A DNA stretch of 63,178 bases, filler included, from Hausera hauseri (taxonomy: Eukaryota), in assembly GCA_046269625.1 (NCBI GenBank). It is 12 parts of 12 records of this genome, joined end to end, with 100 filler letters (N's around TTAATTAATTAA, not from the genome) between each part and the next. Parts side by side here need not be neighbours in the genome. Positions count along the whole stretch, not along the records: positions 5,735 to 10,076 come from JBJURY010626664.1; 11 more parts are not named here. The stretch is one strand, 5' to 3'. A program made the position numbers and the translations under genes. The notes below the pieces were generated by a model. It was not told the DNA's origin. It worked only from the letters and a program-made list of their open reading frames with translations, and made no database searches. Positions 1-63,178 of the stretch are shown here, piece by piece; the stretch's first letter is position 1; each line of letters opens with the position of its first letter.

Positions 1-2246
1 GAACTCTGATTCAACAGCTTTTCGTCTGCAAGGTGAAAGTGGCCTTACCTTTTGTCTAATAGGTCTTTGGTGTTCGGCGACTGTGGTGATATGTTGTAAA
101 ATGCGGCTTAAAATTGATGTCCTTCTTAAGAGTACGGGAACAAGTAATTTTAATGTAGGATTTAAGGTCAGAATTTAACGATAAGAATGATGAGGGCACA
201 TCATTGAAAGAGTCAGTGGCTGTAATTGATGTAGATTGACTAAATGCTTCATTAACGACATTTAGTTCAGCCGATTGTTTCAAGATTGATTTATTCCCAC
301 TTGACGAGATTGAAAATATTGATGAAACGTTAGACGTGTTGTGGTCAACCGATGAACAGGATGTCACATTGACATTTGAATGATCTGATAAAGACAAAGT
401 GTCTGACTGGTCGTTTGGTGAGTATTTGTTATAATTTGCAGTGAATTTGCTGCGCAGGAGGCATTTATGCTTGCAGTCGATTAACAAGTCGTATGCAGCC
501 AAGAAATCAAAGCCCATTATGTGCGATCTGATGTTGACTATTTGAAAATTCCAGGAAAATTTTCCTGGTAGGTTGGAGAATGTGAAGGTCAGTTTTGTGG
601 TACCTACAATGTTCAAAGGTTGACCGCAGGCAGTGAAAGTGGAGGAGAGAAAACTGTGTTAGATGTAGGAGCGAAAGACAAAGGAAGAAGTGAAAATGCA
701 GCTCCTGAATTAATAAGGAAGACTATGTGTAATGTCTATCCAAATAACAGATCAGCTTTCAACAGGAAGACTGCAGAGGCGGTGTTGAAACGGCCAGAAG
801 ATTGAATGATATTGCCTGTACCAGAATGTGCCGTGGCATCTGGTGGCATTATTGGTTTTTTGAGACTTGTTGGTAGAAAGAGGAGGAATGGTGAGTGCGC
901 GGATGCGAAGAAAATGGAGAAGATCTAGAATTCCTTCTATAATGTTTACATTCAGGCACGCATGAACTAGCCTTGGACTGGTACTTTGCGTGAGAGATGA
1001 AAATTGGATTGTCTACGGCATATCGTGCATCGTAGAATCGATAGCCTAAAACACGTTTCCTTGCATCTTTGCGGAATTTGTTGTGATAAAAGCACGTCAT
1101 TTTACCATCTCTAGATTTAGAACGAGAAGAATGCATAAAAAAACTGCAATTGCGAGAAATACGATTTTCGCTTCCTCGAGGCACGGATAACTCACTGAGT
1201 TGGGCTGTGATGGTTGAAATTGCTTGTTGGAGGGTGTCGAATTGTTTTTGCATCATGTTTAGTTGTTGTGCAAATAAAGTGTTGTCTGGCAGTGTTTGAG
1301 CAGTTGCTGCGGCTACAGGCTGCGAGATATTGGAGTGCAGAATATCAAAGCTTTTGTCTGCCAATAATGCGAGTTTTTCGAGGGCAGCAGAGTCATCTAC
1401 TACAGTAAGCAGCGCTCGGATGGAGGTTGGCAGAAATGAGAGAAAGTACCGACGAAGAAGATCAACATTGTTTGTGGGAGTCACGCCTAAAGAGCTCAGT
1501 TGTAAGATGGCCGTTTTAAGGAAATCCGATGGTTTTTGATTTCCAATGGCGTGTTCGTTAAAGTACTTCTGAATTATGCTGTCAATGGAAGGGTCGGTGA
1601 TATGTAGAACCGATTAGTACAGCATATCGTACGGGCTTGAAGAAGAGAGTATGTCAGCCAGATTACTAATTTGCTGCTTGATGTTTGATAAAAGTAATAG
1701 CAGCAAACTGTTAGCCCGAAAAAAAGAATCCGTAATGTGATTGGCTTTGAGCCATTTCAAGTGAAACTGCAACCACGTTCGGCTCGAGTAAGTTTTATCT
1801 AGGAAAAAAATCTGTACAGGGAAGGTTTGGAGATGTTGATGGTGTGGGGTCGACATGACGACCAATAGACCTGGTTTTTGTTAGGATTTCGGCAGAAGGG
1901 TCAAGGTCTGATCCACCGCGGATGCAAAAATGGACAGTGAGAATGATAGAATATTTCTCGGGTGCAAAGGATGAAAGAGTCGTAAGGTTGCAAAGTTAGA
2001 CAGTTGTGCATAAGATAAAAATCAGAGGGGCCGAAATAAGAGGACAATTCAGTATAAAGAATATGAGCTGTTTGTTTGTGTGTAACCCTTAATGTGTGGA
2101 CATGTTTAGGGTTAGTAAAGATGAGAAAAGAAAGGGGACATAACGCAACGAGGCGGGCACGCTCGATCCTTCAACCAGAGAATCCCTTGTATGAGTGATC
2201 ATCGTCGTAGGACGAACAGTACTTCGATACATTGTAAGCGGTAACA
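1..2246 (-). mobile_element. Decayed Ty3/Gypsy LTR retrotransposon, 5' part (gag, protease, start of RT)
   Basis: Gag motifs ITDSFFRANSLLLLL, KPSDFL, RRYFLSFLPTSIRALL, LEKLALLADK, CFYHNKFRKDARK. Protease-like FLINSGAAFSLLP...IMGFDFLAAYDLLIDCK. Homologous to the element at 41690-45791. The 5' boundary near TGTTAC at 2246 is tentative. Confidence 0.85.
849..1865 (-). pseudogene. gag: Gypsy Gag, disrupted (ORFs 1614-1865 and 849-1484)
   Basis: Motifs above; frameshift/stop between the two pieces. Confidence 0.8.
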
Positions 2247-2650
2247 ACTTCAAACATTCAATGTTTTTACTGGCTGCGAATCGTGCTTTTGGTTTTAGAA
2301 TGGTAGGTTGCAAATTGAGTTCACCAATTGATACAGTCGTCATATTTTTGTTTAAATTTGAATGGTGAATCAACAGGCAGCTATCTTTGATGTGCCAAAC
2401 ATTAATCCAACCGTTGCTGCATCCACTGGCTATAAAACATGATTTCTGAGAGATGGACAGTTGAAACACCGATGCAATGTGACCGTTTAGATTACGATGG
2501 CAGTCGGTTTCACCAGTTTTAAAGTCAATTTCGTGAAATTCAACATTACCAGATGATAGTTCAATAAATAAAAATGGTTTACCAAAATCTGAAGCATAAA
2601 CATCGGGTAACCGGTTTAAAAAAGTGATTGAGGAAGACAGACTAATTAAG
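2247..2650 (-). pseudogene. WD40-repeat protein fragment
   Basis: LNGHIASVFQLSISQKSCFIASGCSNGWINVW fits the GH...W WD40 repeat; the frame runs into the Gypsy element. Confidence 0.55.
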
Positions 2651-2994
2651 CGGATTAGTCTATATTCGTCCCATAATTTAAATGATTGAGTGTATGAATA
2701 ACTGTCACAATTACCTTGTGTTATTTCGTCGGAACTGGTTGAGCAATAAGATGTCGGAATTGAATACCCCCAACACTGTGTGGCCGTAGGATGATTGTTA
2801 CATGACTTAGGTGACGTAGGATTTGACTTTGATCACAATTGTTTTTCCAATATCGATGGAGTCGGAAGTGACGATGGTGGATTTTTTTGTCGATCATGAA
2901 CGTAGCCACGATATTGCAAAAAATATGTTCTTGGCAAGGGTCAAATCACAAAATATTTTATCTAGATAACTGCCCTTCATAAGACTATTGTCAT

Positions 2995-5634
2995 CATGAA
3001 CGTTTAACTTAAATCTAGCAGCTGCCAATATTTTTTCTTCTACAGAATTGTTTGAAATTAATGGTAACACCCTGATCTCATTTTGTTGGCCGATTCTATG
3101 AACTCTATCCTGTGCTTGTAAGTCAAGATGGAGATTCCAATAAGAATCAAATATAACGACTGTATCAGCAGCTTGCAAGTTAAGTCCTAGTACTTCGGCT
3201 CTTGTAGATAACATAAATATAAAATAATTGTTGCCTGGATTATTAAATTTAGCCAGCAGGTCTCCTCTATCATCAGATTTAGTAGTTCCATCCAATCGCA
3301 AATGTTTAAGACCGATAGTCGAGATAATATCCCATTAATGTCATCAACGACGTCATTTGACAAAATATCAAAACATGATTTGTTGCCTTCAATTTTGGCG
3401 AAATTCTGTCCAGTGATTCAAATTTTCCGGAAGAACGGAAGAGATCAGAACCATAAATTTCTGTGGAAATAGGAATGTCTGAATTAGTTTTGTCCTTGCC
3501 CTGGCTTAAATAACTTTGTTCCGCAATAGCTTGTTCTATATGTTGAAACATAAATGGGTGATTGCAGATTTTCCGCAATTGCATAATCGTATTCATCAAT
3601 GTCCGGGTACCACCTTTACCTTTAGAAATCTTATTTTTCTCTGAGCCATCAGTTAGTGTTACACCTTTACTTTGCATATGACTACAAAGTTCGTTGTAAA
3701 CCTGATATTTCACACTTTATGACGTACTCGACTTTATCGAATAGTTGATTTTTGAGTTCTTTTTTTAACCGCCTCAGTAAAAATGGCCGTAGAACTTTAT
3801 GCAATTTCCGAATTATTAATAATGTTTCCTCCTTTTTCAGTTCTACATCTTTACCACTATTAGCAAAAAGAGCAATAAACCATTGTTCAAATGTTCTAAC
3901 ACTCTGAAACATATCCGGTAGAAGAAAGTTTAGTAAGGCCCACAATTCTGGTGTATTGTTCTGTAATGGTGTTCCGGTCAACAATGACCGGTATGGAGCC
4001 TCGTAATAAGCATTGAGAATTTGAGTCAACTTACAATGAAGATTTTTTATTCTGTGACCTTCATCGATAATCATATATTTACATTTAATCTTTGGCAAAA
4101 TACATTTGTCTATGATAATGTATTTGTACGTCGTCAGCAAAACATTAAATGTTCCACTTTTAAATTGTAGTTGATTCTGAATAGCTTTAAGGGTTGTTTG
4201 CGAGCCTTTGTACAAAATTTTAATGACCGTTGGTGATCATTTGTCGAACTCCAGTGGCCAATTAGAAATCGTTGACAACGGAATAATAATTAAATACGGC
4301 CCGTTGATTTTTTTTCTTTCCATTAAATACGTGATCAAACCAATTGTTTGAATCGTTTTGCCGAGTCCCATTTCGTCGGCAAGAATTCCTTTGATATTGT
4401 TGTTATATAACGACACAAGCCATTCCAAACCACGTATTTGATATTCTTTTAACGTACTGTTAATCATTAGCGATGGTTGTTGTTTGATTTCTTCACGAAC
4501 GGAGTTTGCTAACGTATAATACGTTTGTGTTTAATTTTTATGGTACTCATTATCTTCAATTCCGATATGAATTGATTCCACCTCGTCTTTTTTATCCATA
4601 ACAGTCGCTTCCGTTTCGGAAATTTCCCTAATTGGACTGGATGAGTTTTTGACGTAAATTTCCCAATTTTTGTGTTTTTCAAAAAACTGAAACAAATACA
4701 CAATTGTCGGTCCATCATCGTCGATTAGACTTTCCTTGCTTATCGCGTTATAAACATCGACATGGATGTCATTGGGCAATGTTTGCACGAATACCAAATT
4801 TTTTTCTATTCAGTAAACCTTTTGCAGCTTTATAAATATCATCCGAAAACACCGAACAAGCCTCCGACAAATACTGTGCAAATATTTTAACTGTAGCATT
4901 AAATTTTGATAAATCATCTTCTTTTCTTTTCCGAACAATTTGATCCTTTTTATGACCTTTTACCAACTTTGTTAAACCACTGATAAATTCATCGGTTTGC
5001 GACAACAAATAATGCAAACGCAAATCTTTCTTTTTATCAATCAATTTCCGAGAACCTTCGTCATCTTCAGCCATCAATCAATGCATTCGTTCTAGCTCGA
5101 TTCGTTCTTGTTCTTTTCGTTTGAAATTTTCATTGCTTGCAAAATAATTCAAAATAGATTTGTTGATTTTGGCAATTTTAAAATTAACACTTCGATGGAA
5201 TTATTTGAAGACTTTCAAATAGAAAAGAATCGAACTGAGAAATTCCTGTTGTTCTTGACGTTTTCGTTTTTCCTGTTCATATGGGATGTGTTTTTTGAGT
5301 GTTTTAATAAAATGTGATTCATGTAATGATTGTTTTTTTGTTCGTTTATATGCAGCACAATTCAAACAGTTTTCAACGTTTGTTGGATTTTTAATGCTGA
5401 TTAGAATGTCATTATGCAATTGTTTTTGAAATGACAATAACTTTAGAGCTTTTAATTCGATACTAATTTTGAGATTTTCTTCATTGTTGCTTGTCCAGTC
5501 GGAAAGTTTGTTGAGATAATTACGTAAATAATGAACACATCGTTGACATTCCTGACGGTCAAAAAGAGATTTAGCAAAATTATACGGCAGGAAAAACGAA
5601 GCTAAGGAATTGTAGAGATCACTGTCAAATATGT
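2995..5634 (-). pseudogene. SMARCA4: SWI/SNF ATPase BRG1/Brahma (SMARCA2/4) homologue: HSA, SNF2_N, helicase-C; intronless, multiply frameshifted, truncated after AARFKLNV
   Basis: [32 protein letters not shown]; [36 protein letters not shown]; [10 protein letters not shown]; LLTGTPLQN; [16 protein letters not shown]; [16 protein letters not shown]; [12 protein letters not shown]; [14 protein letters not shown]. Confidence 0.93.
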
Positions 5635-5734
5635 NNNNNNNNNNNNNNNNNNNNNNNNNNNNNNNNNNNNNNNNNNNNTTAATTAATTAANNNNNNNNNN
5701 NNNNNNNNNNNNNNNNNNNNNNNNNNNNNNNNNN
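5635..5734. other. Artificial contig linker (44N-TTAATTAATTAA-44N); identical linkers at 10077-10176, 14262-14361, 19193-19292, 23283-23382, 27631-27730, 33207-33306, 40225-40324, 45792-45891, 51976-52075, 58907-59006
   Basis: Identical 100-bp spacer with stop codons in all six frames; sequence character changes across each one. Confidence 0.98.
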
Positions 5735-6702
5735 TCGACTAAATCCATTTTCGCAGTATGATAAATGTAGTCTATCTTGTTATTCGTATATAAATACCAT
5801 TTTATATTTTCATTTGGTAACTTTCCAGTATTCTTTAGTGTTTCTTTTGTTACAAACAAATCTTCATAAGATGTTGAATATACCGCATTTGATCCACAAG
5901 TGGATACTGCTCTTTTGCGTGTTAACACTATTCCGTCTTTATCATTAGATGACATCAAAACTTTCAGGGAAGGGGTTTGTTTCAGAGTCCGTGGAGTAGG
6001 TAGGCTTACGTTATGATTGTGCTCCGGTTCTTGATATTGGTCTTCATAATACAAATCGCCTTGTATTTCGTACATAGATACTTGTTTCAGAAAGGCTAAT
6101 GGACATATCATAATCGTCTTTTCCCAAACTAATGTGGATTCTCCTAACATACATACGCCATCAGAGTACGTGCAGGATGGTGCAGTCAACATTTTTCCTG
6201 TAATCGCATCAAAGTTTACTTTGTATTCTTTTAGGGTAACAGTATAATCTTCTATTTGCACTACAAAAGATTCCTTTTGACCATTTATCATTACTTTTTC
6301 TCCATCACAACCTCCTCCATATCCAGGCCATATTTTCCCAGCTGTAACTATTCGTGAGTGAACTCGTTTTCCTATATCTGCTTGTACTGGTTGTTTTAGA
6401 CATATGTGAATTAAATCTATAGCTTTCCTGCAATTTTTAGCAGTTATTGTTACAGGTTTAGGTAATCGTTGTGGAATAATCACCGAATTCCACGAATTAT
6501 GACCGCAATTATAAGCGAATATTACTTTATTAACCTGGCATTAATTTAATTGAACTTATTGATAACTAATTGTCTGATAAAGATTGTAATTGTAAGGACC
6601 TTCTTTCTTCACTAATATTGGATTCGCGTTTTGACACTTACCTATGTCCACTAACGAAAGTCTGTCTGTTATTTCTGGTTGGGAACAATCATAAGCTTCT
6701 AA
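5735..6702 (-). CDS. Class III viral fusion glycoprotein ectodomain (chuvirus-G / gB-like env type), partial
   Basis: Signal-like hydrophobic run, then ALEAYDC..LSLVDIGKC..LYQ..CQV..YNCGHNSW..ITAKNCRKA..GGCDG..CTYSDGVCMLGESTLVW..CPL..CGSNAVYSTSYEDLFV..LYTNNKIDYIY; this Cys pattern is typical of the family. Confidence 0.8.
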
Positions 6703-6816
6703 TGCTTTGGCCGTTTTCAAACTGCTTACAGCTATTAAGTATAGTAACAAGTGAATAATTTGTACTACCCAGTCTGAGATGTTGGTATCCTTAGGATATA
6801 TTAGTATGGTTGGATC

Positions 6817-7200
6817 GAATCTTTTGAGAATTTCATCCCAACCACCATGTTTACTTACCCATTCTTTTGTTAACTTATCCGTATGGTGAGCTAGTTCCCT
6901 CACCGTATGGTGCAATTTAGCATCAATCTCTGTTTGGTTTTTGAAACTAACTACTATACATCCTAGTGCCATCAATAATCGATTCTGATTACAGTCTTTT
7001 AATAACAGTGTCAATGATTTATTTAAACCTCCTTTCATTTCGTATTTATGTAATAACCTCGTGATTTGTGACAAAAAGTTTCTAGCAGTTTCTATTATAG
7101 ACTGTAACGGAATTGTTGTAATAGCTGGTATTTGCCTAAGTTGCTTTGGGTTTTCTTTCTTAATTAGTTGCTCCAGAAGTTCATTGGTTGTCAATGTCAC
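6817..7200 (-). CDS. Bcl-2-like domain within the polyprotein
   Basis: BH2 motif TKEWVSKHGGWDEILKRF; divergent BH1 LLKDCNQNRLLMALG at the expected spacing; helical composition; followed by a hydrophobic segment. Confidence 0.7.
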
Positions 7201-7459
7201 TTATGGAATATTTGTATTATTCTGGTTTGATGTACTTGGCATTGGACCTTGTGTTGATTCATTTTTATCATCACTGATGGTGAATCGTTGTAAATTGTCA
7301 TACAATATATCTTCTAGTGTATCCCGTTGTTCCCTGCGTTTTCGTGATAAAGGTCTTTTCTTTCTTTGCCTTTCTGGTCTTTCTTCCTCTTCGGGATTTT
7401 CTTCATCATCGCTTACTGGGTTAAAATCGCATTTCCGCGGTCTTCCCCCTTTTTTCTTA

Positions 7460-7695
7460 CTGCCTATTTCCATATTAATATGATATATTTTTCCAGGAAG
7501 TAGTCCGTAATCCACAACATAATCGTTGTCAACGGCTAATCTGCCATAAACATCAGTTTTCGCTATTATATTGGTTTCGAGATCTAATTCCTCTAGTACT
7601 TTTATTCGAAGATCCGTAAATTTAGTGAACATTTTTGCTGTTACTTCAATTACTTGTTCTCGCTTATTAGTTTTAATTTATATGTTTATAATATA
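7460..7695 (-). CDS. Ubiquitin/SUMO-like domain within the polyprotein
   Basis: YIINI*IKTNKREQVIEVTAKMFTKFTDLRIKVLEELDL...VYGRLAVDNDYVVDYGLLPGKIYHINMEI parallels the beta-grasp pattern (IFVKT...ITLEV...V.AKI...AGKQLEDGRTLSDYNI...LHL). Confidence 0.6.
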
Positions 7696-8430
7696 TGGTT
7701 GCTTTCTTCTATGTTTGCGTCTTAAGTCTCTACGTAGAGTTTTTAATGATTTTTTTTGCGGCTAAAAAATAACACATATCATCCCTTGTCAGTGGCATAA
7801 GTAATTGTGCACACTCTATTCGCTTGATTAATGGTAATGTTTCATATTGTCGTAAAGCGTCCCATACCTCATTGGGTGCTGAATCGATCATTTGTAATTT
7901 GGCTTTAATCATTTCGATTGTTGTTTCCAGAGGATCACCGTATACTATGGAACCTGGTGGGATATTCATTTCTGGGATAAACTATTGATTCTCCATCGGT
8001 AATAATGTAGTTTCGGAATGTTGAAAAGTATCTGCTGTAGGTATAAATTCATAATACACAATTTCAAACATTTCATCTTCCTCTGTTATTATTTAGGTTT
8101 CCTTCTGAGATGTGCTGGGTTGCATAGCATCTCGAATATTTTCAAATAATATTGGTCGCTGTGGTGGAGCCGTTGGTTGAATGAAAGGTGCAACTAATCT
8201 ATCAACATACGGGTCTATCCATTCCCCGGTTGGTCCAATTCTGACATGTTTCTGTGAATATTTATTAGCATATATATCTGGATATCTTTGAGTTATTGGT
8301 TCAATCACCGGAACTGCCCCAGCTTCCCATCTCTCTCTAATTCCCCTATCGCCGGAAAAGATATTTATAACGTCTTTCGGCTTTCTATTATCCATGTTAC
8401 GTTATATTCCACTCGCATTGTTTTAGGTTT

Positions 8431-9648
8431 CTCATCTAAACATCTTTGTGCCATTATTTCCGAATTATGCCCGTTATATAGGTCCAAACATTTGTAGTTC
8501 CTGTATGTCTGTTCCAAATCATAAACAGCAGTTAGATTTTCTGGGTTTATATCCAATGTATTTAACAATACTGGTAACCGACGTACGATTATCATCTTTC
8601 CTGGTAAATATTTATTCATAAATTCGCTTACCGATTCTTGTAATTGTGGGTTGAGCCGTCTGAAATATTCAGTATACTTAGTAGTATCCTGTATAGTTGG
8701 ATATACGTAAATATTAAGGATTGTTTTTCCTTCCAGATTTTTGGCAGTGATCTGAGTAAGTCCTTTTTCGTTCCCTCTGGTTATGCATCTACCGGTAAGA
8801 ATGATTTCTTTGTCTTGCTTCATAGGTTTATCCACAGTTAACACGAGTACTTCCTTAAGCAATTGTATCAAATATATCGGGTGATTATCTAAAGGTTGAA
8901 TTTGGTAATCTCCTTCGTAGGGATAATTAGGAAGTATTTTGGTTTCCTTGGGTACTATCACCGTTTTATTATTAATTTTCAGTCTAGCCTCTCCCTGATT
9001 AGTGATTATAGCACATGGCGGGTCGTTTCTTTTAATCTAAATATCAGTCCTTTTAAGGTAGACTTTACCAATACCTTTCATGCAAACTAATTCTTGTTCT
9101 GCAATATCTACAAATTCTATTCGGTTAGTTTTCTTGTCTACAAACAATTCATCCCTTTTTTGAACAATATCCATATTTATACATTGTAATTTTGCTTCTG
9201 GGATCAAGGTAGTGTTACATGTTATTTCATGTTGAAGATGTCTATCGTTCTTATATAATGGTCTGCTTAGAAAAATAAAATATGGAGATCCTTGGCGGTT
9301 AAGTTTGATTTTGTATTCTTGTCGTAAATCATTTAATTGTTGTGATAATGTACTCTTTCTTTCACATTGATCATCTGGTGAAATAAAATTCTGGTCTACA
9401 CTAAATGTACCAAAGATATCAGTTTCCTTTAGTTGTATTTCCTTAAATAGCCATGGCAATTCTATTCCAACTATAAGTTTTCTACAGAGTAGTTGTCTAA
9501 GGTTTTCGTAGCATTTTTCTTTTTCCATATATACATCTTCTAATTCAATTATCAGATCTCCTTCGATATTCTCTATTCTTATTCGGTTAATTTTCGATTC
9601 CTGTTCTTGTTCGTTAGTTTTATCTATTGCTACAAAGGTTAAAAGTAA
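8431..9648 (-). CDS. Two degenerate DEDDh (ISG20/REX4-like) exonuclease-fold repeats (about 9330-9648 and 8431-8808)
   Basis: The repeats align without gaps: NIEGDLII / NLEGKTIL and LCRKLIVGIELPWLFKEIQLKETDIFGTFSVDQNF / LPGKMIIVRRLPVLLNTLDINPENLTAVYDLEQTY. They resemble REX4 RVSIVN..G..V, LKGRILVGH.L and H.S..DA (here GHNSEIMAQRCL). Confidence 0.5.
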
Positions 9649-10687
9649 ATCTTTAATTTCTTTAGTTTCTGGCCATAACATGTATGAAAGTGCATTTCTT
9701 TGGATATCTGGTACTTTTTGTTCTGCCTGATCCAATTGTTTCCTAGTTATGAAGGGTTTTTCCAGGATAGAATTATTGGTTGGCAGTTCAGGTGTTAGTT
9801 GATGAGATTCTGCTACAGATTTTGCCATTAACAAACCCGTAAAATCTGATTTAGTTTGTTCATTAAAAGTTACTGAACGACGAGGCGAAGTATTTCTTTC
9901 GTCGTTATTACTTTTTCTAATATATGGCATGTTTCCTTTTTCATTCGTAGGATTGTTATAAGGTGGTATTGCCGAATCCGGCTTTCTCTCATTGAAATTC
10001 TTGGAATATTCTGGCGTCGAATTCCTATCGTACCAATATGGAGAAGTATTTCTATTTGATGACGTTTAATTTCGTCNNNNNNNNNNNNNNNNNNNNNNNN
10101 NNNNNNNNNNNNNNNNNNNNTTAATTAATTAANNNNNNNNNNNNNNNNNNNNNNNNNNNNNNNNNNNNNNNNNNNNAGGCTGATCATGATGGTATGGTTT
10201 TTGTTTTATACGATGTAAGATTAACTTATTATACGTCACACATTATGTTAAGTTCAGATTTGTGTCAAAACAAGCTATATTATTACCAGTTTAGAGCGCT
10301 TTCAAGAACACATATCCGTTAACAAGAAACACGGTTTTAAATGTCTAACTTTATTGAAAGTGTTTAATGCCACATTACGTTTTTCACAATAATGTCATTA
10401 TTTTGCAAATACCTTCTATAACTAATATGTTTACACCCACTAAAGGTTACTTAAAATACGTCACATTATCGTTCACCTCAGACAACACAATATATTATTA
10501 TTCTCTGCGATAATGATTGCTTAGTTGATTAAATTGTTGGGAAAGGCAAAGTTATTAAGAAAAACATTGTCGATCATATAATTATTGGTATTATATAGAT
10601 AACAATCACATTATGAAAAGTTGACAACTTGATATTGATTGATTTATTAATAAATAGTAGATCACCTATAATCTGTATCTTTACCAA

Positions 10688-10775
10688 CCGATCAATTTTC
10701 ACCTGATCAATTGATTACCTGATCAATTTTGCCAGACGAATTTTAACCGATCAATCTGAGCGCGATCAATAAACT
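10688..10775 (+). repeat. Six ~14-15 bp imperfect tandem repeats (CC[T]GATCAATT core), transposon subterminal-like array
   Basis: ccgatcaattttca, cctgatcaattgatta, cctgatcaattttg, ccagacgaattttaa, ccgatcaatctgag, cgcgatcaataaa. Confidence 0.7.
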
Positions 10776-11889
10776 CAAATTCAAGTGTACAATGGATAAA
10801 AATTGTTTTGAACTTTATCAAATGTACCATCTCCATAAATTTATCGGAAAGATGGAAATCCGATGGGGCTAAGTCAGGAGAATAAGAAAGATGTGGCAAA
10901 ACCTCTCAGCCAAGTGTTCAAATGGCTTCCTTTGTCATGATTGTGATGTGAGGGCGGGCGTTGTTACGCTGCAGAAGAACGCCATACTGCCGACCGGGTC
11001 GATTTTGTCAACATGACATTTTATTTTAAAGACCTAATAGACAAAAATAAACGAAGACAAAAAAGCAATCAGACTATCTTGTAGAGAAAAAATTTCTCTA
11101 TCGAATATCATAAAACTCTTAGCCAAAACATTTTATTTAAGTTAATAAACTTATGCAAGTTCGGTTCAACGTTCTCGTTAAACGAATGTATCCTTTTTTA
11201 AATACTTGCTTGATGATGAATGCAAATGTCCTGTTTTTAAACTCTTAGCTATATAATTTATACTTGATTTTACTTTCTCATGGTAAGTCAAATCGTTTTA
11301 AAGAAACGATGGGAAACTATAACAAAGTTTAAACACAATATATTCATAATAAATAATAAACATAACCTCCTTGGGTTTAGACCAATGTCAAATAACAAAC
11401 TTTCGGATTAGTGTCACTAGTAGTAGGAAAGGAGTGCATGAGATCAGACCCCCGGAAAGGAAAAAAGATGTGGTTCGCAAATGAGTCATGGGGTAGAAAA
11501 AATGATACACACATACACGGTTAATAGGGCGGAGATAGGAGACACAGTCATTAAGGGGATACACACAATCAGGCGTACTGTATGGACTCTAAGGGATTTA
11601 AAAATTGTATTTTCGCGCAAAAATTTTTTTTGTTTTAATTTTTGCAGATTGCTTTGGTTACATTCGCGAAGTTTTCCTAATGTGCGATAATTTGGTTGTA
11701 TGTAATGTGTTTAAATGTAACACAGTTCACAATGTAAAACTATAATTACAGAAAATATACTCATTTACTATGACTAATAAGACATCTAACAAAACAGTTA
11801 AGACATTTAAAAAATATTTATTGGAATAACACACAAAGTTGAAATATATACAAATCAAATGCAATAATATCCATAAGGGACACTTGCTT

Positions 11890-14261
11890 TTCGATATCCA
11901 ATGTCGCTTGTCATCAAATGAGTGCAAAGCTTTCTTTTTTTACTGATTGTCATTGGCTGATGGTTCTTGGCTCCAATTCGTTTTTGATCAACAATTGTCC
12001 CACATCCATTTTCGTATTCCTGTTGGTGAACCGTAGGTCTGTCTTTCAGGTTGATGCCCTTACATTTAAGGACGGGTCTGCTTTGGGTTTTAGGGGCATA
12101 CGATTTCGGCCGTCATAAAAATCGCTTCTTGATATTCAACATTACTCTTACTCTCGTCCTTAAATTTTCCTGACACGCGAAACGAGTTGAATAAAGAGAA
12201 TCTGTAGCGTCGTAGTTAGAAGTATCCAACTGTTAATTGCCTATCATTGCTGGTAATAGTTGAGACCGCAGATCAACTCCACAACATTTAAGGAAAAAGC
12301 TGTCAGTGTCACCAGCCACAATATTTAACTCACAATTAAACTGGTGCCGATACTTCTCCAACTCGATGTAATTCAGCTCATACATCCGCAACTTAGAAAG
12401 ATTAAGTACGGCCTGACCGATGTATGAGGGCCTATCTAAGGTGACCATATATTTATCGAGGAGAGCGGCAACTAGATCATCTGCGATTATAATGCTTTCC
12501 GTAAACTGCATCTTACTAGCATACGTAATAAGCTTTTTAGCATTACTACACAATCTTAAGTTGGACATTTTCAACAGATTTTTAACAGTTTTACCATACA
12601 GGCTATTATTCTTCAACTTAAAGAAGTCCTTTTCAAAAGCATTTTGCGCTGCAGCCCTCTTAACAGTATTTAAGTCAATATAATCCTTAAAGACATCCCT
12701 GATCCAACTCAACGGCTCGATGTACCTTTTCAACTACAACACCTAATTCGACGTACAGTGTAAGAGCCGATAATGAATAACAGTTGGACTTATGCTCATG
12801 TGTCAGCAACAATTTCTTAACTCTCGAACCAGGAGGACATTGATTAATTGCAGCTAAAGACAGCTGATCTAATTTATTGTTTGTCAGATGTAATGGATAA
12901 CTCGACTTCAGACGACACCTCGTTTTTCCCTAACAGTGCCAATGAAAGGCAATTGTTCAATCAGTTTATCTAGTTTATTTTCATCATAGATCGAAGTAAA
13001 ATTCGCAAATGGTAAAGGTTGCGATAAAGCCCAGCCGTATAAATTATTTACATCTATATACAAAAATCTGGTGCTTTCATTAGTGGTAACCCTATGCTTA
13101 TTTACAAATGTCATACCACCGCGAATACCTGATTGAAAGAAAGTATACATTTCAGGATTTTGAATGAGTTCAATTTTACAAGGGCTCAATTTCAGTGCTG
13201 TTGCTCAAGACAAACCGGGAATGGATCCGAAATTAGCCGCTTCTAAGCCATCCTGCAATTTTACTACTTTTCTAAATCTTTCAACAATATCACCTAACAA
13301 GTATACATGTAGTTTCATGTATATCATCATATAATTCAAAAGATTGTTACACCTATATTTTAACCAGGTAAGCTACGCCTCTTTCTAATCGCTTTCACTA
13401 ATTCCATCTCATTTTGATGGTAACTGAGAAATAGACTGCAAGTCGTAGAATGATTTGGCTGTAGTATATGGGAAATGCCTTTTCCTTTAATGATGTCAGA
13501 CGAGAAAGCCGTTTCAGTGAACGGATAACTGTCTAAGTTGGCAGCTAAAGTCTTAAGTGAAGCCGGTAAAAACTGCAAGGAGTCTAGAAATCAAATGGAA
13601 ACTGACTTTTTACCTGAACATCGTATCATTGCCTGCATAGTTAGGAATTTCTATGTTGTTTGTGGACTGACTCTTAATTCCCAACTATTAAATTTACTTA
13701 GTGCGTGTTTTAAAATATGAAGATCATACCTACGCAAATTGTGAAAAATAACCGGTAAGTTATACCTAATTTGTCGAACCAAATTACATTTACTGCAAGC
13801 AGGTCGTAAGAAGTTTCCTGTAACATGACAGTGATAACGAACAAATTCTTAACCATTTCCATGGCAAAGATAACATGCTGTGGCATTTTTAAACAAGTAC
13901 CATTCAGTAGATGTTAATGGGATCATAGTTTTTTTGCATTTTCATACCAAGGATAAACGACGGTTTTCACTATTTCCTCTAAACAAGCCAGGAGCTTAAC
14001 TGTGCAATTTTCACCAACAAACTGCCTATATTGAATATCTGAAGGTGACACTAATAAAAGATCGGCTGTAGCAGGCAAATGAATATGCTTAACCTTATCG
14101 TCAGGACACAGAACAGACTCAGTCAGCATATGTAACAAATGGAGGACATATTGATTTTACCCAGTCCTTAAACTCGCAAAAACTTGTTTTCAGGCATTTT
14201 GTACAGAGTAGTGCATTTGGATGCAGATATCCACATTGGTAAATGCTTCAAGTAAGCAATA
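11890..14261 (-). pseudogene. Polinton/Maverick protein-primed family B DNA polymerase with endonuclease VII-like Zn module, decayed
   Basis: CYLCH..CHVTG..ACSKCNL; VIFHNLRRYDLH; SGIRGGMTFVNK; YIDVNNLYGWALSQPLP; FFKLKNNSLYGKT; AGDTDSFF; SFDDKRHWI. Confidence 0.9.
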
Positions 14262-14361
14262 NNNNNNNNNNNNNNNNNNNNNNNNNNNNNNNNNNNNNNN
14301 NNNNNTTAATTAATTAANNNNNNNNNNNNNNNNNNNNNNNNNNNNNNNNNNNNNNNNNNNN

Positions 14362-17300
14362 TTTTCCGTTGTTTCTAATACCCAAACTCTATCTCCAGGA
14401 TTAATGTCGGTTTTTCCACTTTGCCATTTTTTTGTCCTCCAAGTAATCAATAACTCGTTTCTCCATCTTTTCCAATATTTATCACTTATTTACTGTACGT
14501 ATTGCCATCGTGCGGTTAGGCTGTTCTTCGTTGTACCTGTGAAATTTGAATTGATCTCGGAGTTGTAACCGGTTATAATGAAGTGTTTAGGTGTGAGAAT
14601 AATGTCGTCTTTACTGTCAGCTGACGGAACTGTAAGTGGTCTACTATTTATTATTCATTCAATCTCACATAATATAGTTAATAGTTCTTCATCGGTGACT
14701 CGAGCGTCTCCCAGGATTTTATTTAGTGCTCCTTTAACTGATTTTATTAGCGCCTCATAGGCTCCAACAAAGTGCAGTGCGCTTGGAGGGTTGAATATTT
14801 ATCGTATATGGTTTTGTTCCAGATTCAATTTTGCTGAATAGTTATCTGGTTGTATTTCATAAATCTCCTTGTTTGCTCCAACAAAATTTGTTCCGTTGTC
14901 TGATACAATTATTGATGGTTGTTCCCTTCTTGACATAAACCTTTTGAGGGCTCAGATGAATGAATCTGTATACAAACCTGAGGCTAACTCTAGATGTATT
15001 CCTCTACAAACAAGGCAAGTGAAAAGACAAAAAAACGTTTCTCTTGGACATTTCCTCTCCTTTGTTTGGTATTTATTGGTCCTGCAAAATCCACGCCTAT
15101 CTTATCGAAGGCTTTTAAAGGTAACTGAAGTTTAAACGTTGGTATGGGTGCCATTTTAACGTTCATCCCTCTAGCTCTGTCTCTCTGGCACGTTTTGCAA
15201 TAATTTTGATAGGATTTTACTAGTTTTCTCATTTTTCTGAACCAACATTTTTGAGACAATTCAGCCACCTGATGGTTTATCCCCGCAACATGTTTCAGCT
15301 TCAAATGTGTATCTTCTATTATCTTCTATTGGTGTCGTGATCAATCTACTGTTGGAATGTAAGATGCCTTCAGTATCTAAAATCGGGTCTGCCTTGTATA
15401 TTGGGCTTTTGTTATTTTTAGCCTTTTTTTCTTTAAGTAACTTTATTTCCACTTGGAATTCTCGCTCTTGGTCTGATTTTATAAGTTCTGTTTCGGCCTT
15501 GTTCAGAAGATATGACGGGTCTAACTCTATTGTGCTCAATCCTTCTTGTTGTATTAATTGCTCTACTTTCGAATCAATGCAACTCTGCCATCGAGATTTT
15601 TCATTCGTTACGGTAGTCTCATTCTCTTCATTACTCATTAAAAAACTTCTTAATTTTGGTTCTTAATTGTGACCGTTTTCCGACCATGTAAACAGACTAG
15701 TAGTTTATTTTCTTTTCTCTATATCGGTTTCCTTCAAAAATTCTTGGGGTTGTTCTGGCCAACTAACTTCAACTTCAACTCTGGTTCATGCCACCAACTA
15801 TGATTTTCCTTTATTTCCTGTATAGATTGGCCTCTTGACAATGCATCTGCTGGATTTTCACTTGTTTTCACACATTTCCACTGAACGTTTAAAGAGTGTT
15901 TCTGTATGTAAGCTACACGATTTGCTACGAATGTTTTATAGTGCTTACTGCAATTTTGGATCCAGTGTAATACATTTTTACTGTCAGTCCAAAGTGTAAC
16001 CCTTTCATTCTTCCCTTTCAGAGCTTTTATTAGTCTTTCTTTTAGTTTGACTCCCACACACGCCACTAATAATTCTAGTCTTGGTATCGCTATCGATTCC
16101 CCTGGAGTCACTTTTGCTTTAGCAGCTACTAATGCTGCCATATAGTTCCCGTTCTTTTTCCTCGTTCTGACATAACCCACCGCGCTGTAACCTAATCTTG
16201 AGGCGTCACAAAATATATGCAATTCCCAATTCTCATCTTTATCTAATATTAGGTGTCTTTCAATCTCTATTTCGTTCAACAAGTAGACCTGTTCCATCCA
16301 ACATTGTATTCTTTTCGTATACTCATCTAGTAGTCTTATCCCATCCATAATTTCCAATCCATAACTCCTGTATCATCATCTCTCCAGTTATAGTATAACA
16401 ACTTAAGAATCCCAACGGATCATATATCTTGGCTACCGCACTCAGTGACGTTCTCTTCGTAATTGTGTCTTCAATTATGATCCTTTTATCGAACGAGTAT
16501 TTGTCTTTCGCTACTTCCCACTTCATACCCAATGTCTTTGTGACAATCGTGGTTTTCTCCAATATATTGTATTCCTTCGATCTCTTCACATGTGGGATTT
16601 TAGCGACAAGGAGTTCTGAGTTGGTTGCCCATTTATATGGAACCATTTCCGCTCTATTTCATATCGTATTCAGTCCGTGATATAATTCTACTACTGCTTC
16701 TTCTGTAGGCACTGCATCTATGCAGTCATCCATATATGTTGAACACGTTATGGTTTCAACTGCTCTCTGATATGTCTATTTAAATCCTTCAGCGTTCAAT
16801 CTTGACACCAACTGCGCTAATAAAGGGGAACTGTTCAATCGAATACTAATCTATTGAATTCGTACGTAATTTCTTTATCATTTTTCTTCCATAAAAAAGT
16901 AAATATTTTTTGTCCGCTGAATCCACTGGTATTTGGAGGAACATATCGTGTATGTCGCAGATTAAAACTTACTTGTTGCGACGCATCCGGAGTAAAATAT
17001 CAACTACGTTAAGTTTTAATTTCGAACCGATTTTCAAGAAGTCATTTAAACATTTTCCTTTGTTCTTCGTTGCTGCGTCAAATACTATTCGACATTTTGT
17101 GGTGTCACGATCAAACTTAACTACAGGAAAATGTGGTAATAACCATCTTGTCTCTCTTTCCTCTTTTTCCGATATTTCTCTTATGTATGATTTTTCTTCG
17201 TACTTTTTAATGACTTTATTCTATTCCTCTATCACCCTAATTTCTTTATCCAATATCTTTATTAATAAATTTAATCTTCTCTTTGCCGTCCATGATGAGG

Positions 17301-19000
17301 CAAACCCACTGACATCTGGATGTTTCTCTTCCTTCCATGGTGACCTAACACAAAACCTTTCTTTTTCATATCTTATTCTGCTCGTCACTCTTTTTAATAA
17401 TTCAGCCTCTAAGCTATTTAACTCAGGCCTTTCCTGAAACTCCTGTTCTGTTTCCCATAGTCTGTTTCAATCTTCTTGTATTTCATCAGTTCTAGTCCAG
17501 AATGTTCTAACGAAATTGGTCCTTACTTTTTTCTTTTCATCCCCGATTATTTCAAACCACATCCATCCAAGTGGAGTTAATCTGGCCACCGGTTCGTTTG
17601 TCTTTCCTGCTATCTCTTTTATAGACCTATGTAGATGCATGTAGTTCGCACCTATTATTCCATTAACTGACTTCGGTGATTTTCGAGCAGCGAACTTTAT
17701 ATTTCTCAAATGTGGTCATTTGTTCTTCTCGATCTCTCAATTCACGGCCATCATTTTCCCAGTTGGATCATGGAGAACCAACGCTTCAAATGGGATGTTA
17801 ACCTTCCTGTTCTTACTTCGTAAGATCATTTTACCCGTTCCATTTTCGACCTTGTTGTCGCCCCACCTACTACCATAACAGATACACTTTCCTGACTACC
17901 AACTAATTTTAGCTGTTCTACAATAGAGCGTTTTACAAAACATTCTGTGCTCGCATCGTCCAATAACATGCATACCTTTACTTTTCGCTCTCCGTTTTCC
18001 AACCACACGTCTACAGTTCGCAAAGCTATTTTATTTCTTGTCGTTGTCTCTTCTGATCGTTGAATTACGTACGTGTTAACTCGTGCCCCAATATCGCCTC
18101 CTACGTCTCCCTCCTTGTTTATTCTTCCTTCTGTATGGAGTGTATAGAACGTTTTTTCTTGTTTTTTAAAATTATCCTTTTTTAACTCCAATTCATGAGT
18201 AAAGTGACATTTTTCTCCGTACCTACAATTTCCATTCAGATGGTATTTACATATTCGTGTTTCATTTTTCTTTTCTTTATTATGCAAGAATTTACAGTTA
18301 TTACCGAATTTACAAGTCCCATCTTTCTCAAATTCCCAACAAAGTCTTTTCTCGATCTTATCCGTTGTTTTAATGCTGTTACCTTTCTTTGTCTTGCATT
18401 GAATTTGGGTCTCGTTTTGATTAGATTGTCTATCTATGTAAAAGATCTTCCGTGCTTTTTTATTGTCTCCTGTTTCCGAATGATACGTTATTCTTGTCTA
18501 TAGAGGGGAAATAATTTTCAACTCTCGAACTATCGGTAGTTGCCGTTTGATCAAATTTACGTTCATGTACAAATCCTAACGGTGATCTATTCTTGAATGT
18601 ATTGAAAACGTTGATGCCTCTGATTCTTTCAATAGTGTTCCTTTGTATACTTGCTTCTGACTCCACCCAAGTTTTCATTTCTTCAACTGTCCAATTTAGC
18701 CTCTTTTCGGTGGCATATTTCTCCCATAACAATACTATAACCTCTGAGAGCTCCTCTGCAAGGCTTTGATACAATAGCCCTCCACAAAGCTCCTCTGTTC
18801 TCCCTAGATTCCTCAATCTTACAATTATTCCTTCTAACAATGCCACAAATTCGTATAGCCTTCTTATGTCTTTCTCGTCAATTGCCCGGAACCTCATGAC
18901 TTCAGTCATGAATGCCGTATAAGACCGCTGTTCACCACCGTAGTAAGAGTCCAGTTTTTCCATGGATGCCCTATACCCTTTAAATGTTCTATACATAATT
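14362..19000 (-). mobile_element. Decayed BEL/Pao LTR retrotransposon (gag, protease, RT, RNase H, integrase), truncated
   Basis: DUF1759-like Gag (KLDSYYGG..LYEFVALLE); protease LLDDASTECFV..PVARLTPLGW; RT WLLPHFPVVK..TTKCRIVFDAA..YMDDCID; KTLGMKW..KIYDPLGFL; RNase H LHIFCDAS..IPRLEL..WTDS..NPADALSRG; integrase GVDFAGP..IVSDNGTNFVGA..APHFVG. Confidence 0.93.
18195..18341 (-). other. Tandem CCCH zinc fingers in BEL Gag
   Basis: CWEFEKDGTCKFGNNCKFLH (C-x8-C-x5-C-x3-H) and CKYHLNGNCRYGEKCHFTH (C-x7-C-x5-C-x3-H), in frame with the protease. Confidence 0.88.
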
Positions 19001-19481
19001 GGTATAACAAATTACACATGTTTTTCTTAAAAGAACAACCAGCTTTCGTTCGACATGTTTTATTTGAGATCAGCATAAAATTTTATACATACTTTTCTTT
19101 AAAAAAAATGACTACATTATGTCCGATATGATCCCCCGGCGCGTTTTTCACCATCTTTTCCCTAGGCCCATGTGAATTTCCTTTCCGGACGTNNNNNNNN
19201 NNNNNNNNNNNNNNNNNNNNNNNNNNNNNNNNNNNNTTAATTAATTAANNNNNNNNNNNNNNNNNNNNNNNNNNNNNNNNNNNNNNNNNNNNTACTTATT
19301 ATACACCACTTTTTTCATGTGTTTATAATACACTTTATAATACTTTACTGCATGCAAAAATAAATACACTTTATAATACTTTACTTCATACAAAAACAAA
19401 TACACTAAATACGAAAAATAAGTACACAATACGAAAATACTAACTACTAAAAAATTTATTTCAAATAAAACTATATATAAT

Positions 19482-20800
19482 CTATTTATAATAATATTGA
19501 TATATTGTACAGTTCTGATAAAGTGAAGCACCAACACTCAAGGATTCTTTCTCGTCATCTTGAACACATCTATCTTCTGCCTCCACAGTGGCCTGTATAT
19601 GCTTCTCTGCAAATTTTTCCACTCCTCGAACATCCTTTTCTTCTACATACTCTGTCGTCTGCACCTCCACCTCTGCAACTTCAACAATATCATGCATCTC
19701 CTTCTCTGCCATATCAACAGTTACCTGCAATTCCATTTATGCAACTTCCGAGATATCCTGCACCTCCTTCTCTGCCATATCAACAGTTGCCTGCACTTCC
19801 ATCTCTGCAACTTCCACGATAGCTTCCACCTGCATTTCTGCCATGTTAACAGTTGCCTGCAACTGCTTCTCAACCAATTCTTTTGTTGTTCGAATATCAG
19901 ACTCGACTGAACCGGGTTTCTCTATTACATTACTTTCTTGCCTAATTCGCATAATCAACTTACCATGCTCAAACATTCTACTCTGCAAATGTTCGATTAA
20001 AATATTTCTTTCCTTGAGCTGCTTATTAGGCTCAGGCAACATCGCTTTTTATTTTATGATTTCATCACATTCTTCTGTTGGCTTAGGCCTCGTTTTAATT
20101 TCACAATGTTTGCTTAAATTTCTGTGAAATTTAGACTTATTTACATTATCCAGTTCTTCCGACACAATTTCTGCATCATTGTGCAACTTTAGACTCAGTC
20201 GACGTCATTTACGTACCTCGTATTCCTTATGACATTTACCTATTATTTTGTCTGTGATATCGCGTCTCTAATGTATGCAATTTGCCGTCTCAATTTCATT
20301 GGCTAACTGTGAGGCTCCCTTCTTCGTCATTCTCGGTTCGCCCCTTTCTTTTAAAATAACTTTTTGCACTTTCTTCTTCGCTGGTGCCATTAAACTGCGA
20401 TCTTCTATAATAAATTCGTCATCTGTATCTGACTGAGTTAACCGTATGTCTTCTGCAACTTGCCTTTTTATAGTGGATGAATCCATATCAACTGTTTGGT
20501 TTTCTAAAAGTAGTTTTAATTTACATAGATATTTCAATAATTCTTACTAATTAAATGTGCTGCGTCCACCAAATCCTGCGTCAAGCTTGATGTTGGGACA
20601 TATTTAGGAATATCTCTAGGAACAGTGGGATTGTAATCTGTTCCCTCTTTCCTTTGCTGCTCCAACGCAGCGACAATAATTTTTTGCTTTTCGCTATTTG
20701 AAAATACAGTTTTTGAAATTGTTAAAATAATGACAATCACTAGCTTGTATGTTTTGCCGTACTCCGTCTTTTCTAAGGACATCATAGTGAGTGTACGCAC
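19482..20800 (-). pseudogene. Unknown protein(s) ending in ~9 tandem 11-aa (33-bp) acidic repeats
   Basis: QATVNMAEMQV EAIVEVAEMEV QATVDMAEKEV QDISEVA*MEL QVTVDMAEKEM HDIVEVAEVEV QTTEYVEEKDV...; one in-frame stop at 19737. Confidence 0.55.
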
Positions 20801-20926
20801 ACATCGTTTTAAATGAGACTATATCAAAAAATAATAATGCACACATACATGAATATATTTTTATCTCTTAATAAAACTATAAATCACATACGAATATAAT
20901 ATTATCGTTATAATATTGTCTTTATA

Positions 20927-23043
20927 ATATTGTCCCCTGGTATGAAAGTGTCAAAAAGCCAATGATACTGTTAACATCAGCTGAATGGTTTCAGTTTAAA
21001 AACGCCACGTCATGTTACCTTTGCCACGAACATGGCACTACATTTGTTCGAGATCACTGCCATGTTAAAGGTAAATACTTAGGCCCAGCTTGTAATAAGT
21101 GTAACTTGGCTCGTAAGATAAGGTATAATTTGCCTGTTATTTTTCATAATTTGCGTGGATATGATCTTTATCATATTTTAAAACACGCACTAAGTAAATT
21201 TGCTACTTGGAATTTTATTGTTATTCCTCAAACAACAGAGAAAATTTTAACAGTGCAGGCAAATATACAGCGTTCATACAAAAAGTCGGTATCTATTCGA
21301 TTTCTCGACTGGTTGCAGTTTTTACCGGCTTCACTTAAGACTTTGACTTCCAACTTAGACAGTTACCCATTTAGTGAGTCGGCTTTTCTTTCGGATATTA
21401 TTAGGGGGAAAGGTATTTTTCCATATACTGCAACCAAATGTTTCAGTGACTTGCAGTGTATTAAGGAGTTGCCACCAAAATGGAATGATGTTAGTGATAC
21501 GGATTATGCGGCAGCACAACTGGTTTGGTCTAAATACAGTGGTAGCTGTCTTTTAGATTATATGTTGGTATATAGGAAGCTCGACGTATATTTGTTAGGC
21601 GATATTTTTGAGCCGTTTAGAAAAGAAGTTAAGTTGCAGGATGGATTAAACGCTACTATCTTTGTCTCAATTCCAGGATTAAGTTGGGCAACAGCACTGA
21701 AATCAAGTCCTTTTAAGATTGAGCTCATTCAAACTGATATGTATCAGTTCTTTCAATCGGGTATTCGTGGAGGTATGACTTTTGTAAATAAGCATAGGAT
21801 TGTCTCCGATGAAAGCACCACTCTAGTGTATATAGACGTAAATAATTTATACACCTGGGCTTTTTCACAACCATTGCCTTTTGCGAATTTAAGTTGGATT
21901 TATGATGAGGACATAATAAATCAATTTATTGAACAATTACAATACATTGACTGTGTCACAGAAAAACGGGGTTTAGTATTTGAAGTTGATTTGAACATTC
22001 TGGCTGACAAACATGATAAGTTGGACCAACTGCCTTTAGCCACAATCAACCAATGTCCTCCTGGTTCTAAAGTTAAGAAATTGTTGCTGACACATGAGCG
22101 TAAATCAAACTACGTTTACTATCGGCTCTTACAGCTGTAAATGGCGTTAGGCGCTGTAGTTGAGAAGGTACATCGGGCCGTTGAGTTTTATCAGGGATGT
22201 CTTTAATCATGATATCGATCTAAATATTGCTAAAATGGCTGCAGCAAATATTCCTTTTGAGAAGCACTTTTTAAGCTTAAAAACAACAGCTTAAACGGCA
22301 AAATAGTCGAAAATTTGCTTAATAGGTCAAACCTGAGAATGTGTAATAATGCTAAAAAGCTAGTTACATATGCTGGTAATGCCCAGTTTAAAGAGAGCAT
22401 TGTAATAGCCGGCGATGTGGTTGCCGTTCTTCTAGATAAAGACATGGATACATTAGATAGGCCCTCATACATCGGTCAGCCCGTACTTCATATATGCAAG
22501 TTACGGATGTATGAGCTGAATTATATCGACTTGGAGACATATGCACCAGTTTAATTGCGAGTTAAATATTGTTGCTGGTGACACAGACCGTTTCTTCATA
22601 GAATGTCGTGGTGTGGACTTAAAATCACAACTGTTACCGGCAATGATAGCAAATGAGCAGTTAGATACGTCAAACTATGACAAAAGGGATCCACTGTACT
22701 CGACTCGTTTCGCAGCTGTAATTGGCAAATTTAAAGATGACAGCAATGGCTGCGTTCAGTATTAGGATGCGATTTTCCTACGGCCGCAGTCATACGCCCT
22801 TGAAAATCAAACCAAACCGGTCCTTAAATGCAAAAGCATCAACCTGAAGCAGACAGACCTATAGTTTGACAGCTACCGACAGGCTTATGAATCCGGTTGC
22901 AGCACCATGGTAGACTGGGAGCGAATTGGCAGTAAAAACTATCAGCTGATAACAATCAGTTTAAAAAAGAAAGCGCTGGACCCGTTTGACGACAAACGCT
23001 ACTGGATTGATGAAAACCGGAATATTGCATACGGAGATTATTA
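20927..23043 (+). pseudogene. Second Polinton-type pPolB copy, 5'-truncated, same family as 11890-14261
   Basis: CYLCHEH..RDHCHVKG..GPACNKCNL; FHNLRGYD; SGIRGG; YIDVNNLY; FKLKNNSLNGK; AGDTD; IGKFKDD; PFDDKR. Confidence 0.92.
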
Positions 23044-23106
23044 ATATGTATATATTTTTGTATATCAATAAAAGTTTTAAATCTCTTATTTTGGCTTCGT
23101 TCTTGG

Positions 23107-23280
23107 GGGTGGGAATAGTGAAACCACGATCAGATCACTTTGTTTAAAATTTAAATAAAAATTTTTTGGCGTAAACCGTCCTATCATATTACACCACGTG
23201 GGGTGGAATAGTGAAACCGCGATCAGACCACTTTGTTCTCGGAGTAGGAATATTGAAACAACGACCAGATCAGCTTTGTT
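23107..23280 (+). repeat. Three ~38-bp direct repeats downstream of pPolB (possible Polinton subterminal repeats)
   Basis: gggtgggaatagtgaaaccacgatcagatcactttgtt at 23107, with variants at 23201 and 23241. Confidence 0.7.
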
Positions 23281-23382
23281 TTNNNNNNNNNNNNNNNNNN
23301 NNNNNNNNNNNNNNNNNNNNNNNNNNTTAATTAATTAANNNNNNNNNNNNNNNNNNNNNNNNNNNNNNNNNNNNNNNNNNNN

Positions 23383-26300
23383 TTGCTGTGGATATTTATA
23401 ACAAATTTAACAATGCTGTCTGAATGTAGTTCTCACGAAACCATTCTACAGTTTTAACAAATGTGATTCTGGCTTGATCATCCTGACTTCTTAGAAGACC
23501 CACACGATTAGTATTTTCTTTTACAAATGTGACTAGACGGATTGGAATAAGGTCTGGATTATTTTCAACGGCATCTTTTATGACAGTTAATTATTGAGAT
23601 ACCATGAGATTGCAGAGACTGACTCTTGATGCATCGTCAACGTATTCCATTTCAGATGTAAAGTCCACCAAATCGTGAAATTCTTCTTCAATACAGTAAA
23701 CGATGTAATTCATAAGAGACCATTTATCATCTGGCCTTCGACACTGGTAACATGTCGAGACTCTGTATTCGAAAATCACAGGCTTTACCACGCCTGGAAT
23801 CGTTCAATCTATTGCCAAATGCTAAAACAATTTCAAGAATTTTTTTTAAGCTTATGACTATCCATAATATTACGACACGCAAGCGTAACAATACTGATTT
23901 TCTCTTGAAGACCAAAGTAGGTTTCATCGAAGGCATCCATATATAAAATTGCTTTTAATTTCATTTCAACACGGTCCATACATAACAACAAGGCTACCAA
24001 ACGATCTTCTTCGGACAATACATTCAAATTATCCCCGGTAAAATCATGATACATATCAATTCCCTGATAACTGGGTAGTTGATATAACAATCGATCTGCA
24101 GCTTCCGAAGGCATATCAGAATTCGTTATTGAATAAGACAAAGGTCTACCCCAATCTCCAAACGTATTCGAATCCGAGTAAAGTAACTTTTCTTGCTTCA
24201 AAAATGATACCACAACCCTCAAATATTTTTGTCTGTTGGAATCTAAAAATGATATTTTGTCTGATTGGTCTGATTCTGGAACAACCTTCAATTCTGATGG
24301 TTTTCGTTTTATATTAGACAATTTAGCTTTTACACTAAACGTATCAATTGGAGGTATATCGTACTCATGTTCGACGGATGGAACTTTAAATATTTTTTCA
24401 AAACCATCAAGATCTAATTGGTTTTCAACATGACTTCCGTCGAGTTCTTCAAATACTGTGCCTTGTTGGTTCCGAAGAATATTCCATTTAATAAGTGGAG
24501 CATCTCCAGTAACACTAATACTTGACATTTCCATCAAATTCGATAAATTCCCATCTTTTTCATTCAGAACTGAGTCCAGTTCATCGGTAACCAATTTTTC
24601 AGCTTTGAGTATTGAAAACTCATCTATTTTAGAGACTAGATGATTGTCAGTAATTGACATAAATGAATTTCCATTCATTTGAAAAGGTGGAGGAGGAAGA
24701 CTGCTAAAGGGTAACGACGCACTGTCTATTGTATCCAGCGCATTATTTGACTGATCATTTACAATCATCGTTTCTCTTATTGGCAGTGGCGGATGAAGAA
24801 CATCAACATCACCGGACAACAATCGATGTCCTTGTGGGTGAATTTGGTTATATACACCGGTGTTTTGAGCAGCATTCGGAACAGTCAACTTCTTCAATTG
24901 ATCTTGAAGTTCATCAATCTGTCGTTTCATATCTGATTCGCGATCAGATAAATTGACGTTGATGTCACGGATTTTGGAGCGTAGAGATTCAACCAACAAC
25001 GAAAGTTCTTCTTCTCGGTGTTTTGCTTTCTCTAATTCCTTTTTAGCTTTTCTGACACGATCATCGGATTCCTTCATTTTTCGGGCTTTTTCACCATCAG
25101 CAAGGGTAAGGGCTTCTTGTAAACTACTAACGTCTTTCTCAAGACGTTCACATTCAGCAACGTATGCCTCTTTAGCTTCAGCATCTTCCAGCAGGACGCT
25201 ACAATCAACCATATTATCTATATATGCGTCGACCTGCCGATTCAATCTATCTCCGGGCCGTTCTTGTAATTTTTTTTAAAATCATCAAGCCCCAATAAAC
25301 TAAATTCAAACTGTGAATAAACCCGTAAATTTATGTTTTCCACCGAATGAACAATGATATTTATAAACTGCATATTGGAAACCGCATAATCGATATTGTA
25401 ATCATCAAGAGGAAGTGTTTCATGATGTCGATAATAGAACATTAGCGTTTCGAATCTCCTTTCTTCTCCAGTCATAGCTTTAAATAAATCAAATGCTTTT
25501 AAAACTCGTTCGTGACCACCTTCTATAAGGCAAACAGCAGATAGTAAGTCAAGAACGAGACTTTTTGTTTGATAACTTGGATGGAGAAGGCACATCGTTA
25601 CCACATTGATTGTGTCTTTATGTTCAAAGGCTAATCGGCAGCCTCTCTGATTGTTTAAGAGAGTTCTGAAACATTTCAGACTTAGATGAAGGCATTCCTT
25701 AATGGAATCAGCCATCGTTGTGTGAGATTTTGCAGATTTAGAAACCGAGCTTGCATTTCTACACAATCCTGAACTTCTGGACTTTGAAGAGTTCAACCGT
25801 GTGCTACTCCGAGACGAGCCGTCAAATATTCGCCTTAATGACTGATTCGCAGCACTGAGATAATCGTTTTCTGATCCGTTTTCTAAAACGGATCCAATGG
25901 TTGTTGGATAATTAGATATGCTGCTACTGCCGCCGAATACCGTCGGAGAGATTTGTATATCTTCTGTTTTTATCAAATGCAACAAAGTTTGAGACATGTA
26001 ATCGACCAAAGTTTCCAAGCCATTATGTTTCAGAAAATCATAGACCCATTCAACATTATTCGTACGTAACGAAATCTCTGTTGCTGATAAAATCTGTTTA
26101 GCACTCTGAAATTCATCCTTTCTCTTTGAATTTGTTATTTTATACGACTTCAGACCTTTGATCAAAGTGACATAATGAAATGCGGAACATTTCGGATTTT
26201 TTTGACTCGAAATTCAACAAAAGTTCAATTTTCTGTGGAGCTTCTAACTGTTCAATGTTTTGGATATTTTGCGGAGTAACGTCCAATGACTGAATAAATA

Positions 26301-26409
26301 CTTTCCATCGTCTATCAAAATCTTCTAAATTCTGGGGAGGTGCAGTGTCAGGGGTATTAGTGGAATATTTCATACGTGGATATGGGGAACTCTGTTGTGC
26401 GTTTCCCAT
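23383..26409 (-). pseudogene. FMNL: Formin-like (FMNL/FRL) protein: GBD/FH3, coiled coil, very short FH1, FH2; intronless and frameshifted
   Basis: N-terminal MGNAQ; EISLRTNNVEWVYDFL; TKSLVLDLLSAVCLIEGGHERVLKAFD; MQFINIIVHSVENINLRVYSQFEFSLLGLD; FH2 WNIL..GTVFEELD..LDLDGFEKIFK; LKKILEIVLAFGN. Confidence 0.9.
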
Positions 26410-28312
26410 GGCCATGCAATTATAAAACAATAGTTTTGTAAAGACCGTCTAACGGCCTCCAACTATCGGTGAATTATGCTCATTACCGCCTCCCGGTCCT
26501 CCGAACCCCGCCAGAGGTCATGCTGCTTCCACACACAGTCAGTGATTTTCCTTTTACTTATCTCAAACACGTTACACCTTACATTCACAATTGTCAATGA
26601 CTCATTCATTCCATACAACCCTTATTACCAAACAAATTCTTATGTACAATGCAGCCAAACATATAAACATTCATACATATGTATTTATTTATGTACATTA
26701 TTTACATCCCCTACTCCCTCACTTGTCTCATAGCTTCCCGGATTACCCAACTAGTCAGTCGGGTTCCAACAGCTTGATTATTTTGTCTTGAACTTCGAGC
26801 TTTTTAATCAAATTCCGAGAAAAGGATGGCTGTGCTTGTGAATATCTGTCATATTATTTAGGTTAATTCGATAATAATTTTTGATAGAAATTGATCTCTA
26901 AGAATCCGAATAAGTTCACTTATAAAAACGACGTTAGTTACAAAAACACTGCATATTTAAACAAATTTGCATCAATGGCTATTTTTATTGTTGGGTAAAT
27001 GTGGGCAAAGATGCACCACATAACTTCCCGGAAAAGTCAGTTTTGTTATGAGGGACCCAGCAGGGGTCATTCGCTAACCAGCACGTCGGCGGATTCTCCA
27101 CCGGTGGTGTTTCATCGCCGAGTATTTTCCGTTCTGCATCGTCCGCAATGAGACTGGAACCACCCTCAAGGAGATGTTTTGTGGGTTTGACCTTCGGCAA
27201 CGCAATATAATTGGACCGATTTTCGAATTCTGCTTATCGATATCTGAACTCGCGATCTTTCTAATTGTTTGGTGAGTTCGACTCGAAATGAACGGTAGTC
27301 AAAAAGGAATGAGAATTCTCGTTGGACTTCAAAAAAGCTCGTGAGAAAGTACTACAAAAATTGTTCAGACAATCGTCGTAATATGCCGTGATGGTGCTGC
27401 CGTCTACAACTTGCATTTCTTCATAAATAAAGGGTTTTAAATCAAGCGATGATGACGGTGCATCGGAAAAATGGCGCATTAGTAAATTGTGTTGTGACTG
27501 CGATGTCTCGTTCTGAATGGGAGGTGTATTGTCGTTGACAAACTGTCGTGGACGATCAGGTGTATCCGTGAATAGGTGTTTCAATTCGTACTCCTCACTG
27601 GTGTATCTTTTTCAACAAACGAAATTGTCTNNNNNNNNNNNNNNNNNNNNNNNNNNNNNNNNNNNNNNNNNNNNTTAATTAATTAANNNNNNNNNNNNNN
27701 NNNNNNNNNNNNNNNNNNNNNNNNNNNNNNCTGATTTATGGAATGGATGTTCCTTTTGCTTTTTGCATCTTCCGTAGTACACTGTAATGTTTTGTTCTTG
27801 AAAACTAAACGGTTTTCTACAGATATCCGCTTGATACGAACTCATAGATTGTTTATCGCATTCTTCATATAATGGGGCAGTTGGTGGTAATATCGGCAAA
27901 GATGGTTTTATAACGGAGTGTTGTGTTAGGAAAGTGAATATAAGAAATTTGTTATTTGGTTAGGTTCTTAATGTGCAAGAAATTTAATACTAAATATAAG
28001 AATGTTTTATGTATATTGTAAACATCGTAATTTTGTACCTTACAATATATTTAACTCTGAAGATATTAATAAAATGTTTAATATGGCCATTGACAGCTGT
28101 GTTGAGTTTAATAAAAATTAAATTATTTAGCATTTTTATAATCTGTAGTAATGAGTTATTCATAAGTAGTTATATAAAGAGGGTTATAGGCCGGACTGTC
28201 AAATTAAAAATTTTTTTTCATTCGCTCGCCCCACCATCGCTCGCCCATGAATTTTTGTAATTTGAAAAACCGACCCATACCTCTTCTTACGCAACTACTC
28301 AACAATTCAGTT

Positions 28313-28510
28313 ATGAAAATATTCAATAAAAATGGATAATCCGAAACTACTGATTTTAAATTCAAACAAAACCGAATTTCAAAACAAGCTATTCCCAAAT
28401 AATTTTCGTTTATTAATGATTGGGAGTTCAGGTTGTGGTAAAAATGTGTTGTAAATGCAAATTTTAACAGAACCAGATTTCTAAGGTTATGATAATTTAC
28501 TTTTCTTATC
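28313..28510 (+). pseudogene. Polinton packaging ATPase (A32/FtsK-like), N-terminal fragment
   Basis: LFPNNFRLLMIGSSGCGKNVL..ILTEPDF*GYDNL (Walker A). Confidence 0.65.
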
Positions 28511-29320
28511 TACAACAATAAATCGCCAAATAATTGTCGTCAAACAGTGCATCTTTGTAAAACGTAGTTGAACCTTTGGGTGTGGTGTAAAAGACGAGTT
28601 CTGTGCGCTGTATCATGTAACAGGCAATTTGTATTTCCAAGCCCAATCGATGTCCCATGAGCACAGATGGTTCTACCTTTACTCGACGTACATATAATTG
28701 TGCCTCAATAATTTTCAGTATGGGTTTGAGATTTGCAGCTGCGGTTTTCAAACAAAAGACAATGTCGCTGCGTTTGAGCTGAATAATGGCTTTAACACCG
28801 AGCAGTAGGTATTTTGGCTGATCGAAAAAGTCAAAGTAAAGCGGTCCACACATTGTAAGTGCTTTTGATTCTGCCACACCTGCCTGACGTTTTGCCGCTG
28901 TGGTGTCATATCCGATGGTTTTCGTCAAATGAGTCATTTTCGTGTCAGTACTGTAATTCAGAGCCGTTTTAATGAGTGCTTTGATAGTGTAAAGACTGGT
29001 GTTGCCTTTGATTTTGACGTTTTTAGAGTCAGTGAAGCTTCCTGGAACAGTGTGAGGAAAAGGTAATTGGCCGGTGTGGCAGTGTCTGTTGCAGCAAAAA
29101 CAGTTTGCGAATCCTTTTTAACAATGAATTTTACATAGAGTAGCGTATTGTTTAAATCCAGATATTCATTGTCCGATGTCATAATGTTAAATTGAATGTC
29201 AATGTTATCATCCGTTGAAACAGAATCAACGCGGTAAATTTCTTCAAATGCCGCATTGTCAATAACAACTTGTGGTGCGCCTTTGTCAAATATACACAGT
29301 TCAGATTTTTCAGATGCCAT
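28506..29320 (-). pseudogene. Polinton/adintovirus major capsid protein (double jelly-roll), 3'-truncated
   Basis: KSELCIF..PQVVI..IQFNI..EYLDLNNTLLYVK..NYLFLTLF; GPLYFDFFDQPKYLL.GV..IQLKRS..FCL; EAQLYVRRVKV.PSV. Confidence 0.85.
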
Positions 29321-29329
29321 TTGTCTGTC

Positions 29330-29690
29330 AATCAATCGAAAATCGTACGACGACGACGTTTGATTATAGTTAATGAGCTCGATGATCTGTACGGCCTTTT
29401 CTTAAGCCACCGCCAGCCAATTGTTTTTTTGACAGATTTAACGACTCCCGGTGCGACACTTTTTATTTCGGTCAAGGCGTGTTACATCAGCGATGGTAAA
29501 ATCGATTTTTTTAATATAGTACGTCCAGTGCTGTTTTTGCTGCCAGGGCTCCAATACGCTTCAACACTGGAAATGCTAAACGTGCCAATGTACTCAACCA
29601 CCCAGAGCCACACTGTTTACCAACGAAATATGGCAGTTTACCGCCTTGCTGGGGTTTACTGTAAATGGAAACGATTTCGGCATCAATCAT
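29330..29690 (-). pseudogene. Small Polinton virion core/membrane-active protein (not in ORF track)
   Basis: MIDAEIVSIYSKPQQGGKLPYFVGKQCGSGWLSTLARLAFPVLKRIGALAAKTALDVL: QxGxG then an amphipathic helix; basic tail KRRRRTIFD. Confidence 0.65.
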
Positions 29691-30790
29691 GTTGTTGTTG
29701 TTGGATTCGACGGAAATGAAGAATTAGACTGGTTGTAGTACCAAACTTAAATTCAATAAGGTAGCCCGCGTCACATTGAACATTCACTTCAACATTTTTA
29801 TAGATGTAGATGCCAAGTGTAGGTACATTGGATTATCGAGCTTGACAGCGACATTTTCGCCAGTAGTATACTTGCTGCTTTCCGGATAAATTGCACGGTG
29901 TAGCGGTATACGTACTCCACCGACCAAAATCGGTTTAGTGACGTTCACGTAAATGTACACATGATTTAGTCCAGTTGTTAGTTTGGGTTTAAGTGTTGAA
30001 ACATGTACCGTCTTTGTATTGGATGCTCAAACCGATGTTTTTCAAAACCCAATACCATAGCCAAAACTTTGTCCAATGAAATGTCAACAATATTCTTAGC
30101 CAGTTCAAATTTAATGTACCCATTTATATCTGACTCGAAAACTTTAAATATCTCATTATACTTTGGATTTAAAGAAGAAGAAAAGTGTTGACATAGATGT
30201 GCCACAGATTCACAATAGACATGGTCTTCAATCGATATATGGCGTTGATACCCTTTTTGCTGTATAGGTAAATTTCACCGTTGTCTGTTAATATGCGAGA
30301 CTTAATCTTGGACCAACTATATATTTACTTTCAATATGTTTACCTTTGTACTCGGTATTTTTGAATCCAAATTACTGCGCCATCTCGGAGGACTCAAAGG
30401 TAACAGGTAATTCAAAATCTGTCATAAAATGTAAGTTTCCCGGTAAAATGAAAACATCCATCTTGCTGCGTGAATCGTAATTTGCTTCGGTCGTGCAAAT
30501 GGCCGATTCTACAACTATCATTGTATTGTCAGTAAGCGTCAGAGGACACGAATGTGTTTTGGTTTTAGTAACAGTCTTGTTGTACGTTATTTTTATATTA
30601 TTTATCAATGTCACTGGTACGTAGGGAAAGTTAAATTCCGTCAGTGCAACCTCCCATTGTCCAGAAAAATCCAAAAATTTGCTCCAATCTACAATCTATT
30701 TACTGACTGAATTGCTCGAATTAGTTGTCGGACAACTATTGCTCGGCAACACCATGTAAATACTCGTGATCTCGATTATGATGATGATAG
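29683..30790 (-). pseudogene. Polinton minor capsid (penton) protein, copy 2
   Basis: IYMVLPSNS..DFSGQWEVALTEFNFP..VYIYVNVTKPILVGG..PMYL..LILHFRR. Confidence 0.75.
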
Positions 30791-30806
30791 TGATGACGCA
30801 GTTTGT

Positions 30807-31878
30807 TTATTGTCGACGACGTCGAAAATGTAACGTCAAATGTGAAGTTGACCCAAACAGAAATTTAACGGGTTTCCAAAATTCATCAAGCATATACACG
30901 GAAACACTGTGCACAATATTGTGAAACAATGATAAGTACATGGGTCTGAGCATATTAGCTTGAACAGTTTCACCCGATGTTTTGTAATTGCTAGAATCCA
31001 GTTCGATAGATGCCAGCAGTTGTTTAAGTTCTCCACCAACGAGTACGGAATCGGTTAAGTCCGTTAAAATGTTGATTCGGTGAAATGCTCCATAGAGTTG
31101 TGGTTTGTATTTGGCAACACTAGATCGTTCAACAATGTTTTGATAGAATTCGTGTTGTGGAAAACCAAGATTCCGAGCCAATAATTCATCAAAGGCAAAA
31201 TATGTAACATAGTCATGTAGTATAATCGAAATTTGACCATCTGCGTTTATTTCACATGTCTTTACGGCTAATGTAGCCATTTTCTTGACGTACTGACACA
31301 ATTCCAGTTCCTTTTCCATTAATAAGTCGTGCGAGACAATATATAAGCGTTAGACTGATTCTGACTTAGTCCACTGTACTGTAATATCGGATTCCGCATT
31401 GGATGAAAGGTTCAATTTTTCACCAATTATAATATGTCCACCTAGCAGTAGACGTTTTTAATGTACATTGACTGATTGAAACGCCCATATCTGAGCATCA
31501 GCTATAGAATTAAACTGTATTTCCATGGGACTTCGATGCATTAGTTTCATACGATAGTTTAAAAAATAAGCATAAACCGAGAAATGTTGTCGCGAATAAT
31601 TGCGAAGAATATATCGGTTATTGTGTCGGATTGTCCGAAAAAGACTTGAAATAGGGTACGTTTCTTTTCGGGTAAAGTAAATACCACTGTTCCGACGTAT
31701 TGTCATTGGTGAAAATTTAAATGTGAATTCTATCAAAGCCGCTTCCAGGCTCCCTGGCGTAAATCGACCGGTTGGTCAAGTGTATGGTATACTGTTTAGC
31801 GGTATTGTCGTTGTCGTCATGTTGTGATAATGATCTATTACTGTCAAGTACCAAGTAAATGCTGCTTCTGCTACTCAT
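30807..31878 (-). pseudogene. Polinton minor capsid (penton) protein, copy 1
   Basis: IYLVLDSNRS..NTAKQYTIHL..EAALIEF..LTDLTDSVLVGGELKQLL..PMYLSL..KPVKF..LTLHFRRR; its ATG overlaps the integrase stop (ATGA). Confidence 0.78.
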
Positions 31879-32899
31879 TGAATCTGTGATGCAAATGCAC
31901 AATTCGGCGTAGTGTATCCATTCCACTTGAGGCGATATTGTTTATTCGAACGTTTGCCACGAGAACGTAGAATTTTATGAATACGATATACGTTGGGTTT
32001 CTCGGGCAGTATCTGCAATTCCTGTTCGTAGAATTTAAGGCGCATTTCCTCGCTGTTTTCATCTTCTAAAACGTACATAACAGGTGTTTGTTTTGTGTTA
32101 TTGCCGAAATGCGGAAAGCCTCGTCTCTCAAGTTCTGATTGAAATTGTTAATGAATGGCGTCGTACCTATTTTCGAAATACGTACGTAAGCACCGATTTT
32201 ATATTTTTGGCGTTTAATTGCTTGTTGTCGGTTTTGATAATGCTACATGTCAAAATCATTGATTACGTCAACCGACCGTAATCCATTAATTCCACTATGT
32301 GTCGAATGATTGTATGCATGAATAATATCCGGCAGTACATCTACCCAGCGTTTGTTGCCTTGCTTTGTAAAGAATTTGTTAAGGCGACCGCGCAACATTT
32401 GATTAAATCGTTCAATGAGGGCAGCCGTGTATTGGGAATACATCGAGTAGTGGTATACGTCGAACCGTTTCAAGACCGGTGCAACGTGGGCGTTGTAGAA
32501 TTCCTTACCCAAATCCTTTTGTAAATGCTTCGGTTGTTATTGTTGTTGTTGCATCGGTGGCTGAACAGCGTCGGCAATTTCTTTACCGGATTTAGATTTC
32601 ACAGCAATTGCACGAGCAAAACGATTAAACACTTCAATGCAGTTGATTCTGTCGTACGGAATCATTTCCATTAGATTCATTTGCCATAAGTTATTTACAC
32701 AGGCAGCACGGTCTGCACGAGTCGGAAACCACGTTCTTATCGGTTTGTTTAGGCTGTATGTTAACTGTTTCCGGAGCCAATGTTGGGTCTGTTGCCGAAT
32801 TTGTTTGACAGTCTTTGCCAGTTTGTTAACGCCAGTATACCCGACGGGATAACGCGGGTCGAACCACGCGTTGCCCATCGTTGTCGTCGATAATACCAT
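31875..32899 (-). pseudogene. Polinton retroviral-like (rve) integrase with C-terminal chromodomain
   Basis: WFDPRYPVGYTG..WLRKQLTYSLNKP..LWQMNL..KSKSGKE..GKEFYN..AALIERFNQML..WVDVLPDIIHAYNHSTHS; KFYEQELQ..YRIHKIL..YRLKWNGY. Confidence 0.9.
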
Positions 32900-33021
32900 T
32901 TTTACTAGAATTACAATAATTAGAACGAAACGTAAATGAAAGATTCGGTAAACTGCGACAGAAAGATGAAAACCATGCAACAATATCTCCGAATCATCAT
33001 ATACTTACTGTCAATTTTTAT

Positions 33022-33206
33022 GCTATGCTGCAAAACCAATAAGTCCACCAAGAAATGACGTGACAATCGGTAGAATTGCACCAAGGAATCCGCCATCTTG
33101 CTGGTACGTGACCTCTCATTTCAGTCGTTTACTATGGACGTTGGCAAGGCCAGTGAGTCGTTTTCAATACTTTGGTAAATTCCGCTTTCCACTACCAATG
33201 TCAACG
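33022..33206 (-). CDS. C-terminus of a small Polinton core-type protein
   Basis: YQQDGGFLGAILPIVTSFLGGLIGFAA*, resembling the GG|F/I hydrophobic tail of adenovirus pX-type proteins. Confidence 0.55.
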
Positions 33207-33306
33207 NNNNNNNNNNNNNNNNNNNNNNNNNNNNNNNNNNNNNNNNNNNNTTAATTAATTAANNNNNNNNNNNNNNNNNNNNNNNNNNNNNNNNNNNNNN
33301 NNNNNN

Positions 33307-33379
<73 letters not shown>
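33307..33379 (+). repeat. (TG)n microsatellite
   Basis: Direct. Confidence 0.99.
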
Positions 33380-33380
<1 letters not shown>

Positions 33381-33989
33381 CTTGTTTTTACTACATGGTG
33401 GGGTCCAAAACCTGATTTTTCACTCACCTCGTGGGGTCCAGTTTTCCTCGTGGGGACCAAAATCCGGTCCCCACAGGCACAAGCATTGCAATCAATAGGA
33501 AAAGGCCTGCTGATATGCCTGATGAAGTTTTTGTGGAAAAAAAAAATGGTCCCCATAGGGTTGATTTTTCAGACATGGTGTGTGTTGACTTTTTCCCCTA
33601 GAGGTCCACGGGGGTATTGCAGTGTGTGAAACTGCACCCGTGGGGACAATTTCCTGACAAAGTGTGTAAACTCAATACATCAAAAAAATCCTATATCTTG
33701 GAAAAAAATATACTGCTTACTATAATTTTCATATTTTTAATGTACATAAACATCTTTGCTGAAAATAAGCAATCATATTTTTCAAATCACTACTGAAAAA
33801 GCAATATCAATGACAATCACACAGGAGTTGAATTTAACTACATAAGAGTTTTGGTCATTTTGGCTTGGTCCTCCAATGTTAGTTATGCTATTCTACTCTG
33901 CTTTTTGCTAACATTTTACTGCTTCTTTTGTTTTTTTCTCCTCTTCCTTTTGCATATTGTTGTTCTGCATTTTTTATGTCCGACTACCA

Positions 33990-34530
33990 GCTATCCATCT
34001 ATCTATTCTGTTCCGCTTGTTCTAAAGTGAGGTCTTAGTGACTTCAGCTTGAGCAGGAAAGCCCAGACCTTTCTTTCCCCAGCCACCGCTTCCACCTCTT
34101 CAGGGAGGAGTCCAAGGCATTCCCAGGTCTGCCGAGAGACGTAGTTTCTCCAGCGTGCCCTGGGTCTTTCTCAGGATCTCCTTCCAGTCGGACATGCCTG
34201 ACAAACCTCTCTAGAGAGATGTGCAGAAAGCATCCTTACCAGATGCCTGAACAACCTCAATTGGCTCCTCTCGATGTGGAGAAGCAGTGTTTCTACTCTT
34301 AGTCTCTATTGGACAACTAAACTTCTCACCATATCTCTGAGAGAGAGTCCAGAAAACTCAACTGCTTGTATCTGCAACCTCATTCTTTTGGTCACTACCC
34401 AAAGCTTGTGGCCACAGGTAAGGGTATGAACGTAAAAATGGAGTTTTGTCTTACAGCTTAGCTTCCTCTTCAATACAACAGACCAGAACAAAGTCCACAA
34501 CACTGCAGAAGCCACACCAATCTGTCAATG
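33990..34530 (-). mobile_element. RTE-clade LINE (Rex3/Expander-like) 3' fragment, teleost type
   Basis: ASAVLWTLFWSVVLKRKLSCKTKL..TLTCGHKLWVVTKRMRLQIQAVE..GLSLRD.VRS, plus the characteristic 3' region ending near ATCCATC. Confidence 0.8.
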
Positions 34531-35774
34531 TCATGATCCATTCCTTTTTATAAATCTACTGCCCTCCATGTCAGCCCCTAGCATGCTTAAATGGGGAAGA
34601 TTGTGATATAAAGGACATCAAAGATAAACACTTTTGCCGAGTTAATATATATGGCAATATAGTGCTGTTGCAAGTGTGAAAGCTAAGAGGCTAAACTTAG
34701 GGTTTCTAATTCATGAAGCAGCTCTGTTGTCCATACACAGGCTGAGTAATTTCTATATTCTCCTCTCTTTCACTGTGCTCTGGTTTCATTTAAAAGAGCT
34801 GATCTTCAGATATCGTCTTTCGGGCTGGATAAATGTTGCTCAAAGCCTTTCACTGATAACAATGTCTACATCAGCATTTACCCAGTATGCTTTGCGCTGT
34901 CAACAAAATGGCTCCCTCTGTGTGACAGTATATTTTATAAAGATTATAAAACTAAACAGTCTGCAGTGTTTTATTATTTATCTTAGTTACAATAAACATT
35001 TATCAAATAAAGTTTATGTAAATGTGGATCCCTTTATAACCATATCAGAGCCACCCAAACCATCCAAATGAGAAAAGTTGGTCTTCTATAACATTTTTCT
35101 CTGTAGCTAAAGCAGCTTGACTATTGATTTTGTAATACTATAAGTTTTTCTGGGTACCATGTGTAAGACTCATGTTGGTGTTGGTCCACTAGGCCTTAAT
35201 CTGGACTAATTTTTTAGGTGCCACATACAACAATGAGACTGTGACGGTCCCAAAGTGACACTTAAAGTATGCATTCAATTCAAATTTCACAAAAATATGA
35301 CTTAAACTTTACTGTAGTGAACAAAACATGATTTAATTTAGGCAGATTACATTGATAATAAACCCCATTTGTAAAAATACCCATAAACTCAAACATGCTA
35401 TTCACCACATTCCTAGGCTAAAGTTCCATCTTGTTAAGTGTACTTATAGGTTAGCTCTTTACATGTGCTGCACATACAAATGTTCAAATACCACAGATTA
35501 AAAGTTTGATCTATAATTAATAAAATATGTCAGTTAGTGCATGTGCAGGCAGATAAAAAAGGTTAAAAAATCTTGCAAAAGTTCCCTGTTGATGTAAAAA
35601 TGTATCGATATATCTGTAATATTTAGGTTGTTTGCCCCATATTTTCTAGGTTTTCCACCTAGAAAAATCCAACCAAATCTATATGGAAAAGGAACTTGTT
35701 CTTTTCATTCTGTGATTTTAATGCATGTGAGTCCATGTGTAAGGAGGTTAAGGAGCCAGCAAAGATGACATAGC

Positions 35775-36490
35775 CACCATCTTTGTTATTTTAACATTAC
35801 AAGGACAAAAAAAAGCCATAACTCACAACAACACCACCAACAACCCAGCAACTCCAAACTATATAACCAATAAAATAGTCATGTTACACTCATACTGTGT
35901 GAATTTGGTGATTCTACGGCTATGTTTAAGTACATATTACTGCCTCCAAAACTTAAAAAGGCCCCTATCTTGTTTTTTTTTTTACATTACAAGTATAAAA
36001 CAAGGCATAACTCTTGGTAGCAACAACATAACAACTTCAAATTATACAGACAGCAAGTTGAACATTTTACACTCATACTGTGTGAATTTGGTTATTCTAG
36101 GGCTATGTTTAGGAACATGAAACTGCTTTCAAATGTGACAAGTTCACCATCTTGGTTTTTAAAGATTAAAAACATAAAACAAGGCATAACTTCTAGTAGC
36201 AACAACAAAGTAACTTCAAATTATAGAGACAGCCAATTGGACATGTTACGATCACACAATGTGAATTTGGTGATTTTAGAGATATGTTTAAGTACATAAA
36301 ACTGCCTCCAAATATGACAAGGGTGCCATATTGTTTTTATTTAACATTCCAAATATAAAAAAACGCATAACACCTTACTGTAACAACCTACGAACTCCAA
36401 TTAATTGAGACAGCAACTTGAAAATCTCGCAATTGTGGTATGTGAATATATAGAGTCTGGGGCTATGTTTAGGTAAATATAACTGCTTTG
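35775..36490 (+). repeat. Four ~180-bp imperfect tandem repeats
   Basis: Recurrent gcataact...caacaac...aacttcaaattata...catactgtgtgaatttggtgattcta.ggctatgttta.g. Confidence 0.8.
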
Positions 36491-36880
36491 ACGTGTCACA
36501 CGCATCAAGAACCTCTTGTTTTCCTCTTTGCAGGTCTCTGTTTAATGGCAGATAAAATACAAAAGGGGCTATGCTTCATTTACTGAGAGTAAGAGCACAT
36601 CATTCTAAAAACTGTCCCTTCGGATAAAATGTCTCTACGTCACGCAGTGGAATCTCTCTATTTGGTTGACATGCTATGTCGAGCTGCTAAAGTTCAGATT
36701 TTCCAACTCCAATGTATGATGGGCATAACCCGCAAAACGAAACAAAGCACGTTGACCACAATTACACCACAGCACTTTCTGACGCTTCTTTATACACACC
36801 CATCATAAACTTCACATGTAAACCTGATGCTCAAAACATGTTTGGTGTGAATGGAGCAATAGAACTATCCAAGGCCTTTT

Positions 36881-38354
36881 GGCTGTGTCCAAAATGGGTC
36901 TTCTCAGTCTAGGTGGGCCGGGTCCTTATTAGACTGTGAAGACCAGAAAAATTTGTCTGTGAATTTGGACAGTATAGACTCCCATCTTTACCCCGGCATA
37001 CATCATGTTGCCTAGCAAAGGTTAAAACGGTAAACAGAAGAAAAATTAGATCAAAAGTAGAAAAATATCAATATATTAGCGTTATTAATATCAAAAAACA
37101 ATAAAATTTACTTCCAGAGAGAGTCTAATCCTTTCCCCTGGCCCGCACGTCTCGGCATTACTCACCTAGATAGACCTGAAGACAGTTCTCCCTGAGCTTA
37201 ATGTTAATCCCAGCCCCTGGGTTATCTTACCAGCTGCTTGTCCTCCACTGTCAGTTCGCCAAACAGCAGCTGTCCGCCGCTAGCTCTCTGGTTAGCACAC
37301 TGGCTAGCTGCTCCTTTTCGGGCCTCTTCTCTCCACCGCCAGCTCCACAAGCGCGCCACGGGCCACCCCCTCACGCCGATGTTGGCCTCTCCTTTCCGCA
37401 GACCTCACCACCACGCCGCGAGCCTCTCGACGTCGGCGTCTCCTTTCCTCCTCGAGCTCCACAACCACAGCGCAGGCTTCTCCTACTACTGCTGTTGGCC
37501 TCTCCTTTCCACTTAACTAGCCGCCTCTCCTACACTGTCAGCTCGCCAAACAGCTGCTGTCCGTCGCTAGCTCTCTGGTTAGCACACTGGCTAGTTGCTG
37601 CTTTTCGGGCCTCTTCTGTCCACCGCCAGCTGGAGCCGATGATGATGAGGATGTTGATCAGCAGGAATCCCTGAGAAGCTCCTCACAAATCTCTGCAGAA
37701 TGCGCGCGGATTTTCAGTCCGTGCCGATTGGACCGCAAATCCAGACCAAAGCTACTAATTCTGATTTCCTCCAAAATGTTTTGATTTAATTTAAAGTTTG
37801 TAGAATAAAAACCTAAACTGATTATAGACCCTGTTTGGACCCGACCCGGTACTGCAGTGAGTTCTGCTGGGTTACGTCTCTCCTCTCAGAACAAAAAACC
37901 CAAAGAGCCGAACAGAATCCTGAAAATGGGTTACAGGTAATATTTGAAGAACAAAAAGACCCACCATAGTTGCAGGTTCATTTAGCTAAATAACTTCATT
38001 TTTTCTGACAAAAATAATATTCAAAAACATGTCTATACAAATAATAAAAATATTAAAAACACAATGGCTTAAAAAATTTTAGTTTTTACACCGCCATATT
38101 TTTTATTTAAAACGTACTCTTTTCTCTTGCTTTGTCCCCCATTACTAGCCAAAAAAAATCTCTGATCAGCCCTCAATGCATTATGGGATATGCTGGGCCG
38201 GGAAGGATCCATCGGATCAGTCCTTCAATCCAGGCTAAAGGAAGGACACATTTGTCGGCTGCATCGGAGGAATCTTCGGTTTTGGGCAGCCTCAGTCGCA
38301 GCATTGTGACGTAAGCGGCCGACAAATTCGGCCTTCGCCGTTTTGGACACAGCC
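36881..38354. mobile_element. Non-autonomous DNA transposon (PIF/Harbinger-like) inserted into a LINE RT
   Basis: 14-bp TIR GGCTGTGTCCAAAA ... TTTTGGACACAGCC flanked by TTT; internal ~97-bp duplication (37248 and 37535). Confidence 0.75.
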
Positions 38355-40110
38355 TTTGACTCTGTTGATCACAGCATCCTTTTACAATGACTGTCCGGTA
38401 TTAGTCTGTCCACCTCCACCTGCAATTTGTTTGCCAATTACCTCACTGATCGTGTCCAACAATTGAAGGCTGAGGACATCATGGCAGATCCACAAATCAT
38501 CACTACAGGTGTGCCTCAAGGCTCCATTTAAGCCCCAATGCTTTTTGACTATTTACATTAATGAAATAGCCAAGGCTGCTGGCACCTCCCAGTTTCACCA
38601 ATATGCAGATGACACCATTTTGTAACTGGTTGGCCTTTCTTCCCAATCTGTGGTTTCCAGTCTTCAACTCAGCCTCTTCTACAATCTTTAACTCCGTTTG
38701 GATACCATTAAGACCAATTGCATCTTATTCAACTGAAAACCTATTGCCTCACCTCCATCCAACAGCCCTTGCATGAACAGCATGGCTCTGGAATTTGTCA
38801 AAACTTATAAATACATGGACATCTGGTTGGATTCAACCTTTTCATTCACCATACACATCAATAACCTTCAAGCAAAAGTTAAAGCCAGACTGCCATTTTT
38901 ATTCTGCAGTAAATCTTCTTTCTACCAAAATCATGCACCACCACATTATGGGTGTCGGGTCTGAGCATTCCTAGATGATCAGTTTCCTGGAAGTTTGATT
39001 GGTCATCATAGGCCAGTTGAATGGGCACTGAGGTCTCTCGATCTGACCCCCTTAGACTTGTATCTTTGGGGTCATCTAAAGGTAATCGTCAATCCTGTGA
39101 AAATACGAGATGTGCAGCACCTGAAACAACAGATACTGAAGCCCTGTGCTAGAATTTCTTCTGCAATGTTGCTATCAGTGTGTGAAGAGTGGGATAAGGT
39201 GGTTGCATAGACAATCCAACACAATGAGAAGCACTTTGAACACATTTTGTAAGGGATCAGAAACTTTGAAATAATTTATGAAAGTGCAAAAATGCATTCT
39301 TCATGTTACAACTAAGCATACCATTGTTTTTCTTGCATAATATTCTATAAGTTTGATGTGTCACATGACTCTGTTCCCATTGAAAAGACTAGAATTGGAT
39401 CCAAAATTGCTGATCAAAAATGGCCACAATAGTCACTCTTGAAAAGTATTCCACTCCCTAATGTGCCACTAATAGGAAGATAAAATCACCAACCATTCTC
39501 ATATAATTTGTGTTTGTCCATCCTGTGGAATAGCACCAAATACAGCCCTTAAAAAACTTGACACAGTTTATAATTCAGCTATCCATTTTGCCACTATTGC
39601 ACCCTTTCACATTCATCACTGTGATCTTTATAAACTGGTGGGCTGGCCCTCTCTTCACACCCGGTGCTCCATCATTGGTTTCTCTTCATATACAAGAAGA
39701 TGGGTGTCTGGACAAGACACCTCTCTATTTGTCTTCCTTTCACTCATCAAACAATATCAAGTAACAGCATCAAGTTTAACACTCTCCCAACATCTACCAC
39801 TTTTGGACGTAATGCTTTTCACTTTGCAGCAGCACATGACTGGAACACACTTCAGAATACCCTTAAACTTATATCTCTGATCCCAATCTCCACATTTAAG
39901 CAGAACATCTAAAACACTATTGCTGATGCCTGTTTCTGTTGACAATCCTGAAAACACACATTTAAGCACCTGTATATATGTAAATGTTTGTTTGTTGTAA
40001 ATGTTTTTATTTATTCATGCAGCCTCTTGACCAGGTCATGTTTATAAATGAGAAGTGGTTCTCAAACGGTTTACCTGGATAAATAAAGGTTAAATAAAAA
40101 ATAAATAAAA
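38355..40110 (+). mobile_element. Decayed L2-type LINE (RT to 3' tail), interrupted by a Tc1/mariner fragment
   Basis: (LSKAF)DSVDHSILL..NYLTDR.Q..GVPQGS..IYINEI..YADDTIL; HHCDLYKLVGWPSL; teleost L2-like tail cctggataaataaaggttaaataaaa. Confidence 0.8.
38930..39545 (+). mobile_element. Tc1/mariner transposase 3' fragment
   Basis: HAPPHYG..FLDDQFPG..IG..PVEWALRSLDLTPLDLYLWGHLK (WPPRSPDL-type motif). Confidence 0.8.
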
Positions 40111-41689
40111 GGAGCAGAATAGAAGTAGCAGCGTATATTATCTGCCCCCCATTTTACAGTTAAACAGAAATCATTTATATATTTTTATAAAAAAAATGCA
40201 GGCATCCTACACATTTTTAATCATNNNNNNNNNNNNNNNNNNNNNNNNNNNNNNNNNNNNNNNNNNNNTTAATTAATTAANNNNNNNNNNNNNNNNNNNN
40301 NNNNNNNNNNNNNNNNNNNNNNNNACTAAATCTCTCAATCTTGTCGAAGAACAATCTCCTGTCTGAAAATTTCTCGAAAATTTCTATTAAAGTATTTTCT
40401 AAAATTTAGTCATAAAGAATTAGATTTATTAGATAATGACAAAGTGAATGTTCCGACTGAAATATACCTATTCGATTCTATTGTTAGATGGACGGAATAT
40501 GAATCTACTTATCCTAAACAATTCTTGGTTCCTCTATTAAACTGTGTAAGGTTAGCTACGTTGTCATTGGAATTTTAATGGAATTTTTATTGTCCGACGA
40601 TTGCCGCCACAGATGAAATTGATGTTGATACTTGTTGGACAAATATACAAGAAGCACAGCAAAGTTAAAGGTATCGTTAATTACATATTTTTATTATTCC
40701 TGTTTATCCTGGTCTTTGAGTGCTGATGGGAACTGTGACGAATGTGTGTTTGAATTTCTAATTGGTAAGGTAAAGTTAGATTAATTGTTACAAACCAAGA
40801 TTAAAGGTTGGAAAATTGTGTTTGTCAAACTAAGTCGGCCATAAATTTATGCAAATTTATTACTGATGGAAAATTAACCGGAATTAAGGAAATTTATAAG
40901 TTGAGTTCAGTAAAATTCTTGTTTGTTATTAAGTTGATGAACATAACCTTATATTTTAATAGAGATAATATTTTAACGAATAGCTTTTTTTTTCAATGAG
41001 GACTGATACAATATTAGAATTTTATTGTATAAAGGTTATATAAATTCTCCAGGCGACACCCAAAAACATCCCTTAATTTATTTGAACTACTTCGTTGTTC
41101 TTTTAAACGTGATCGGTCAACTTACAACCACATTTTACATTGGTAAAACGAAACTAAAGCTGACCAATAATTTTTTAACATATCCAAATTTTTTAACTTT
41201 TGATCACAATTTGTGTGTACATAAACAAAGTTATTTACGGTAGGAAAAATATAAATATTTTCAATGTCGGGTAAATCCGGCTATTGTTCTGCAAGATTCC
41301 GACAATGATTACGTCTGTTTTTTGGCATAACATGAAATTTTATGTACAACTGTGACTGGTTTATTGGCTTAATGTCGCATAAACATTTTGATAATTAAAT
41401 TGAACGGTTATGCGACAACAAATTATACAAAATTCAAAACGGATTTGTTAATTGTAGCAATTTTAAAACGAACATTTCGATAGCATTATTTAAGTGTTCG
41501 AATAAAAATTAATCGAACTGATAAATTTCTACTGTACCTGATGTTTTGTTTCTCTAGTTTGTATTTGATTTGTTTTCGCGTTTTTCAATGATTTGCCATA
41601 AATAATCGAAGATATTCGTTTGATTACTTAAATTCTTTTTCTATAACAACCGACATCATCTTGACAGAATGTTTTCTTATTTTTACAAC

Positions 41690-44600
41690 CCCTACGACCG
41701 AGCTGAAGGCACGGGGCGTCTTTGGTGGATACTGCCACGGTTGAGCAGATCGGCTATCACCTCGCCGGGAACTTGGGCACGCCTGCGTCGTATGTACCAC
41801 ATTACGTAGCCCACATATCCGACATCTTCGTCTTACTCATTCTTTTGTTCGAAAATAAACACAAAAACATATTATATACACAAAACAGCAACGATTGCAA
41901 ACTTATCTGGTGTGTTGCAACAATTCCCACTACTTTTCGTCTCAGTCTTGACGGATTTTTTCTTCAGTCGTCCGACACTCACCTTTATTTGATCACCTTT
42001 ACTCACTGTGCACTACCATCTGTTACATGGGTCCTACCCCAAAGACTCACCAAATGACCACCAGAATTTCATTGATGTTTCTACCATAATGGTACCTTTG
42101 AGTCCAGCTCCTTCGAATTCATCAACCATAAACTTGCAGTGTAGATTATTTTGTAGACAAGCAACATTTCAGCCGAACAAGGTTGGAATTCCATGCAGCT
42201 TGGTTGATGTCGAATAACATCATAGATTCATTTCTCAAAGCCAATAGATTGCTCATACTTTTACCATCAAACATTAAATCACAACTTTCGAACTTATCCG
42301 AGATCTTCCAAAAAACAGACCGATACAACGCACTCTTCAACTTCATCTTAAAAATCAGAGTCATCTTAGGATAATGTCATCCACAAGTACTTTAACGACA
42401 ACATAATTGGAAATTTAAAACCTTCCAAGTTTCTTCAAACTGCATTAACTCAGTTAAGCACTTTGGGGGTCAACCAGGCAGACACTTTCTGGAATCTCTT
42501 CCAAGAGACATATGTGCACTCCTAATAATAGTTGAGGACAGAGACACTACAAAATCTGGCACAATTGGCTGATAAAAGCCATGAAATATTACATGCACAA
42601 TCACCGCCATTAGTCGCTGCTACGCTACAAACATCAACGACAACATATTAATAAAATAATAAACTTAAACAACCAAATAAATTCATTGCATACTGAAAAT
42701 GCCAATATACAATAGGCAATTTCAATATTCAGGTCGAACATAGAAACTCTAACCATTCCGAGGCGGAGTCGTTACGATGTAGACCATAGCCGCACTTTAT
42801 CTCAAAATTCGAGACATACGAAGTCACCTACACGACAAATGCGACAAATGCCACTAGGTGCTGCTTAGGTTGCAGATTTTATGCGCCTAATTTCAGATGA
42901 TCCGATATTGTCTGCGTATACCATAACAAGTTTAACTCCAAAGCACGTAACTGCGTCACAGGTTGCACCTCCGTTAGCCAACACAATCCATCACAACCTA
43001 GTTCTTCCTATAACTTAAATCCCTTGCCTCCAAAAACTTATAAAACCACCAGCCGTTTCGGCACATGTTGGCACAGGCAAATGCCTATGCCGTTTTCACA
43101 TTGAAAGCCTCTTCAACATGCAAACCTAATCAATCTATCAACTTTCTTATTGATTCAGAGGCTGCTGTTTCTTTGTTGCCACCATCCGTCAAAACATCAG
43201 CCATTTCACCATCTAGCACAAAGTTATATACAGCTAATGGCCAAGCATTACGTGCGTTTGGCACGTCCAAGATCTCATTCACGTTACAACAATTTTCTGA
43301 CATTTTCAAATGGACTGTCATCGTCGCCGACACACAATCTCCAATACTCTGCTCTGATATTCAATGTTTCTACAACTTGTAGATTGTAGACAACGACGGA
43401 TTGTCAAAAACAATCAAATAAATACGGCGTGTAAAGATAATTCCACGCCTGTCGCGTTGAATAACGTTGACAAAGATGATAAAGATAGTTCTATATCCAC
43501 CGTATCTTGTCCTACAATCGATCACCGAAAAGCCGTATCCGTCACATCATTTACCCCCTTAGACCACGAAATTCAACAATACGTAACTAAATCCTGCTTT
43601 CACACGATTAAAAAGTACCTAACTTCTGTCCACCTAATTCAACATTCCACCACATCATCACCGAGAATCATCAGCCCATCAGGCAAAAACTAAGGCCGCT
43701 TTCACCACGCCGTCGACAAGCGGTCCAAGCCGAATTTTCCTTACTTGAACGGGAATTATTCGCCGATCCAAACCACCGTGGGCATCCCTACTTTACGTGG
43801 TATAAAAAAGGATAGCACCTTTCTTCCATGCGGTGATTTACTCCAGCTTAATAATAACACCACCATGGACGCCTATCCATTGCCTTTGATTAAAGATATA
43901 CTACACTATGCATAAAACCACAATTTACTCAATTATTGATCTTGAAAAGGCCTACCACCAAATAACGGTAGCACCAGAAGATGTACCGAAAACGGCCATA
44001 ACACTTCGGCCTTTATGAATACACTTTCATGCCGTTTGGCTTAAAAAACGCCGCTAATACCTTCCAGCGGCATACCGATACCATCCTTTCGGGTCTGCCT
44101 TTCGCCTATCCGTATATTGACGACATACTAATCGCGTCATCTTCACCTAAGCAATATGCCGAACACCTTAAACTAGTTTTTCAACGGCTTCAAAGCCATA
44201 ATCTGCAAGTTAACTTTACCGAATGAACATTCTTCCAGAAAAAAGTTAATTTTCTAGGACACATCATCACGCTTGACTGTCACAGTCCACAGCCTGATAG
44301 AATTCACCAATTAAGAAACATCGAGCTACCAAAAACTACTACTCATATGCGTAGTTTTTTCGGGACTTAACACTTAGTGCGTAAGTACGTCCCGCACTGT
44401 AGCCAATTAACTGCTCAACTAGGAGGGCCAAAGAAAAAACTTATATTGGACGCCAGAACTTGTAAACTAGTTTGACGAACTCCGCGATAATCTTAAAACC
44501 GTTGAAATCTTAGCTTATCCAAAACCTTATGTCGACCTCATATTGACAACCGACGCATCAACCACAGCTGTAGGAGCAGTTCTTCGCCAAATATCTCAAG

Positions 44601-45791
44601 GAATAAATGAGCCCTTAGAATTCTTTTCATGCAAGCTTCAACCATAAGAATGCCCTTATTTCACCTTCGATAGAGAACTCCTGGCCATCGTCTTAGACCT
44701 TAAACATTTTTTACACTTATCGCTCGTTCCTTCACTATTCAAACGCACCGCAAACCTCTCGTTCACGTAATGAATATGAAACAACCATCACTTCGACAAG
44801 AATGCCATAACTCGTACATGTCAACATTCAACTTTAAAACTTGTCATATTTCTGGCACAGATAATTTAATAGCCGATTTCATATCACGGTCAATTGGAGC
44901 AATTAGCGTCACACCAATTTTTTCAAAGGATTAGTTAATCCATAATCAACTTTCCAATGAAATTCTGAAACAATACAAATCCGTCCAAATCATGTATGGA
45001 GTAGCCATGGACAATTCGACACTTTGCAACATTTGCCAATTTTGGAACATTCCATTCAACAGCATTTAACCATATTCATTCATTGCACCACCCAGATTCT
45101 AAAGCTTCATTCCTCGTCCCCAAACGTCATGTAACATGGCCATCGATGAGGTCTAACGTACAGAGCTGGGTTAGGCAATGCGTAGCTTGCCAAAAGTTTA
45201 AGGTAGCTAAGCATCTTAAGCCACCATTATTCCATTTCCCATATACATTCCGATTTAAATCAGTCAACTTAGATATTGTTGGCCGATTACCTTCAGATAA
45301 TGGCCACCAATTTCGTATTAACAATGATGGACCGTGCATCTCTGGCCCGAAGCTGTCACTTTGCGCTCCATCAATATAGATTCCATAGCCCATGCTTTCA
45401 TAAGGATTTGGATTAGCGGCTCGGTTCACCACGTTACATAATTACAGACCAAGCTCTCAATTTGAATCGAACCTATTCAAGTCTTTAATCAATCGATTTG
45501 ACATAAATCACATACACACTATTCCATATCACCCCCAGTCGAACGGCTTATTAGAACGTTTTTCGCGCACTCTTAAAATCTCTAAAAATCCTTGCCGAAA
45601 CACATACGAACTAGACTACATTCCTTCCGTTCGTATTACTTGGATGGCACAACACCGTCTACTACCACCGGTTGCGCACGCGCAGAAGCACTTTTCGGCA
45701 CAACAATTCGTGCACCCTTTAATCCTGCCACTACATCGGCATTTAGCTGACTCAAGACCTCTCTGTCTTGAATCAGATCTTCTAATTCATC
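41690..45791 (+). mobile_element. Decayed Ty3/Gypsy LTR retrotransposon (gag, PR, RT, RNase H, integrase)
   Basis: IIDSFLKANRLLILLP; CVYHNKFNSKARNC; FLIDSEAAVSLLP; PWASLL..DAYPLP..IDLEKAYHQI; MPFGLKNAANTFQR..YIDDILIAS; LTTDASTTAVGAVL; TFDRELLAI; WPSM..WVRQCVACQKFK; LDIVGRLP; YHPQSNGLLERF. Confidence 0.93.
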
Positions 45792-46169
45792 NNNNNNNNN
45801 NNNNNNNNNNNNNNNNNNNNNNNNNNNNNNNNNNNTTAATTAATTAANNNNNNNNNNNNNNNNNNNNNNNNNNNNNNNNNNNNNNNNNNNNTAAGGGCTT
45901 TGGGAAGGTTATGGAAAATTGGGGGCTGAGTTTCATGGGATCAAGGACGAGAATTGGGATGACATCAAAGGAGGAACAAAATAAAAGAAGGTCTATAATT
46001 AATAGTTCCGTGTATATTAGAACACGGGGGATCAGGGATAGTGTTCAGGGTGATAAAATTAATGTCATAACGGATGCTTTAAATAAAGCACGTCATAACT
46101 ATCCAACATCAGGGAATATTTCGACTTGTCGTCTAAGATGTTGGTCTGACGGCGTCATCATGCATGTTG

Positions 46170-46290
46170 ACGATAAAAATTATTCCGTATTGATTTGCGG
46201 CAATGCCGATGCATCTCTCGTTATGCCAGCATTCATTGTCTACAAAGCGGAAAATCTTCATGCGTCATGGTGTCAGGATGTAACACTGGC
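46170..46290 (+). mobile_element. Short pogo-like DDE transposase fragment
   Basis: NYSVLICGNADASLVMPAFIVYKAENLHASW resembles the DDE_1 TVM.CGNAAG..LPP..VYK..L...W motif. Confidence 0.5.
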
Positions 46291-46299
46291 ACTCAATAT

Positions 46300-48640
46300 T
46301 TCATCAGTCGAATGGATTTGTTACATGATACATGGTGTCAGAAAATATACCGGTTTATTTCGTGCCGCAGGGCCAAGGATTTCTTCACAAAGGTAACAGT
46401 TTTTCCATTGCGAATTATAAACATTCTGATCTGTACGTCAGACGGTCTTTACAAAACTATTGCTTTATAATTGCATGTACAATGAGTAAAACTACAAAAG
46501 ACGACGGTAATCTTTTTCCCATTGCCGTTTTAATCGATGAGTTAAAAAACGATCATATTCAAACGCCATTAATAAGTATTAAAAAGCTTCCTACTGTTGC
46601 GTTGGCCCTTGAAATGGAAATGCAAAAGAGAGTACGATTGAGGCAGACCGAGAATTGACTGGATCTATTGAGTCATTCAGTAATAAGTCGATATCTAAAC
46701 TGTTAAGTGAAAAAAAAGAACGACAAATGTTGTATTCGTTCCGATCTAATAGAGCTCCGGTTGAATCATTCAGTTTTGGCGCAACATCCGGATATACCGG
46801 AAACATTGACGCAAATGTCTTTTGAAGTTATTGAACATGATGTAAAGACTTGGCTGGTCTGTCAGTCGCAATCATCTGAATGTTAAGAGTATAAGTCATT
46901 TGTAAGACCCATTACCGATTATCAAATATCAGTGTTATTGTTGTCATTCATAAAGGAAACATTCCGATCAAACAACGCGAAAATGCTACCAAATATCCCG
47001 GCGCACATGTTCCCGTCTATTCTGCGTGGGTTTAACGTAGCCACAGTGGCACCATCGAGAAAATGTGAAACAATCGCTTACCTTGTTCCCATTATACAAC
47101 GAATCACGAACGATCCGCCAACTCCGTCTCGGAAATTCAACCCGTTAGCCGCAATCATATGCTCATTATGGAAAAAGTCCGTGAAACTCAAGATACCGCA
47201 AATTGTTTCTGTGAAAATATCCAAGAAAGTCGCGATATGAGAAAACCGAAAATCGTGTTGGTCTATGCCGAATGCGACGAGAAAGTCAACATGGAAATAC
47301 TCAAAATTTGCGACATTCTCATCATAACACCGCGACAGCTCCAACGAATGTTGAAAACTCACGATTTTTTCAAATTGAATGAGATGAAAATGATCGTTCT
47401 TGACGATGCCGAAAAGTTAATTACTGAACATGTAGAATCGCCCCTAGAAATCATTTTGTTCAAGCGTATAGGTGCCATCGATCGTGGATTGGAGCCTCAG
47501 AAAATTGTTACCGCCACGAAATGGACGTCCGATTTGGAGTCATTTGTGAAGCATGAAATGGACGACGATTTTGCCATTATAATCAACAATCTGGAGGAAA
47601 TTGTTGCGATTCATCGACTGAATCAGATCATTGTCGGCGGTTGCACTACGAAAGTCGACACGTACCAAAAACTAATTCGATATCTCTATCTGACTGAGGC
47701 TAATATAAAAAGGACGATAATATATGCCAATGATGACAAAGACATTATGAACATACAGAAATATTTCAGTCATAAAGTATCGTACGAGTTGCAGTTAATG
47801 CTCGGTGCTCATAGCACCCCTGAATTGCGTGTTGTTGAGAAGGAGTGGAATCAATATCAGGGATGCGTTAAACTGCCCGTTCTTTTAATGTCGGTTGAGG
47901 CTTTTGGACAAACTGCGATATCGATATATAATGAACATACATTGCTTCACGTCGATGTTACCGAAGAAACATTCGGTCAACGATTAAATTTTCTGAGACA
48001 AATTTTCTGAATTCCCATTCTTACCAGCATCTAAATCCAAAACTAAAGAGACATCTCTGTCATTCCTACATCTTTCTGAATCCGATTGAATTCAGTCCAA
48101 AGAATGCTTATTATTTACGCTCGGTTCTAAGTAGATGTGACTGTGAGAGACCAGATTGGTTTCATGACAAAGCAGTCGACTTTCTACTCGCAAAGGAAAA
48201 GTCAAACGGTGTAGATAAAAATATTTGCGAATAGAAGCGTATGGAGAATGCATTCTACCATCATGTCCTCGATGTCATACTCTTCAACTGGAAGTTGATG
48301 AACCTGCCCTTCCGAATAAGGGGTACATCAAATTTCGGATTTTATACTGTGACAATCCGAGTCATTTCCACATCCGTCTTCTTAATCATTCTGCAGAGGG
48401 CTCTAGTGAGACATTTAAATGCCATTATATGCAGGTCGAGTTAAAAAGAAACAGTTATTTCAGCCATTGTCATAATGTCCATGGTGTTAATGCCAAATTT
48501 ATTCAACCCGGACTTATATCTGCATAGCTATCCAAAGACAGTTTTGAACGTGTTAAAGTCCTCCAAAAGGCATCGAAAAATGTGGGACATATTCGCGTGA
48601 AATTAATCGATTATGGCTTGGAAATTGAAATCGAACAAGA
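46300..48640 (+). pseudogene. TDRD12: TDRD12-like protein (degenerate DEAD-box-like helicase, Cys/His motif, Tudor); disrupted and truncated
   Basis: AHMFPSILRGFNV..AYLVPI..PLAAIICSLW..CDILIITP..IVLDDAEKL..QKIVTATKW; AYGECILPSCPRCH..LPNKGYIKF.ILYCDNPSHF.IRL; Tudor FERVKVL..IRVKLIDYG. Confidence 0.7.
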
Positions 48641-49060
48641 CAGTCAAAATCTCATTCCTGCAATCATTGAATTAGCCCATGAATCAAAGTGGCGTGTCCG
48701 ATTAGCATTAATGCAAAATATTCCTCTATTAGCTGCTTTGTTAGGCCCCCAGGTTTTTTTCTGTAGATAAATTAACGACGTTATGTCTAAGTTGGCCTGC
48801 CGACCCAGTATACGCTGTTGGAGAGGCTGCCACCAATAACAGGAGAATTTTAGTTGATAAATTTGGTACTAACTGTTGTCAGAGGTATGTTTTAACAAAG
48901 ATCGTCGATATGTCACGCAGTCATAATTACCTGCATAGGATGATTTGTCTCTACAGTATACAAAATCTGTCTGAAGTTTTAACGCAAGAAATGATTCAGA
49001 AACACTTTCTTCCAATTTTGAACACTGGTCTCTGATAGTGTTCCCAATGCTCGGTTTAAG
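48641..49060 (+). pseudogene. PPP2R1A: PP2A scaffold subunit A, C-terminal HEAT-repeat fragment
   Basis: QNLIPAIIELAHESKWRVRLA..PLLAALLG; LCLSWPADPVYAVGEAATNN..LVDKFG; NYLHRM..SDSVPNARF. Confidence 0.88.
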
Positions 49061-49715
49061 AAGTACATTATCTACCGTGATGGTGTTGGCAATTCTCAGC
49101 CGTATTTCATCAGACTGCAAGCGGGGAACTCGGCTACTCCACAGTTTGCGACCCGCCGCGGCGAGGCCGAAGCCCCGGCCGCCCACCCTATGCCATTGGG
49201 TCAGACGGCACCTTTCGTTGTCGCACCACGTCACGCCCCCGGCCACACGATTTCTCTATTTTCTTTTCTTTTGTTTAAATAATCAACATATTTTCACAAA
49301 CGCAGTAACACACTTAAACACTGCTGCAATCTACAACATCATCTCCACTTTTCTTCGCTCACATGACTTTTACCTCACACACCACGGCTCCACGGTACCT
49401 CTCGTTGGAACCCTGAAATCTTCTTCATCTTATATCTGCCTTCACATACACTTCCGCATCCGTGGGGGCATGCGTTGGACTCTTTCCTTTTTACTTTCTG
49501 TTGTAGAAGGGTTTGATGTTAGTCCATCATGGTTTGTATTCCACAAAGAGAATGTTTTGGAGATATTGATTCTTGGTATGAATCACTTAGAGTGGATTGT
49601 GATGGTTGAGAAGGTTTAAGAGGTATGCTGCTGAGTAGCGCTGATTTATGTAACAAATCCTGATGTACCAAAGTTGATGGGAGATTACGGTTCATACTGT
49701 CAAAAATTTCATCAA

Positions 49716-50345
49716 CTACCCCGATTGATTTATGACTTTCCCTTGGATGAAAAAGGGTTGATGTTTCAGTTCATTTTGTTTGTGCGAAGCAGCAAGACGT
49801 TCGTAAACGGATTGATTAGTTAATTGTTCCAATTCCAATCGAAGAATTCGTAATATTTCACTGTTTTTCTTATGGTGATTTTCGGCTTTATCCTCTGGAC
49901 GGCGTTCGGCCATAAAATACACAAATGGAGACCATGCTTGTTTTGTACTAGATGGAAAATCATTTGGTTCATGTTTGGCAAATTAATGATCATTTTCAGA
50001 CATGTTATCCAGTGATGAAAATGAAATGTTGGATTCATCATCGATAATAGAATTTTGTTCCTGAAAATCAGACTTTGGAGAATGAGGTAATTTAAGTGGT
50101 CGTCGTTTTAGTTTTGCTATATACAATTTGCGAAATTCTTCATCATTTTCTGAAAGAATTTCATACCACTTTCGTTTACTCGGTGGCATATTCTTCCAAT
50201 TTAGAGCACAAAGTGAAGCAAATATTTTTGGATTAATTTTTAATTTTGGATGTTTTCGGTGGCACTCTTCTCGGATAATATCAACAAAATGTTCATAAAC
50301 GGTTCGCTTAATTTTTTCAGTCGCTGTGGACAATGTGAAATTCAT
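49716..50345 (-). pseudogene. Two-box HMGB-like protein, frameshifted
   Basis: Box A-like YEHFVDIIREECHRKHP..FASLCALNWKNMPPSKRKWYE; box B-like YFMAERRP..KAEN..SEILRIL..VYERLA. Confidence 0.7.
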
Positions 50346-50574
50346 GGCGCGTCAATTATTTTACTAATCTATAAAATAAAAACTTGCTTAAAAATGGTAT
50401 GAGTCCTCAAAAATCTGCTAAAAAAAGGAATAAATTTCACTACTTTCAAAATTTACCATTATGTATTTCTGTATTTAAACAAAAAAACCAAATTTTTTAA
50501 CATAACAAGTTCCGCATGCAAATCACCGATTGGGTGAATGTGGGCACCACATATGTATTCATGGATTTTGCTAA

Positions 50575-50960
50575 TTTGGTCTGCTATTTTGACAATTCCG
50601 ATTATCCGAAAGATCACTTCAATTATTCTGCTGCAAACAAGAAATACTGGGGAAATTTAAGGACGAGGTCAGTAATAAAATAATACGAAAATTTGTTGTA
50701 TTGAGGCCAAAAATGTACGCCTTTGATGTAGAAAGGTATATGAAAAGAGCAAATGACGTTCAGAGGGCAATAGTAGCCAAGAATGTCACATTTCATGACT
50801 GTGTCAACTGTTTAAGAAATCAAACGGTGATGCTTTCTTTGATGAAATCGATAGTCTAAAAACCATTTTGTGACTACGGATGACCAATGTAAAAAGTTTA
50901 AGCCCCTTCGATGATAAGAGATTGATATCACACGGTGGAATATGACAAAAGCTCATGACT
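50575..50960 (+). pseudogene. Third Polinton pPolB C-terminal fragment (different family)
   Basis: YFDNSDYPKDHFNYS.ANKK..GKFKDE..FVVLRPKMY..KSLSPFDDKR. Confidence 0.78.
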
Positions 50961-53784
50961 TCTGTGATTCTCATGACATTCATGATATTTGAACATTTTG
51001 TACAATATATTACTATTTTGTACTGATTTCTCATGAGACTTGTTATTTTACTTTTTTGAAAATTATTATCTTTAACGGAGTATTAATCATTGAACAATTC
51101 TGTACAGTTATTACACAAAATTTAAAAATTTTATACACACCAACAAAAGAATAAGATAGTAAAAAGAACAGAAAACCAATCACAAATATATAACTTTAAC
51201 AACGGCCATTAAATAAGACCCTCTATAGTGTTAATCTTCTTTTCAATAAAATTCATACGTACTTTCCAAACACTCCGATCATGGAAAATCAGTTAGAAAA
51301 ATAATCCCATGTCGATTTACATTTAACATCGGACAGCAGTGCCAGTTAAGATGACTCAATGGAAAATGTCGTCACTAACCTAAACGAAGGGTCATACCTA
51401 CTCAGAAGGATCTAATTGAAGTTTCACCAATTCAGTTAACAAGTAGCCTACCAAAATTTACTTTCAAAAACCCTCTACAAATTGCACTATTACGAGGAAT
51501 CCTGAGAGCCACTAAACTTGTAAAGAATTGAACCAATCACCACCAATTACGGAAATAAGACGCAAGTCATTCTCTCCTGAAGACCTTCCACAAAACAAAC
51601 GGACAATGTTACAGGAACAATTAGAAAATAACTTAAAGAAAACCGAACAATGCCGAATTGAAAATAGATTGTGGAATGATCTATATGAGAGGTTCATGAA
51701 GATCTATGAACCAAGAAGAAATCTCTTTCTTTCCAAATTCTATGTCCGGATAACAGAATTTGAGGAAAGATCTTCAGCCATCCTATACCCATAATGTCGC
51801 TATATTGACAACACACTAAAAATAATGACTATCAACTATCGGTCTTTCCTAATACTAAGAATAGAAAGCCATTTAATCAACATAGATCTCAACGCGATGC
51901 TGCATCTAAATCAACAGTTAGAGAAGTCTATAATGCATATATCTCGTGGAAAAATACTATTCAGAGCAAATATGGNNNNNNNNNNNNNNNNNNNNNNNNN
52001 NNNNNNNNNNNNNNNNNNNTTAATTAATTAANNNNNNNNNNNNNNNNNNNNNNNNNNNNNNNNNNNNNNNNNNNNCTGCAGTCTCAGACGTCGCCTAAAT
52101 CGGCTATAAACGTTTATCAACATTATTACACTAAATCAAATGGAAGAGTATACTGAAAGTGAAATTCAGAGATTGACCGATGACATTTGGCTGGACGTGT
52201 TTGATATACAGTTTTTGTGAGCTCACAGAAACGAGAATAATGAGCAGACAAGAGTATATTGAATTGATAGACAGATCGCTCTTCGCAAAACGTATCGAGG
52301 ATAAAATCAGACGAAAACAACAACAACGACAGCGGATTAATTTCCTCATTGAACTTGTATTTACTGCTTCAATTTGTATTGTAATGAAAAAGTTGGTTGA
52401 CCGTATTTAATCAAAAATATGTATTATTTTGATATTTTTGTTTTCGTGAATCAATATAATTTATTTGTTACATTTCAGTATAAATACATGCGCTTTTTTA
52501 CGGTATGACATTACGACATGTCCCATTTAACAGAACTCATTCGTTTATATCATTCGTTCGACGGTCTCCGGAGTCACCTTTACAATCTTGATTGACCTTT
52601 ACATGATGCACGATACTGTTCTCCCGAAGAGATACTCCGGCGTGCTGAGAAGAATTGGAGAGTACGAGAACCTTATCTACGACATATGAAGCATGTTTTT
52701 GGTGACATGGTCACGATATTTGGCCAGATTTTTCGCACCTATCGGAAATTGTTGGATGACAATTCACGTCAAATGCGATTTGTGGAAGATTTTGTCAAAG
52801 ATTGTGACTATCATCATCATCAGATTGGTGATTCCAACATTCCAACATGGCAGTCAGCGGATCAAATTTGTTTCAAGCAACATTGCATTGTAACTAATTC
52901 CGACGGATTCATTCATACTCCTGCTGAATTGGTTAATGTGTGTGGTTTGTGTGGTGGTGGTGGTGGCAATCCGACTTTATCATTATTGGAGACTCGGCTT
53001 TAGTTTAAAATGGACTTGATTGTCCTTCTGTAATTCAAACAACAGACTAAAGATGTAGTCATTTGGTTAATTTAATTAACAACAACAACAACACAAAAGT
53101 GACCATGGGTAAAGTCGACTCAACTCATTGAGGTGAGTCCAAATTTGCAGGTGGCCGAAACTAGGTCAGCCTATAATTTTTACCGACCCAACTCACTGTG
53201 GCAATGTCACTACCATCTAAGATGTCCTAGTAGCAACGGCCAAGGTTCGAGACATAAAATGTGCCTGTAGGTGATGATTAATGACTAGTATATAGTATTA
53301 ACATAAGATGGGTGAATGATCATAATCAGAATTTTATCAATTATTTGGTGATGGAAATGTAGAAAAAAATGCTTTAATTAAGTAAAAAAATTTTATTCTA
53401 CAAATTATGTTGAAAACTTAATGCGTTAAATTTGAATTTTCAAAGTTTTTATATCGTATTATGGGGTTTTTGAAAGAAACCCTAGCTTCCATAAAATTTG
53501 TCATTATTTTGCGTAAATTAGGTTGGTCCCTAATCATGATCTATAAATTTGTCATTCATCAATCAAGTTATATTCTTCACATAAAATGTTTTCGATTATT
53601 TTAGTCAATACTAAAATTTGTGAGTTTCTTAGCAAAACGATATTTTTGTTTTCCAAACGAAATCAGATGTTTGACGCAAGTAATTTAGAAGGTAAAATGT
53701 AAAACCTGATCAAACACTTACATAGCATTACCAACAATCATGGCTAAGGAAGTTGTTAAATGCTAAATTCAAAATTTTCTCACC

Positions 53785-54613
53785 TGTAATACAAGATAAA
53801 AACAAAAGCTGGAGCAACCGGAATTAAAGCAAGAATTCTCCAACTTCGAACGACATAATAAATTAACGGTATAAAAATAAATGCGGATGAATAGAACAAC
53901 TGCATTATGTTTAATGCCAAGTTTCTTTTGGATTTTCCAACCATTTCAATTCCTAAAATAAACACAGTCGAAACATATCCGACTTGTGCAAAACCCTGTA
54001 GAAGTAAAAGAAGTCCAATTAATGCAGGATGAAAAGAAACAGCTAGTCCAACGCCGCATATAATGTTAAATATAACAAGTGATAAATGTTGGTAGCCGTC
54101 CGACTGCATCAGAAAGCGTTCAAAATATTATTGCTCCAAACATTCTGCCCACGAAAAATATAGATATCAAAATAGTGACTATATATTCATTTTGGCAAAC
54201 CAAATTTAGCTCGGTCAGAATCGTATTTCCAAACACCTGCTTACTGAATAAATAAATTGTCGCACTAATCTGATGAAGACATGTTTAATTGCAACAGAAA
54301 AATTTGACAAAATGTCATCCAATAAGGCAGAATTATTCCATTGATAGCATCGTGATTCTTTGTAGTTCTCAGCAGATTTTAAAGCATTTATGACCTTTTC
54401 TGTTATGTCCAATTCATTGGTGTTAAGCTTATCCATTAACGAATTCATTGTCTCATTATTGGGTCGACATATGAAATCTGGAACGGCCATCAGAAAGACA
54501 ATATCTACCGATAGATAGCCAGCAACTAGAAATGGCCAACATAGTAGAAAAAACTGTAAAATTTGTCCCGTTCCAAATTCACTGATGACATTGAAAACTT
54601 CCTCCAAATCCAT
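53785..54613 (-). pseudogene. SLC22 organic cation transporter (MFS), N-terminal exon, disrupted
   Basis: MDLEEVFNVISEFGTGQ..PDFICR; TILTELNLVC..SIFFVGRMFGA..LSDAVGR; FILGIEMVGKSKR; VRSWRIL; ends at the splice-donor-like AG|GTGAG. Confidence 0.82.
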
Positions 54614-57600
54614 ACTGAAAATAACAAAACATAAATTAAAACGATGTGAGCGTACTGTTCTGCACTACTACAATTGTCTGCGTCAGTACACAAATGTACG
54701 CATATATATACTACATAGACAGTCTAAAACTGATACGTTGTTGATGTTTATGAATCACTCAACACAATCAACGGAACGATTCTTCACAGTAGCCTTAAAA
54801 GTATTTTAAAATTTAGTTAACGTTATGTAGCAATAAACAAATAATGATTGCCATGTCTCCCGAAATTTCGACGAAAATTATTGATCGACAGATTCCAGCA
54901 ACTTTTAAACTTGTTTATTTTGTATCGAAACGTATTTCAATGTGTTAACACCTAACCTATAATACAAAAGACGGGATGAAAGCAAAATAAAACATTTCAG
55001 AAAAATCATTTTCAGTAAACCTAACGAAAATGCTATTATTGTAGATTACAGAAATTTATCGTGCTACGTAACATTTTTTATGACGATATTGTGGGTAACG
55101 TGGAACTAAAGCTAGTTTCCTGTCGGAGTTGTCGCGCTATGTTTGATGCATCCGATGTCTTAGGAACATGTCTTAAATCAGTTATTTTCCGCATTATTTT
55201 AGATTCCTTTTTCCAGTCTTGTTTGATATATTTATTAGAGTCAAAAGCATTGTAAATTGGTGGATCGATCATATTCGAAAATATTAGAATCATATACCTT
55301 TTTAGCCTCTGTTTAGGTATAAAATGCAAAACAAATCTTTGAAGCCCATTGACACAACATTTACATTGAATTTGTAACTTTCCATCAACATATTTGCCAA
55401 ATTGCAAGCAGCCGTATGTACTGCTGCGACATTCTGTGGCGTACCATTGGGGGTCTATTGGGCGTTAAAACCTCCAATAGAATCTGATTTTAAAATTTTT
55501 TACCATGGGACAATTTATCTTTGCATAATTTATTTAAATTTTAGAGATATTTAAAATTTCTTTACTGTTCGTAAAAAATTGAAGTTGGAAAAATTGATAT
55601 TTACCACATTTTTCATGTTATGAACCACGTATGCAAGGCGTACATGGTACATGAGTTAAATATAGTGGAAACATTTATGCAAGAAGTATCTCCTATTATT
55701 CAATAACACAGACATAAAATGTATAGAATTCTTTCCTTTGGGAAAATTCTGGGCACGCCACTGATGACATTTCAATCCCGGTGACAATTATAAACAAATC
55801 CCTATGACAAGAATAAGACAAAAAATTATTCACAAACTACTAGTGCAATTATCAGTTTGTCAAGGTCATAATTAAGTTTAATGTTTTTGTTTATAGTGAC
55901 GTTTTATTAATTGGATAAATTTGTGAGTGTCTAAAATTTTATATATGCATACTTTATGGGGGGATATTGGAGGAGTATCGAAATTAGAGAGCAAATTGCG
56001 TTGACAGATTTTACACATATGATTGGAATACATTCACGGAAGAGAATTTTATTATCAAATCAGATGTTTTATCAATAAATGTGTACAATAATAGAAATGT
56101 TAACAAATTTTCATTTTTAATGTGAAATAAAACGTTTATCTCAAAATTTGCGCTATAAAAATACACTTCACAGTGTTTTTGTCCATCTTTTAAAGGGAAA
56201 ATTCCTAAATTAAAAAGACCCTTGTTACTTATAATAGCCGAGTGTCCTATTTTTTGTGCAGGAAACGGTAATTTTTTTTGAACACGGTAAAGAAATACCC
56301 ATATTACATTTTTTATAAGTTTCGCAATATTTGGATGGGTAACATTATTAAATAATTGATCTATCGAGTAAATATTTTTGTACATTATGGTTGCTATGGT
56401 AACGAGATACGCATAGCAATATTTGATTAGAAGTGTCAAGTCGCAATCAGTGTCGCAATCAGAGTCGCAATCACCAAGCCACGAATGAACATACCGGTTC
56501 AAATAACATTCGTGCCAATTGTGTGTAACATTGATCCAAAATAACATTTAATTAAATTCGTGCAAATTATGTGTAACATTGATCCAAATTAAATCGTATG
56601 ACATTACGATAAATTTAATCTTATTTAGTCTACCATTGTGTGATTTTTCTTAATTTTATTTGTATTTTTCTGTTATTGGAATTTTGTTTTCATTTTTATC
56701 TTGAATTACCTATTCTGGAAAAAGACATATATATAGTGGAGTTTTCTTATGAAACAGAGTGATCGTTTTTAGTATGCACATGTTTAATTCGCGTAAGTGT
56801 TTTTATTGCAATTCTTAATTTGTTTATTTATCATTTTGATCTTTACAATTTTATTTTCATACAATATATTTGTATTCATATTTGTTCATTCTTTCATTAA
56901 ACACTTAAATAATCCGTAAATAAATATAGTATTGTAGTAGGAAAAATAACAAACTCGGGATCTTACATTATTTTCTTACCGGACAGTAAAATCCGGTAAT
57001 TTAAAATCATATAAATAAGGGGGAGTGACGTCGGTTAGCCCCTGACGAAGCTCACACCATAAGTATAAGTAAATAAAATAAAAGGAAAGCAACCCACAGG
57101 TTGTTATAGACTGATCAAATAAAAAAAGTGATCCGGAGGAAGGAGAAACTCCAGATCAGAGTGAGTAAAGCATAAGTTTACGATTATAAAATCAATCTTT
57201 TTATATCAATTAACTTATCAATTATTATGGGCAATGTTGAATGCAATTTTAAAGGAGTAAAATTTTAGGAAATGTCAATACATAAGATAATCATCGAATA
57301 ATTAATTTCTTCATTTAGAGAAAATTATAGTTTAAAGAAGGTTGGGTTTATAGAAAGTAAGTGATAATGGTTGAACCGTATGAATTATGGTTTGAGCAAA
57401 TTGATTCTACGTATTGAGAAAATAAAAGATTTGGTTCGTTTGTTATAATTTATTTCTTACAGCCCCTCTCCTTAATGGATCGTTGAATTGATCGCTGATA
57501 ACTTTAGTCCGATGAATTTGTTCCATACATTTTAATAAGCACCGATTTAGATTGTTAAGATCGGCTATACCAGGTAATGGGAATATGATTTATGCACCTG

Positions 57601-60499
57601 TACAACATTCAAGAGTAATATTATTGTGTAAAAGTTTGATCAATAATAACCCCTTTTAATTTATTGAATGTCTATCCAATCCCTTTTAAGGTATTTAGGA
57701 AAATAAATATTTTGCTTTCCAATAGTATTAGTATGGTCCAGGATTCATTCGACAAAAAGATAATAGGAAGGAACGATTGATAAATTATGTGAAATGAAGT
57801 ATACATAATTGGGTCAGAAATGAACTTAAGGAAAAGCATATGGAAATGATATCGACGTACCAGAAGAGCGGAGATTTATTTGAGGATTAAACAAGAGTTA
57901 ATTGCGACAAATTTTCTTATTCTAGAGTGCATTATAACGAGGAAATTCTAATTATATTGATATAGGACAAACATTAGTGTTATTTAGATGGTCAGACAAT
58001 TTATATATGTTAATTGCAAGCGATCGTTATCAAGGTGGTATCTTTGATCATAACGCTATTGAAATTGGCAGGGTATGATTAGTTGATTGGAGGATTAGAT
58101 ACTGGGATGATATATTATTAGGCGCCGGGTACATGTAACCACACCGCCGTACGAACTTACCTTCAGCGATTTTTCAATAAAAGTGTTTAGGTATTATTCA
58201 CTCTCGATTTGTGGAATAGAGAAAAGATGTAGGTATACATACACAATTGCTAACATAATACTTAAACAATGGCTGAAAAAATGGCCAAAATTTTTTCTGC
58301 ATGGTATGGAGTAAATTGAAAAAATTCAAAATGATGTAACACTTATTTATTTATTTAAAATATTAGAAAGTTGTTATAAATGCGCAGCATTGCAATTTTA
58401 GGGATATTTTTGTGATATCATCTTGGGGAACCAGGTATGCAATCAGTGCATATGATTATGTAATAAAATTAAGTTTCCCAAATGAACTACCAAACCATGC
58501 ATTATCATAATTTACAAAAATAATATCATATACAATACGCATTTCAATCATATCATAAGACAGCAATTACGCTGACAAGTAAAAGGTCATGAGAACAGAA
58601 GGCCACAGCAACGTTAGGTAATAATCACGAACTCATTACCTGATGTTAACGCGTAGGCACAATTAGTCAATAATTGTTGTCATACAGCTCTTGTAAATAA
58701 GTTTTAGCAACAGAACGTCTTGTCTATCGATTGACGTTGTTCGAAAACAACAAAGAAACCGCATTAGCCATAGATGAAAGTTGAAAAGTTAAAAATATGT
58801 TAACAAATTGTCAATATAAAATATTTTTGAATTATCTGCTGATATTCTCGTGCACACAAAATAATGCCGAATTCGTGTTTGGAATAATTAACGCATGCAG
58901 ATTAAGNNNNNNNNNNNNNNNNNNNNNNNNNNNNNNNNNNNNNNNNNNNNTTAATTAATTAANNNNNNNNNNNNNNNNNNNNNNNNNNNNNNNNNNNNNN
59001 NNNNNNTCGAAAACTTCACTAACATGGTTTAAGCAACTTTCATTCATTTTAATGTTTGGTTCACCATTCGTAGGTGTGTTCTTAATTTGACAAAAATCAT
59101 GCATGTCTGCGGCACTCGATTGTGTATGTCTGCATGCAAATATATCCGTATCAGCATGTGCTTGCGTGTGTTTCTATGTAAATGTATGCAGTCTATGACA
59201 TTTAATTGCATAACTGGATTTCGATTATTATTATTAAGCGGTTTATATATTTAAATGTCAGTTTTACAACAACGTCCTCAACCGAAGACTAGAAGTATTT
59301 AAATTAGGTTTTGTAAATGATCGTTATTGGTAAAAATAATTGGTAGGACGTCCACGGAAAGATCGTGACGAACAAATTGCGATGGCAGAGTAAATGATTT
59401 TGGCAAATCAATGGCTTTATATATGTTCATTTTTATTTAAGAAATCCAGCAGGGGATGGACGCAGCGATGAACAAATTGTTTGTTTTTCTGTTTTCATTA
59501 ATTGCATTTTGATGCGAGTGTGTAAAATTAAAGTTGGAAGACCTTCGACAGTCCATTGAAAAATCCGATAAAGCCAATACGATTGAAAATAATTTATACA
59601 ATCCGGTGATACCGGATAAAATGGAACGTCGACCGAGACGACATCATAGAAAAGTCAGATTAGTTTGTTGTGCAATAAATTTACGAAGAGAGAATTGATG
59701 CAGATGTCAATGGAGGGTGGTCAAAGCAACCCGACATTTGAGGATGAAATGAAATCGACTGTTGCCGGGGATTTGCAACATCAGTCCCGGCCGAAGGGGA
59801 TTGAATTAGGGTAATAATTAGTTTTGGTCGATATTGTTTTGCGACAATTAATCCATTTGAAGTAAAATTAGGGACTGATTTGGACAGTTTCTTAAGTTGA
59901 GCATATCACAGCGTGAATGGGCTTGCTTGGTCATTGTTCTTATTTTGTACTTCGACAAGCTTTAGCCGAATTTCCTCGTTACAAATGGAAGACTTGGCGG
60001 CCTACATGACACGATTTTGATGTCTCTGGAGACCACAATAATTTCTGTATCATTATAGTCATCTTATATAAGTTGTTCAATGGAAATGAGTATTCTGACA
60101 CTTTCAGTTTCCTCTGTCAAATAGATGTTGACAAAAATCGGACAGAAATGCATCGGCAATCAATTGTTTTTGATTTTATTCTCTATGTGTTGCTCGATGG
60201 AATTTGAACGTTGTTTGAGAAATCTTAACTGATGTCCATTCATAATGGCTTGACAATTAATGCCTATGAAACACAAAGGAGAAGCAAGGCATCCGATTTT
60301 TTATCATCCTGACAGAGATTCACTGGCATCCGGGGGTAGGATCTGATTGAAAAGCTTAACTTCCATTTCCTGTTGATCTCGATTGATAACTAACTAAGAA
60401 AAAATTGAATTTGAAAAAAGATTTGTATTCATCTATTTTGGAATTATTACATTTTAATTTTCAAATCAGCTAATTCCACCCCCCTTTTTTTCTATTCTG

Positions 60500-62345
60500 T
60501 ATTAAGGTCTGAAGAAGATAAACAACAAAAGAGGAGACGACGAAAAAAGCCGAAGCCAACCGAAATGGAAACAAGTGTAAATAAAGTTGTTAATTGTTTT
60601 CTTCTTCCAGAACTTTTCTGACTTCCATTATTTACCAATTGATATTCTCAAATTACACAGAATGAAAATCTTTCCACACAAAATCCGATTTCTGAACAGC
60701 CGGATGCCGTTGATACGCAGGAAACCGAAGGAAAACAACAGAAAAGACGAAGAAAGCGCCATAAACAACGAAAGGCAGGTGAAGAAAACGAAAATATGGC
60801 CGGTCCACAACATGACGAAAATGAACTCCGACAGATTCAGAATCCATTAGAAATAGAAGATTCGGAAAAAGTACTGAATACCGTCATTCATTGAACAAAT
60901 CGACTGAAGACCGATCTTAATGTTTTGAATCCTTTGATTCTGGTGTCGGCTATCGATATTACGACTGGACAATGTGTTGTTAATCAACATAGAGATCGAC
61001 GAGTAACATCGTGCAATGAACAAACAGATAAAATTGCAATTATTTTACCGGTGATGACACAGTCATATGAATACAAATTCCATAAATGAACAATTCCAAC
61101 TTGGGAAAAATCGATTGTTTTTAATGAAAACGCCAATTACTTGACGAAAAATTTCAATGTTGTAATTTTCTTTGAGCTACTGGACCTGAACAGTGAAAAT
61201 TCAATTACAAAAAATTATAACATGCTCCACAAGTCCAGTGGATTTTGTAACATAGCGTGGGCATTTCTTCGTCCAATGGCTGCGAATGGTACTCTTAATG
61301 TGGACAGGAAAGTTCGTTTGCAACTGTATGAATGCGGTCCAAGTCAGCCTATGCTTGATGAAAGTTCGCCGATTGTTTTTAATTGGTGGAGACGAGGTTT
61401 CAGACAAACGTATCCATCGACATGGTACGTTACACTTGCTTGTATCAAACTTAAGCCACAGGATCCATCGGAAGTAACATCTCGATCAATGTACCCTTAC
61501 CATGCAGAAGGAGCTCCAAATGGTTATTTGGAGCATACGTCGGCTTTGTCGTTCAGTAAACTGACAGGAATGTCGAAATTGAGTCAATGGAATCGGTTAC
61601 ACGGTCAAATGTGTCACCTTCCAAACAAGCAACCTTAATGCAGGTTCAATGGGGATAATGTTATATCATTTTCTCCCGATGGGAATTGGTTGGCATGTGG
61701 AACGATGAATACTTCCGATGATTTTCCAGTTTTATTGTATAACATTTTCGACGGCTTGCAATCACCAACGGAAACCTTGATCGGTCACAATAGAATTATT
61801 CATGCTATTTCGTGGTGTTCAAAAGGTGAATTGTTAGCATCTGTATCGGCTGATGGTACATGCCGACTATGGAGAATCAAAAGCAACTAATGGGTTTGTC
61901 TAAATCTAAGTCTGACAACAAAGAAGAATTGGATATTTCTGGTCAAGTACCATCAACAAGTAATGAAATCAAATCAGCTACCTCTGAAAAAGCAGAGAAG
62001 AAAGTTCTTTGTCATCCGTGTTTCGTCTACACCGTTAAGTTTCATCCTCAAACAAGTGACATTGTAGTGACTGCTGGTTGCGATAAAATTATTCAAATCT
62101 GGAATATCTCCGGTCAAAAGAAAGACATGGTACAACATTTGAATGTTCATAAGAGTTTCATAAATTGTTTAACCTTTTCATCCGATGGTCATATGCTGTT
62201 CAGTGCTGATTCTCAAGGTTATATTAATATTTTCAATAGTCCGGTTTCGGAACTCAATTCAACCGAACCATTTAAAGAAAAATGGACGTACAAAGAGCTG
62301 ATTGCCGAACCAGATTTACAAGGAATTATAATTAACTGTATTAAC
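60500..62345 (+). pseudogene. AHI1: Jouberin (AHI1) homologue: C2-like domain and WD40 repeats; disrupted and truncated
   Basis: ILPVMTQSY; PTWEKSIVFNEN; VIFFELLD; IAWAFLR..ANG..VRLQLY; WW..YPST.YVTL; W.RL.GQMC.LPNK; GHNRIIHAISW..SADGTCRLW; HPCFVYTVKFHP. Confidence 0.88.
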
Positions 62346-62419
62346 ATTTCATATATAATATTAAGAAGAATGATATTATTATCGATAAATGGATTAATTG
62401 AAATTGAAATTGTATAATT

Positions 62420-63178
62420 ATGTATATCCAAAAAGTCCTAGTAAGGACAAAATCAAAAACATCAAATTTTGATAAAAATAGGCAGAATTTCATGGAAATA
62501 AAGATATCAATAGATACAGGCAAATTTGAGGGCCATGCCTCTGGCTTCTCACCAAAAAATATACAGAATTCAGGCCAGGAGAAGCCTCAGAAATATAGAC
62601 GATTCAAAATGTCCCAATCGTCTTATTTACAGAAACAAATACAACATATTGAGATGGAATTTTTGGAATTTAAAACATTAGACATAGCATCTGTGTTTAT
62701 ATCTCAGCAAATTTCTGAAAGTAAATCACGATTTGATGATGGGAAAATATGGGAAAAAAGTATATCAGATCTCGAAGGTGTTGATCAGATAAATTTAAAA
62801 ACCGTTCCAAAACTCGTTCGTCGAGATGTGTATGCTTTATTTGGAGATCTCAATTCTTTAGATGATTGTGATTTAAATGAAATTGGAGCTAAATTAAAAA
62901 ACACTCAAAGTTCAAATTTAATACAGAAATGGAGATCCACTAATGCTCTTACGTTTGATGTTAGAAGCAAAAATCTATCGAATACGAACTACCTTGATTT
63001 ATTACCCAGGACCGAGTTTCACTTGATCATTCCAGGAACGTGGAAGGTATTTGTGTGTTGTGTAAATAGCATCGTTATTAGTTATTGTTCCTTCTTTAGT
63101 CTGATGGACCCTGCCAGGGTTTGTATGATGCGTTTGTGTGAATGCATGCTTGATAAAATCAGAATGCATGTTCGGAAA
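62420..63178 (+). CDS. Unidentified ORF, 253 codons, open to window end (missing from the ORF track)
   Basis: ATG at 62420 (MYIQKVLVRTK...) with no stop before 63178; a possible GT..AG intron after PGTWK. Confidence 0.45.
   Translation, partial: MYIQKVLVRTKSKTSNFDKNRQNFMEIKISIDTGKFEGHASGFSPKNIQNSGQEKPQKYRRFKMSQSSYLQKQIQHIEMEFLEFKTLDIASVFISQQISESKSRFDDGKIWEKSISDLEGVDQINLKTVPKLVRRDVYALFGDLNSLDDCDLNEIGAKLKNTQSSNLIQKWRSTNALTFDVRSKNLSNTNYLDLLPRTEFHLIIPGTWKVFVCCVNSIVISYCSFFSLMDPARVCMMRLCECMLDKIRMHVRK

Follow-up and report, generated by a model that had tools for sequence, protein, structure and literature searches.

A candidate Bcl-2-like domain ahead of the envelope protein in a decayed, probably Burro-like retroelement copy from Hausera hauseri

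The planarian Burro elements are giant Gypsy-like LTR retrotransposons, with thousands of copies and with decayed copies in Dugesia japonica (Arkhipova and Yushenova, 2019, PMC6431247, citing Grohme 2018 and Jurka 2007 on Burro). In ORF1 of Burro/GYPSM1, a Ubi2/SUMO-like motif is followed by BCL-2, then by Env and then by the protease, and the Env matches the fusion glycoproteins of mononegaviruses (PMC6431247). Burro has a length of about 30 kb, with LTRs, and a single ORF in which Env is preceded by Gag and followed by PR-RT-RH-IN. Burro elements carry BIR repeats too, and their interference with host apoptosis is presented as a possibility awaiting experiment (PMC6431247). The passages of that paper on Burro do not discuss a hydrophobic segment or a dual role for one, and the whole word "Burro" is absent from PMC8532177. 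Envelope proteins of the herpesvirus gB type are likewise known from flatworm retroelements. GAG-ENV-POL elements of this type have been reported in Platyhelminthes, in nine table rows, and the ectodomains of gB-type errantiviruses generally have a signal peptide, or else a second transmembrane helix, beside them (Chary and Hayashi, 2026, PMC13524379). The main text of that paper contains no occurrence of "bcl", "ubiquitin" or "Burro".

Viral Bcl-2 proteins, such as KsBcl-2 (PMC9027176) and ORFV125 (PMC7719400), are products of stand-alone genes. The NWGR signature of Bcl-2 proteins, which constitutes BH1, lies at the start of helix 5 (PMC9027176), and its G and R are important for BH3 binding (PMC9027176, PMC7719400); for ORFV125, which has SPGR instead, binding of Puma is about 250-fold weaker (PMC7719400). 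A further parallel comes from the polyproteins of HCV and the pestiviruses, in which an internal signal sequence starts the translocation of the next glycoprotein and remains attached to the upstream protein, anchoring it by its C-terminus (PMC8310223). That upstream protein is either another glycoprotein or the capsid, whose anchor can be trimmed by signal peptide peptidase (PMC8310223).

We herein describe a contig of Hausera hauseri in which a Bcl-2-like domain, a hydrophobic segment and a gB-type Env follow one another in frame. With Burro/GYPSM1 it shares the in-frame order of ubiquitin-like, BCL2-like and Env parts (the first recognised here from a low-confidence model), a very high copy number, and decayed copies with stops and frameshifts (PMC6431247). 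With viral Bcl-2s it shares the GGW of BH2, the Arg of BH1, the spacing between the two motifs, and a hydrophobic segment that follows BH2 by about 20 residues (PMC9027176, PMC7719400). Unlike in viral Bcl-2s, the domain lies within a polyprotein and lacks both the W and the G of NWGR, which is intact in all four viral Bcl-2s fetched here (chosen for it) and is represented by at least G and R in ORFV125 (PMC7719400). Unlike in HCV and the pestiviruses, the upstream protein would be a host-derived regulator. As a BCL2-like motif ahead of Env has already been published for Burro (PMC6431247), the layout is not new, and this copy represents another, rather distant lineage rather than a new principle. 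The remaining interest lies in the function of the domain and in its borrowed anchor.

The locus and its reading frame

The window analysed here is a stretch of 63,178 nucleotides made of 12 separate contigs, with 11 identical linkers between them (each 44 N, a 12-base spacer with stops in all frames, and 44 N). The joined contigs are unrelated and neighbours across a linker are no context for one another, so that the usable context is limited to positions 5735-10076. The features are listed below, with P0001 and P0002 denoting the two related proteins found in our searches.

5635-5734 and 10077-10176: linkers bounding the contig
5735-10076, minus strand: whole contig, occupied by one long, decayed ORF from a retroelement with an envelope gene, truncated by the contig at both ends
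8335-10074, minus strand: upstream part of the ORF, 52-61% identical to P0001
7455-7704, minus strand: predicted ubiquitin-like (beta-grasp) domain, with approximate bounds from residues 1025-1109 of P0001 and a stop at 7678-7680
7204-7454, minus strand: low-complexity linker, basic and acidic, between the ubiquitin-like and Bcl-2-like domains
6817-7200, minus strand: candidate divergent Bcl-2-like helical domain, from TIGR00865, PDB phmmer, a viral Bcl-2 profile and identity to P0001, where it spans about residues 1196-1335
6979-6990, minus strand: BH1-equivalent, NQNR, with Arg kept and Trp and Gly lost; P0001 has DQNR
6817-6864, minus strand: BH2 motif with GGW, by direct reading; kept in P0001
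6703-6771, minus strand: hydrophobic segment that is predicted to act as the internal signal peptide of Env, from PF24664 coverage, P0001 and P0002
5737-6702, minus strand: Env ectodomain, class III fusogen of the chuvirus / HSV gB type, with two stops and cut by the contig end

All motifs are carried by a single stop-free frame of 214 codons on the minus strand, from 7200 to 6559. In reading order it contains NQNR (6990-6979), EWVSKHGGWDEILKRF (6864-6817), a 15-residue spacer, WVVQIIHLLLYLIAVSSLKTAKA (6771-6703) and LEAYDC (6702-6685), and its first Met is residue 55. The initial annotation had placed this layout in one uninterrupted ORF, which is true of the 214 codons, but stops flank them on both sides. 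An in-frame stop lies immediately upstream at 7201-7203, Env is interrupted 42 codons past LEAYDC by two stops at 6556-6558 and 6541-6543, and the frame extends both ways through these three and a further one at 7678-7680. The copy on this contig is dead, and Env cannot be made from it. What the annotation had proposed more broadly, a Bcl-2-like domain in frame ahead of a fusogen, with one hydrophobic segment linking the two and a retroelement as the setting, was borne out, the fusogen being recognised by PF24664.

The comparison with P0001, a stop-free protein of 1963 residues, places these fragments in a larger frame. Tblastn of P0001 on the contig gave three colinear blocks, 10074-8335 (56% identity), 8326-7742 (36%) and 7755-5737 (68%), in which the frame changes twice, and against P0001 the 4.3-kb contig has nine in-frame stops and two frameshifts. 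As the entire contig runs colinear with P0001 and the copy in the window has nine stops, the contig is read as one decayed long ORF. Identity to P0001 is 79% in the ubiquitin-like domain, 50% in the linker (45 of 90 residues, below the flanking domains), 74% in the Bcl-2-like domain (96 of 130), 78% in the hydrophobic segment (18 of 23) and 66% in Env (215 of 325); the Bcl-2-like domain is thus conserved better than the linker and Env. P0001 ends 11 residues past its PF24664 match, shortly after the transmembrane helix of Env, whereas Burro continues into the protease (PMC6431247). It has no gag or pol match in Pfam and may in turn be part of an ORF of greater length.

At least two of the stops are particular to this copy. 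In run X1, one of two public runs (X1 and X2) in which the stretch is present, the aligned depth differs from the stretch in 1794 of 1967 at 7201-7203 and in 38999 of 39062 at 7678-7680; as most of the depth differs at both places, both stops are specific to the copy in the window. Among the 20 best-supported variable places in the Env frame, selected out of 986, codon positions 1, 2 and 3 are represented 6, 9 and 5 times, a split that fits decay of this copy and is uninformative on selection in the family.

P0001 was the single homologue of the Bcl-2-like domain found in all homologue searches. A word-index search with the domain alone returned it as one protein among 94 candidates (about 73-74% identical and free of stops), and the other word-index searches for homologues returned none among 7,993 candidates and none among 28. 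No related loci were found in viral contigs or metagenome contigs, and the ESM Atlas gave no usable match for the domain, a part of P0001 yielding only rows below 0.9. P0001 forms a one-member cluster. A HMMER library search had two matches, P0001 and P0002, the latter in the signal/AYDC region. P0002 has a related Env, and its N-terminus is coiled-coil-like and basic where the Bcl-2-like domain would be; judged by its sequence, it indicates that what precedes the signal peptide is variable among related Envs.

Upstream of the Bcl-2-like domain, the ubiquitin-like domain was recovered by three fold searches of one low-confidence model. Within the linker region, at 7260-7460 on the minus strand, the basic clusters KKKGGRPRK and RKKRPLSRKRR resemble nuclear localisation signals, and KKKGGRPRK is kept in P0001. 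Sequence searches of Pfam, NCBIfam and PDB gave nothing relevant for the part at 8335-10074. By eye, two stretches in tandem within 8335-9720 (minus strand; about residues 365-480 and 655-800 of P0001) have a degenerate DEDDh look of the REXO4/ISG20 type, lacking the catalytic acids; this exonuclease resemblance was set aside, as no sequence search supports it. The start of P0001 (residues 1-300; 9900-10074 on the minus strand) is a low-complexity region rich in Arg, Asp and Asn. Such regions frequently come after Gag.

A proposed processing scheme and the altered BH1 motif

Taken as a whole, the contig is probably best explained as part of a polyprotein of a Burro-like element, in which a ubiquitin-like domain, a divergent Bcl-2, a hydrophobic segment and Env follow one another, and which in intact copies would be processed in steps. 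The polyprotein would be synthesised in the cytosol, as the stop-free P0001 suggests. The hydrophobic segment would very likely function as an internal signal sequence and send the Env ectodomain into the ER. Signal peptidase is then predicted to cleave before LEAYDC, as small residues are found at -3 and -1 before the predicted cleavage in three of three sequences (by hydropathy and direct reading). It is reasonably likely, by analogy with HCV and the pestiviruses, that the segment would stay on the upstream fragment and tether the Bcl-2-like domain to the cytosolic face of the ER in tail-anchor fashion. In the putative last step, held tentatively, the most likely action of the domain, with an altered BH3 groove, would be to dampen the death or stress signals of cells in which the element is expressed.

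If this scheme is true, one anti-death protein would be left on the ER for each envelope protein made, and the transposon would shield the cells in which it multiplies, as large DNA viruses do. Should the domain protect cells, this would be a retrotransposon managing host cell death via a captured regulator. The complete claim, namely that Burro-like retrotransposons possess a working membrane-bound Bcl-2 death inhibitor with the Env signal peptide as tail anchor and a BH1 lacking W and G, is in our estimate rather unlikely.

The BH1 motif reads NQNR at 6990-6979, as the annotation had stated, and not NWGR; its Asn is private to this copy, because P0001 has DQNR and nearly all of the aligned depth at position 6990 differs from the stretch (19708 of 19754 in X1 and 541 of 541 in X2). 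NQNR aligns with the NWGR of a Pfam-confirmed viral Bcl-2 in blastp (E 1e-4 in a single comparison), and MAFFT agrees; blastp of the domain against one viral Bcl-2 ran from BH1 through BH2 with one gap. The distance from BH1 to the Trp of BH2 is 43 residues here and 44, 43 and 41 in three references. The NWGR signature is absent from both sequences, this ORF and P0001, with W and G replaced and R retained.

It is conceivable, on the replacement of W and G, that the domain retains the Bcl-2 fold without BH3 binding and serves as a membrane-bound scaffold, as a signalling inhibitor or in particle assembly, a reading which differs from the proposed scheme in the last step only and which we hold to be a serious, if tentative, alternative. 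Some poxvirus Bcl-2-fold proteins act as scaffold or signalling inhibitor. The half of the domain before BH2 has no significant similarity to viral Bcl-2s, and the domain is nonetheless well conserved (74%), which suits such a role. On the other hand, both sequences retain the Arg whose partner is the BH3 Asp, viral Bcl-2s with an altered BH1 are still able to bind BH3 peptides (PMC9027176, PMC7719400), and the BIR repeats of Burro point to cell-death control (PMC6431247).

Origin of the domain and of the hydrophobic segment

The domain very probably is of true Bcl-2 origin and much diverged, a rating from sequence likeness that we give in part because of the published Burro context. Among the 18,950 models of NCBIfam, TIGR00865 (bcl-2) was the sole match both for P0001 (E 0.0069, 16.4 bits) and for this ORF (E 0.19, 11.7 bits), with scores below its cut-off of 283. 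In PDB phmmer searches, three of the five matches at E<=10 belong to the Bcl-2 family, namely A1 and two near-identical chains, which we take from their entry names to be of schistosome origin; in PDB profile searches, an unrelated designed protein scores level with Bcl-2 A1. PF00452, the Pfam family proposed as a check of the original call, matches neither this ORF nor P0001, and three viral Bcl-2s used as controls score E 1e-11 to 7e-10. Loss of the GGW in homologues had been named beforehand as one half of the refuting condition, and the GGW is kept in P0001, the sole homologue found. The W-x4-GW of BH2 is in place in both sequences and was aligned to Bcl-2 A1 and viral Bcl-2s, and the pattern W-x4-[GD]GW occurs in one of the 298 stop-to-stop peptides of at least 60 residues in the window (28,873 residues).

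As viral references, four IMG/VR proteins (L014, L020, L022 and L068) were used, three of them Pfam-confirmed and one with a clear NWGR; since they were retrieved by BH1/BH2 patterns, they are biased toward a BH2 match. The BH2 pattern search gave 19 viral loci, of which 16 were read in frame and one of these was a recognisable Bcl-2, later joined by L016; 44 prokaryote loci were left out of the reference set. One of the references, at 258-791 of the viral contig L068, is a Bcl-2 protein in which NWGR is intact and a hydrophobic tail is lacking. With a profile of the four viral Bcl-2s, this ORF scored 19.5 bits and P0001 12.4, ranks 1 and 2 of 300, and the next, unrelated peptide scored 5.6. 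BH2 contributes most of the domain's similarity score. When BH2 was held fixed and the rest shuffled, the observed score with this profile was reached by none of 1000 shuffles in one case and by 10 of 1000 in the other; for the part before BH2 alone, it was reached in 163 of 1000 and 334 of 1000, which is not above chance. In pairwise scores against three references, BH2-fixed shuffles reached the score in 380 of 2000 and 659 of 2000, a result that is explained by BH2 alone.

These numbers also bear on the reading that the GGW resembles BH2 by coincidence and lies in some unrelated helical part of the polyprotein. It draws on the missing PF00452 match, on E-values that are weak throughout, on an hhalign probability of 6% over 26 columns and on a signal that lies mainly in BH2. 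We nevertheless regard it as improbable, as bcl-2 was recovered in two independent libraries (NCBIfam and PDB), BH2-fixed shuffles fall below the observed score with the four-sequence profile, the BH1 spacing fits, and a BCL2-like motif has been published in exactly this slot between the ubiquitin-like part and Env (PMC6431247). Structure prediction, which bears on the other half of the refuting condition, gave two AlphaFold (AF2) models of low confidence (pLDDT 52 and 37); in the second (pLDDT 37), whose packing is poorly defined, residue 242 of DQNR opens a long helix (242-258), the place taken by NWGR in Bcl-2 proteins, and the helix pattern is compatible with the eight-helix Bcl-2 fold. 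A death-domain identity (NF-kB p100, E 0.6-3; PF00531, E 0.11) was dropped, the matches being weak.

For the Env that follows, PF24664 matches 5743-6540 with E 7.5e-12 and 44.4 bits, above the cut-off of 27, and residues 1345-1952 of P0001 with E 1.9e-63 and 215 bits under the same cut-off. In the 214-codon ORF, a PF24664 match takes in the hydrophobic segment, residues 149-194 of the ORF corresponding to positions 6-50 of the profile. An equivalent segment is present in P0002, where the N-terminus is unrelated, and the distance from the segment end to AYDC is 7-8 residues there and 9-10 here. Because of this equivalent in P0002, and because PF24664 covers the segment, the segment is best read as the internal signal of Env itself. 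From these sequences, the anchor of the Bcl-2 domain is better read as borrowed from Env than as inherited from Bcl-2.

A strict version of the annotation's reading takes the segment as the tail anchor of the Bcl-2 gene itself, which would have been captured along with the domain and put to use afterwards as Env's signal peptide. In its favour, the hydrophobic stretch begins 20-21 residues past the Trp of BH2, a distance between those of two viral Bcl-2 tails (18 and 25), and the hydrophobicity is similar (Kyte-Doolittle 19-mer, 1.77 here and 1.98 in P0002, against 2.04 and 2.16 in the two tails). However, P0002 shows a matching segment and cleavage-site pattern, almost equally far from AYDC, behind its unrelated N-terminus, the Env profile covers the segment, and gB-type errantivirus ectodomains generally have a flanking signal peptide or transmembrane helix (PMC13524379), so that inheritance from a Bcl-2 gene appears quite unlikely. 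Hydrophobic stretches are alike anyway, and the descent of the segment is therefore not readable from these few sequences.

The segment lies inside the ORF, at a distance past BH2 that is usual for a Bcl-2 tail, and would form a C-terminal anchor only upon cleavage. In the polyproteins of HCV and the pestiviruses, internal signal sequences remain as the anchor of the upstream protein (PMC8310223), and by this analogy a dual role of the segment is plausible and topologically ordinary. Intramembrane cleavage could free the Bcl-2-like domain from the membrane. Our search found no literature on dual use of the segment in these elements; the figures of PMC6431247 and the supplements of Grohme 2018 may show the segment.

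Element class and repeat family

The contig is most likely a copy of a Burro-like Gypsy element. The likeness to Burro is strong, and it is a likeness to the published description, not to Burro sequence; the contig ends within Env on one side and before any gag on the other. A Pfam scan of its six ORFs gave no gag or pol match, and no gag, PR, RT, IN, BIR, MATH or LTR is visible in 5735-10076. As for the Env, the six planarian errantiviruses Smed_errantivirus_1-6 share with it the gB type and a signal peptide or transmembrane helix ahead of the ectodomain (PMC13524379). The six Schmidtea mediterranea Envs (planarian C1a) also share its cysteine pattern and long domain-I insertion, a placement made by eye and by one short motif: the 4-mer VLMS of this Env occurs twice in the supplementary file of PMC13524379, in Smed_1 and Smed_2 only.

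Within the two public runs, 15,065 contigs of X1 and 1,826 of X2 align to the stretch, in four likeness classes and over 30 of 30 bins in both, and 11,386 of the 15,065 in X1 are less than 95% alike to it; no RNA run containing the stretch is listed. On these counts, the contig is a member of a large and diverged family of repeats, the aligned depth being no copy count. The annotation had left the context open between retroelement and RNA virus, and only the former is retained: that the contig is an endogenised or free gene of a chuvirus-like RNA virus, as the naming of the Env family for Monjiviricetes and the lack of gag or pol might suggest, is most improbable given thousands of diverged contigs over all 30 bins in both runs, as a large repeat family would give, an order of ubiquitin-like domain, Bcl-2 and Env equal to that of a Gypsy element (PMC6431247), and no relative found in viral contigs.

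Several other contigs of the window hold features of their own. A decayed BEL/Pao element, recognised by DUF1759 and Peptidase_A17, lies at 17826-19011 and 15734-16372 on the minus strand, and its gag-protease region contains tandem CCCH zinc fingers (E 1.9e-13). At 23833-26213 (minus strand), a Diaphanous-type formin with GBD, FH3 and FH2 is spread over two long overlapping frames with no apparent introns, and is possibly a retrocopy. Fragmented and apparently intron-free pieces of a SNF2/Brahma-like helicase are found at 2894-5686 on the minus strand, where they adjoin gag- and protease-like ORFs at 56-1613, as judged by eye.

Follow-up and report, generated by a model that had tools for sequence, protein, structure and literature searches.

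Burro/GYPSM1 are giant gypsy-like LTR retrotransposons of planarians in which Gag and env are encoded in one frame (PMC6431247). According to that paper, the env is related to fusion proteins of mononegaviruses and is immediately preceded by a Ubi/SUMO-like domain followed by a BCL2-like domain, and an Smc-like coiled coil is present. GAG-ENV-POL errantiviruses with an ENV of the HSV/gB type have been described from Platyhelminthes, Bryozoa and Nematoda (PMC13524379). DEDD-family domains have been captured by LTR retrotransposons of bdelloid rotifers, Juno and Vesta, which encode a DEDDy ORF3 with intact catalytic residues (PMC5408684). DEDD folds without the acidic residues are found in Exuperantia, PML PXL and Maelstrom, host proteins with shown nucleic-acid binding (PMC5785220, PMC13659232, PMC7968707), and the arenavirus nucleoprotein is a viral structural protein with a DEDDh domain that is used against innate sensing (PMC7968707).

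The locus described here, from Hausera hauseri, is a retroelement polyprotein copy with two degenerate exonuclease-like domains, called here ExoA and ExoB, between its capsid and envelope parts. It resembles Burro in its probable Gag-ubiquitin-like-Bcl-2-like-Env layout and in the SMC-like coiled coil of one relative, and this overall layout has already been published (PMC6431247); the two dead exonuclease-like domains are what we did not find described. The Burro cargo listed in PMC6431247 (AIR1, MATH, BIR, ankyrin, midasin-like, dUTPase) includes no exonuclease. Burro Gag carries CCHC knuckles, whereas P0002, one of the two relatives presented below, is without them and has an Arg/Ser-rich tract instead; Burro runs in frame into Pol, whereas the other relative, P0001, ends after the Env anchor (PMC6431247). 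We file the element, which would work as an enveloped retroelement of the Burro type, as Burro-like with DEDDh-derived pseudonucleases; two Burro features, the zinc knuckles and the in-frame Pol, are absent from it, and its two domains are without the catalytic residues of DEDDh enzymes.

The gB-type env placed after gag is shared with the GAG-ENV-POL errantiviruses, and the P0001 ectodomain follows by eye, cysteines included, the six Schmidtea rows, which were the only rows compared (PMC13524379). This sequence resemblance of Env is consistent with a flatworm host. The main text of the errantivirus paper contains none of the terms 'Bcl', 'ubiquitin', 'AlkB', 'exonuclease' and word-initial 'nuclease', and its figures and deposited sequences may hold such domains (PMC13524379). 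The captured domain of Juno and Vesta is of the DEDDy/RNase D type, single, intact and in a separate ORF3, whereas those studied here appear to be of the DEDDh/REX4 type and are doubled, dead and inside a Gag-Env polyprotein (PMC5408684). The preliminary description of this DNA had referred to the extra DEDD exonuclease ORFs of invertebrate LTR elements. This comparison holds for two degenerate domains, at least one of which is of the ISG20/REX4 type; it does not hold for a separate ORF or for three copies. Among these cellular pseudonucleases, Exu and PXL have a SAM-like subdomain (PMC5785220, PMC13659232), none being evident here; nucleic-acid binding was shown for both and for Maelstrom, whereas that of ExoA and ExoB is proposed by analogy (PMC5785220, PMC13659232, PMC7968707). 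The arenavirus nucleoprotein domain keeps its catalytic residues and is an exonuclease, whereas ExoA and ExoB are without these residues (PMC7968707). The literature searched, a body of work mostly exclusive of subscription papers and Repbase reports, yielded no description of paired dead exonucleases in an element of this kind.

A decayed polyprotein copy and its two relatives

The window, i.e. the whole stretch of 63,178 nucleotides that was analysed, consists of short contigs separated by linkers, each an N run that includes a TTAATTAATTAA spacer, and the contig at 5735-10076 is flanked by such linkers on both sides. This contig has about 34% GC and all of its coding signal is on the minus strand (Table 1). 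Nine in-frame stops (10068, 9039, 8367, 8095, 7984, 7680, 7203, 6558 and 6543) and two frame changes (near 8330 and near 7750) indicate that the window copy is dead. The interval 8431-9648 has one stop, the TAG at 9039. The motifs FVAIDKT (from 9636) and HNSEIMA (from 8469) are located as first described, on the minus strand and in one frame, with this single TAG between the two domains.

Table 1. Features of the polyprotein copy (positions in the window)
Feature	Position	Strand	Basis and remarks
Decayed copy of a single retroelement polyprotein	5735..10076	-	Whole contig; both contig ends cut the polyprotein
End of Arg/Ser/Asp-rich tract and linker before ExoA	9661..10074	-	50% identity to P0001 235-340
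ExoA, degenerate exonuclease-like domain	9276..9660	-	hhalign to ExoB E=5.7e-6; 50-63% identity among three sequences
Conserved domain of about 140 aa, strand-rich C-terminal half	8850..9261	-	56-61% identity; holds TAG 9039; strands in both models
ExoB, REX4/ISG20-like DEDDh domain	8406..8811	-	Atlas and hhalign to REX4-like proteins; 63-74% identity among three sequences
Variable linker, then small helical domain (about 7742-7945)	7742..8335	-	Identity to P0001 of 33% in the linker and 47% in the helical domain
Ubiquitin-like domain (probable)	7464..7701	-	78% identity to P0001; low-confidence model
Bcl-2-like domain (probable)	6813..7200	-	74% identity to P0001; weak matches
Hydrophobic signal/anchor and N-terminal half of gB-type (class III) envelope glycoprotein	5737..6785	-	PF24664

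Relatives were sought with the ORF at 8368-9036 as query, and 578 candidates yielded two relatives, both ENA records: P0001 (1963 aa) and P0002 (1339 aa). Residues 235-1686 of P0001 aligned over positions 10074-5737 in three pieces with 56%, 37% and 68% identity. P0001 is an unbroken single ORF that extends from an Arg/Ser/Asp-rich tract through ExoA and ExoB to a gB-type envelope protein. P0002, which stops inside ExoB, reaches further upstream than this tract, where it has a coiled coil and a weak match to Retrotrans_gag. The order deduced from both is Gag, Arg/Ser-rich tract, ExoA, unassigned domain, ExoB, helical domain, ubiquitin-like domain, Bcl-2-like domain and gB-type envelope. Since P0001 is a single ORF and P0002 has the Gag match upstream, ExoA and ExoB are cargo in a Gag-to-Env polyprotein and do not form an ORF of their own. 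A word search of 5.8 billion proteins and a HMMER search of 1.84 billion proteins returned no relatives beyond P0001 and P0002; the word search of the 5.8 billion proteins with the Env part returned P0001 as its one match, and scans of viral and metagenome contigs revealed no related loci. The family profiles are thin, with three members only (the window copy, P0001 and P0002).

The assignment to an element class rests on Gag, Env and the layout, because Pol and LTRs were not seen and the contig ends inside env. The gB-type env is in frame behind the Gag-region tract, as P0001 joins the tract that it shares with P0002 to PF24664 (Monjiviricetes_fusion; E=5e-12 in the window and 1.9e-63 in P0001). 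Hydrophobic segments of P0001 lie at 1336-1359 and 1904-1935; the protein ends about 30 residues past the Env anchor and an in-frame Pol is absent, P0001 being known as a protein, so that a downstream pol ORF is possible. Regarding the other end of the polyprotein, the window contig ends before Gag. The Retrotrans_gag match of P0002 (E=7.6e-4) reaches 20.1 bits, under the cut-off of 24.1, and is followed by the Arg/Ser/Asp-rich tract; the coiled coil of P0002 matches SMC models (E=2.5e-5). The tract (about 520-900 in P0002, 9740-10074 in the window) is 61% identical between P0001 and P0002, has a net charge of +20 and +25, respectively, and is without Cys or His. CCHC zinc knuckles are absent, the stretch of P0002 that separates ExoA from the Gag match being free of Cys, and it is possible that the tract is a nucleocapsid substitute.

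The domain between ExoA and ExoB gave no usable Atlas match. A dead AlkB-type oxygenase, suggested by eye from its strand pattern, gained no support: no signal was obtained, in local or global comparison, against 22 bacterial AlkB-family domains or a subset of 9 of these, and no AlkB-type fold was among the matches listed in the fold searches; we leave the domain unassigned. Downstream of ExoB, the helical domain is the best-predicted part of the first model (pLDDT 51-60), and its model matches generic helical repeats only, with Z up to 8.0. A strongly basic stretch follows this domain, before the ubiquitin-like domain. The ubiquitin-like domain had no Pfam match and no relevant match in a PDB sequence search, and its model resembles beta-grasp folds (kindlin N-terminal domain, UBX, archaeal ubiquitin) with Z 4.1-4.5. 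The matches of the Bcl-2-like domain are weak (NCBIfam bcl-2, E=0.007; PDB A1, E=0.17-0.22; Pfam Bcl-2, E=0.23). Each of these two assignments is weak alone; they are concordant and follow the Burro order, and we consider both probable.

Other contigs of the window hold further mobile and host-type sequences. Intron-free, broken pieces of a SNF2/Brahma-type helicase (PF00176, PF00271) lie at 2894-4236 on the minus strand, adjoined by a WD40 fragment and gypsy-like fragments (56-1613); the helicase pieces look like captured host sequence. A gene for a protein-primed family B DNA polymerase (PF03175), bearing an insert of the Endonuclease VII type and typical of Polinton-like elements, occurs in two copies that lie on different contigs (12177-13720 and 21171-22713) and are 75-85% similar. 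A BEL/Pao element (PF05380, DUF1759) whose Gag region has two CCCH zinc fingers occupies 15734-19011 on the minus strand. On the same strand, 23833-26213 holds a formin gene with the domains Drf_GBD, FH3 and FH2, in which no introns are visible and which a frame change near 25250 divides in two. Within 28506-33004, also on the minus strand, an integrase-like fragment is found near 32537, and the ORFs at 28506-29401 had no Pfam match; the latter may resemble Polinton/adintovirus capsid genes.

Similarity of ExoA and ExoB to each other and to DEDDh exonucleases

The window segments of ExoA and ExoB matched each other with E=0.007 in BLASTP, and the three-sequence profiles aligned over 100 columns with a score of 38.7 and E=5.7e-6 in hhalign, whereas 100 column shuffles of this comparison gave 12.4±2.6, with a maximum of 19.6. 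The internal similarity claimed in the preliminary description is thus real, its score being above those of all 100 shuffles, and ExoA and ExoB are, on the evidence of their sequences, related to each other. The identical spacing that had been claimed for them was not found, as ExoA is about 17 residues shorter in the hhalign alignment (gaps of 6 and 11), at the loop after strand 3. The two domains are not adjacent, about 140 residues of conserved domain lying between them. A third, weaker copy had been suspected at 7750-8060, and this candidate was discarded: the region showed no similarity to ExoA (E=0.48), ExoB (E=0.32) or REX4-like proteins (E=0.38) and is modelled as all-helical.

To place the two domains among known families, we compared them with six REX4-like proteins from viral contigs, two of which are near-identical. 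The six viral contigs (L153-L158, 7-466 kb) code for REX4/ISG20-like exonucleases with intact catalytic motifs. The three of these proteins that were checked match PF00929, and their profile finds ISG20L2 with E=4e-41 and ISG20 with E=3e-35. Against the six-sequence profile, ExoB scored 31 in hhalign, with E=2.2e-4 and a probability of only 45%; 60 shuffles gave 13.0±2.9 with a maximum of 24.4, and the reversed sequence gave 10. The first Atlas match for ExoB was Arena_ncap_C (0.92), followed by RNase_T/REX4 clusters (0.90), and its ten best family matches all belong to one family or clan, with shared-feature counts of 149-157, under the 170 typical for same-family matches. The parallel drawn earlier with the arenavirus nucleoprotein agrees with this result, the exonuclease domain of that protein being the first match.

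The direct comparison of ExoA with the REX4-like profile was weak (E=0.017-0.024). Its score was 19.3 with the six-sequence profile, one of 60 shuffles being higher, at 24.1, and 20.2 with a three-sequence REX4-like profile, for which the maximum of 40 shuffles was 15.8. In a sliding scan of P0001 345-1315 against the REX4-like profile (22 windows), the peak was at ExoB (31) and a lower bump at ExoA (19-20), whereas the 15 windows without much overlap of either domain scored 9.5-15.2. ExoA is tied to the REX4/ISG20 family mainly via ExoB (E=5.7e-6).

No match to PF00929 (RNase_T) was obtained for ExoA or ExoB at E up to 10, or in P0001 or P0002 at E up to 1; neither domain had a Pfam, NCBIfam or PDB sequence match, and profile comparison with 27 bacterial DEDDh domains gave no signal. 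Two AlphaFold2 models have a mean pLDDT of 32-33, too poor to confirm a fold; at this pLDDT, the RNase H-like core order b1-b2-b3-aA-b4-aB-b5-aC fits both. Foldseek with the poor first model placed human ISG20 at the top of 350,542 chains, with an E of 0.06 that is not significant; ISG20L2 had rank 9, ERI2 rank 15 and SDN1 rank 18, likewise without significance. In the second model, ExoA had Z 3.1-3.4 to DnaQ-like domains and ExoB had no exonuclease rows, all within noise, and Foldseek against viral models returned only long, meaningless alignments. In the fold search and RNase_T comparison that had been proposed earlier, ISG20 took first place on a poor model and PF00929 was not matched. The DEDDh resemblance itself stands moderately for ExoB, on the Atlas and profile matches, and weakly for ExoA by direct comparison, where one shuffle scored above it. 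In our judgement, a DEDDh origin is probable for ExoB and, a little less so, for ExoA.

Loss of the catalytic residues and apparent constraint on the domains

As reference positions we used ISG20 D11, D94 and D154 (PMC7756014), E13 and H149 being read off the ISG20 alignment. In ExoB, the first three acidic positions are Arg, Ile and Leu in all three sequences, and the fourth is Met in both sequences that reach Exo III, the window copy and P0001; P0002 stops before it. The Exo III His is kept in these two sequences, which read GHNSEIMA versus GHSSVEDA in ISG20. Exo III of ExoB was aligned by eye, hhalign having left this motif unaligned. ExoA has kept the first acidic position, which is Asp in the window and Glu in P0001 and P0002, and the next catalytic positions are Thr/Ile and Leu in the three sequences; no recognisable Exo III was present in ExoA and its His was not found. 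On the substrate side, ExoB has retained the loop that surrounds the Tyr of the DYRT motif of REX4, and this loop is shortened in ExoA.

The loss of acidic residues noticed at the outset was confirmed and is common to the unbroken P0001, the intact copy in which the metal-binding residues are likewise missing. Because P0001 shares the residues, catalytic loss predates the decay of the window copy. Plain decay of the window copy as the cause of this loss is ruled out by the presence of the same residues in unbroken P0001 and in P0002. Between the window copy and P0001, identity is 50% in ExoA, 59% in the middle domain and 63% in ExoB versus 33% in the linker; it is 47% in the helical, 78% in the ubiquitin-like and 74% in the Bcl-2-like domain and 67% in Env. 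The identities of 50-74% in ExoA, the middle domain and ExoB, compared to 33% in the linker, therefore point to constraint on the dead domains. The net charge is -3 to -7 for ExoA and 0 to +6 for ExoB, and it ranges from -3 to +6 in the six REX4-like proteins with intact motifs.

Possible roles of the two domains

The reading that we tentatively prefer, at a little short of an even chance, is that ExoA and ExoB, probably derived from ISG20/REX4 and without metal-binding residues, are likely a non-cutting RNA-binding module in the retroelement polyprotein. In an ancestor, the capture of a REX4-type exonuclease would have been followed by its duplication and by the loss of catalysis. ExoB would hold RNA 3' ends, be they those of the transcript of the element or of intermediates of its replication, without cutting them, and this grip would shield them from host nucleases and RNA sensors. 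ExoA, its substrate-side loop lost, would be the structural partner of ExoB, and through its ubiquitin-like and Bcl-2-like domains the polyprotein would in addition gain control over protein turnover and cell death. RNA binding is proposed because of the analogy to Exuperantia, PXL and Maelstrom, because ExoB has kept the loop and the His, and because of the place directly behind the basic tract. ExoB is no more basic than the REX4-like proteins and charge adds no support for RNA binding, which is less likely for ExoA than for ExoB because ExoA is net acidic and without the substrate-side loop. The preliminary description had suggested RNA-binding decoys or suppressors of small-RNA defence. 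That the duplicated dead host RNA exonuclease would be the element's suppressor of small-RNA (piRNA) or RNA-sensing defence, in one polyprotein with ubiquitin-like and anti-death modules, seems unlikely.

Dead exonuclease folds could also act via proteins, mimicking a host REX4/ISG20-type nuclease or docking partners, as adaptors beside the ubiquitin-like and Bcl-2-like cargo. ISG20 is reported to retain some antiviral activity without catalysis (PMC7756014), the neighbouring cargo is of the protein-interaction type, and ExoA shows the acidity and loop loss mentioned above; however, no partner is known, and the loop around the DYRT Tyr and the His retained by ExoB speak against such a role, which we regard as rather unlikely. 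The absence of the catalytic residues and the further erosion of ExoA would suit folded spacers without a function of their own, kept so that the polyprotein folds and is processed to deliver Env, and the DEDDy ORF3s of rotifers are reported to be without clear benefit (PMC5408684). Yet ExoB is as conserved as Env (63-74% versus 67%), whereas a true linker is down to 33%, which makes spacers distinctly unlikely.

Two further readings concern the fold and the chemistry. In the first model, ExoB (residues 306-414) aligns to the connection domain of HIV-1 RT with Z 4.1-4.7, and neither a curated family match nor a signal against bacterial DEDDh domains was obtained, as might be seen if the domains were RNase H-like and not DEDD-derived (for instance retroelement-derived degenerate RNase H or tether domains) or had an unrelated alpha/beta fold. 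This is quite improbable, as Z values below 8 are at noise level for a model this poor, the order of the motifs and their residues follow REX4/ISG20, and the Atlas matches are DEDDh families. The invariant C663, D696, E702, D752 and E754 of ExoB, together with the kept His, would be compatible with a nuclease that is still active via a reconstructed active site, for which a case has been made in some Maelstrom domains. None of these residues, however, is at a canonical metal-binding position, D752 corresponding to the Asp with a structural role in the 'DT' strand of REX4, and we consider an active ExoB very improbable.

It is an open question by which means transposons counter host RNA defence, and few counter-measures are known to be encoded by the elements themselves. 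If ExoA and ExoB were mere spacers, the present result would be an annotation note only. Were the suppressor reading true, this transposon would encode a cassette for immune evasion comparable to the cassettes of true viruses. The conserved dead nuclease pair in a Gag-Env polyprotein provides a concrete domain to test for RNA binding, and it may extend the list of Burro-type cargo from apoptosis and ubiquitin modules to RNA-processing folds.
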